Shown in pieces: positions 1 through 42,636 of a stretch of 42,636 bases of DNA. The translations under genes were made by a program, and so were the position numbers. The notes beneath the pieces were generated by a model. The model did no database searches. It saw only the letters and a list, made by a program, of their open reading frames with translations, and was not told the DNA's origin. Source of the DNA: Silvanigrellaceae bacterium (GTDB lineage: Bacteria > Bdellovibrionota_B > Oligoflexia > Silvanigrellales > Silvanigrellaceae); the NCBI GenBank assembly GCA_049423385.1, contig JBMSQQ010000020.1, positions 1 to 42,636 on the forward strand, read 5' to 3'. Positions within the stretch are counted from its first letter, which is position 1; every line of letters begins with the position of its first letter.

Positions 1-104
1 TCAAAGCGTGCCGGCGTGTGGTCGAGTGCAATCTTGCTGCAGCCTGGCAAAAGCAAGGCCAACACTGCGAGCACTGCCGAAAGGATTGAAGATGTTCTTT
101 TCAT
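1..104 (-). CDS. Lipoprotein, N-terminal fragment (runs off the left edge); next gene of the motor-like operon
   Basis: Not in the ORF track. ATG at 104 overlaps the upstream TGA (101-103) as ATGA. Translates MKRTSSILSAVLAVLALLLPG-C-SKIALDHTPARF: basic N-terminus, hydrophobic core, lipobox. Confidence 0.75.
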   Translation of the reverse strand, partial: MKRTSSILSAVLAVLALLLPGCSKIALDHTPARF

Positions 105-1894
105 GAACCAACAAGATCCACCCAACGCAATTTTTGCGCAGAGTATTCATCCACCAGATTCTCGGAAAGCTTGTTGCGGGCCATGTTGGAGTCGCGGCGG
201 GAGTTCGATGCCGCAGCTGCCAGTGCGTTCGCAAGTGACGATGGCATCGCTTTTTTGAGCTTTTCCCTGAAGTCCTGATGCTGCTCGGAGATCCAGGCGG
301 CCAGGCTCGCAATGTCTGTGTTGAGCATCAACGCAGTGCGTTGATCTGCCGTCAAGGCCAGCAACATGTCCGGGAAAAACACATACAGCATCCAATCCGG
401 CGGCTGCCCACCATGAAGTTTCAGCGCCTTTTGAACAAGTTCGCGCCGCAGGCTCGCCGGTATCAACGGAAGCAGGATAGAGAGAGCTGATGCGGCGTTG
501 ATCTCTTGTCCATGATCCGATGACTCGGAGTGATTCGTGATTGCAGGGACGGGCTTTCCATCGCAAACACTGCGCGCAGCCTTCAGAATATTGGCAAGAT
601 CATCGCGTGTTGCGCGATTGGAGCGCAGCAATTCCGAGGCATATTCGGAACGTTCGACGTCTGGCATCAACAAAGCGGTGGATTTTTGATCTGCACCTGA
701 AAGAAGTGAAAACAGAACTGCACCCAGACGCTTGGGCAATGTGGTCATCAAATTGCGAATCCCGGCGGGACCAAACTCCTCGTGAATGCGTTTGTAAATT
801 TCCGCGTCACTTTGAGAAAGAATCGTTGCTGCCAGGGCATGCTGGTTGAGAATCCGGTAGAACTCGGCACCCGAAGGCAATGCATCCGGAGCTGCATCCT
901 TCAAATATTCGCTGAATTCGAGTTTGCGCTTTGCAAATTCTCCATCTTCGGGAAACTCTGGCTTCACAAGGCCATCGAACTCGAGAACCGCCTTGGCCAA
1001 CATCGCATAATCGCCATCACGCAACCAAATCAGGAAAAGAGAACCCAAAACCTTGGAATCCTTTTCGATGCGCGAACGCCAAAGCATGGAATGTTCCGCA
1101 ACAAATGCTTTTTCAATTGTCTCAACATCAAGAATTGTGTTCTTTTCGGGGTTTGGCTGGATTTCCTTCAAATCCACAGGCTCCGGCTGCGGCGCCGTGA
1201 GCGTGGCCTCCATGAGTTTTTCCTCTACCGTTTTCACACCGAGGCGGCGCCATGCCCAGATCAAAGCCAACACGCAGAGTGTCAGCAACACTCCACCCAA
1301 CATGCCCGGAATATAGGGCAGCACACTCAACCAAAATTCACGGAAAAGGCCTTCTTTGCCAATCTCGGATCCAACTCCCTTGTCGTCAGAAGCACTTTTG
1401 TCCTTGCCTGGAGTTGGAGAAACAGAAGCCGTGGGAATCGGCGTTGGAGTGTTCTTGAGAGAATCAGGCAATGGCGGAAGCTGCTTGGCATCCACGGTAA
1501 CAACCGTAAATCCCTTGCCCAGCTTCTGTTCAAGCCGGCGGACCAACGTCAGTCGATCCTTTGCTGGAATGCTTGTCTCGGTCGCCAGTTCGCAGCGCGC
1601 GCCCGTCAGATATTCCTGGGCTTCAACCGCACCTGGTCCACGGTCGTCCCCAATCCCCGGCAGTGAACCTTGTTTGGGTTTGTCGGTTGTCGCGTGCGAC
1701 ACATAAAAGCAGCCACGAGAAAAGCATTTGTCCGATGGGCAATCCTGACTCAAGGCCAGTTCAAATTGATTCTCGAGCCGCTTGAGTTCGGCCGCAACGG
1801 AAGGCGGAATGTTGCGCTCGGGAACACCGGGCGCCGCAAAAGCCATGCAGGTTGTTGTGAGTCCAAGAAGCACCAAGAATAAATTCACAGCCAT
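101..1894 (-). CDS. Membrane-anchored protein with FliG middle- and C-terminal-like cytoplasmic domains (597 aa)
   Basis: Likely start ATG 1894 (GGAG upstream). Signal peptide ending AFA, Cys-containing exported domain, Pro/Thr linker, TM helix (VLPYIPGMLGGVLLTLCVLALIWAW-RR). Then GPAGIRNLMTTLPKRLGAVLFSLL...MPDVERSEYASELL (FliG-M-like) and VFFPDMLLALTADQRTALMLNTDIASLAAWISEQHQDFREKLKKAMP (FliG-C-like), matched by eye. Confidence 0.65.
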   Translation of the reverse strand: MAVNLFLVLLGLTTTCMAFAAPGVPERNIPPSVAAELKRLENQFELALSQDCPSDKCFSRGCFYVSHATTDKPKQGSLPGIGDDRGPGAVEAQEYLTGARCELATETSIPAKDRLTLVRRLEQKLGKGFTVVTVDAKQLPPLPDSLKNTPTPIPTASVSPTPGKDKSASDDKGVGSEIGKEGLFREFWLSVLPYIPGMLGGVLLTLCVLALIWAWRRLGVKTVEEKLMEATLTAPQPEPVDLKEIQPNPEKNTILDVETIEKAFVAEHSMLWRSRIEKDSKVLGSLFLIWLRDGDYAMLAKAVLEFDGLVKPEFPEDGEFAKRKLEFSEYLKDAAPDALPSGAEFYRILNQHALAATILSQSDAEIYKRIHEEFGPAGIRNLMTTLPKRLGAVLFSLLSGADQKSTALLMPDVERSEYASELLRSNRATRDDLANILKAARSVCDGKPVPAITNHSESSDHGQEINAASALSILLPLIPASLRRELVQKALKLHGGQPPDWMLYVFFPDMLLALTADQRTALMLNTDIASLAAWISEQHQDFREKLKKAMPSSLANALAAAASNSRRDSNMARNKLSENLVDEYSAQKLRWVDLVGS

Positions 1895-1913
1895 CACTCC
1901 CAACGTTTCAGCT

Positions 1914-2543
1914 TCAATAAACCCTGACAACAACCCGGCGATGTCGCGCAAGCCGTTCGTCATCGTTCAATCCAGCCAATTCCGATTCCGGAAGTGGCTT
2001 GGTGTCTGCATAGGCTTCAACCCGAATATGGTCTCGCGGAATTCCGTGTCCCTCAAGTCTGGAACGCAATTCAATGGCACGTGAACTCGCAAGCTCCCAG
2101 TTCGAGGCAAACTTGCCGGCACCTTGAACAATCGGGGTGATGTCTGTGTGCCCCTCAACCGCAAATGAATACTTTTTTCCATAGGCGGACAACGTTTTGA
2201 AGAGGCTGTTCAGGGTCTGTTCCCATTCTCCACGGATGGCCGCGCTCCCCGAATCGAACATGATTCCGGAGTTGAGGGAAAGCGCCAATCCTTCATCATT
2301 GAGGTTGGTGCGCACCACTTTCTCAAGTCCCGCCTCCTTGATCTTTGAGTCTATTTCCTTCTGAATCGATTCAAGGCTCTGCGAACTTTCGGCTCCACTC
2401 AGGTTACGGGCTATCTGCTGCATCTTGACACGCGAGATTTGCGCAGCCGACAAAAGCATCACGAAGAACAACAGAAGATTCGTGATCAAGTCCGCATAGG
2501 ACAACAACCAACCTTCTTCAGATCCTTTTGTCCGACGCTGCAT
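1914..2543 (-). CDS. motB: MotB-family stator protein (TM plus OmpA-like peptidoglycan-binding domain)
   Basis: WLLSYADLITNLLLFFVMLLS with the conserved Asp; VEGHTD, SNWELASSRA and RRVVVRV OmpA/MotB motifs. Confidence 0.9.
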   Translation of the reverse strand: MQRRTKGSEEGWLLSYADLITNLLLFFVMLLSAAQISRVKMQQIARNLSGAESSQSLESIQKEIDSKIKEAGLEKVVRTNLNDEGLALSLNSGIMFDSGSAAIRGEWEQTLNSLFKTLSAYGKKYSFAVEGHTDITPIVQGAGKFASNWELASSRAIELRSRLEGHGIPRDHIRVEAYADTKPLPESELAGLNDDERLARHRRVVVRVY

Positions 2544-2546
2544 TCC

Positions 2547-3248
2547 TCAGCCCTCCGCCAGGAGGTCGTTCACGCTCTTCTGGCACCGCTCAACCATTCC
2601 GATCCGCTCATCGAGGAGCGTATTGAGGTAGTGACTGATGGGTCCGGCAATTCCGGCACCAAATGCGACTCCATAGAGTGTGGCGGTCAATGCAAGCGAC
2701 ATGGCCGTTCCGATGTTTGTGTTGTCTGAAGTCATGTTCTTGAAAAGCTGTATCATGCCGGTGATGGTACCCACCATGCCAAAGGATGGTCCAAGCTTGG
2801 ACAACATTTCCCAATTGTGGATGGCCGGTTGCATTCTCTCGATTTCATCATGCCGAAGTTCGGTGAACACCTTTTCCGAAGAAGCTCCGGCGGCGCGGCG
2901 CAGCAAAAGCTGGACAAACAGTTTCGTCGACTCGAAATTCGATTTGTCCAAAAACTCGAGCACCTGCGATTTCTTGCCTTCACGCCAAAGAACGCAGATC
3001 TTTTCGCGCTCTTCATCCATCTTCATTGTCTGTGATGAAAATCCACGCATGCCGGGAATGAATTCCCTGAGGCATGTGAGTGTTCGCAGCGCAGTCTTGC
3101 TGCTTGAGCCCAACAGCACCGCTGCAGCACAACCCACCAGAACCATCACAAGGGCATGTGGATCGAATGCTGAAACCTGCGTCATGTTGCGCGAGCTGAA
3201 ACCAAGCGCAATCACCGCGAACAATAAAAATATTCCAAACAACTGCAT
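2547..3248 (-). CDS. motA: MotA/PomA-family stator protein (MotA/TolQ/ExbB channel)
   Basis: Four hydrophobic segments; GPSFGMVGTITGMIQLF and IGTAMSLALTATLYG match MotA/PomA TM3 and TM4; cytoplasmic WREG...LE; directly upstream of motB. Confidence 0.88.
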   Translation of the reverse strand: MQLFGIFLLFAVIALGFSSRNMTQVSAFDPHALVMVLVGCAAAVLLGSSSKTALRTLTCLREFIPGMRGFSSQTMKMDEEREKICVLWREGKKSQVLEFLDKSNFESTKLFVQLLLRRAAGASSEKVFTELRHDEIERMQPAIHNWEMLSKLGPSFGMVGTITGMIQLFKNMTSDNTNIGTAMSLALTATLYGVAFGAGIAGPISHYLNTLLDERIGMVERCQKSVNDLLAEG

Positions 3249-3270
3249 TGCCTACCCCAATTTCGGATGA

Positions 3271-3918
3271 TTATTTTTTGGTTCTCTGCAAATCCTCAAG
3301 TTTCTTGCGCACAGTCGAATCGCTCTCGATCTCCTCGGACTTCTCCCAGGTTTCGATCGCTTTTTCCTTCTCACCCATCAAGAGCAGAATAGAGCCCTTC
3401 GCACGCAAAAACTCGGGATGTGAGGGATATCGGGCGAGGACAATTTCAGCATACTCCAACGCCAACGAGTAATTCGCATTGCGAATAGCCTCCTGCATCA
3501 GCGTTCGCGAGCGCGAGACGCTCACGTCCGGAGCTGATTCATTCACTTTCAAACCGCGTTCGCGATATGCTTCATTCAAAGATTTGTCGGCAGGTCCCGG
3601 CGGTGGCGGAACAAGCCGCGAGGTTGGTAAAACCTTGACTTTCTGGTTATCTGTCGAATGTTCAATGATCACCCTCTGCGAAGACGCAAGCATCGGAACA
3701 TCCACTTCAGTCATGACTTTGCCATCGTTCCAGCGGACTTTGAGGGCTGTTGTGGAACCAGCAGAATAGGCCTGCAACGGCTTGCCCTCTTCCTTGAGGG
3801 CCTCATTCCGCTGCAAAGGAGCATCCAATAGGTAGTGGGTGTAGTTGCGTGGCGAGGTGCAGCCAAGACAAACCACGAAAATCAACCCATACTGCATCAA
3901 CAAATTTCCTGATTTCAT
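3271..3918 (-). CDS. TPR-containing lipoprotein
   Basis: Lipobox-like CLG-C; C-terminal TPR pattern (NYSLALEYAEIVLARYPSHPEFLRAKGSILLLMGEKEKAIETWEKS); ATGA overlap with the upstream gene. Confidence 0.75.
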   Translation of the reverse strand: MKSGNLLMQYGLIFVVCLGCTSPRNYTHYLLDAPLQRNEALKEEGKPLQAYSAGSTTALKVRWNDGKVMTEVDVPMLASSQRVIIEHSTDNQKVKVLPTSRLVPPPPGPADKSLNEAYRERGLKVNESAPDVSVSRSRTLMQEAIRNANYSLALEYAEIVLARYPSHPEFLRAKGSILLLMGEKEKAIETWEKSEEIESDSTVRKKLEDLQRTKK

Positions 3919-4898
3919 GGCACCACCGGCAGCAACGAAGAGTTCAAGGTTGAAATTCCAATCCCAAGCCTACCATTCGTGGAAAAGAAAATGTTCAAGG
4001 CGTAATTCCCATTTAAAATCGGAAAAGGAACCCGGGCAATGCCAACGAGCGTCAGTAAAGGGTCAAATCCGTCAACGGAAGTGCCACCAAGATTCCGGGT
4101 CAGTGATCGAATGAGTGCGGTCGGCACACTCATCAACAACTTTCCGCCCAACAATGAATTTTCCAACGCCGGAAAAGCTTCCGCATAGGTTGCACCCAAG
4201 CCCAGAACTGGATCGAATGCGGACAACGAAACCCCGAAAAACCGCTGATTGAACTGTCCCCACTGCTCGAGCCAATCCACTGAAAAATGCTGACCGGGGT
4301 AAACCCCCAGATCGAACACCGTGTGGGTCAGGCTCTCGCCGCGTTGCCTTCTCAGCAAATCGCGGGCAGCCGTATAGTTCCGTTGACTACGGGCTTGCGA
4401 AACGAGCGACGGACTCACGTTTTGTGCGAAGACAATCTTTCCGGTCGCAAGAGAAACACCCCGCACTGAAATCCCTTCAATGGTTTCGCTGAACCACCAC
4501 CCCGTTTGAGCGGGCGGTGAACTGCCTCTCATGGCATTGTCGAAGTCGGCAATATCGGTGAGCGTCATGCTGTCTGGGGAAACGAGTTCCATGCCTTGGT
4601 CGCGGACTTTACTGTACGTTGCTCCACAGCCCTCGCAAAAGCGAATACCGCTGTCTCTGAGAGCTGTTTGCAACGAACGCACAGAACGCACCACGAAAGA
4701 ATTTCGGCTTTCCTCAAATGCAGGACTCGCCTTCACAAGAATCGCAGGCAAATATTCACTGCTGTTCGTTGACTTGTATTCCAGCTGGTCGCGCAGAATT
4801 TCTTCGAAGCGAAGAAAGGCATCAGCGGTTGTCGGACGCTGTGCCCAGGCCATGCTCGAAAAAAATACCGCGACCACGGTTGCGATTTTCAGAACCAA
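3915..4898 (-). CDS. Secreted envelope protein with CxxC, a TolB-N/CsgG/FlgT-like segment and a beta-rich C-terminus
   Basis: Signal peptide (AWA-Q), GGAGG RBS, FCEGC, ISVRGVSLATGKIVFA; alternating amphipathic strands in the C-terminal half. Confidence 0.6.
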   Translation of the reverse strand: MVLKIATVVAVFFSSMAWAQRPTTADAFLRFEEILRDQLEYKSTNSSEYLPAILVKASPAFEESRNSFVVRSVRSLQTALRDSGIRFCEGCGATYSKVRDQGMELVSPDSMTLTDIADFDNAMRGSSPPAQTGWWFSETIEGISVRGVSLATGKIVFAQNVSPSLVSQARSQRNYTAARDLLRRQRGESLTHTVFDLGVYPGQHFSVDWLEQWGQFNQRFFGVSLSAFDPVLGLGATYAEAFPALENSLLGGKLLMSVPTALIRSLTRNLGGTSVDGFDPLLTLVGIARVPFPILNGNYALNIFFSTNGRLGIGISTLNSSLLPVVP

Positions 4899-6139
4899 AA
4901 TCCGACCTCCATTCCAGCGGTCTGGAACACGAACGGTGAACCAAGATTCAGGTAGCTGCCAAAATTCGCCGATCCCGAGAAACTTGGCATGGCTTCAAGA
5001 AAAAACGACATACTGACCCTGTTCTTCACACGAGCCTCCAAGCCGAGCCGATAACTTGCGAATGAGGCTCGTGCCCCGCTCAGGTTGCGATCAGCCAGAA
5101 CTTCGGCAACATTCAACGTGCTGTTTCGAAATGCTGCCGCACTGTTGCCTCGCAGGTTGACAACCCCTCCACCCAGCACAAGATACAAATCAGGCTCGGT
5201 CATGGATCGCATGCGTCCTGAAATCAGTCGGGAAAACCGACCACCCGCGAGCCACCCATCATGCGAGTCGACCTGATTGGTGAACCCGAGGTGGAACTCA
5301 CCGGTCCACACTCGCGATTGTGTAAATGCGGCTTCAGCACCTGCAACAATCCAGACCATTGGAGGAACAGCCACCAGAGTCGAGGTGGCCTGTCGCCCCG
5401 AGGTCACATCCTCCCTGTTGTCGGGCACGGCATAATTGGAAACACTGACCCGGAGAGGAAAGGAAAAGAAAGGTCTTTCGCGCAAAACGGCAAGGTATTC
5501 AGCGCGAGCTTCGGCAACCGTCTTGAGATTGGATGGCTGCCTCAGAAGAGAGGGAGATGTGGTAGAACTGGCGATCGTCCGCGCAAAGACTATTGGCAAG
5601 TTGTCGCGGATTTCAGTGATCCGGCCACGCAGGACCAACTGCGACTTCTCTGCCTCGAAATCCAGAAAAACTGCATGCTTCGCCACCGAATTTGCGCCCG
5701 ACTTTGCAAGCACATCGTTGAGCTGCAGACCACGGGCCATCACCGTCCCATTGGGTGAGGAGTGCGTGACGAGCGCCGTGCAATCGGGACAGTGAATCAA
5801 ATCGATACCGGTGTCGCGATTCTGCACAACAAGTTCTGCAAAATGATTTTCGAGATATGCAGAAAGACCGGCGCCAAATCCGTAGGGCACTCCAACGCCA
5901 GCAAGAACCACGTTCGTTCTTGCCTGAAAAATCGGGTTCGATTTCAATCCAAAAACAAATTCATCGAGAAGATCAGCTGCCATCAACTGAAGTTCTGCAG
6001 CAACAGCCGTTCTCGCGTCGACCAGCTGGATCGATTCATCCGGTGTCGCAAATTCCGCAGCATTTGATTTGCCGGCGGATAGAAACGCCATCAAAGTCAT
6101 CAGCAACAATCGAAAACAGCGTCTATTCACAGCAACCAT
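4889..6139 (-). CDS. Putative outer-membrane protein: CxxC N-terminal domain plus C-terminal beta-barrel
   Basis: Signal peptide (SNA-A), HCPDC, amphipathic beta-strands, terminal EVGFWF (BAM-type C-terminal Phe). Start could be 6145, 6139 or 6130. Confidence 0.62.
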   Translation of the reverse strand: MVAVNRRCFRLLLMTLMAFLSAGKSNAAEFATPDESIQLVDARTAVAAELQLMAADLLDEFVFGLKSNPIFQARTNVVLAGVGVPYGFGAGLSAYLENHFAELVVQNRDTGIDLIHCPDCTALVTHSSPNGTVMARGLQLNDVLAKSGANSVAKHAVFLDFEAEKSQLVLRGRITEIRDNLPIVFARTIASSTTSPSLLRQPSNLKTVAEARAEYLAVLRERPFFSFPLRVSVSNYAVPDNREDVTSGRQATSTLVAVPPMVWIVAGAEAAFTQSRVWTGEFHLGFTNQVDSHDGWLAGGRFSRLISGRMRSMTEPDLYLVLGGGVVNLRGNSAAAFRNSTLNVAEVLADRNLSGARASFASYRLGLEARVKNRVSMSFFLEAMPSFSGSANFGSYLNLGSPFVFQTAGMEVGFWF

Positions 6140-6771
6140 TGCCAATCACCCGTGTTTGAACAAAGTCCGGCATGCCAGATCGTTTCTGCCGGATTGAGCT
6201 GAACGATACCCAGTACTTTCTCTCCGCCCTTGATTCCACCTGCAAATTCCTCGCAGAGGATCGGCATGCCATCGACAATTCTGGCCTGCTGGAATTTCTG
6301 GATCCCGAAAGCACTCAACACCGGCGGCAAATCGAGCACGGATTCGTGCAATTCTGCCAAATGCGTCTTTGCTGCGTTCGCAATTTTTTCGGCAACAACA
6401 ACATCGGAATGAATCACCTCAACACGCCAAATCGTGTTGGATGGTGACTTCAACCTGGCTGCCTTGACCAACTCTGGCACAGTGGTCGAAATGGAAGCCA
6501 ACAGTGCTTCAACCCGGGCAGGACGATCGGATGTGGCCACCACACGGGAGCGGCAGTCAATAACATCTTCACCAATAAATATTCCCCGCGCAAAGCCTTC
6601 CCGGTTTGCCGCGAGCAGCCTTTGCCTGGCATTTTCCCCTGTGAGCAGCGCACACTCCCTCTCGGATGAATCGCCATTGGTCCCACTGAAGACACCCGGC
6701 CCCGGATCAAGAAACCCACTCAACAGCAACGGCAATCCAAGGTAAAGACTCATCAGGACAATAGCCAGCAT
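6127..6771 (-). CDS. Hypothetical membrane-anchored or exported protein
   Basis: N-terminal hydrophobic helix, four Cys, TGATG coupling to the upstream gene and overlap with the downstream gene. Confidence 0.65.
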   Translation of the reverse strand: MLAIVLMSLYLGLPLLLSGFLDPGPGVFSGTNGDSSERECALLTGENARQRLLAANREGFARGIFIGEDVIDCRSRVVATSDRPARVEALLASISTTVPELVKAARLKSPSNTIWRVEVIHSDVVVAEKIANAAKTHLAELHESVLDLPPVLSAFGIQKFQQARIVDGMPILCEEFAGGIKGGEKVLGIVQLNPAETIWHAGLCSNTGDWQWLL

Positions 6772-7520
6772 CAGTTGCCACCCTCTGATGGGTTCTTCGC
6801 CAATTTGAGTGCCAGCTGTCGCGTGCCCGCATTCATCACGACCTGACTCAATTGCCGGTGAAGATCCCTGGTCATCAGCCTGTCGGCAGTTCCTTCAACG
6901 ATCTGCTCTTCCTCGCTTCGAAAAAGAAAATTTGCGATGGTATTGAGCGCCAGATATCCAAATCCCGTGTATTCAATAAATCTCAATTGAAAAGATTGAT
7001 CGGCAAGAACAAAACCACTCTCGTCACGAACCACGATGCGTTGTTCATCGGTGAAGTCTTCAATCTGCGGGACGAGAGTCAATGTGTAGAAGGACAAGGG
7101 TCCAAGCCAGCCATTCCGCAAAATCCGAACCCGCTTGGCCGACAACTCGACAATCAGTTTGGAACTGGGCAATCCCGTCTGGGCGCCCGCCGGCTTGGCA
7201 ACCGGTGGAGTTTCCCCCTCCGATTTGCCGGTATCATCGGCAGTGCTGTCTTCTTCGTTGGGCTGATCAAGTTGAACCTTGGCACTCTGCCTCTCAAGTG
7301 CCTCGGAAACGTTTCGGCACAAGTTGTCAGCATCCTCGGGCTGAAGGAGCGCACCCGAAAAGCATTTGAGATGAATTGTCATTCCCTCGAAATTGGCTTT
7401 TCGAACATCTATCCCGACCGGTTGACGGAGTGCGCTCAAAGGCTGATAGACGACCGTCAAGCAAGCGCTCAAGCAAGACGAACCGACAACAAACATCGCC
7501 ACCCGGAGTCCCGAATTCAT
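6771..7520 (-). CDS. Hypothetical lipoprotein (249 aa), first gene of the motor-like operon
   Basis: Start reassigned to ATG 7520 (MNSGLRVAMFVVGSSCLSA-C lipobox). The longer ORF to 7829 overlaps the divergent PilZ gene. Confidence 0.7.
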   Translation of the reverse strand: MNSGLRVAMFVVGSSCLSACLTVVYQPLSALRQPVGIDVRKANFEGMTIHLKCFSGALLQPEDADNLCRNVSEALERQSAKVQLDQPNEEDSTADDTGKSEGETPPVAKPAGAQTGLPSSKLIVELSAKRVRILRNGWLGPLSFYTLTLVPQIEDFTDEQRIVVRDESGFVLADQSFQLRFIEYTGFGYLALNTIANFLFRSEEEQIVEGTADRLMTRDLHRQLSQVVMNAGTRQLALKLAKNPSEGGN

Positions 7521-7737
7521 CTGGTTCGCACCCTTGACTATCTGGAATTGTTGCATATTTTTTACCAGTCCAAGGACTGCACCGCAAGCTCCCGGGAGCC
7601 AAAGAAACTGTCGATGTCTGGGATGCGGACCTCTTGCCGGGCAATTAAATCCGACCAAAAACATAACACTGGCAACTTCAGTTTCTCGACGCAGACGCCG
7701 AATCTCCACAGGATGAAACATCATGGGGAGAAGGGCT

Positions 7738-8196
7738 ATGTCGGTTTTTTCAAAATTCTCGAAATATGCCAGTGAAAACGGCGAGAGCGGCGGAGACTCT
7801 GCCCAACCCCTCAAGCGCGCGAAGCGCATTGAAAGTCATGCCCTCGTCGATGTGAAACTGAGCGCATGGAATCCTTTGGCAGTGGCCAGCGCTGTCTTGC
7901 TTGACCTGTCCTGGCAGGGTTTCAAGATTGAGTTCGTCAATCCTGTGAAGATCAAAACAGGCTCACGCCTGACAATGAGCGTACCGTTGGCCTCGTTCGG
8001 AATCCTTGCCCCTGCGCGAGTCAAACTCAAAATCCAGGTCAAGTGGTACGATGCACGCATGGCACGCGCCGGAGGCATCTTTGAGCCGGAAAGCCACGAA
8101 CAGGATTATCTGATCCAAAAGATTATCGACGTCCTGACCCTCCGTGGCGCACCCGAGGATGGTGGACAATTCACGCAAACTCCACGCGCCTCCTGA
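7738..8196 (+). CDS. PilZ-domain protein
   Basis: KRAKR followed by DLSWQG (DxSxxG) and VKW...AGGIF, typical PilZ pattern; GGAG RBS before ATG 7738. Confidence 0.8.
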   Translation: MSVFSKFSKYASENGESGGDSAQPLKRAKRIESHALVDVKLSAWNPLAVASAVLLDLSWQGFKIEFVNPVKIKTGSRLTMSVPLASFGILAPARVKLKIQVKWYDARMARAGGIFEPESHEQDYLIQKIIDVLTLRGAPEDGGQFTQTPRAS

Positions 8197-8262
8197 TCTG
8201 GACGATTGCCTTGGCCTCCGGTAAAGCGTTTGACACCACGTCCGCTTCGGAGGATTTTCTGA

Positions 8263-8958
8263 GTGTCTCCTGTATCGCCTCAATTTCCGACCCCAGGCTC
8301 TTGCTTCGTTGAAGCAACCCAGTCCCAATTGCACAAGACTTTGGGTTCCGCTTTCCGCGCTCCCATCCTGGGACTCGAAGACTGGAGGGTGTCGCAAAAC
8401 GCGTCGGACAAAATGATGGAACGTCGAGGTTGGATTCAACCACTCTGCGCAGCAACAACCACCCCTGAACAAATCGCCGGTCTCTCCATTGGCACAGAGC
8501 GCATCTACATTCCGGGCGAGTTTTGTCGTCAGGGAGATGTCTTGTCTGCAGCAGCGGAGTCGGAAAGATTGATCCTGCTTGAACGAGGCGCCTTTCTTGC
8601 GCCGAACGACATCATTCGTGCGGTTGAAAAACTCGGAGAAGCAAAAGGCAGGGTTATTTTGGTCGAAGCAGGGTCCTCTTTTGGTTACTCAGATCGCGTG
8701 CTCGATCCTCGTGCTCTTGAAGTGGTCGCCGATTTGGGTTGTCCTGTGGCACTCAACATCAACTCGCTTTCGAAATCCATCGGTGCTCCTTACGAACACC
8801 GTCCGCAATGGCTGGCAGACAGCAAATTCGATTTAGCCTACGTTCGCACTGCATTGGCATTCCGACTGCACTATCTCATTCTCCCGTCCAACCGTGAGCT
8901 CCATCCGTCGGCGTTGGATCTTTGGATGTCTGAAAAGAGGAACAGCAATCATGTTTAA
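8263..8958 (+). CDS. Degenerate KdsA/DAHP-synthase-like protein (probable pseudoenzyme)
   Basis: ILLERGAFLAP and VILVEAGSSFGYSDRVLD align with KdsA KKGQ and LCERGTSFGYNNLIVD, but the catalytic motifs are missing. GGAGG RBS before GTG; overlaps the kdsA start. Confidence 0.65.
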   Translation: MSPVSPQFPTPGSCFVEATQSQLHKTLGSAFRAPILGLEDWRVSQNASDKMMERRGWIQPLCAATTTPEQIAGLSIGTERIYIPGEFCRQGDVLSAAAESERLILLERGAFLAPNDIIRAVEKLGEAKGRVILVEAGSSFGYSDRVLDPRALEVVADLGCPVALNINSLSKSIGAPYEHRPQWLADSKFDLAYVRTALAFRLHYLILPSNRELHPSALDLWMSEKRNSNHV

Positions 8959-9769
8959 AAACGGCTGGAGCGGACAAATTCATCCTGCGACAACTCTCTC
9001 GAACGCAAAGCTCACCATCATTGCTGGTCCTTGCATGTTTGAAAGCAGGGAATTGGGATTTGAAGTTGCTCAACGCTTGAAAGCCCTTTGCAGTGAGCTG
9101 GGATTCAATTACGTTTTCAAAAGCAGCTACGACAAGGCCAACAGAACGAGTGGAAACACGGCCCGGGGACCAGGCCTCGAACGCGGATTGGCGTGGTTGT
9201 CTGAAGTTCGAAGTGAACTCTCCATACCCGTCCTCACTGACGTCCACACACCATCCCAGGCAAAGGAAGCTGGAACAGTCGTCGACATCGTTCAGGTTCC
9301 GGCATTTCTGTGCGACCAAAAAGATCTTCTCAAAGCATGTGCCGAGACAGATAAAGTTGTTCAAATCAAAAAAGGGCAACATGCACCCACGGAGCAGCTC
9401 ATTTCATGTGCGGATTACGTTGCCACCTGTGGCAATTCCAAAGTCCTGCTCTGCGAGCGCGGAACTTCATTTGGTTACAACAATCTTATTGTTGATTACC
9501 GCAATCTGATTCTCATGAACCGTTCGGGATATGCGACCGTCTTCGACGGCACACACGCGGCCCAGCTCCCCGGAGCGGGTGGTGGACAGTCATCAGGTTT
9601 GCGTGACATGGTTCCGGGACTTTGTGCAGCAGCTGTCGCTGTGGGAATTCACGCACTCTTCATGGAAGTACACCCGAATCCGGCAAAGGCACTTTCGGAT
9701 GCCTCCACGCAGGTTGATTTCACGACAGCCGAGCAAATTCTTCGCAATATCAGGCGCATCAGCAACTGA
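8951..9769 (+). CDS. kdsA: 3-deoxy-8-phosphooctulonate (KDO8P) synthase
   Basis: IAGPC, FKSSYDKANRTS, LTDVH, QVPAFLC, KKGQ, ERGTSFGY, DGTH, EVHPNP...SD. Confidence 0.96.
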   Translation: MFKNGWSGQIHPATTLSNAKLTIIAGPCMFESRELGFEVAQRLKALCSELGFNYVFKSSYDKANRTSGNTARGPGLERGLAWLSEVRSELSIPVLTDVHTPSQAKEAGTVVDIVQVPAFLCDQKDLLKACAETDKVVQIKKGQHAPTEQLISCADYVATCGNSKVLLCERGTSFGYNNLIVDYRNLILMNRSGYATVFDGTHAAQLPGAGGGQSSGLRDMVPGLCAAAVAVGIHALFMEVHPNPAKALSDASTQVDFTTAEQILRNIRRISN

Positions 9770-9869
9770 CATACTGTTTTGTTGGTGATTGCGTCCAATT
9801 CTTAAACCTCTGAATTTGTAGGCATTAGAAACATTCCTTCATTTCAGCCAAGAAGATTCACTCATCCTC

Positions 9870-9897
9870 TGAAGTTAGACGAATTTTGGGCCGATAA
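9870..9897 (+). promoter_or_regulatory. Sigma-28 (FliA)-like promoter
   Basis: TGAAGTTA-N12-GCCGATAA (perfect -10 box), 40 bp upstream of the 9938 gene. Confidence 0.55.
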
Positions 9898-9937
9898 GAC
9901 CCAAGAGATTTCTCGGAAATTTCAGAGGGAAAAGAGA

Positions 9938-12544
9938 GTGTTGAAAAACCATGGAATCCTGGTGCCGGCACTGGCGGTTCTTGCTGCTTGTGGAACCTCA
10001 CGTTCAACACGTTCGTCGGGTCCGTGTTCCGCCACACAATCAATCGTCGACAAAAAGGTTTCCTCGGATGCCAACACCGAAAAATACGACCCATCGGCAG
10101 TGCTGCTGCTGTTCAAGGCAACTTCCAACAACCTTGCGATTGAATCTCGATGCAACGCACGCCTTGTCAACAAACTTCTGACAAAACACAAGGCAGCGGA
10201 TGGAAGTCTCACAGATATCACGGCTCCAGTGGATTTTGGAAAACTCACTCTCCAGATTGAAAAAGGCGAAAACAACCTCGAACTGCACACCTCGGCCCAC
10301 TGTTTCTTTCGAGTTTGGGATTCACGTGTTTCGCAGCAGGTTGCGAACAATCCTGCCATTGCAATTGAACCCGTAAAAAGTCTTTTGGCCAACCAGGAGG
10401 TTCGCTACGAACTCTATCGTTCCATGCTCACGACCCCCCAGACCATTGTCGGCTACCTGCCCGATGGATCACCGGTCGAACTGAAATACACACTGCAGAC
10501 AACACCACTCTACGAGCGTTTTTTTGCGGAAATCGACAAACTTGGTTCTTCCGAACTCAAGAAAACCGTGGGCCAGGAGTTCAGCAAGTCATCGGTCATT
10601 CTCGATGAGTTTGTGACGCACGAATGCAACGCCGACGACAAGGTGGAACGCAGATCGTTCGACCCGAAGGTGACTGCGCAGGTGAAAGATGTTTCCACGC
10701 TTGCACCTTTCGCGATGACGCTTTTGGCCGAAGAGCAAAAGGGAGGAAGGGCTGAACTCGAATTGATGCGCACTCGCACCCTCGCGTCCGGACGACACAA
10801 ACTCTGCTTTTCTCAAACCGACATGGTAGTTGCGCCCATTCAAATCGTCGGCAACACAACAGACAACCAAAGAAAATTCATTTCGGAAATCGAGACAAGG
10901 CAAAGCGAAAAATCAGACATCTACACGAACCTTCTCAAAAGCTTCCAGGACAACTATCTGAACGCGAGCGGCAGTTCCACACCCACAACATTGAACAGCG
11001 ACTTTGTTTTCAAACTGAAGGATGTCGCCACCCCCAACGTGGTACCGATCAAATTCCCGGCAGACCTGCAATCCTGCAGCTTTGGCAGCGAATATCCCGG
11101 CTTTCTTCTTTCCGAAGCCATTCTGCAAAGAATCGAGAAAAGCTACTATCCAAGGGTCAAATTCGAGGGGATCAGCGCACTCTCGTTTGCAACCCCATTC
11201 GCAAAACTTTTTCCGAATCTTGTTGTCGACGATGCGGTGATGGCGTTTGTCAGACCTTTCCTGGAGTCTCGTGTTCAAAAGGCACTTTGCGAACTGGTTG
11301 GATTCGATGATTTCAACGCGTCGTTGAATGCGTGCGTCATCCCCGACAGCTCGGCGGTTGGACGTTGCCCGCTGCCTGGAACCGTCCTGTCCGCAGTTAC
11401 TGCAAAACATGAACAACTCAAGAAGAGCATTCACATCAGTTCTGTATCACCGATTCACATGTTGAAGCGACTGCGGGAGGAAAGTCCAATAGGACTGACC
11501 TTGCCATTTTCAGTGATGCGGGACTTCGTGGAGATCAGTTGTCAATCCGCCGGCGGAAACTCATGCGGTGCAGCAACCCATGTGTCAAACCTGAAAGGCA
11601 TCCTCGACGTGGTTGAAAAGATCCCGGTGACCACAGGATCGGGACAAACGATTTATCCTGCCGTGACCGAAAACTTCATCCGTGTGACGAACATCGACCA
11701 GGATCACCAGTTCGTCTGTACGCGTGAGTCTGCCAACTCCACCGAAGACCAGACATCCGCTTTGTTTTCTGCCTGGTCGGACGAATCCAAGAGAATCGTG
11801 CTGGAGGGAATTCCTGCTGGTTCATCGCTCGAAAAATACCGCAAGACCGGAACACGGCACATCTTCCTCAAATGCACCGCGGCTGGCTTGCAACGCCTGT
11901 ACAATTCGCAGAACACCTATTTCGGCATCGGCCAATACCTCAAATACGTGGACGTCAGCATGGTGCGAACAGACGCGTTGGGTCTGAATGGGCGAATCGA
12001 CTTGAGCAACGCCCAGATTGTTCAAACGGGACAACCCATGCAGATTCCGTTTGCAAGAATCTTCCTGAACGAATCTCAATCCAATGAAAGCAGCACAGAC
12101 ATAGCGGCACGCTTGTTGGCGGGGCCACATTTTCAGATGAGCTATTGCAGTGCTCAACAGCGCACCAAGAGTCCCGATGGGAGCTACCAGGATCTGTCGT
12201 TCTGCAAGGAATTGGATCCCATCCCCGACTTGTCTGTCGTGGGCGCGGAGTTTCAAAAGATTCCTGCCCACTTCAACTTCACCACACAGCTGCCTGCATG
12301 GCTTCCAGAACAAAAGAAGGCAAAATATGGTCCGGTGGCATTCCCATCAGACAACTATTCCTCCGAATCATCCCGCTATTTTTTCACGGCCGGAGACAGT
12401 GGAACGACAGTTTCAGGATTCGGATTGTTCCCGCTGCTCATGCTGAGCACGGTTCAAGACGTTCCGGTTTCGGGAGGTTTGGCCGTCATACCGAGCAAGG
12501 GCGAACAACAAGTGCAAACGTCCAAGAACACGACCTGCAGATAA
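9938..12544 (+). CDS. Large lipoprotein with trypsin-like (S1) serine protease motifs split by insertions
   Basis: Lipobox LAA-C; TSAHC (His121), candidate TDMVV (Asp295), GDSGT (Ser821). Confidence 0.6.
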   Translation: MLKNHGILVPALAVLAACGTSRSTRSSGPCSATQSIVDKKVSSDANTEKYDPSAVLLLFKATSNNLAIESRCNARLVNKLLTKHKAADGSLTDITAPVDFGKLTLQIEKGENNLELHTSAHCFFRVWDSRVSQQVANNPAIAIEPVKSLLANQEVRYELYRSMLTTPQTIVGYLPDGSPVELKYTLQTTPLYERFFAEIDKLGSSELKKTVGQEFSKSSVILDEFVTHECNADDKVERRSFDPKVTAQVKDVSTLAPFAMTLLAEEQKGGRAELELMRTRTLASGRHKLCFSQTDMVVAPIQIVGNTTDNQRKFISEIETRQSEKSDIYTNLLKSFQDNYLNASGSSTPTTLNSDFVFKLKDVATPNVVPIKFPADLQSCSFGSEYPGFLLSEAILQRIEKSYYPRVKFEGISALSFATPFAKLFPNLVVDDAVMAFVRPFLESRVQKALCELVGFDDFNASLNACVIPDSSAVGRCPLPGTVLSAVTAKHEQLKKSIHISSVSPIHMLKRLREESPIGLTLPFSVMRDFVEISCQSAGGNSCGAATHVSNLKGILDVVEKIPVTTGSGQTIYPAVTENFIRVTNIDQDHQFVCTRESANSTEDQTSALFSAWSDESKRIVLEGIPAGSSLEKYRKTGTRHIFLKCTAAGLQRLYNSQNTYFGIGQYLKYVDVSMVRTDALGLNGRIDLSNAQIVQTGQPMQIPFARIFLNESQSNESSTDIAARLLAGPHFQMSYCSAQQRTKSPDGSYQDLSFCKELDPIPDLSVVGAEFQKIPAHFNFTTQLPAWLPEQKKAKYGPVAFPSDNYSSESSRYFFTAGDSGTTVSGFGLFPLLMLSTVQDVPVSGGLAVIPSKGEQQVQTSKNTTCR

Positions 12545-12568
12545 ACGAAGACCCACCTCGTCGGGTTG

Positions 12569-13156
12569 TCAATCCTGGCCACAATTGGGTGGTGGACCCT
12601 CAACCCGACCGGCCACCATCATCGACTCGTTGTCCTGCTCGATTCGCTCAAACGAGACATCCGAACAGCAATTCACAACGACATTTCCCTTCAACCAGCG
12701 CCCCTGCGAGTTGGGAGGGCGATTGTGATCAAAACAAAGCAGCTTGCGAGGGCTGATGAAGGTGATTCCATCGGTGGGATCGATCGTCGCGTCACTCGAA
12801 AGGTTCAACACGGCAGAACGTCCCTGGGGAGACTGCAAAAACACCTGACGGTCGGGATCTCCCTTGCAGATACTTGTCGAACTGTCGTTCAACAGCACCC
12901 GGTATTGGCTATAGAATTTGAATGAAAAACAGCGAGCTTCGGAAGCCTGGCCAACATCATCGGGATTTTTCTTCTGCGGCACGCTGATGAGCTTTTTTGG
13001 ACCTTGCTTCACCACTTTTTTCGGAATTTTAGGTTCGGGAAAAGCCATCTGGTCGGCCTCTTCATCCAATTTCTGAAGCGCTTCCGCTTCGGCCGAGGTC
13101 AATTCCAATTTTTTCGACACACATGCCACGAGGAGCACTGGCCATATCAAAAACAA
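12569..13156 (-). CDS. Hypothetical lipoprotein
   Basis: LVA-C lipobox; follows the START gene closely; start codon uncertain. Confidence 0.6.
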   Translation of the reverse strand: MFLIWPVLLVACVSKKLELTSAEAEALQKLDEEADQMAFPEPKIPKKVVKQGPKKLISVPQKKNPDDVGQASEARCFSFKFYSQYRVLLNDSSTSICKGDPDRQVFLQSPQGRSAVLNLSSDATIDPTDGITFISPRKLLCFDHNRPPNSQGRWLKGNVVVNCCSDVSFERIEQDNESMMVAGRVEGPPPNCGQD

Positions 13157-13169
13157 CGTTCGGTACAGA

Positions 13170-13778
13170 TCACTCTCCTCGTTTCAGAAAATCCCGAAGC
13201 TTCAACAAACTGCTTTGATGCAAACGTCCCAGTGCAAAATTCACGAGTGCCGCGGGCAAAAGTCCGCCAGGCTCCACATGGGAAAAGAATACCACACGTG
13301 AACTGTTCTCGCTCACCTCAGAAACCGTCCAGCTGCCCGCCATCGCATCAATACGGACGACCCCGTCCACCAGCGGAACCACATCCTGCTGCTTCGAAAG
13401 CTCTGCGTGATACTCGTTCCTTGAAGAATTAAAAGATGTTTTTGCCAAAAAAACAACGTCACGGTCGGCCACGGGCCACAGCGAGTTGGTTCGCATGTAG
13501 ACGATTCCATCATCAGGCACGGGCCGGCTGATGACGTACGATTCGACACAACTGTAGACCCATTTCCGACACGTCTCAGCCGAAACAATCACGGAAAATG
13601 CTCTTTTTGGAGAAACCGGCACAAGAATTTCGCCACGCGCCTGTTTGTAGCGGGAACCTGGTTTATCCTGGGTCCAGACCTTGACCCCATCGACATCTAT
13701 CTCAAGTTGCCACTCATCGTTTGCGGCACGCGCGGTGTCTGGCAAAAAAACAAGCAGCAACACAGCGAGTCGTTTCAT
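13170..13778 (-). CDS. Secreted START/SRPBCC lipid-binding domain protein
   Basis: Signal peptide; W...DGVKVW, LWPVADRDVV, HVEPGGLLPAALVN. Confidence 0.88.
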   Translation of the reverse strand: MKRLAVLLLVFLPDTARAANDEWQLEIDVDGVKVWTQDKPGSRYKQARGEILVPVSPKRAFSVIVSAETCRKWVYSCVESYVISRPVPDDGIVYMRTNSLWPVADRDVVFLAKTSFNSSRNEYHAELSKQQDVVPLVDGVVRIDAMAGSWTVSEVSENSSRVVFFSHVEPGGLLPAALVNFALGRLHQSSLLKLRDFLKRGE

Positions 13779-15898
13779 GCCGCCTTCTCCTCCTCGGCTT
13801 GGCCAAATGCAGTTTCACGTTTCGACCAGCGGAAAAGTACGAGTGTGACATCATCACTCAAAGTATTGCCACCCGCCATCAACTTTGCCAAATCCGCACG
13901 CACTGTCTCAACGAATGTCTCGGGCGAACCACTTTTTTGAAACAATGAAATCAAATCGCGCCGCCGCGACGTGGGAGCACCCAACTTCAATTTCTCTCGC
14001 GCCTCGTTGTATCCATCGGTGTAGAGCATCACGGAGTCGCCAGAATCAAGGTATTCCTCGATGTGTGAAAATGTGCCTCCCGAGAGGCCCATCAGGGGGC
14101 CGGATGAAACCATGGACTCCAGCACGCCCCTGTTCTTTCTCCAAACCATCGGAAAAGGGTGTCCTGCATTGACGATCGTCAGCTTGCCGGTTTCCTCTTC
14201 CAGTGCAATCAGGCACATGCTCACCCAGCGGTCGCTTCTCGCCCCGGTCTTTCGAACAACATCGTTGATGACCTCAGCCGTGTGAAGAAGTCTTTCACAC
14301 GGCTCAATCCGCACGCCGGTCGACGCATATTCGGTTTCAAGTGACGCAACAGCTCCGCAGACGACACCCGTCAACAGCGCAGATGGAACGCCGTGCCCCG
14401 TCACGTCTCCGATGTAAAAATAGAGGACCTTGTTTATGGGATCATGCGTGTGCCAATACCAGTCTCCACCCACACGTTCGGCAACCATGTAACAAGTGGA
14501 GATATCGACAGACGACGTAAGGTTCCTGGGTGGCAAAAGAGTTTCTTGAACGGCATTTGCCGCCAGAAGCTCTGATTCTATTTGTGCCCGCTGATTGGCA
14601 CTCTCAAGCGCCCTCTGTTGAGCGCTATCCTTTTCGTTCCGCATGATGTTTATTTTATCTCCCAGGGCAAACGACAAAAGCACAACCTCAACGGCTGAAC
14701 CAAACAAAATTCCATTTTGGGTCAGAAACGAATGCGGGAAAAAGCCGAACTGGCCAAAACTGAAAAGAAGCCCACCCAAAATGAGAAATGCCCATGCCGA
14801 CAGGAACAATCGAGCAGAACGATCGCCCCTGAGGGCATTGGGCAAGGCCGACGACAGAACGAGACCCAAAGCCGAGACTTGCAGCACAAAACCAAGCTTC
14901 ACAACCAACACATCAAACCAAAGTGCAGAAACAACAAGTTGAACCAAAACCGTCGCAAGCAGAAACTTCATCATCCGGGCAAGATGAATCGACTGTGCCG
15001 AAATTTTCAAGAACGAATCGGCAAACAGGAGCGTAAACAAAAGCCCCAAAGGAGCACTCGATGACAATTGTCGTTGAGCCCAGAGGGGAGAGTCTGGCCA
15101 AAAGAAATGATTGGAAGCCCCCAACAAACCAACGAAACAAAATCCATGAAAAAAAGTGATCGACCCCACGTACCAGAGGTAACTTTTGTCGCGCACGACG
15201 AAAAAAAGAACAAAGTTGTAGAGAGCCATGACGACAATGACACCAAAATAGAGACCAAATGCCAGATACTCGAGAAGCTGGTGTCGCTGAAAACTCGTCG
15301 CATCCCTGATCACGGGCAAATAAGACTGTTGAATCGCCCTCGCCTCGACCAAAAATGTGGCTTTTGTTTGTGCAGCAATGGTTGTTGTAAAGGTCACATC
15401 ACGATCGATGACGGCTTTCGAAAAGCCAGGCACCAGAACACCACCTGCCCCCAGTTCGATAGCTTTTCCGTCATCGCCAATCCGAAAAAACCTGGCGCTG
15501 TCGATCAACGGATTGCCGAGCGACATAAACATTTTGGTCTCCGCAGAACCTTCGTTCCGCAAATCAAAACGCAACCAAAAAGTGCCGGACTTAAATCCAA
15601 GATTTGGAGCGACACTGATCAGGCCGCGAAATGAACCCGCAGCTCCGGAAATGATCTGCTCAACCCGCCAGCGCGATTCCGGATCGAAAAGATAACCAGA
15701 ACAATTGCCAATCTGGAACGAGTATTTTTCAGCCTGCAGGGTGATCGTTCCATCGCGACACAGCTCACCGGCTTGGGCGTTTGAATTTTTCAGAAAAGCG
15801 ATCACAAAAATCAACAATGCCAAGCACGTGCTTCTCGGCGAGAATCCCAATGGAAAGCTTCGCACGCGAATTCGATTTTGTAGCCTTGGGCCGTGCAC
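13775..15898 (-). CDS. 7TM-DISM sensor with SpoIIE/PP2C phosphatase domain
   Basis: 7TMR-DISMED2 (PNLGF...FWLRF), 7TM (LYFGVIVVMALYNF...SFALGDKI), SpoIIE motifs GGDWY, GDVTGHG, NAGHP, YTDG, DDVT. Confidence 0.9.
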   Translation of the reverse strand: MHGPRLQNRIRVRSFPLGFSPRSTCLALLIFVIAFLKNSNAQAGELCRDGTITLQAEKYSFQIGNCSGYLFDPESRWRVEQIISGAAGSFRGLISVAPNLGFKSGTFWLRFDLRNEGSAETKMFMSLGNPLIDSARFFRIGDDGKAIELGAGGVLVPGFSKAVIDRDVTFTTTIAAQTKATFLVEARAIQQSYLPVIRDATSFQRHQLLEYLAFGLYFGVIVVMALYNFVLFFVVRDKSYLWYVGSITFFHGFCFVGLLGASNHFFWPDSPLWAQRQLSSSAPLGLLFTLLFADSFLKISAQSIHLARMMKFLLATVLVQLVVSALWFDVLVVKLGFVLQVSALGLVLSSALPNALRGDRSARLFLSAWAFLILGGLLFSFGQFGFFPHSFLTQNGILFGSAVEVVLLSFALGDKINIMRNEKDSAQQRALESANQRAQIESELLAANAVQETLLPPRNLTSSVDISTCYMVAERVGGDWYWHTHDPINKVLYFYIGDVTGHGVPSALLTGVVCGAVASLETEYASTGVRIEPCERLLHTAEVINDVVRKTGARSDRWVSMCLIALEEETGKLTIVNAGHPFPMVWRKNRGVLESMVSSGPLMGLSGGTFSHIEEYLDSGDSVMLYTDGYNEAREKLKLGAPTSRRRDLISLFQKSGSPETFVETVRADLAKLMAGGNTLSDDVTLVLFRWSKRETAFGQAEEEKAA

Positions 15899-15933
15899 GA
15901 CGCCGTACCTCGCTGCAGCCGGTTCTATTTGTG

Positions 15934-15960
15934 ATATCGGGGATTTCCGGCGAAAGTTAA
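15934..15960 (-). promoter_or_regulatory. Sigma-28-like promoter
   Basis: Minus strand TTAACTTT-N11-CCCGATAT, about 35 bp upstream of the 7TM-DISM gene. Confidence 0.4.
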
Positions 15961-16066
15961 CGTCCCGGGATCAATTCAATAGAGTTGTCTTGAATCGATT
16001 CTCGGATGAAAAACCCAAATTACGGATAGCTGAGGAGAAAAGACTTTTCAGCGAACGACAAAGTGT

Positions 16067-17011
16067 TCAGCCATCGAACCGTTCGACCAACAAATGCAAA
16101 CTTCTGCCAAAGGGCCCAAAATACTTTTTGAAATCCAAAGCGTGGGAAGGCGACTTGGGGGTTACGGCCAGCATGCCCACAAAATTGCCCCGACCCTGAC
16201 TCCAAACATGCAAGTCACGCACCACGTGACCATCGCGCTCGATACTCGTGCGGATGTCGTCCAAGGACAAGCCCACAGGGTGCGCATCCAACAGTTCCCA
16301 TGCCGTTTGTTTCAGAAGGTTCCATGACCATTTCAAAATCAGCAGGGAGCCCAGAATTCCCATGACGGGATCCAAAAAACCTGCTGAAGGAAAATATTTT
16401 CCAGCAACCAACGCAACAATCGCCAAAACAGAGGTCAGCGCATCTGCAAGGACATGCATCAGCGCGCTTTCGTGATTCCTGTCAACCCGATGGTGGTCAT
16501 GATGATGGTCATGATGATGGTCATGATGATGGTCATGATGATGGTCATGATGGTGTGCTCCAGCGCCCCATCCCAGAAGCAATGCGCTCGCCAGATTGAC
16601 AACAAGCCCTACACAAGCCACCAACAGAGCTTCGCTGAAATTCACAGAAACAGGATTCATCAACCTGCGGACGCTTTCAAAAAACATCCAGAACGCAACC
16701 AAGGCAAGCAGGATAGCGCTGGTATAGCCACCCAAAGACAAAATCTTGCCCGTACCAAAATTCATCCTGCGCCGGAATCGGGTGGAGGATGTCAACAGAT
16801 AAGCCAAATAGCTGATGAACAATGCACCTGCGTGAGATGCCATGTGATAACCATCAGCCTCGAGTGCCATCGAACCCGTCAGACGACCTGCCACGATTTC
16901 ACCGATCATGGTCAGCGTCGTCAAAATAATCACCCAAAGAAGTCCTTTTTGCTTTGCCGCCATTTCATCCTGATTCAGCGTGAAAACAGATTCCTGATTG
17001 CAAACGCTCAT
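16067..17011 (-). CDS. dmeF: CDF-family Co/Ni/Zn efflux transporter, DmeF-like
   Basis: GSMALEADGYHMASH, FGTGK, His-rich loop, HVLADALTS, DLHVW; start reassigned to ATG 17011 (GGAG RBS). Confidence 0.85.
   Translation of the reverse strand: MSVCNQESVFTLNQDEMAAKQKGLLWVIILTTLTMIGEIVAGRLTGSMALEADGYHMASHAGALFISYLAYLLTSSTRFRRRMNFGTGKILSLGGYTSAILLALVAFWMFFESVRRLMNPVSVNFSEALLVACVGLVVNLASALLLGWGAGAHHHDHHHDHHHDHHHDHHHDHHRVDRNHESALMHVLADALTSVLAIVALVAGKYFPSAGFLDPVMGILGSLLILKWSWNLLKQTAWELLDAHPVGLSLDDIRTSIERDGHVVRDLHVWSQGRGNFVGMLAVTPKSPSHALDFKKYFGPFGRSLHLLVERFDG
16489..16555. repeat. 12-bp tandem repeat (gatgatggtcat; 4 perfect copies plus flanking variants) encoding an (HHHD)n loop
   Basis: Perfect units at 16501, 16513, 16525 and 16537, directly visible. 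Confidence 0.92.
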
Positions 17012-17154
17012 CACATCTCCAGCATCCGTCGATTGCAGGCATTCACGGTCGGGAGCACGGTGGGACAAAGCCGACCCGGACGCACCGTTGAATTCAAAAC
17101 ACTTTGACAATAGCATATCGGCAACAAAAGTATCACGCAAAAAAGGGCCCCAAA

Positions 17155-19473
17155 GTGACATCTCAACGAAGATCGATTCTGAAGTCTTGGAACCTGCATT
17201 TGTCAGTGGCTTGGATCTTCGCCTTCTTTTTGTTGACAAACTCGGAATGGAACGACGAATTCCGCGAAAGGGCGATCGCTCCCCTGGAATTCAACCTGCG
17301 AACAAAAATCAAAGGTGATCAGGAGATTTCAGAGCGCTTGAAAGTGATCGCCTATGGCGACAAGGCGGTTCGTGAATTTGGCGTTCAGGAAAATCTGCCG
17401 TTGTCCCGATGGAACACGCTTATAGATGCCATTGCTTCGCGTAGCCCTCGTGCCATTGTCTTTGACAAATTCTTCAGCTTTGCCATCGGTTCCGAGCAAG
17501 ATATTGCCGACTTCAAGACGAATTTGAAAAAACACGAATCGCTGATCATTGCCGCATCAGCGTTCGGTGTGCTTCCCAATCCCGACATCAGGTTCAAAAA
17601 GGAACAACTTGCTGATTGGAAAGTTGAAAATCCAAAAAGTCTTCCTTTTGGTCAAATGTCCAATATGATTGGCCCGCATCCGGAAATTTTCGACGCTTTC
17701 AGCAGAATCGGCAATATTCAGCTGCTGAACTCCGCCACCGTCGAGCCAGGTTGGCTCGAAACATCAACAAGTGGTTTGATCCCTCATCTCAGCCTCTCCT
17801 TTGCGAAACAAGGTGTTCTCGGCGCCAACCATGTCACGGTCGACAACAGCGAAATCCCGCTGGACCGCCATGGCCGGATTCCAGTCAACTTCATTCGCCG
17901 ACTGGCAGCATACGAGACATTCATTCCAGCCGCGCCTCTTCTGCGGCTCGGCAGGTCGGCTCCCCAGCTTCAAAAAATCAACAGGGACGATGTTGTACTT
18001 GTTCTTCCGGCCATGTTTGCCGGTTCCGTCGACTTCAAGAATTCGCCTGTCGGACGCATCGAAGGCGGGATATACCACATGAGTGTCATGAACAGTGTTT
18101 TGAGTCATTCACCAATTGTGCCCTTGTTGACAGGCAACGTGTCGCTGCTGATTGCCCTGCTCATCCTTTCTGCTCTCTCGTATTTCTTTTGCACCAGATT
18201 GAAAATCAAGACCGCCCTGATGCTGCTGTTGGCAGCCATTTTCGCAACCATTGGCATTGGACTTTTTGGCTTCGTCTATTTCTCGCATCTTTTGGATTGG
18301 CACATTTTTGTGGGTTTGCTGGTTTGCAATGGAAGCACGCTTCTGTCTTCACGGGTCATTCGTGAGGAAAGACAATCACAACTCATCGAGACGGCGCTGC
18401 AGGGAATGGTCTCGCCCGAAGTTTTGCAAAACATAAAAAGCAATCCCGGAATTCTCTATAAGCGACCCAATGAATTGAATCTCACGATCATGTTTGTCGA
18501 CATCGAAGGATTTTCCTTGCGAACCCGTGAAAGCCTGTCCGTGGACGTTTTCACGATACTGCACGCGCAGCTCGACCTGATCACAAAACACGTTCATGCT
18601 TACGGTGGCGTGGTGGACAGAATTCTTGGCGACGGTCTGATGTGCTTTTTTGGCTTCTCGTTTGAGGATGAAGGCAATCAATCCATGAACCCATCGGAAC
18701 ACGCCTGGCGTGCCGTTCGCTGCGCGATCGACATCCAGCGTGAAGCAGCTCGCCTGACGTCGCAGACTCTCAATCCAGTGGTTTCCCTGGGCTCCGTAAT
18801 CCCACTCCGGATTGGCATCAACACAGGTGAGGTTTTCCTGGGAAACCTTGGATCAGGCAAGAGGCTGGATTTCACGATCGTGGGCAACGCTGTCAACATG
18901 GCCAAGCGGCACGAAGATGCCTGCGAGACGTTTAGAATCCTGATGGGTTCGGACACCTATAAACATCTCCAGGCCCACAAGGATTTCAGTCACAAGGATG
19001 CACTCGACATTCGACCAAGATTGCTTTCACTCAAACATCACGATGATTTGGTCGTCGGCTGGGAATGCGATCCATTCAGCACCAATTCCAATCTGTTCAA
19101 ACAGGCCGCTGGCAAGGTCAAGGATGCCCTCGATGTTCCCCCGCCGGCTCAGGCAATCAAGCCGCGTCACCCTGTCATGCTGCGGCTCAACAAAATGGAT
19201 GAAGGCAATCTTGTCGACTTTCATCTCGATCGGTTGACCATCGTCAACAAGGATTACTACTGCAAAAAAGTTTATTTGAACCTTGAGTTTCGTCCGCAAT
19301 CAAAGTCGATGGCCAAAAAACTTGCCGATGCCAATCTCAAGTCAATTTACATCCAGGTGTTCACCGGCTCTCCCGCTTCGGAGACCACATATGTGCACAG
19401 CGTTAAAGTTGCTCACCTGACACAAGAAAAACTTCAGCAGCTGCACGAGATACTGGCGTCTGAAGACGAATGA
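17155..19473 (+). CDS. CHASE2-domain adenylate/guanylate cyclase with a C-terminal degenerate PilZ-like extension
   Basis: CHASE2 (PRAIVFDKFF, IPLD..G.I.VNF, SPVG...G...H), 3 TM helices, class III cyclase motifs IMFVDIEGFS, LGDGLM, RIGINTGEV, GNAVNMAKR. Start is GTG 17155 or TTG 17104. Confidence 0.88.
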   Translation: MTSQRRSILKSWNLHLSVAWIFAFFLLTNSEWNDEFRERAIAPLEFNLRTKIKGDQEISERLKVIAYGDKAVREFGVQENLPLSRWNTLIDAIASRSPRAIVFDKFFSFAIGSEQDIADFKTNLKKHESLIIAASAFGVLPNPDIRFKKEQLADWKVENPKSLPFGQMSNMIGPHPEIFDAFSRIGNIQLLNSATVEPGWLETSTSGLIPHLSLSFAKQGVLGANHVTVDNSEIPLDRHGRIPVNFIRRLAAYETFIPAAPLLRLGRSAPQLQKINRDDVVLVLPAMFAGSVDFKNSPVGRIEGGIYHMSVMNSVLSHSPIVPLLTGNVSLLIALLILSALSYFFCTRLKIKTALMLLLAAIFATIGIGLFGFVYFSHLLDWHIFVGLLVCNGSTLLSSRVIREERQSQLIETALQGMVSPEVLQNIKSNPGILYKRPNELNLTIMFVDIEGFSLRTRESLSVDVFTILHAQLDLITKHVHAYGGVVDRILGDGLMCFFGFSFEDEGNQSMNPSEHAWRAVRCAIDIQREAARLTSQTLNPVVSLGSVIPLRIGINTGEVFLGNLGSGKRLDFTIVGNAVNMAKRHEDACETFRILMGSDTYKHLQAHKDFSHKDALDIRPRLLSLKHHDDLVVGWECDPFSTNSNLFKQAAGKVKDALDVPPPAQAIKPRHPVMLRLNKMDEGNLVDFHLDRLTIVNKDYYCKKVYLNLEFRPQSKSMAKKLADANLKSIYIQVFTGSPASETTYVHSVKVAHLTQEKLQQLHEILASEDE

Positions 19474-19516
19474 TAGAGCGATAAATTTCAAGCTTATCCC
19501 GCAACAACCCTGTGAA

Positions 19517-20506
19517 TCAGCGCCCCGACTGGCGCAAGTGGGCAGCACGCAGGGTATTGAGCAACAGCATGGCGATGGTCATCGGCCCCACTCCACCAGG
19601 AACAGGCGTGAGCATTGAAGCAACCCGTGCGACGTCTGGATCGACGTCCCCGCAGAGCTGCCCGTTGTCGAGACGATGCATGCCAACATCGACGACAATT
19701 GCGCCGGGTTTGATGTGGTCTTTGTCAACCAGGCCACGCTTTCCGGCAGCGACAACCAGTACATCTGCATCGCGACAAACCTTTTTAAGGTTCGATGTTC
19801 TGGAATGGGCCACTGTGACGGTGGCATCTTCATGGAGAAGAAGTCCAGACATGGGTCGGCCCACAATGGAGCTTCGCCCAACAACCACTGTATTTTTGCC
19901 TGCAAGCGAAACGCCGAACAATCCCAGCATCACGATCACACCCGCAGGTGTGCAAGGCAAAAGTGCCCTCTCAAGGCGACCCTGATGCAAAAGTCCGACG
20001 TTGTCATTTGCAAAACCATCAACGTCCTTGTCGGGGCGAATTGTTTCGATGATTCGGGTCTGCGATATTCCTTTGGCCAGCGGCAATTGCACAAGTATAC
20101 CGTGAACATTTGGATCATCATTGAGCTGACAAACCAACTCAACGAGTGCCGCCTCGCTCACCATCTCTGCCGGGACTTCTATCAGCGAGGAGCTCATGCC
20201 CGCTTCCTTGAAGGCCTTCATTTTATGATTGACGTAGATACGGCTTGCAGGATCATCGGAAGCGAGAACGACTGCAAGATGGGCTGGCCCCCACGATTTG
20301 ACCTTTTCCGCACAGAGGTGACGAACCCATTGCGAGGCAATGCGCCCATCCAGGCTCAAGCAGGATGAAACAGGTTGTCCATTTGGATCCACGAAGTGCT
20401 GCGCAGACAAAAGACCTGTCGAAAATTCAAAACCATCCTGTCGCAACGCTTGAAAAAGACGCATCCCACACCTCTGCAAGGGCTGATTCGAATTCCCACT
20501 GTACAT
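19517..20506 (-). CDS. folD: Bifunctional methylenetetrahydrofolate dehydrogenase/cyclohydrolase
   Basis: YVNHK, GILVQLPL, KDVDG, PCTP, GRSSIVGRP, TPVPGGVGPMT; true start may lie further downstream. Confidence 0.96.
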   Translation of the reverse strand: MYSGNSNQPLQRCGMRLFQALRQDGFEFSTGLLSAQHFVDPNGQPVSSCLSLDGRIASQWVRHLCAEKVKSWGPAHLAVVLASDDPASRIYVNHKMKAFKEAGMSSSLIEVPAEMVSEAALVELVCQLNDDPNVHGILVQLPLAKGISQTRIIETIRPDKDVDGFANDNVGLLHQGRLERALLPCTPAGVIVMLGLFGVSLAGKNTVVVGRSSIVGRPMSGLLLHEDATVTVAHSRTSNLKKVCRDADVLVVAAGKRGLVDKDHIKPGAIVVDVGMHRLDNGQLCGDVDPDVARVASMLTPVPGGVGPMTIAMLLLNTLRAAHLRQSGR

Positions 20507-20545
20507 CAGGGCCGATTAACGCAGGGCAAGCGAATGATCAAACAT

Positions 20546-21676
20546 TCATGGCCAAAGCGTGCATGAAGGCACGAGTGCGCCGGTCTGCGGCCAGGCATAT
20601 CGACTCGTTTTTGAAGTCTTCAGATATGTTCCATGCGTGAGGAATTCAGCCAGCTCCAGATGTAAACTTGGCAGCCATGGTTTGGGGAACGGCAAATCGG
20701 TCGGCGAAAAGAAAGAATGTGAGGCATTTTCTGCCAGCACGCAGACTGGATTGTTGCCTTGAGGACCTGCCGCCCCGGCTTCCAAAACAGACAGCGTCAC
20801 TTCCGGGTGTGCAACCGGGTCGTTGTCCACGATGATTGTCTGAATTTTTGTTGAAAGGGGTTTCATTTCAGACCTGACGAATTGACCAAACCGGGCCACG
20901 GCAATCAAGTGATTCAATCTCACCCGGCAGTATCCCGCGCGTCCCAGCTGGCCTCGTTCCACCCGTTCGCAGGTTTCCTGATCACCCAGCGAGAGAGGAA
21001 GCTCAAAACCATTCCTGATGTTCAGAATATCATTGACCCGCCCCAAGACTCTTCCAATCTTGCCAAGCATGCGAATGGACACTTCGAAGAACGGACTGAA
21101 CAACATCGAGCGATCATAGAGGTCAGGTTCAAGCTGCGTGGCACGCATGGAAATTGTGCCGCCAAGGCACAAGCCGCCAATGACAACTTCACCACTTGCG
21201 ACGCCCCGCGAGAGTTTGTTCAGCCAACGGGCAAACGCATCATAATTGAACCAGTTGTTCACCCCAGGAAGAAACGTCTGCGCGTCGAGTTCTTCCGGCG
21301 CGGCACCGCCATGCCCCGGAAGAAGAGGAACAAGAACGTGATAGCCCTGCTCGGCAAAGACTGGCGCCATGCTTCCAAATTGCTTGGGACAAGAGGTAAA
21401 TCCATGCAAGAGGATGACAACGCCTTTGTAACCGACCTTTTCACTGGGCCTCGTCTGAAAGGGCTCGCATCCTGGCTGCAAACTGCGGGTTGCCACGGTG
21501 TTGAAGACGTATTCATCCCAAATTGCCTGTGCTGTTCCTGGAATATCGCTCTGAATGTTCGCAGGTCCCTGCGGCAAAACGATGTGGGTCGCGGCAACAT
21601 TGTCATCCGCGAACGCAGCCTGGTACACGAGGGCCAAAATCAAAAGTAAGAAAAGAAGTCGAGTCTTAAAAACCAC
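20546..21676 (-). CDS. Secreted alpha/beta hydrolase (carboxylesterase-like) with Cys at the nucleophile elbow
   Basis: Signal peptide, LLHGFT, LPGHG, GLCLGG, D..V, HSF. Confidence 0.8.
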   Translation of the reverse strand: MVFKTRLLFLLLILALVYQAAFADDNVAATHIVLPQGPANIQSDIPGTAQAIWDEYVFNTVATRSLQPGCEPFQTRPSEKVGYKGVVILLHGFTSCPKQFGSMAPVFAEQGYHVLVPLLPGHGGAAPEELDAQTFLPGVNNWFNYDAFARWLNKLSRGVASGEVVIGGLCLGGTISMRATQLEPDLYDRSMLFSPFFEVSIRMLGKIGRVLGRVNDILNIRNGFELPLSLGDQETCERVERGQLGRAGYCRVRLNHLIAVARFGQFVRSEMKPLSTKIQTIIVDNDPVAHPEVTLSVLEAGAAGPQGNNPVCVLAENASHSFFSPTDLPFPKPWLPSLHLELAEFLTHGTYLKTSKTSRYAWPQTGALVPSCTLWP

Positions 21677-21798
21677 CGAATATCACTCGCTTTACTTGAA
21701 TCACGATTTGCTTGATCCAAGGTTTGTACGAGTTTGCTGGAGGAGTCAATCACATTTGGAACAGGGGGTCCTTCAAAGACTCGATAAATTCGCAAATT

Positions 21799-22689
21799 TC
21801 AGTCCCTGTGCCAGTAGACGTTGGTTTCCCAAAGCATTCTGCTGTCCGCTGTCGCAGCTCCAGTCCGCGCATCCATAGAAAGGGCGTCGACCTCAACCGC
21901 CTGAATCGTCAGTGCACCCGTGCGGTATTCACCACTGGTTCCAGGCTTGTTCTTTCGGACGTCACCTGAAGCCAGGGGCACCAGACCACCGTTTGTGATC
22001 GCATTGATCGGAAAATTGATTGAAAACTTCGTAAGCTGGATGTCTCCAGCAACCATCGGCTTTCCTAGAGTGTATACCGGAAAGGAAGCACCTTTTTTCA
22101 GAAGCGCCGCAAGGTCTGCGGCATATTGAACCGCAGTGAGGTTGACACCGTTGATGTTCAGCACAGCTCCAGGAGACAAGTTTGAATTTACTACCAACAG
22201 CACGAAACGTTTGCCGGGCTCAGTGACAGCTTCATCAATTTCAACATGTTTTTGCTCTTGAATATTAAAGAAATCCACCCCCGTGACGTTATACGCGTCA
22301 TCGAATGCGTGGGTATGGTTGTCCACCTGGCCTTCATAGAAAGGATACATTCGCGTCGAAGTGTCCAAATCGAAATGCCCGCCTGAAAGCCCGGACGGAT
22401 TGGACACAACTTCTCCGCCGACAGGAGTGGATCTTGACGAGGCATCGCTCTGCGTCGAAGCGCTCCCTGCTCCAGAGTCCGAATCAGCAGAGTTGCTGCC
22501 TGTTTTTTCACCCTGGGCAGCAGCAGATCCAACCGAGGATTTTCCGACGTTGTCGACCGTTCCATTCGCTGCAACCGGGCGCTGCAGCAACTGATCAGTG
22601 ACTGCAGAAAACCTCGAAGAATCCGAACATCCGACAACAGCCAAAAAACATCCCAATCCTACGCATGACACATAATTTCGGCTGTTCAT
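21799..22689 (-). CDS. Hypothetical lipoprotein with a His/Asp-rich C-terminal domain
   Basis: VVG-C lipobox, Ser/Ala-rich linker, GGHFDLDT, HTHAFDD, terminal YWHRD. Confidence 0.7.
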   Translation of the reverse strand: MNSRNYVSCVGLGCFLAVVGCSDSSRFSAVTDQLLQRPVAANGTVDNVGKSSVGSAAAQGEKTGSNSADSDSGAGSASTQSDASSRSTPVGGEVVSNPSGLSGGHFDLDTSTRMYPFYEGQVDNHTHAFDDAYNVTGVDFFNIQEQKHVEIDEAVTEPGKRFVLLVVNSNLSPGAVLNINGVNLTAVQYAADLAALLKKGASFPVYTLGKPMVAGDIQLTKFSINFPINAITNGGLVPLASGDVRKNKPGTSGEYRTGALTIQAVEVDALSMDARTGAATADSRMLWETNVYWHRD

Positions 22690-22714
22690 ATTCAACTCCA
22701 GAGCAAATTTCGAC

Positions 22715-23638
22715 TCACATTTTACAAACAATCCTTCGCGCCAACCCGGCATTTTCCGTGTTGTGATTGTAAAAGGTCCCTTCGGTGTTCGCCGCTGCGT
22801 TCGACGGGCATGGAAGGCAATTTGGGCTGATGGCGGCTCCGTATGAAACCAGCGTCTTCGTGTCTTTGTTCAAAGGACAATATCCACTGTTGGCAGGCAT
22901 GCTGCCCGTGGTGCTTTGGTGCCTGAACGCAGCATCCCCTGCGCCGCCGCCTCCAAAATGGAGGACTCCTGCGACAGCACTTGAAGGTGGATTGAAGATG
23001 ACTGGAATCGTGCCGGCAGGAAATTCAACCACCGCCGGTAAATCCTTGACGGCCGTGACTCCAGACATGACAACGTACGCAATATTTGAAACCTTGACGG
23101 GCACGCTGCCCTGCAGAGGCGTCCCGGCGTCGGATGCGCTGATGGACAAACTTCCATTCATGGGTCCTGGTGCAGCAATCTTGGCTGCTGTTCGTTCAAC
23201 GACAGAAGAAACCCTGACCTTGAATTTTCCTTTGCCTTGACTGTCCAAAGGAATCGAATCCGCAACCGCCTCACCGGAAGAGCTCAAAAACTCAACCTTG
23301 AGTCCAGCAACAGTGGGCTGGGTGAGCGCGAGTGTGCCATTGGGTGTCTTGCCATTGACAGTGACTTCCACCTCGGAACTCATTCCCTGATGCAAATTGA
23401 TTTCAGCAAGACTGAACGACACACTCGAAGCGACCTCCGAAGATTGCCCCTGAACAATTGTTGAGGTCACGCTCCCCTTGCTCTTCAGAACAGTCGAGGT
23501 GCCGTTGGCAGTGGATGCATCGCTGGAAGACGAACTGGATGTGTTCGTGCTTTGAGCCTTCAGATTGTACTCGTCCGCCGGACCACACGACACGAGAACT
23601 GCAACGATGGAATAAATTGATTTTCTGAATCTCATCAT
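22715..23638 (-). CDS. Hypothetical lipoprotein (Ig-like region plus His/Cys-containing C-terminal domain)
   Basis: MMRFRKSIYSIVAVLVS-C lipobox, poly-Ser linker, beta-rich region, LH...HQ...YCP...YNH. Confidence 0.7.
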   Translation of the reverse strand: MMRFRKSIYSIVAVLVSCGPADEYNLKAQSTNTSSSSSSDASTANGTSTVLKSKGSVTSTIVQGQSSEVASSVSFSLAEINLHQGMSSEVEVTVNGKTPNGTLALTQPTVAGLKVEFLSSSGEAVADSIPLDSQGKGKFKVRVSSVVERTAAKIAAPGPMNGSLSISASDAGTPLQGSVPVKVSNIAYVVMSGVTAVKDLPAVVEFPAGTIPVIFNPPSSAVAGVLHFGGGGAGDAAFRHQSTTGSMPANSGYCPLNKDTKTLVSYGAAISPNCLPCPSNAAANTEGTFYNHNTENAGLARRIVCKM

Positions 23639-23673
23639 CACTTTCTCCCGACTCACTTTTATCCCCCAATGCA

Positions 23674-24882
23674 TCACGGCTTTGGATCATTTGCGAACAA
23701 CAAAAAACTCGCTCTTTCTTCGCTTGTCATCGACTTTCCAATGGGCATCACCGAATCACGTACAGCAGCCACAATGGAGGCCTTGTTTGTCGCATTGGTC
23801 CACGTGGCTATATTCTCCGTTCCCGAAAGCCTGGCCAGGGCACCGGTGTTGCCGGAGTTCGAAGCATGGCACATGTCACAAAACGTTCTCGCCTGTGCGA
23901 ACGTCATCGGCGATGGCAATTGTGGCGTTCCTGCGGTGGGCGTCGCAACCGGCGAGCCAGTCGCTGGAGCCGAAGGAATCGAAAGCGACGAGAGAAATAT
24001 CTTCGAATCAAAAACGGCCAGGACAGCTCCGGAAAAACCGAGGTTCCCATTCGACACCGAAAGAAGGCCGGCGATCTTTTGGAGGTTTCCAGTTGCTCCA
24101 CTGTAGTTGACCCGTGTCTGCTTTGCTTGCCATTCGCTCCCGGACGAGGTCAATTGCCAAAGCGAGTTTCCACCTGCGAGCCAAACGCTGTTTGATGACC
24201 CTTTCACCTGCCCGGCAGAAACAATTGGAACCGCTGGATCAGGAAAACCCAGCTCGGTGGCCAACAGCTGCTTTTCGCTGCGTGAAACGATCCAGACGCT
24301 GGCAGCCGATTTCAAAATCAAGAAATTGAGTCCAAAACCAATGGGAACAACACCGCCTGGCAGTGCGGCCTTCAGATGCTCCGGCAACACCGCGAGAGTC
24401 GGTGAACTCAACCGATTGACGGGCCTGATCACGTTCGTCGCCGACGACGATGACTCAACCAACCAAAAATCATCTGCCGAACTCGACAATGGCAAAAACG
24501 ACTTGCCCGCTGCGAAAGGCGGCGCGGAAAGAGGGGTTGGCGGGTTGAGCGAGCCGGATGAAACGGTAGCCACCATGGCTCCCAAGGGGGACCTGCCAGA
24601 CAGCAATGAATCATCGACGAACGAAAAGACTTCCGCCGACGAAAAAGCCTGTCCAACAACCGCGCCACCCTGGGCCGCTGTCAGCGTCAACGACACGGAC
24701 TTCGTGGAGTCAGCTGTCTGTGCTCGCTGCTGCGTGGTTTTTGCCCCCAAGGGAACGTTTACAGAGCTTGGGGTCCCGCAAGACACAAGAACCACAAACA
24801 AAGTTCCAAATGCCCCGCGCACAGACGGGGTTGCCGTCTTTTGAACCATGCAACGCATGTGTTTGAACTCGCGAATCTGCAT
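23674..24882 (-). CDS. Lipoprotein with C-terminal c-type cytochrome domain
   Basis: LVS-C lipobox; CDMCH heme motif (23866-23880) followed by a distal MP and a final helix (MTSEERASFLLFA) typical of class I cytochrome c. Confidence 0.75.
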   Translation of the reverse strand: MQIREFKHMRCMVQKTATPSVRGAFGTLFVVLVSCGTPSSVNVPLGAKTTQQRAQTADSTKSVSLTLTAAQGGAVVGQAFSSAEVFSFVDDSLLSGRSPLGAMVATVSSGSLNPPTPLSAPPFAAGKSFLPLSSSADDFWLVESSSSATNVIRPVNRLSSPTLAVLPEHLKAALPGGVVPIGFGLNFLILKSAASVWIVSRSEKQLLATELGFPDPAVPIVSAGQVKGSSNSVWLAGGNSLWQLTSSGSEWQAKQTRVNYSGATGNLQKIAGLLSVSNGNLGFSGAVLAVFDSKIFLSSLSIPSAPATGSPVATPTAGTPQLPSPMTFAQARTFCDMCHASNSGNTGALARLSGTENIATWTNATNKASIVAAVRDSVMPIGKSMTSEERASFLLFANDPKP

Positions 24883-24906
24883 GAGACTCTACCCACCTTG
24901 TCGGAA

Positions 24907-24933
24907 GGATCGGCTGCAGGAACACAAATCTGA
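24907..24933 (-). promoter_or_regulatory. Weak sigma-28-like promoter
   Basis: Minus strand TCAGATTT-N11-GCCGATCC upstream of the cytochrome c lipoprotein operon. Confidence 0.3.
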
Positions 24934-25281
24934 AGTTGAAACTGTAACCATACAAATATATTAAGATAATAATGCACAGCGAGAACAACAAAAGAGCATC
25001 CTCCAGACTCGGATCTGCCCAGCCAAGTTCCTTTCGAACCCCATTTGCAAAAAGAATCACATTATCTGTTCACGGCTTTCACAGCTGACAATGAAACACA
25101 CAAAAGCCCGGGTTTGACTCGTCCGCCCGCTTGGACAGCACCAAAACTTCAGGCAAAACCCACCGATTATATTAATTCTTTTTGCATTCGGAAAAATGAC
25201 ACATTTCAAATTCCGCTGCGGAATGGACCTTTGTTTTCATGAATCCTACCCATTGAAAACCAACACCGGAGAGCAAACACA

Positions 25282-28053
25282 ATGATGGGAATCCTGTCGG
25301 ACAAATTCGAACGCGACATCTCAACAGTCATGCGGACTCTTCAGGAACTGCTCACAGACTTGAATCTGCATGAACTTGTTCCGTTCGTTCCATTTTTAAA
25401 GCAGACAGAAAACTCGCAAGTGGACGACCTCAACTGGGTGCCATCCGACCCTAAAAATCTCATCCAGTTGTTTTCGCTTTCATTTCAACTTCTGAATATG
25501 GTCGAAGAAAATGTGGCCGTCCAACACCGCAGATTGCTGCAGTCCAATGGCTCGCTTGAAAACGAATCGGGACTCTGGCCATGGGCATTTGAACAACTCG
25601 AGAAGAATGGAATCACAGAAAGCCAGATCCGATCAGCCATACGGCGACTCGAAGTCGAACCGGTCCTGACAGCGCATCCAACAGAGTCAAAGCGAGCGAT
25701 CGTTCTTGCCCACCATCGCCAACTATACCTTCAACTCGTCAAGCGTGAAAACTCAATGTGGACGCCCATCGAACAAGACTGGCAAAAACAGGAGTTGAAG
25801 GCGAATCTTGAATCACTGTGGAGAACAGCAGGCACCTTCATTGAAAAACCCGATGTATCCTATGAACTGCAAAACGTCATTTATTATCTCAAGAACGTTT
25901 TCCCGAAACTTCTTCCCTGGCTCGACCGACGCTTTGTCAAGGCGTGGTCGGACGCCGGATTCGTCAGCCCACCAAACATCATGGAAAATGATTTTCCAAC
26001 CTTCAAGATCGGCACCTGGGTGGGCGGAGATCGAGATGGGCACCCTTTTGTCAAAGCCGAAACAACACAAAAGGCATTGAATGAATTGCGCCTCAACGCG
26101 CTCATCGTTTTGCGGCACGGACTGACCGAATTGGCATCAAGGCTGAGTATTGCCGACAAGTACAACTCAATTTCGGATGAACTCAAACAAAGACTTTCTC
26201 AATACCAAAAACAGTTTTCGTCGATACATGATCATGCGATTTCGATCCATCCGGGCGAGTCAATCCGGTCGTTTCTCCAGATGATGATCGAGCGACTGCC
26301 TCTGGATGTGATCCGCGAGCATGCAACTCATCTCAAAGAAAATGAATGGAGCTATACTGAACCTTCACAGCTCAAGGACGATCTGCGAATCCTCGTCGGT
26401 TCGCTCAAGGATATGGGCGCACACCGACTGGTCGAAATTGAAGTCAACCCTGTCATGCGTCTCGTCGACACCTATGGTTTTCACAGTGCTCGCCTGGACA
26501 TCCGGCAGAACAGCCATTTCCACGAGATCGCCCTGCAGGAAATTCTGGCTCTTTCAGGCAACCCGGAAAAGAGCAACATTGCAGAACTGGATGAAGGAAA
26601 AAAAGAAACTTTCATTGCAACAGAACTGATGAACACACGTCCCTTCACCACGCGGAACCAGATATTTTCAGGCAAATCGAAAGAGCTTATCGAGTGCATG
26701 CAGGTTGTTTTGAACCATCGCGAGCGGTTTGGCGGAAAAGGTCTGGGCTCGTACATTGTCAGCATGACTCGATCGGCCAATGACCTTTTCACGGTATATA
26801 TCCTGGCACGCGAGGCGGGATTGACCACAATTGAGCAAGGCAATCTCGTATGCCCAATTCCGGTCGTGCCGCTGTTTGAGACAATTGAGGATCTTCGTCG
26901 AAGCGCAGCGATTCTGGACACGTTTTTGAGTCACCCCATCACCCGGGCCAGCCTCGAATTCCAGATGAAAGAGAACAAGCGTGAAAGAATGCAGCAACAG
27001 GTCATGTTGGGATACAGCGACAGTTGCAAGGATGGCGGAATTCTCTCAAGTCAATGGCATCTTTACCGCGCACAGAGCGAACTCGAAAAGGTTGCTTCCA
27101 AACATGGAGTAGAAATTTGCTTCTTCCATGGAAGAGGCGGAACCGTAAGTCGAGGCGCAGGCCCTCTTCATCGTTTCGTTCAGACAATGCCGCCCCGCAC
27201 GCTCAATGGTGCCTTCAGGATGACTGAGCAGGGTGAAACGATTGCCCGGAAATATGCAAACCAGGCAACTGCTGTTTACAATATCGAATTATTGTTGGCA
27301 GGAATCACAACTGAAACGCTGCTCAATCGAAAGAAGGAACCACTGGAAGAAACAATAGTTCAGATCATGAATCAACTGGCGGACTTCAGTTTCGAAAAGT
27401 ATCGTGATCTTACAACAAGGCCAGATTTTATCCAATTTTTCCGTTCAGCGACGCCAATCGATGTTCTTGAACACTACAACATCGGCAGTCGTCCATCGAA
27501 GCGAACCGGCACATCCTCCCTCGAGGATCTTCGGGCCATCCCGTGGGTCTTCAGCTGGAACCAATCACGATTCTATCTGCCCAGCTGGTATGGCGTGGGA
27601 ACCGCTCTTGCAAAAACAAAAACACTTACGCCAAAGCTTTACAAAACCATCTGCAGCAACATCAACGAACTGACTCTTCTCAACTACGTGCTGCACAATG
27701 TCGAGACAACCGTGGCGTCCACAAACGAACACATCATCCGTTCTTATGCTTCGCTTGTGGTTGATCCGATCATTCGCGAAACCTTCCTCAACATGATTCT
27801 CGAGGAATTGCACACAACAAGAAACTGTCTTGAGGAGATCTTTGCCTCTGGGATAGAAAGGCGCCGTCCCGGGGTGACAAAGACAATTGCAATGCGCGAA
27901 CCTGTCCTCGAATCTCTTCACAGGCTGCAGGTTCACTATTTGCATGAATGGAGGAACTGTTCCGAAAAAGAAACAGAGCGGCGACAAATTCTGCTCGACC
28001 GACTCTTTGCAACAGTGAATGCAATTGCGGGTGGTCTCCGAAACACGGGCTGA
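25282..28053 (+). CDS. ppc: Phosphoenolpyruvate carboxylase
   Basis: VLTAHPTE, WVGGDRDG, LDIRQ, VPLFET, VMLGYSDS, FHGRGG, LRAIPW, terminal GLRNTG. Confidence 0.97.
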   Translation: MMGILSDKFERDISTVMRTLQELLTDLNLHELVPFVPFLKQTENSQVDDLNWVPSDPKNLIQLFSLSFQLLNMVEENVAVQHRRLLQSNGSLENESGLWPWAFEQLEKNGITESQIRSAIRRLEVEPVLTAHPTESKRAIVLAHHRQLYLQLVKRENSMWTPIEQDWQKQELKANLESLWRTAGTFIEKPDVSYELQNVIYYLKNVFPKLLPWLDRRFVKAWSDAGFVSPPNIMENDFPTFKIGTWVGGDRDGHPFVKAETTQKALNELRLNALIVLRHGLTELASRLSIADKYNSISDELKQRLSQYQKQFSSIHDHAISIHPGESIRSFLQMMIERLPLDVIREHATHLKENEWSYTEPSQLKDDLRILVGSLKDMGAHRLVEIEVNPVMRLVDTYGFHSARLDIRQNSHFHEIALQEILALSGNPEKSNIAELDEGKKETFIATELMNTRPFTTRNQIFSGKSKELIECMQVVLNHRERFGGKGLGSYIVSMTRSANDLFTVYILAREAGLTTIEQGNLVCPIPVVPLFETIEDLRRSAAILDTFLSHPITRASLEFQMKENKRERMQQQVMLGYSDSCKDGGILSSQWHLYRAQSELEKVASKHGVEICFFHGRGGTVSRGAGPLHRFVQTMPPRTLNGAFRMTEQGETIARKYANQATAVYNIELLLAGITTETLLNRKKEPLEETIVQIMNQLADFSFEKYRDLTTRPDFIQFFRSATPIDVLEHYNIGSRPSKRTGTSSLEDLRAIPWVFSWNQSRFYLPSWYGVGTALAKTKTLTPKLYKTICSNINELTLLNYVLHNVETTVASTNEHIIRSYASLVVDPIIRETFLNMILEELHTTRNCLEEIFASGIERRRPGVTKTIAMREPVLESLHRLQVHYLHEWRNCSEKETERRQILLDRLFATVNAIAGGLRNTG

Positions 28054-28170
28054 AACCGACGATTCTCTTTACACCCTACACGCCAAGACTGCTCTCCTTA
28101 CAAACGAAAATCAGGATTTCATTGCCAGTCGAAAAATACACCAGATATATCATAATCTAACAGCAAAACT

Positions 28171-28198
28171 TAAACATCGATGACGGCAAGTCCGATAA
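28171..28198 (+). promoter_or_regulatory. Sigma-28-like promoter
   Basis: TAAACATC-N12-TCCGATAA upstream of the 28260 lipoprotein. Confidence 0.4.
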
Positions 28199-28259
28199 AA
28201 ATGGTGGAGCCGAGCGGACTGTTTTCGCTCAGACTCCTCAACCTTTCCGGGAGAGTAGA

Positions 28260-28925
28260 ATGAGAATCATTTCACTGGCACTGGTGGCTTTGTCGTTTGT
28301 TGGATGCGGACGCGAGAACGAGAATGAGAAAATTTCTGAGCGCGGAATTATTTCTGAAAGCGAAACGATTGGGCTGACCAAGAGCGGTATCCCAGCCGGG
28401 CAGCATTTCGGACTCAATCTGATCGGAGTTCCAAAAGACAAATCACCATCGCTGACGGGTGGAAGCGGCCACAGGATTTTCCTACCTCTTTTTGGAGCGG
28501 CGAAAATTTTGTTATCGGAAGGCGAATTCGCAGTCCTTGATGCCAATGGCACAGATGGATCAGCAAGTTTTCAACTGCCAAATCCTGATCCGGATGGCGA
28601 TGGCGTGACCTCCTACTCGGTTTTTGCAAGGGCACTTGGTAAACCAGGTGGAAGCTTGAAAGCAACAACATGTGCAACAGACCCTGCGACAGGCGAAGAG
28701 ATTTGTTCTCTTGAGACGATGGTCTCAACAAGAACAAGTGGAAGATCGAAATTCGTGAACGTCAGCAGGGAGCTTTTGTCGATTTCTGCCGACATTGACG
28801 GTGATGGCACCCTTGATCGCGTCTCATTGTTCGACGACCGTCTGGTGGACTATTTCTGGAGCCTCGACAATCAGGGACTTCGCATTCTTCAGTTGAGATT
28901 CATTCAGGTGCCAAGCAAATTGTAA
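28260..28925 (+). CDS. Hypothetical lipoprotein with DxDGDG motifs
   Basis: FVG-C lipobox, GGAG RBS, DPDGDG and DIDGDG (possible Ca-binding loops). Confidence 0.75.
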   Translation: MRIISLALVALSFVGCGRENENEKISERGIISESETIGLTKSGIPAGQHFGLNLIGVPKDKSPSLTGGSGHRIFLPLFGAAKILLSEGEFAVLDANGTDGSASFQLPNPDPDGDGVTSYSVFARALGKPGGSLKATTCATDPATGEEICSLETMVSTRTSGRSKFVNVSRELLSISADIDGDGTLDRVSLFDDRLVDYFWSLDNQGLRILQLRFIQVPSKL

Positions 28926-28965
28926 TCATCAAAACCGAAGCAATTGAAATTGATGAAGAATCCTG

Positions 28966-30816
28966 TCATCGCTGCAACAGGTGCTCAACCTCGGCCTTGA
29001 GGCGCGTGGCTTGAGCACCTTCGGCGTTCCAGTCGGCAATTCTGAGCACTTCACCCTTAGGAGACACGACTGTTCTCTTCACACTGTCGACCTCGTAGAG
29101 ATTCCCTCCAGAAGCAACAACTGCAAAACGGTCGTCCACAAAGTGCGAAGACATGAGTTCCGAGACGACACGCAGTCGATTTGGAGAAATGGGTTCAAAC
29201 AAGGACTTGCTGTCGCGCTGCTCCAACGAGGCCGACTTGCAGCCCAACAGGGACAAGGTTGTTGCGAACATATCCGAATGTGAAACAGGAGAGGAAACCT
29301 GTCGACCCATCTTTTCGAGCTTTGCCGGAGACTTCACCTCACTCAATGGCGGAAAGACGAAAAGTGGAACGCGAATCACGTCATCTGCAAATCCGCTGTT
29401 GAATTTCGATTGCTTTGAGATGTTTTGGCCATGATCCGAGGTATAGAAAACCCAGGCGGATGGATGCTTATTTCGAACAACCTGCATCAATTGATTCAAA
29501 TAGTCATCAAGCTGAACAAGAGTGTTGTCATAGGCATTGGCGTCGTTGGGGTTGGTTTCAGGGAGAAATTTCTTGTACCGCGCATGTGAGTGCCTTGAGT
29601 ATGGATAATGACTGCCATCCATGTGGAACGCTGCAAAAAAAGGACTGTCCACCGTATTCAAAAATGGAACCACACCACGTTTGAAAACTTCAAAATCGTC
29701 GGCACCCGTGGAAACTCCAGCCTTTCGATCGAAGTCGGTTCCAGATGAATAGATGTCCACATTTTCATTGATGATGATTTTATCCTGGTTTCCCCATCGC
29801 AATTCTTGCGCCCCGATGAACGCTGTCTTCAATCCCGCTGCTTTTGCAAAATCAAAAACGGAAGGTTGCGAAAAAATCTGTCCATTGCTGTCGGGCCCCT
29901 GCATTCCGAAAAACAAATAAGGCAACGAAATCCGTGTGACGGTTCCAATGCTGACCACATCTTTGAATTTGACCAACCGACCCGCCGCGAGTTCACCTGC
30001 GAGAAATGGCGTTGTCGGACGAGAATGTCCATAAATAGACAAACGTGATGCAACAACCGACTCACCCACAACCCAAATGATCGACGGCGCTTTTGCGGAT
30101 TCATCTCCGAAGCCGCCACAGCGCAAGCGTTCCAGCGGAATTTGCACCCTGTTGGCTCCGCCGGAAGCAAAGTTCCTTCCACCGACCGGAAACCTTATAA
30201 AGTCGGAAAAAGCAGTTGTCAGACTCAGCAGCGAATGTTGCACGACTGGTGCAGAGAACCAGGCGAATGTCGAAACGACGACGGAAAGCAAAAACAAGAA
30301 TCCACCCAACCAGACACGCCTTTTGCCTGGCGGAGATTCCGTCTCCGCTTTTGAAAAGAATGCGTGCATCAAGACCAACGCAGGAGCCACAAGGAAGACT
30401 GTCTGAAACACCTGCATATTTTCGAGCGAGAGCTCAGCCGACAGTTTGGGATTTTCAAAAAGGAAACGAAGTGTGAAAGATGAAATGGGCTTCTGGTAAA
30501 TCAAAAAATGATTCACCTGAACCGTGAGAAAAAAAAGCATCTCAAAAGTATTGGCTACCAACAACCAACGCCGAACCCAGGACCTTTCCTTGAACGGCTT
30601 CACATGGAACGATTGCGCGATGAGAGTCATCAAACCATAAATGAAAAACAGGGACAAAACCTGATTGACCCAGTATCGCCATGTGAGCAGGTCGACAGCC
30701 TTGAAAGTGCTGAAACGAACAGTCAATTGGTCAACAAACAGTAAAACGACAGCGAAGAGAGGAAGACCCATGCGCCGAACATTCACTTTTTGCGAAAACC
30801 ATTCAGCAGCCCGCAC
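28966..30816 (-). CDS. Membrane-bound phosphoethanolamine-transferase/sulfatase-family protein (EptA/LtaS-like)
   Basis: About 5 N-terminal TM helices; VVGES, YG..RPTTP, catalytic Thr region TVTRISLP, HMDGSH, YDN, SDHG; start uncertain (30882, 30816 or 30771). Confidence 0.82.
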   Translation of the reverse strand: MRAAEWFSQKVNVRRMGLPLFAVVLLFVDQLTVRFSTFKAVDLLTWRYWVNQVLSLFFIYGLMTLIAQSFHVKPFKERSWVRRWLLVANTFEMLFFLTVQVNHFLIYQKPISSFTLRFLFENPKLSAELSLENMQVFQTVFLVAPALVLMHAFFSKAETESPPGKRRVWLGGFLFLLSVVVSTFAWFSAPVVQHSLLSLTTAFSDFIRFPVGGRNFASGGANRVQIPLERLRCGGFGDESAKAPSIIWVVGESVVASRLSIYGHSRPTTPFLAGELAAGRLVKFKDVVSIGTVTRISLPYLFFGMQGPDSNGQIFSQPSVFDFAKAAGLKTAFIGAQELRWGNQDKIIINENVDIYSSGTDFDRKAGVSTGADDFEVFKRGVVPFLNTVDSPFFAAFHMDGSHYPYSRHSHARYKKFLPETNPNDANAYDNTLVQLDDYLNQLMQVVRNKHPSAWVFYTSDHGQNISKQSKFNSGFADDVIRVPLFVFPPLSEVKSPAKLEKMGRQVSSPVSHSDMFATTLSLLGCKSASLEQRDSKSLFEPISPNRLRVVSELMSSHFVDDRFAVVASGGNLYEVDSVKRTVVSPKGEVLRIADWNAEGAQATRLKAEVEHLLQR

Positions 30817-30981
30817 AACCGACCCTCTTGTTTTCAAAGCTACAGTATATACCGAGGCCAGCCAAATGTGAATGAAGCACAAAAAGCGCTCCCTAATCCG
30901 GATGCATTTTCTTGTTGCTTGAGGCGAAGACGACTTATTCTCTAATCTCCTTGATGCCCATGCACATATGAGGAGCCCCAG

Positions 30982-32145
30982 ATGAATGAAATCAGCACCA
31001 GCGAGGCCGCCTCCCTGCGCGAACGCCTTGCGGGATGTCGCAGGCTTGTTGTCAAAATCGGATCAGCATTGTTGGCGGATGATTCACCCGATCCCTTCGA
31101 ACGCCTCGCCAGACAAGTTGCGTGTCTGAAGGAGCAAGGAATCGAGATCGTTATCGTCAGTTCGGGTGCCATCGCTTTGGGGCGTGAGCCTCTCGGATTC
31201 AAATCCCGGCCCAAACTTCTGGCCGAACTCCAGGCGGCGGCATCCGTGGGTCAGAGTATTTTGATGGCCCGTTGGCGCTCGGCATTTCAAAAGCAGGGAC
31301 TGCAGGTCGCTCAAATCCTCCTCACCCACGACGACGTTGATGAACGTGAACGCTATCTGAATGCGCAGAATGCCCTGCGCAAACTCATGGAACTCAGTGT
31401 TGTTCCCATTGTGAATGAAAACGATACCGTCAGCGTGCGCGAGATCAAATTTGGCGACAACGACGAATTGGCAGCGCATATCGCTGGTCTTGTTGACGCG
31501 GACCTCATGGCTCTTCTCACCCAGACTGATGGTCTCTTCACTGCCGATCCTGGTCTGAATCCGAGGGCTCAACGCATTCCAATTGTGAAATCCGTTTCAA
31601 GTGAGATTGAGGCTTTGGCGAGCGGAGCCGCAGATCTGGGAACAGGCGGCATGAGCTCGAAATTGCGAGCCGTCCAATATGCAGCGCGCCATGGCACCGG
31701 AACCTTGGTCCTGCCTGGCCGTGTGGAGAGTGTTTTGCTGAAGGCACTTGCAGGAGATGACGTCGGGACATTTTTTTTGCCGCCCGAACGAAAGTCGGGA
31801 CGCGCGAAACAACGATGGCTGGAACTCGCAGTCCGGCCCCATGGAAAAATAGTCATCGATTCAGGTGCAGAAATCGCAATCAGAAAAAATGCAAGCCTGC
31901 TGTTTGTGGGTGTCACTGGGGTGGATGGGTCATTTCAACCGGGAGATCCGGTCGACGTCGTTTCGCATGAAGGCTTTCCTGTTGCGCGCGGACTGGTGGC
32001 TCTGTCCTCTTCAGACTTGCAGAGGGTGTTGGGTAAGAAGCAGTTGGAGGCCGAGGTTGCCCTCGGGTGTCCTGTTCCACAGGAGTTGATTCATCGCGAC
32101 AACATGGTCTTGTTTGATGGAGGACCGCATGCACAAAAACGATAA
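30982..32145 (+). CDS. proB: Glutamate 5-kinase
   Basis: VVKIGS, VSSGAI, AASVGQ, NENDTV, FGDNDEL, GTGGM, C-terminal PUA domain. Confidence 0.97.
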   Translation: MNEISTSEAASLRERLAGCRRLVVKIGSALLADDSPDPFERLARQVACLKEQGIEIVIVSSGAIALGREPLGFKSRPKLLAELQAAASVGQSILMARWRSAFQKQGLQVAQILLTHDDVDERERYLNAQNALRKLMELSVVPIVNENDTVSVREIKFGDNDELAAHIAGLVDADLMALLTQTDGLFTADPGLNPRAQRIPIVKSVSSEIEALASGAADLGTGGMSSKLRAVQYAARHGTGTLVLPGRVESVLLKALAGDDVGTFFLPPERKSGRAKQRWLELAVRPHGKIVIDSGAEIAIRKNASLLFVGVTGVDGSFQPGDPVDVVSHEGFPVARGLVALSSSDLQRVLGKKQLEAEVALGCPVPQELIHRDNMVLFDGGPHAQKR

Positions 32146-33445
32146 ATCAAATTCAGTCAGCTCATTTGAGAACAATGAATTTTTGTCTGCGCAAACATTG
32201 GCCAACCGTGCCAAAAGGGCCTCTTCCCTCATCTCACGCAGCAGTTCATCAGCAAGAACCAGAGCCCTGCATCGACTTTCAAGCGAATTGCGTTCTCCAG
32301 AAAGGCAAAAGACAATCTTTCAAGCCAACCAAATCGATTGCCAAGCAGCAGAAATTGCAGGAATCGGAAGTGCGCTGCTCGACAGGCTCCGGATTGACAG
32401 GAGTCGACTCGATGCTCTCGCGGCAAGCGTTGCCGAAGTCGCGGACTTGATCGATCCCATTGGCGCGATTGAAGACCTCGTCATACGACCATCGGGACTG
32501 CAGGTTGGACGCATGTGGGTACCACTCGGTGTGATTCTTATGATTTACGAGTCCAGGCCAAACGTCACCATTGACGCTGGAGCGCTTTGTATCAAGACCG
32601 GAAACGCGGTGATCCTGAGGGGAGGAAAGGAAGCACGAAACACGAACGCCGCATTCGTGGAACTCTTGCAATCGGTTCTGGATGAAAGCAATCTGCCGAA
32701 GGATTCGGTTTTGTTTGCAGAGACACAAGAGCACTCTTTCCTGAACGCGCTGCTCAAACAACAAGGACTGATTGATGTCGCAATCCCCCGCGGTGGCGAG
32801 AACCTTATTCGTGCCGTCATGGAACATTCCTGCGTTCCAGTCATCCAGCATTTCAAGGGTGTTTGCCACGTCTACGTTGAACAAAGTGCCGACCTCACCA
32901 TGGCCGAAAAGATCATCGTGAATGCAAAGACAAGCCGCCCGGGTGTCTGCAATGCGCTTGAGGGCATCGTTGTGGATGACGCCATCGCTCCAACTTTCTT
33001 GCCGCGGATTGTCGAAACACTCTCTGGGTTGGGAGTGGAAATCCGCGGCTGCCCCCGCTCGCTGATTCATCTTGCAGGCAAAAGTCATCCAAACTTGAAA
33101 GCAGCAAATGACGACGACTTTGATCGTGAGTTTTTGGACCTCACCTGCTCTTTGGCAACCGTTGCAGGAATGGATGAGGCCTTGGAATTTATTTCCAGAC
33201 ACGGCAGCAAGCATACCGAATCAATCATCACACAAAACTATGAACATGGACTCAGGTTTCTGCGTGAAGTCGATGCCTCATGTGTGCTTGTGAATGCATC
33301 GACACGCTTCAATGATGGCGGCGAATTGGGTCTGGGGGCGGAATTGGGAATTTCAACCTCCAAACTGCACGCCTATGGCCCCATGGGGTTGCGTGAGCTC
33401 TGTGCACGAAAGTTCGTTGTCTTCGGACACGGCGAAGTGCGCTGA
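32129..33445 (+). CDS. proA: Gamma-glutamyl phosphate reductase
   Basis: IYESRPNVT, LRGGKEA, PRGG, VCNALE, NASTRF, GAELGIST, GPMGL; start ATG 32129 with GGAGG RBS. Confidence 0.97.
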   Translation: MHKNDKSNSVSSFENNEFLSAQTLANRAKRASSLISRSSSSARTRALHRLSSELRSPERQKTIFQANQIDCQAAEIAGIGSALLDRLRIDRSRLDALAASVAEVADLIDPIGAIEDLVIRPSGLQVGRMWVPLGVILMIYESRPNVTIDAGALCIKTGNAVILRGGKEARNTNAAFVELLQSVLDESNLPKDSVLFAETQEHSFLNALLKQQGLIDVAIPRGGENLIRAVMEHSCVPVIQHFKGVCHVYVEQSADLTMAEKIIVNAKTSRPGVCNALEGIVVDDAIAPTFLPRIVETLSGLGVEIRGCPRSLIHLAGKSHPNLKAANDDDFDREFLDLTCSLATVAGMDEALEFISRHGSKHTESIITQNYEHGLRFLREVDASCVLVNASTRFNDGGELGLGAELGISTSKLHAYGPMGLRELCARKFVVFGHGEVR

Positions 33446-33884
33446 CACAGGACGCGACTCATTCAGCCGTTGTGCTGAATTGCGCACCAATACCCGCACC
33501 CTGGACCTGGTCACCCTTTTTGTCAGGAGTCGCATGCCATCCGGGCGCACCCACGCGCGTCTGGACGTTGCCTTCGGATTTGAAGGCTCCTTCGTTTGGA
33601 CCGTTTTCCAAATTGAGTCCGATGTTCCCTGGTGAAACTTCACGGAGCTTCTGCCGACTTCCATCGCTCGAGATTGCCGCAGCGCAATCCGATTCAGAAT
33701 ATGGAGCACCACAATCCCTTTCGGGTGTCACAACATCCTACAAACCTGCAACCATACCCAGCGAGATTTCATTGCAGGGAAGCGTTCTGGCACCATAAAT
33801 GCGAGCAAAAGTAACGCAACCTGCGAGATTCAACGCGACCATCAGGACAATTGTGAAGACAATTGAATTTCTCATCCTGTCTTC

Positions 33885-34640
33885 CTATTTCTTTGTCAAA
33901 TCCAAAAACGGTATCGGGGCATTCCCCATCATGTAAGCGGGAAGCCTGCCATCCCACTTGCGCACAGCTTCAAGCTGAATAAGTTCCTTACTCTTCTCCA
34001 ATGCCTCAGTACGAATTCGGGTGCTTTCGGCCTCGGCCCTGGCTTCAATGACTTTCTGACGAGCCTGTTCCTCGACTTCCACGGTTTTGTTTTTTGCTTC
34101 AGCCGCCTTTTGTACAGCCACGGCTTTGGCCTCAACCGCCTTTTCGTAGTTCGCATCAAAATCAATATTGGTAAGTTCCATGTTTGTCGTGACAATGCCG
34201 CGGTTCTCAAGGATCGCCCGGATGGACTTGAGGGCGCTCTGTCTCACCGTTTCCCTTTTACCGACAAGTTCATCAGCGACGTATTGGCCTGTGACTGTTT
34301 TCAGGTTTCCCCTGACAACGGGCAAGATAATCTTGTCTTCCCAATCGGGTCCAAGCTTGACGTACAGTTCCATGACTGATTCTTTCGCCGGGTAATAAGT
34401 CAGGACATAGGAGACTGTCGAATTTTGAGTGTCGCGTGTGAAACAGGCTGTCTTGTCATCAATTTTTCTTTCACGGATGTTGAATAGTTCAATTCTGGAA
34501 GTGAATATGTTGTAAAAGTGCAAGCCTGGATCAAGCAGCCCACCCCTGACCTCACCAAATCTCTTTTCGATGCCAACTTCACCCGTGTCGATCACCCGGC
34601 ATCCCATCATCAACAAACACAAGAAACCGAATCTCAACAT
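33885..34640 (-). CDS. SPFH/prohibitin (band 7) family protein
   Basis: GEVG...RFG, PGLHF, AVEAK..A.Q.A coiled coil, KWDGRLP; start reassigned to about 34640. Confidence 0.9.
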   Translation of the reverse strand: MLRFGFLCLLMMGCRVIDTGEVGIEKRFGEVRGGLLDPGLHFYNIFTSRIELFNIRERKIDDKTACFTRDTQNSTVSYVLTYYPAKESVMELYVKLGPDWEDKIILPVVRGNLKTVTGQYVADELVGKRETVRQSALKSIRAILENRGIVTTNMELTNIDFDANYEKAVEAKAVAVQKAAEAKNKTVEVEEQARQKVIEARAEAESTRIRTEALEKSKELIQLEAVRKWDGRLPAYMMGNAPIPFLDLTKK

Positions 34641-34886
34641 AGTGAACATCCCCATGACTTTCATATACAAACAATCGAATAGTTCTGCGCATTCTATCAT
34701 TCTCGATCTTTTTCTCAAAACCCGGAGAAGCCAATTTGCAGACAGCTGCGTTTGGTCTTTCGATGGAAACTCACTCAGGAAGATTGGCATTTCTGTTGGT
34801 CAGATCCTCCGCGAGGTTATATCATTCCAGCTATCGAGATCATCGAATGAATTCATTCCATTGGAGATCAAAACGGGGAGAGAAAC

Positions 34887-37445
34887 TTGACAGACCTTCG
34901 CGCACTTCTGAAAAAATTTCGTTCCTTTCGTTGGATTGGAAAAATCGCGAGTCTCTTTCTTTTCGCGGGTGCCCTGTGGATGGGACACAATGTCCTCAAG
35001 AACCAGGATCCGAACGCAATTCGAAATGCATTTGCACAGACCTCGGTGAATTCCATTTTTTTAGCAACAATGGCCACCACCGGTGCGTATTTCCTTTTGA
35101 TTCTTTTGGATCGGATTGCATTGTCAACTCGAGGTTTGAAGCTGAAATGGAAACGAATTGCAATGTCTGCAACCGTGGCAAATGCCTTGGGCAACTCTCT
35201 CGGAATGTCGGCAGTCACTGCCGGTGCTGTTCGTTGGCGTTTCTATTCGCGTTGGAATCTTGATGGAAAAGTCGTGGCACAGGTTGGTGGTCTTTCGTCC
35301 ATCAGCATTTGGCTTGGCTTTTGTCTGGCGTTCGGAATTTCGCTGTTTTTTGCTCCACCTTCATTGCCAGTGACTCCGGGTTGGTTTCCTTTTGCAGGAG
35401 GGGGCGCGCTTCTCGGTTTGGCAGCCTATTTCATGGCATGCCTGACTCAACGAAAAATCCAGCTCCTGCGTTGGAAACTTGATTTTCCAGATGTGAAAAT
35501 TGCTTTCCAGCAAGTGGTGATCGGATGCCTTGAATGGGTCTGCTTCGCAGCTGTCTTCAGGGCTTTGCTTCCCGCGGACCTGGCAATAAGCTTTCCTCAA
35601 TTCCTGCAAATTTTTTGCCTTGCGCAACTTGCGGGAATCGTCAGCCAGGTTCCGGGCGGCTTGGGAGTTTTTGATTCGACTCTCCTGTGGCTGCTCTCTT
35701 CCGCAACGCCTGGAGTTGAGCTGCTTGGCCCACTGTTGCTGTTTCGCGCCATATTATACGTATTTCCACTTTTGTTTGGTGGAATTGCCTTGGCAATTTT
35801 CGAATACTGGCATCGCCGCGCAGAAATCGCCCGCATCAAGGAAGCGACACAAAACTATGCATCTGGAATAGTCCCGTTTGTATTCGCAACGCTCGCTTTT
35901 GCGTCCGGTGTCGTTTTACTTTTCCTTGGCGCCACACCTCGCGCACAGTTCGGTTGGCTGGAACCGTATCTGCTGCTTCCGGTGGTGGAAGTTTCCCATT
36001 TTCTTGCAAGCCTGGCAGGCCTGGCCCTTCTTTATCTGGCGTGGGGCTTGAGTCGCCGCCTGGACGCTGCATATCTCATGACGCTTGGCACGCTTCTCTT
36101 CGGAGTGATTGCTTCGCTGTTCATGGGCATCGCGCCGTCTGCCATCTCCGGTTTGATTCTGGAACTTGTCATATTGATTCCCAGTCGTCGCTATTTTTAT
36201 CGCAAGACATCTCTTCTCCAGACACCCTTGAGTCTGGATTGGATCATTGCCATCGTTCTCGTTTTGACCGGCACCTACTGGCTTGGAAATTTCGCGTACA
36301 TCAACGACGATATTTCAACAGATCTCTGGTGGAAGTTTGCAATCTCCGGAGATGCACCACGATTTTATCGGAGCATGGTGGGAGTTGCCGTCGTTGCGAT
36401 CCTGTTCGGACTTTATCGGCTCCTTCGGGTGACCCAACCTCACCCGGATGAATTGGGTACGACCGACATGTCGCTCGTGGATGAAATCGTGAAGGCGAGT
36501 CCATCCTCGCACGCGAAGCTCGCCTACCTGGGCGACAAATCCTTTCTGCTGAGCAAGAGTAAAAAGGCTCTATTGATGTATGCTGTTCAGGGGCGAAGCT
36601 GGGTTGTCATGGGTGATCCGGTCGGACCTGTTGAAGAATGGCCAGACTTGATTTTCCAGTTCATGGATAAGTGTCGCCGCTATACTGCGCGTCCCGTTTT
36701 CTATCAGGTTCAACCGGAATTTCTCCATCTCTATCTTGATCACGGCATGAGCATTGCGAAGATTGGCGAGGAAGCACTCGTCCCCCTGAAGGATTTCAAT
36801 CTCGCGGGTGGGGCTCGTCAAAAGATTCGCAACACCCTGAAGAAGTGTGAAAAAGACGGCCTTGAATTTGAAGTGCTTCAGACATCAGACGCTGCAAGGT
36901 TCATGCCACATTTTCGAGCCATTTCCGACGAATGGCTGAGTTCAAAAAATGCCGCTGAGAAAAGTTTTTCGCTCGGTTCCTTCAATGAGGATTATCTGCG
37001 GAACTTTCCATTTGCAGTCGCAAAATTGCAGGGCGAGATCGTGGCCTTTGCAAACCTCTGGATTGGCGCAGAAAAGCGCGAACTCGCTCCCGATTTGATC
37101 CGCTACAGCAGCAAGGCTCCTCCTGGCGTGATGGATTTTCTTTTCATCCAAATGATTCTTTGGGGGCAAAAGGAAGCTTTCAATTCATTCAGCCTCGGAA
37201 TGGCTCCATTGTCGGGAATGAAGCAACAACCCTTTGCTCCACTTTGGCATCGGCTGGGTCGTTTGGTTTTCCGGTATGGTGAGCACTTTTACAACTTCCA
37301 GGGTCTGCGCCGATTCAAGGACAAATTTGCCCCCGAATGGCGTCCAATCTATATCGCAATGCCCAACCGCATGAGGTTCCCGAAGGTCCTCAAGGATCTG
37401 GTTCTGCTGGTGGGTGGCGGACCAATGTCGGTTTTGAAAAAATAA
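34887..37445 (+). CDS. mprF: Bifunctional lysyl-phosphatidylglycerol flippase/synthetase
   Basis: Multi-TM N-terminus (VPGGLGVFD, E.SHFLAS), LGDK, MGDPVG, KIGEEA, SLGMAPLSG, FYNFQGLRRFKDKF. Confidence 0.95.
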   Translation: MTDLRALLKKFRSFRWIGKIASLFLFAGALWMGHNVLKNQDPNAIRNAFAQTSVNSIFLATMATTGAYFLLILLDRIALSTRGLKLKWKRIAMSATVANALGNSLGMSAVTAGAVRWRFYSRWNLDGKVVAQVGGLSSISIWLGFCLAFGISLFFAPPSLPVTPGWFPFAGGGALLGLAAYFMACLTQRKIQLLRWKLDFPDVKIAFQQVVIGCLEWVCFAAVFRALLPADLAISFPQFLQIFCLAQLAGIVSQVPGGLGVFDSTLLWLLSSATPGVELLGPLLLFRAILYVFPLLFGGIALAIFEYWHRRAEIARIKEATQNYASGIVPFVFATLAFASGVVLLFLGATPRAQFGWLEPYLLLPVVEVSHFLASLAGLALLYLAWGLSRRLDAAYLMTLGTLLFGVIASLFMGIAPSAISGLILELVILIPSRRYFYRKTSLLQTPLSLDWIIAIVLVLTGTYWLGNFAYINDDISTDLWWKFAISGDAPRFYRSMVGVAVVAILFGLYRLLRVTQPHPDELGTTDMSLVDEIVKASPSSHAKLAYLGDKSFLLSKSKKALLMYAVQGRSWVVMGDPVGPVEEWPDLIFQFMDKCRRYTARPVFYQVQPEFLHLYLDHGMSIAKIGEEALVPLKDFNLAGGARQKIRNTLKKCEKDGLEFEVLQTSDAARFMPHFRAISDEWLSSKNAAEKSFSLGSFNEDYLRNFPFAVAKLQGEIVAFANLWIGAEKRELAPDLIRYSSKAPPGVMDFLFIQMILWGQKEAFNSFSLGMAPLSGMKQQPFAPLWHRLGRLVFRYGEHFYNFQGLRRFKDKFAPEWRPIYIAMPNRMRFPKVLKDLVLLVGGGPMSVLKK

Positions 37446-37465
37446 GCCAACCGAGGGTTTTGAAT

Positions 37466-39004
37466 TTACCTGGCCATCAACTGAACAACTTCGTGCACCG
37501 AATCGATAACGTTCTTCCACGATTCGGGTCCGAATGTAAAATGATCTCCCAGCGAATACCAGCCTCCAGGAGTCATTTTGACTTCCTGAATCTCCGGCAA
37601 CGGCTCGTTGCGTGGCAGGTTGAATCCCACCGGCATCAAGCCAATCCGCTCGCGCATCAATTGAATCCCCGGAGCTGCCGGACGCGCCTGCTGTGCGGCT
37701 TTCATGTGTGGTTCCGAAAGAAGTCTGAGTGCTGCCTTGCGGCAACGGTTGAGCGCCTCGCGAACAGACTGTGCGTGAAGTGAATCCTCGAAATCAATCG
37801 AAGTGAAGAAACCCAGCCGGTCGTTGCTCAGGCAAACGCCCTGCACGCGTTCCACAGGACACACCAGCCGCGCACCCGGGATCAACCATTCAAAATTGCA
37901 ATGTTGCAACAATGCCTGCCGCCAGTTGTCGTACTCAACCCACACCAACGAACGCGGGCGATGGCGCGCAACCAATCGCGAATGTTGCGCATGCAGCTGC
38001 TCGCGCGGAAGAATCGACAAGGTCTTCATCAGCGGTATCGCGAACACAACTTTGCGAGCATGAAATTGCCTTGCGGACTTTGAAAAAAGGTCGCCCACCT
38101 GCAAGCGTGTGGGATCGCCTTTTTTCGCGGGAACAAATGCGCGCACCAGTTCGGCCTGGGTTTGCACCTGCACTCCACGCGACAGCAGAACCGTTTCCAA
38201 AGCCAATTCCAGTCGTGCCCGGCGGGTGAACCAGACACTCGATTCGGAATTGTGTGTCTTCACAAATGCCTGAACCGAGCTGAGAACAACTGAAGTTGGC
38301 GTCCTGTCGAGCGGCCAGCCCAGAACAGTTTCAAGCAGTGGAGTGAGTGCTTCCTTTTGGACTTTGGGCAAATTGGCCCAGAACGAACTTGTTTCAAAAG
38401 GACCATCATTGTCGGGATTGATGTTTTCTCCCGATGCCATTGTCATCAGGGTTTCAGCTTCCTTGCGTGTGAGCATTTCTGAAGAACCAGAAAGGACCTC
38501 ACCAAGATCAGTGAATTCCTTTCTCACCAAATAGGTCTTGCGGATGAAGGGTGCCTCTGTCGAGACACGCTCGCGCACGAAGCCATCGACAAATTCGATT
38601 TCCTCATCAGACAAACTCATGCGTAAATGACGCTCGTAAACTTCAAGCGCCATCGGGTCGAAAAGTTCGAATCCGGGCCCACTGCTGTGTTGAAGCGCAT
38701 CACGATGGAATTGCTCTGCCAGCACCTGCGCGCGGGTCATTCCAGGGGGCGATGGCGGGGTTTGAAACAAACGTCCGCCCAGCGTGGTACGCGATTCGAG
38801 AAGAACCAATTTCTGCGCACCGCCCGTCTTCGACAATCGCAATGCAGCAAGCAGACCCGAAATTCCACCACCAACAATTGCATCGGGAAATGGAGCCACG
38901 TCGGCAGAAGAATTTTCAATCACCCCGGACAACAAGCGCTCGAGTGCTTCGCCGGATGGGCCCGTGCTTTGCAGAGAAAGCCAATCATCGTGAGTCAAAC
39001 TCAT
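37466..39004 (-). CDS. FAD-dependent oxidoreductase (amine oxidase/desaturase-like fold)
   Basis: IVGGGISGLLAA, LLESRTTLGGR, C-terminal LGDH; ATG 39004 overlaps the rsgA stop (ATGA). Confidence 0.75.
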   Translation of the reverse strand: MSLTHDDWLSLQSTGPSGEALERLLSGVIENSSADVAPFPDAIVGGGISGLLAALRLSKTGGAQKLVLLESRTTLGGRLFQTPPSPPGMTRAQVLAEQFHRDALQHSSGPGFELFDPMALEVYERHLRMSLSDEEIEFVDGFVRERVSTEAPFIRKTYLVRKEFTDLGEVLSGSSEMLTRKEAETLMTMASGENINPDNDGPFETSSFWANLPKVQKEALTPLLETVLGWPLDRTPTSVVLSSVQAFVKTHNSESSVWFTRRARLELALETVLLSRGVQVQTQAELVRAFVPAKKGDPTRLQVGDLFSKSARQFHARKVVFAIPLMKTLSILPREQLHAQHSRLVARHRPRSLVWVEYDNWRQALLQHCNFEWLIPGARLVCPVERVQGVCLSNDRLGFFTSIDFEDSLHAQSVREALNRCRKAALRLLSEPHMKAAQQARPAAPGIQLMRERIGLMPVGFNLPRNEPLPEIQEVKMTPGGWYSLGDHFTFGPESWKNVIDSVHEVVQLMAR

Positions 39005-40380
39005 TTGCCCGGTTCCTCCTCGTCGGCTTTCCCAACCCATTCAATCCCGTCAATTTTTTCCATCTCCCGCAGCTTTTCATCGCGCACCTGGCTGCGCGCA
39101 GCGATGTCCGCAATCACTTCTGCCTCGCTCGCATCGCCCTCACCTTCACGGAAGGAAATTCCCTTCAGCAGGCCAATGAAGCTGCGGTAGCGTTCTTGCG
39201 AAATACGACCATCCTCCACCGCATCCTTGATGCCACATTTGGGTTCGTGGTCGTGAGTACATTCGCGATAATGGCATCGGATTCCGCGAAACTCGGGAAA
39301 GCATTGGCTCAATGTTATGGAATCGAATCCATCAACAGAAAAAGCGCGCACACCTGGTGTATCGATGGCGTAGGCACCAATTCCCAGCTGAAGCAATGAG
39401 TTGTATGTGGTCGTGTGACGTCCCTTGTAAAAGATTTCCGGGTTGTCGTCGACGATCTGTTCGAACTCAGGCTTCATGAGGTTCAGCAAACTGCTTTTGC
39501 CGACACCGGAATGTCCGGCAAGACCTATCAACTTTCCTTTCAACATCTCGCGCAGGCGCTTCACCTCGGAAGTGGACTTGCGAGGATGCAACGCACAGAT
39601 CTCGAAAACGTCATAGCCAATCTGTTTATAAATCGACACGCGTTTGTTGTAGCGTTTGAGGAACTCCTCGGTTGCAAGCTTGGGGTTGTTCAACAAATCG
39701 ACCTTGTTGAGCACGATGGCCGCCGGCAATCCTTCCAGCTCCGCCTGGACAAGAAACCGATCAATGAGTCCCCAACGCACTTCCGGATGAAAAACAGAGG
39801 CAACAACCACCAGAAGGTCGATATTGGCCAACATCACATGCTCCCACTCGGGATTGAGGGGATCACGACGGGCAATGCGGCTGTGCCGAATGAAGGCGTG
39901 CTGTATGACCCCACGCGGGAGATCGGTGTCCTTGGGTTGGCCCTCGGAATCAAGAGTCACTTCAGCATCGGGTTCGAAAAGGATTTGGTCGCCAACCACA
40001 ACGAAGTTGCGTTCCTTGTGTGCGCGCTGAAAATGCCGTTTTGCGATGGAACACAACCACAACAGATCAGTCTGCGGCTTGCCGTCGCGATCTTCCTCGG
40101 CGACAAAGATGTTGCGCTTGTGCACCTCTATGACGCGCCCTCGCCGCTGGCCCGCAGCAGAAAGGCCCAAGAGTCTCTCGGAAAATTCGGATTCACTTTC
40201 TTCACCCTCCTTGAGGGCACGATCGACCAACCAATCGTCTACGGTGCGTCCCCGCACAGAGCGCTTTTGCTTTTTGATTTTTTCGATTTTCACAAGCCGG
40301 TCGCGCCGGCGGGAGTCCGCCTCGTCCAGATACTTGCGCCAGTCTCTTGCCATTGAGGATGTTTCCTTTATTTCTGGCAT
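39001..40380 (-). CDS. rsgA: Ribosome small subunit-dependent GTPase A
   Basis: ANID, NKVD, GHSGVGKSS, GRHTTT, DTPG, zinc finger CHYRECTHDHEPKC. Confidence 0.95.
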   Translation of the reverse strand: MPEIKETSSMARDWRKYLDEADSRRRDRLVKIEKIKKQKRSVRGRTVDDWLVDRALKEGEESESEFSERLLGLSAAGQRRGRVIEVHKRNIFVAEEDRDGKPQTDLLWLCSIAKRHFQRAHKERNFVVVGDQILFEPDAEVTLDSEGQPKDTDLPRGVIQHAFIRHSRIARRDPLNPEWEHVMLANIDLLVVVASVFHPEVRWGLIDRFLVQAELEGLPAAIVLNKVDLLNNPKLATEEFLKRYNKRVSIYKQIGYDVFEICALHPRKSTSEVKRLREMLKGKLIGLAGHSGVGKSSLLNLMKPEFEQIVDDNPEIFYKGRHTTTYNSLLQLGIGAYAIDTPGVRAFSVDGFDSITLSQCFPEFRGIRCHYRECTHDHEPKCGIKDAVEDGRISQERYRSFIGLLKGISFREGEGDASEAEVIADIAARSQVRDEKLREMEKIDGIEWVGKADEEEPGK

Positions 40381-40463
40381 GATTGTGTTTTGCCCATGCT
40401 AAACAATCCCGGCCACTTTGTCGCGTTTTTCCGGCGTGAAAAGCTCTTTTTGGGGTCTGCTCG

Positions 40464-42636
40464 ATGAACAACCTGGAACACGGCCCGTTGCGGCCAGGCC
40501 ACGAAAGCCAGAGCGAAGTTTGGGACAAGCCCGCTCTGTTGCACGATGCCCTCGAGAGGCTCGAATGGTTTCGCCTGACCGACGCCCTCGCCGAAATGGC
40601 GTCATTACAGCACACGAAGAAGCGACTTCGGGGACTGACTCCCTGGATGTCGCCTGGCGAGCGGAATTGGAATTTGCGCGCGACAGAGCGACTCCTCAAA
40701 CTGCATGTCGCCGGCGAAAGCATAACCCTGCTCTCTTTTGATGCATCTTATTTTGCCGATGCTGTCCGCCAGGGAGGCTTGCTGAATGGGCTCGGGCTCT
40801 ATCACCTCGGTCTCTTTTGCTCACAAATCGAACGGCTCGGGCAAAAGGCGCGCAATGAAGCGCGCAAACCCGAAGGCGGAGCACTTGGATCAGAACTCGC
40901 CGAGCTGCTCTCGCAACTGAAACAACAAACTTCACTGGCTCGCCGCCTGGCTCTGGCCGCCGATGAAAACGGACGCATTCTCGACAGCGCTTCAGACGAA
41001 TTGAAAAGTGCCAGGCAAAAGCATGATGCACTCACCCGCAAGATGACCCACAGCCTCGAAAACACCCTGAAGGTCCCCACAGTGCGCGACGCATTGCAGG
41101 ACACCGTCTGGATGATTCGCGATGGCCGTTATGTTTTGCCCGTGCGTGTCGATCGCAAATCCGATGTTCCCGGAATCGCGCGCGGTGTGAGTTCCTCCGG
41201 AAGCACCTTGTTCGTCGAACCCGCAGGACTTGGCGAATTGCAGGCCCAGCTCACTGCCGCTGAAAGTGACGTGATGTTGGCTGAAAATCGCGTTCTGCGT
41301 GCTTTTTCAGACGAAGCCTGGAGCCTGCGCGACGAACTCCTTTCGGCACTCGACGTTCTCGAAACATTCGATTGCGTCTCGGCGCGTGCTCGCCTGGCAG
41401 CACGCCTCCAAGGTGTCATGCCAACGTTTCACGAAGATGCCCAGGGAGCCCGATTTGAATTGTTCGACGCCCAACATCCGCTCTACATGTTGGAAGAAAA
41501 GCCCTGCATTGCAAACCACCTGCTGTTGCAGCCTGCCGCAACGAGCAAAGCATGCCCCCGTGTTTGGGTGCTTTCAGGACCCAATGCCGGCGGCAAGACG
41601 GTCGCCATGCGCACCGTTGGCCTGCAATGCGCAATGGCGCTCGCAGGACTTTTCGTTCCCTCGAGAAGAGCTGTTTTTTTTGAATTCGATTCCATTTACG
41701 TTGAAATGGGCGACAGGCAAGACAGACGCGAGGACTTGTCGACGTTCTCAGGACACCTCCTGCACGTTCGCCGAATATGTGAACTGACTGACAATCGTGC
41801 ACTGGTGCTGCTCGACGAAGGCTTCGTCGGAACCGACCCCTCGATTGGTTCTGCGATGGCACAGGCCACCCTCGAATCCTTGGCGGAGCGCGGCGCAACC
41901 AGCATTATCACCACACATTTTTCATCGCTGAAAACATTGGCAGACAAAAAACCGGATGTGTTTGCAAATGCCAGCATGGAATTCGAACCCGAACGCCTCA
42001 AGCCAACCTTTCATCTCCTCAATGGCGTTCCCGGACAAAGCTTTGCCATTGAACTCGCACGCCGGCTGAACTTTCCGGAAGATATCCTTGAGCGGGCCAA
42101 AAAATACCGAGGCGAGCGCGAGATCGAGATGGAAAATCTGCTTGCTGAACTTCAGCGCTCACGCTTTGCTCTGCGCCAGGAGCTTGATAAAAACAAGACC
42201 CTGAACAAGCAGCTCGAGGAAGAAGTCGAGTCGCTGCAAAGCCAACGCAAAACCCTCGGAAACCAACAGCAATCGCTTCTTCACGAATACAATTCAAAGC
42301 TTCAGAAGCGATTCAACGCTTTTGAAAACCGTCTCGAAATCCGTGCCCGCCAATTTGAACGCTCGCAACAACAATTATTGGCAGAACAACGCGCTCTTGC
42401 AGATCAATCTGCTGAGACACAGGTGACAGAAGACACACAGATCCCCGCAGGATCGGCGGGAACACAAAACAACGCGGCCGGCCGGATTTCAAACAAACCT
42501 CAACCTGTCGCCTCGAGCATTTCCGCGAAAGACGACAAGGACAAACGCAAACCACGAAGCCTGAGCGATTTTTCTCAGCTGGCCAATCTGCGCACCGAAC
42601 TTCCAACAAAGAAAACCACGTGGGAAGAAGAGGAAG
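40464..42636 (+). CDS. mutS2: Endonuclease MutS2, partial (runs off the right edge)
   Basis: Absent from the ORF track, presumably because no stop is reached. ATG 40464 then LERLEW, RDGRYVLPV, SSSGSTLFVEP, P-loop SGPNAGGKT (41574), LSTFSGH, LLDE..GTDP, IITTHF. Confidence 0.93.
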   Translation, partial: MNNLEHGPLRPGHESQSEVWDKPALLHDALERLEWFRLTDALAEMASLQHTKKRLRGLTPWMSPGERNWNLRATERLLKLHVAGESITLLSFDASYFADAVRQGGLLNGLGLYHLGLFCSQIERLGQKARNEARKPEGGALGSELAELLSQLKQQTSLARRLALAADENGRILDSASDELKSARQKHDALTRKMTHSLENTLKVPTVRDALQDTVWMIRDGRYVLPVRVDRKSDVPGIARGVSSSGSTLFVEPAGLGELQAQLTAAESDVMLAENRVLRAFSDEAWSLRDELLSALDVLETFDCVSARARLAARLQGVMPTFHEDAQGARFELFDAQHPLYMLEEKPCIANHLLLQPAATSKACPRVWVLSGPNAGGKTVAMRTVGLQCAMALAGLFVPSRRAVFFEFDSIYVEMGDRQDRREDLSTFSGHLLHVRRICELTDNRALVLLDEGFVGTDPSIGSAMAQATLESLAERGATSIITTHFSSLKTLADKKPDVFANASMEFEPERLKPTFHLLNGVPGQSFAIELARRLNFPEDILERAKKYRGEREIEMENLLAELQRSRFALRQELDKNKTLNKQLEEEVESLQSQRKTLGNQQQSLLHEYNSKLQKRFNAFENRLEIRARQFERSQQQLLAEQRALADQSAETQVTEDTQIPAGSAGTQNNAAGRISNKPQPVASSISAKDDKDKRKPRSLSDFSQLANLRTELPTKKTTWEEEE

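Follow-up and report, generated by a model that had tools for sequence, protein, structure and literature searches.

A FliF/FliG-like single-chain protein encoded with MotA and MotB, a candidate rotor or track of a non-flagellar envelope machine

The last gene of an eight-gene operon from a Silvanigrellaceae bacterium encodes in one polypeptide an exported domain, a transmembrane (TM) helix and a cytoplasmic part with a FliG-like fold, and it lies next to genes for MotA and MotB. FliG is the torque-receiving protein of flagella. With a probability of roughly 0.6, we consider this protein a natural single-chain equivalent of FliF and FliG, partner of the adjacent MotA/MotB and acting as rotor or track in a non-flagellar envelope machine. 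This reading draws on the domain architecture and fold of the protein, on the linkage of its gene, and on the occurrence of the operon in flagellin-less genomes; as a whole, the operon looks like a flagellar-type motor core put to a non-flagellar job. A first-pass annotation of this DNA had proposed that anchor and rotor are fused here. The collinear FliG N-M-C fold and the predicted cytoplasmic topology support the proposal, which is strengthened by the strict linkage to MotA/MotB and by the flagellin-less carriers. Below, the window is the whole stretch of DNA analysed (42,636 nucleotides), and all features of the operon are on its minus strand.

Gene model and domain architecture

The FliF/FliG-like open reading frame (ORF) occupies 101..1963 and yields 620 aa from 1963, the numbering used here, yet its true start is probably at 1894 (M24), giving 597 aa. 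The start at 1894 lies 19 nt past the MotB stop and is preceded by GGGAG, and homologue alignments begin at about residue 28–40 of the 620-aa ORF; it therefore fits better than 1963. At E<=1e-3, 144 representative homologue clusters were found.

A single chain made of an exported domain, a TM helix and FliG-M-like and FliG-C-like domains had been anticipated in the first-pass annotation, and both the structure model and the structure searches bear this out. Residues 24–43 (1835..1894) read as a signal peptide with a hydrophobic core and cleavage between AFA and AP, and the homologue N-termini align here. It is followed by a periplasmic alpha-beta-beta-alpha-beta domain resembling a ring-building motif (RBM) at residues 49–165 (1469..1819), delimited by model and conservation and containing the expected Cys residues, and by a Pro/Thr-rich disordered linker at residues 166–203 (1355..1468), where pLDDT falls below 50 at 180–202. 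One TM helix at residues ~208–241 (1241..1342) lies within a model helix spanning 204–241 and leads into WRRLG; W236, R239, R240 and G242 are invariant in the 59 homologues. Since the TM helix is followed by invariant W236, R239 and R240, the long C-terminal part is predicted to be cytoplasmic and not periplasmic, the placement that had been named beforehand as speaking against a FliG-like role.

The cytoplasmic part starts with a linker modelled at low confidence (242–279) and two helices (280–316), together at 1022..1240. These are followed by a FliG_N-like domain at residues ~315–386 (806..1021, from structure alignment to whole FliG), a FliG_M-like ARM domain at residues ~387–469 (557..805, from 3soh_B and Pfam), which is also the MgtE_N Pfam region, and a FliG ARM_C plus C-terminal six-helix domain at residues 486–616 (116..508, from 1qc7_B, 1lkv_X and hhalign). 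Inside this last region, residues ~572–590 are the torque-helix equivalent, located after checking the E. coli numbering. All FliG alignments start at model residue 315–317, after helices 280–316, and these helices may occupy the place at which the C-terminal helices of FliF bind FliG_N. The FliG_N-like domain is additional to the domains named in the first-pass annotation.

The cytoplasmic part resembles FliG in fold more clearly than in sequence

Structure searches with the model placed FliG at the top. Foldseek against 350,542 PDB chains returned FliG at all of ranks 1–11, with 8umx_B as the best match (E 2.2e-3, probability 1.00), and VIA-align, used without Foldseek on 48,161 PDB chains, ranked the Thermotoga maritima FliG C-domain 1qc7_B first; among its best 50, the matches to the cytoplasmic region were exclusively FliG or MgtE. 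The claimed FliG-C segment (window 110–385, residues 526–618) is matched by 1qc7_B, whose residues 235–323 align to model 528–612 at Z 10.0 (rmsd 2.5 Å, 85/89 residues, 19% identity), a Z of about 10 being one that, by the aligner's own caveat, helical folds can reach through common arrangements. The claimed FliG-M segment (window 590–780, residues 394–458) is likewise covered by 3soh_B, with its FliG_M residues 113–186 on model 395–469 (Z 7.1, rmsd 2.5 Å, 74/80 residues), and 1lkv_X 196–327 aligns to model 486–616 at Z 9.3. Whole FliG chains are collinear with the model, namely 3hjl_A 7–325 on 315–613, 8wo5_B5 5–323 on 316–614 and 8umx_B 5–328 on 317–619, so that the three domains N, M and C follow one another in FliG order.

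At the profile level, the similarity to FliG is weak. In Pfam, the host protein matched MgtE_N at residues 367–441 (E 0.012; 16.6 bits, cut-off 25.9) and did not reach the gathering score of FliG_C (10.5 bits against 23.3, E 0.78). Across the 59 homologues, matches at E<=1 were obtained with MgtE_N in 52 (best E 2.1e-9), FliG_C in 6 (best 0.0032) and FliG_M in 5. The family profile against PDB reached FliG no better than at E 0.3 (5tdy_B) and E 1.7 (3ajc_A), while its top match, ribosomal uL4 (E 0.036), was judged to be due to chance, as was the one match of a single-sequence phmmer search against PDB. The FliF/FliG-like protein matched no NCBIfam family. Its Atlas neighbours comprise clusters of 550–840 aa bearing FliG_C and FliG_M. 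Using hhalign, the family was compared with 28 same-phylum FliGs, taken from 31 loci of which 3 were dropped for want of a FliG ORF under the motif filter. Both motif pairings named in the first-pass annotation, VFFPDML with MFxFEDL and DFREKLKKAMP with ELREKFLxNMS, were reproduced. The alignment is collinear, although its P reaches only 0.055.

The charged torque helix of FliG is not kept in the 21 family members compared. E. coli R281, D288 and D289 fall by hhalign on S576, A583 and A584 of the host protein, as expected from the earlier caveat that the usual Arg/Asp charges are lacking; position 583 is acidic in 0/21 members, 584 in 1/21, and 576 is basic in 10/21. The EHPQR motif of FliG binds FliM and its Gly-Gly motif forms a hinge; neither is kept, with LPKRL standing opposite EHPQT and NAAS opposite GG in the hhalign alignment. 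Conservation across the 21 members is lowest in the cytoplasmic part of the protein and high in the periplasmic domain and TM helix.

The periplasmic domain may pack head to tail

The modelled periplasmic domain consists of helices 54–74 and 134–148 and strands 80–93, 116–129 and 154–162. Its residues C75, C80, C85 and C124 are invariant in 59/59 homologues and 21/21 members, and the beta1-beta2 loop is conserved (L101, P102, G103 ... Q116). The domain has the topology of the ring-building motifs of FliF, PrgK and EscJ, being closest to RBM3 of the FliF S-ring (8z5v_A, Z 8.9; 6scn_A, 8.0), followed by EscJ (7.8) and PrgK (6.8). Nevertheless, the C-terminal domains of cation transporters match it equally (MamB, Z 9.0; MamB/MamM, 9.0–9.3), on a par with FliF RBM3, which makes this a generic fold. 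YscJ_FliF gave no Pfam match at E<=1 for the host protein, nor did it figure in the list of 25 families compiled from the 59 homologues.

In a four-copy prediction, the periplasmic domains packed head to tail with a score of 0.59 against 0.32 for the best of three controls, through an interface that includes the invariant R143; at least 90% of the contacts agreed among runs, with a partner pLDDT of at least 74, yet one of the three runs scored only 0.34. The mark used was reached by 20/30 solved one-chain pairs and by 1/23 solved single-chain proteins, counts that hold roughly here, where a custom alignment and four copies were used, and the model may remember solved RBM rings. The prediction supports, at the level of a model, head-to-tail self-binding of the periplasmic domain.

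An operon with a flagellar-type stator

The operon opens with two genes for small exported proteins; after these come, in order, two OmpA-like outer-membrane barrels, a TPR lipoprotein, MotA, MotB and the FliF/FliG-like protein. MotB (1914..2543) carries a plug and an OmpA-like peptidoglycan-binding domain (Pfam MotB_plug 5.9e-14, OmpA 9.2e-12), with Asp18 lying in a TM helix. MotA (2547..3248) is a four-TM stator A subunit of flagellar type (Pfam MotA_ExbB 2.7e-16), with NCBIfam matches to flagellar motor protein (1e-16) and PomA (1e-13) as against TolQ (0.007). The best NCBIfam matches of both proteins, MotD/MotB/MotS in the case of MotB, are flagellar, although below the equivalog cut-offs. 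These profiles place the stator with the flagellar type and not with TolQ/ExbB.

The first-pass annotation had also held that MotA keeps its REG...LE charges. This is partly borne out: R89 is kept in 11/20 and E98 in 8/20 (+4 D), and the charges that are well retained are a basic residue at 93 in 20/20 and an acidic one at 101 in 18/20, each no more than one position away from E. coli R90 and E98, whose role is described in PMC12505986. P154 and P203 are kept in 20/20.

The syntenic TPR lipoprotein (3271..3918) has the lipobox LGC and matches TPR_16 (2.2e-6). Upstream lie an exported barrel protein whose N-terminal domain carries an invariant CxxC (3915..4898) and an outer-membrane protein combining an LpoB-like periplasmic domain with an eight-stranded OmpA/OprF-like barrel (4889..6145; model pLDDT 79.5). 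Their N-terminal domains are paralogous (hhalign E 3.4e-5 over 127 columns). The model of the latter matched 4rlc_A (Z 15.7, rmsd 2.5 Å over 127 residues) and LpoB 4q6l_A (Z 9.5), and the profiles of the two barrel proteins gave no credible match against PDB. The first two genes (6127–6771 and 6771–7829) encode conserved, syntenic exported proteins with no Pfam or NCBIfam family match, the latter probably beginning near 7520 as a lipoprotein according to its sequence and the tblastn query ranges. Two minus-strand ORFs further upstream (7963–8472 and 8876–9382) were rejected as members, having no family match and tblastn counterparts in 0/20 loci, and being overlapped by plus-strand ORFs that are more gene-like. 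Pfam detected no FliM or FliN among the operon genes. All remaining products bear signal peptides or lipoboxes on inspection, and thus the MotA loop is the sole other cytoplasmic domain that the operon encodes.

Linkage and distribution

Across 20 host-phylum loci, drawn from 20 genomes, the FliF/FliG-like gene was present in 20/20, MotB in 20/20 and MotA in 19/20 (the single miss being at a contig end). The six-gene core from the barrels to the FliF/FliG-like gene was present in 20/20, with the same exception, in a collinear layout in 10 loci and with a divergent motAB pair in the other 10. A search of Myxococcota with a 12-row alignment gave 59 loci, among which MotB was found in 57, MotA in 55 and the TPR gene in 54, with misses only at contig ends; homologues of 6127–6771 and 6771–7829 were found in order in 47/59 and 44/59. 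The full eight-gene order is kept as far as the contigs reach.

Flagellin_N was detected in 0/4 operon-bearing myxobacterial genomes, of Archangium and Hyalangium, and canonical FliG was not found in these four. The host itself carries fliF (E 3.5e-54) and fliG (E 5.4e-41) as two distinct genes on other contigs, and it has five MotB_plug genes. The 42.6-kb window holds no flagellar gene. Within the host genus, the FliF/FliG-like gene occurs in 3/13 genomes and canonical FliG in 5/5 sampled, the host included. Further long FliG_C proteins beside MotA/MotB and a TPR gene were seen in the host and in two Archangium genomes.

Proposed mechanism and alternatives

That the protein forms a ring, touches MotA, rotates and drives an output is inference. 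MotB would anchor to peptidoglycan, and proton flow through MotA5B2 would turn MotA, whose cytoplasmic loop would push the FliG_C-like domain. The FliF/FliG-like protein, oligomerizing head to tail via its periplasmic domain, would form a ring or arc, which this push would move within the inner membrane; through its periplasmic domain the motion would be handed on to the TPR lipoprotein and OmpA-like outer-membrane proteins of the operon. Perhaps, in non-flagellated myxobacteria and predatory-type bacteria, this amounts to a free-standing ion-driven rotary motor, a FliF/FliG-like ring turned by its own MotA5B2 and driving a periplasmic and outer-membrane output, which could be an offshoot of the flagellar core or a living relative of its ancestral module; we hold this stronger version only tentatively, at well under even odds. 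Surface movement, envelope remodelling or export are examples of such an output.

A static role is rather unlikely but is the most serious of the alternatives. The FliG-like part could be a scaffold or regulator that recruits and unplugs MotAB at a fixed site, with no turning ring, the force leaving otherwise, for instance by a Tol-Pal-like or TonB-like pull on outer-membrane proteins. This would agree with the absent acidic pair of the canonical torque helix, with a poorly conserved cytoplasmic part below a highly conserved periplasmic domain and TM helix, with an operon lacking FliM and FliN, and with partners that recall Tol-Pal, namely a TPR lipoprotein and OmpA-like barrels bearing LpoB/TolB-N-like domains. 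It agrees less with the retention of all three FliG domains, including the C-terminal six-helix domain, for which the only described role, to our knowledge, is receiving torque from MotA; the MotA loop charges are kept as well, and the predicted head-to-tail packing suits a polymer.

That the protein is instead an auxiliary part of the host flagellar motor, whether an alternative rotor or a FlgY/FlbB/MotE-like accessory ring, is very improbable. The host is indeed flagellated, with its five MotB_plug genes, and E-ring proteins contain MgtE_N domains (PMC11870540 and PMC13023049), but those proteins are periplasmic and the ARM domains here cytoplasmic, the window carries no flagellar gene, and the gene occurs in 3/13 genomes of the host genus as against 5/5 sampled for canonical FliG. 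This reading was rejected on the occurrence of the eight-gene operon in flagellin-less (0/4), FliG-less genomes of Archangium and Hyalangium. Hardly credible, too, is a cytoplasmic part that is simply an ARM domain of the MgtE_N type with a regulatory or ion-sensing role, unrelated to MotA and placed near motAB through a shared envelope function: MgtE_N is the best Pfam match and 8gpv_A, the sole MgtE chain listed, reaches Z 6.3, yet MgtE scores well below FliG and aligns to model 385–528, outside the FliG_C-matching bundle at 528–612 on which this reading was rejected, and motAB linkage is seen wherever a locus includes sufficient DNA and also in the paralogous modules.

Significance

Plug-bearing MotAB stators are treated as flagellum-specific in PMC12505986, and a survey of motility loss noted rotor proteins without filaments and asked about another function (PMC12199754). 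No description of such a system was found in a library of full-text papers, subscription journals lying outside its coverage. The operon pairs a putative rotor with a stator, adds outer-membrane partners and includes no further flagellar component; it is a concrete and conserved candidate for that other function, and its carriers include the cultivable genera Archangium and Hyalangium, in which deletion and imaging are feasible. If the FliF/FliG-like protein turns, it would represent an envelope machine of a new kind and would bear on the origin of the flagellar core; if it does not, it would show what else the FliG fold does with a stator.

Comparison with known systems

The closest parallel is the flagellar motor core (FliF, FliG and MotA5B2/PomA5B2), with which the operon shares an exported ring-motif-like domain, a TM helix and a cytoplasmic tail, the FliG domains N-M-C in the same order, a MotB with plug and peptidoglycan-binding domain, and basic and acidic MotA loop residues about 8 apart. 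Unlike the flagellar core, the anchor and rotor are one polypeptide and not two, with a single RBM-like domain where FliF has three, no beta-collar, and a cleavable signal peptide where FliF has its first TM helix; FliG's EHPQR motif and the acidic pair of its torque helix are not kept, the operon lacks FliM and FliN as well as any export gate, rod, hook or filament, and it occurs also in genomes without flagellin. Laboratory FliF-FliG fusions have the same architecture, although these are engineered from full-length flagellar proteins and the one here is natural, much reduced and non-flagellar; they indicate that covalent fusions can assemble into rings (Vibrio S-ring, PMC11481574).

An ARM-like superhelical unit seen by Pfam MgtE_N is shared with the MgtE N-terminal domain and with the E-ring proteins FlgY, FlbB and MotE, which have a single such unit, whereas here three in FliG order are followed by the FliG_C bundle in the cytoplasm. 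Tol-Pal, ExbBD-TonB, AglRQS-Glt gliding and GldLM resemble the operon in that the genes for an ion-driven inner-membrane motor stand together with those for lipoproteins, a TPR protein and small outer-membrane barrels, and this likeness suggests that the machine may transfer energy from the inner to the outer membrane. We know of no FliG-like partner in those systems, which use TolQ/ExbB/GldL-type A subunits. Non-flagellar stator relatives are reported to be typically without a plug (PMC12505986), unlike the stator here, which is of the flagellar type and has one.

Architecture of the FliF/FliG-like protein

The FliF/FliG-like gene is a single ORF of 620 codons (window 101–1963, minus strand). 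Its true start is more likely at window 1894 (Met24), as chosen in the first-pass annotation; this start is 19 nt past the upstream motB stop and has GGGAG in front, and the alignment of homologues begins at about residue 28–40. A phmmer search of 1.84 billion representatives recovered homologues in 144 clusters at E ≤ 1e-3 and in 59 at E ≤ 1e-30, the latter nearly all of 550–640 aa and matching end to end; the gene is real.

An AlphaFold2 model built from an alignment of 59 homologues reached a mean pLDDT of 83, with values above 90 across most of the cytoplasmic part. The N-terminus carries a hydrophobic signal or leader, recognized by eye, that ends AFA|AP. It is followed by a compact periplasmic domain (helix 54–74, strands 80–93 and 116–129, helix 134–148, strand 154–162), a Pro/Thr-rich segment of low model confidence (residues 166–203), a long TM helix (residues 204–241) whose hydrophobic core leads into the invariant W236, R239, R240 and G242, a poorly modelled linker and about 340 residues of helices. 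Basic residues behind the TM helix assign this helical part to the cytoplasm. Four Cys of the periplasmic domain are invariant in two homologue sets (59/59 and 21/21 sequences), which fits an oxidising compartment. All of the elements that had been described from sequence alone were found where they had been placed, and the reported observation was confirmed.

The cytoplasmic part resembles FliG

Among 350,542 PDB chains searched with Foldseek, ranks 1–11 were FliG chains; the best was 8umx_B (E 2.2e-3, probability 1.00), and no match reached E ≤ 0.001. When 48,161 representative chains were compared by VIA-align without Foldseek, rank 1 was 1qc7_B, the C-terminal domain of T. maritima FliG, over model residues 528–612 (Z 10.0, a value that is modest for helical proteins with this method; rmsd 2.5 Å, 85/89 residues, 19% identity). 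All cytoplasmic-region matches in the VIA-align top 50 were FliG or MgtE (8umd_B, 1lkv_X, 3hjl_A, 3soh_B, 8gpv_A). Full-length FliG is collinear with the model (3hjl 7–325 on 315–613, 8wo5_B5 5–323 on 316–614, 8umx_B 5–328 on 317–619); the protein therefore has a FliG_N-like unit (residues ~315–386), a FliG_M-like unit (~387–469) and ARM_C with the C-terminal bundle (486–616). Both the FliG-M-like and the FliG-C-like domains proposed earlier are among them, and the FliG_N-like unit is an addition. The large rmsd values against whole FliG chains come from differing domain orientations.

At the level of sequence, FliG likeness is weakly supported. Pfam gave MgtE_N at E 0.012 and FliG_C at E 0.78; over 59 homologues, MgtE_N matched 52 (best 2.1e-9), FliG_C six and FliG_M five. 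The family profile found FliG in the PDB at E 0.3 and 1.7 only. An hhalign comparison of the family with 28 FliGs of the host phylum was collinear (P 0.055) and recovered both FliG-C motif pairings noted in the first reading. Neighbouring protein clusters of 550–840 aa in the atlas carry FliG_C and FliG_M and come from Myxococcota, Bdellovibrionota, Balneolota and Pseudomonadota; in one, 22% of members also have YscJ_FliF_C.

Periplasmic domain and predicted self-association

The periplasmic domain, the best-conserved part of the protein, is modelled with the topology of a ring-building motif (RBM). It aligns with the FliF S-ring RBM3 8z5v_A over 92 residues (Z 8.9, rmsd 3.4 Å), and with 6scn_A (Z 8.0), EscJ (7.8), CdsD (7.0) and PrgK (6.8). 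Since the cation-transporter C-terminal domains of MamB (Z 9.0) and MamM (up to 9.3) score as high as FliF RBM3, the identity of the domain is not given by its fold alone. Its β1-β2 loop (L101, P102, G103 ... Q116) is conserved and of low model confidence, and lies at the site where FliF RBM3 bears its β-collar.

When four copies of residues 46–175 were predicted together, the score was 0.59 (runs 0.64, 0.59 and 0.34), against 0.32 for the best of three controls. The mark was reached by 20/30 proteins solved as one-chain pairs and 1/23 solved as single chains, counts that are only rough here because a custom alignment and a four-copy input were used. Between the runs, at least 90% of contacts agreed, with partner pLDDT of at least 74. 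The predicted interface is head-to-tail: a helix face (residues 70–76, 91–94, 113–120 and 131–152, including the invariant R143) packs against the sheet edge of its neighbour (46–52, 78–86, 125–127 and 160–171), and such a modelled geometry is what a ring or filament would need. The model favours self-binding, short of a demonstration, and its memory of solved RBM rings may be a source of the result.

The operon and its distribution

The gene is the last in a run of overlapping or close-set minus-strand genes. These encode a probable lipoprotein (6771–7829, likely start near 7520), an exported protein (6127–6771), two barrel proteins (4889–6145 and 3915–4898), a TPR lipoprotein (3271–3918), a flagellar-type MotA (2547–3248) and MotB (1914–2543), in which both a plug (5.9e-14) and an OmpA-like domain are recognised. 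MotA scored 1e-16 as flagellar motor protein and 1e-13 as PomA versus 0.007 as TolQ. The 4889–6145 product is modelled (pLDDT 79.5) as two domains, an eight-stranded outer-membrane barrel close to the OprF N-domain 4rlc_A (Z 15.7, rmsd 2.5 Å, 127 residues) and a periplasmic LpoB-like domain (Z 9.5). The N-domains of both barrel proteins are paralogous (hhalign E 3.4e-5) with a common invariant CxxC, and look LpoB/TolB-N-like; no sequence relative of either product was found in Pfam, NCBIfam or the PDB. On the plus strand, a 157-aa frame (7723–8196) runs divergently from the gene that opens the operon. About 6 kb past the operon, at 13775–19473, the minus strand encodes a 7TMR-DISM receptor-SpoIIE phosphatase fusion and the plus strand a CHASE2 adenylate/guanylate cyclase.

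Homologues at E ≤ 1e-10 occur in 30/131 host-phylum genomes and in 3/13 of the host genus, host included. In 20 loci from 20 such genomes, inspected by tblastn, the gene and MotB were always present; 19 loci also had MotA, the TPR protein and the two barrel proteins, the one miss being a contig end. The layout is collinear in ten loci; in the remaining ten, motAB is divergent and stands upstream of the barrel genes. A wider scan of genomes, run on a 12-row alignment, yielded 59 loci. Judged by record title, most are from Myxococcota (Hyalangium versicolor, four Archangium species and MAGs of Archangiaceae, Myxococcaceae and Bradymonadia) and a minority are labelled otherwise; they show the same eight-gene order wherever the contig extends far enough (FliF/FliG-like gene 59, MotB 57, MotA 55, TPR 54, the rest 50, 49, 47 and 44). 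In a FastTree phylogeny based on the joined MotA and MotB sequences of 77 loci, with paralogous modules as the root, the Myxococcota clade appears to fall within the host-phylum collinear group, beside the lineage of the window. Because of this nesting, the scarcity of carriers in the host genus and the ~60–65% identity of the window MotA, MotB and TPR proteins to Myxococcota counterparts, equal to that with own-family relatives, the sequences suggest that the operon may have passed between the two phyla.

Possible coupling to MotA

The roles of MotA R90/E98 and FliG R281/D288/D289 are given in PMC12505986; the E. coli numbering was verified on MG1655 genes. Across 20 orthologues of the operon MotA, position 93 always holds a basic residue and position 101 an acidic one in 18; the two are eight residues apart and at most one alignment position from R90 and E98. 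The well-kept loop charges are at these two positions, and the REG...LE charges claimed earlier are kept less often, R89 in only 11/20 and E98 in only eight, plus four Asp. The accompanying caveat that the FliG torque-helix charges are lost was borne out: R281 corresponds to S576 (basic in 10/21 members), and D288 and D289 to A583 and A584 (acidic in 0/21 and 1/21). Positions 578, 582 and 583, Ala here, are Arg/Lys in many family members. Since the textbook charge pairs are not kept, any contact must rely on other residues. Everything else encoded in the operon is either exported or membrane-embedded, so the MotA loop is the sole other cytoplasmic domain of the operon and hence would be the natural partner of the FliG-like part.

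Relation to flagellar motors and similar modules

Long FliG_C proteins recur beside MotA and MotB. The host (3.5-Mb genome) has five MotB_plug genes. On its contig C59 (locus L086, 7038–12580), a 773-aa protein has the same topology, with a leader, a periplasmic part containing a long coiled coil, a TM helix and FliG_C (E 1.7e-6); it is followed by motA, motB, a gene for 314 aa and one for a HAMP-SpoIIE phosphatase, and a TPR gene is divergent. In two Archangium genomes (L153 and L154, about 6400–9900), TPR, motA and motB directly precede a different protein of 570–577 aa, in which FliG_C scores above the Pfam cut-off (30.9 and 29.5 bits). Non-flagellated myxobacteria therefore have more than one family with the TPR-MotA-MotB-long-FliG arrangement. 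Elsewhere in the host, contig C96 (L087, 6210–7172) encodes a soluble FliG paralogue of 320 aa, matched by Pfam in all of N, M and C and adjoining priA and a cobW-like gene and separate from the canonical fliG on contig C21, and contig C117 (L088, 7984–8553) has another FliG_C frame interrupted by the contig end.

The proposal that anchor and rotor are joined in one chain is supported for architecture and gene context; ring formation has predictive support, and rotation and output of the system are what we infer. In a full-text library that covers few subscription journals, no natural RBM-TM-FliG protein that is non-flagellar and has a stator of its own was found described; rotor proteins without filaments are posed as an open question in a survey (PMC12199754).

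Flagellin_N was found in none of four operon-bearing myxobacterial genomes (12–13.8 Mb), where canonical FliG is also absent and only weak FliG_C matches appear in other frames of 570–689 aa. No flagellar genes were found in the window. Canonical FliG is present in 50/61 sampled host-phylum genomes, and the host carries ordinary fliG (E 5.4e-41) and fliF (E 3.5e-54) genes, both on contigs other than the window; the system encoded by the operon stands outside the flagellum.
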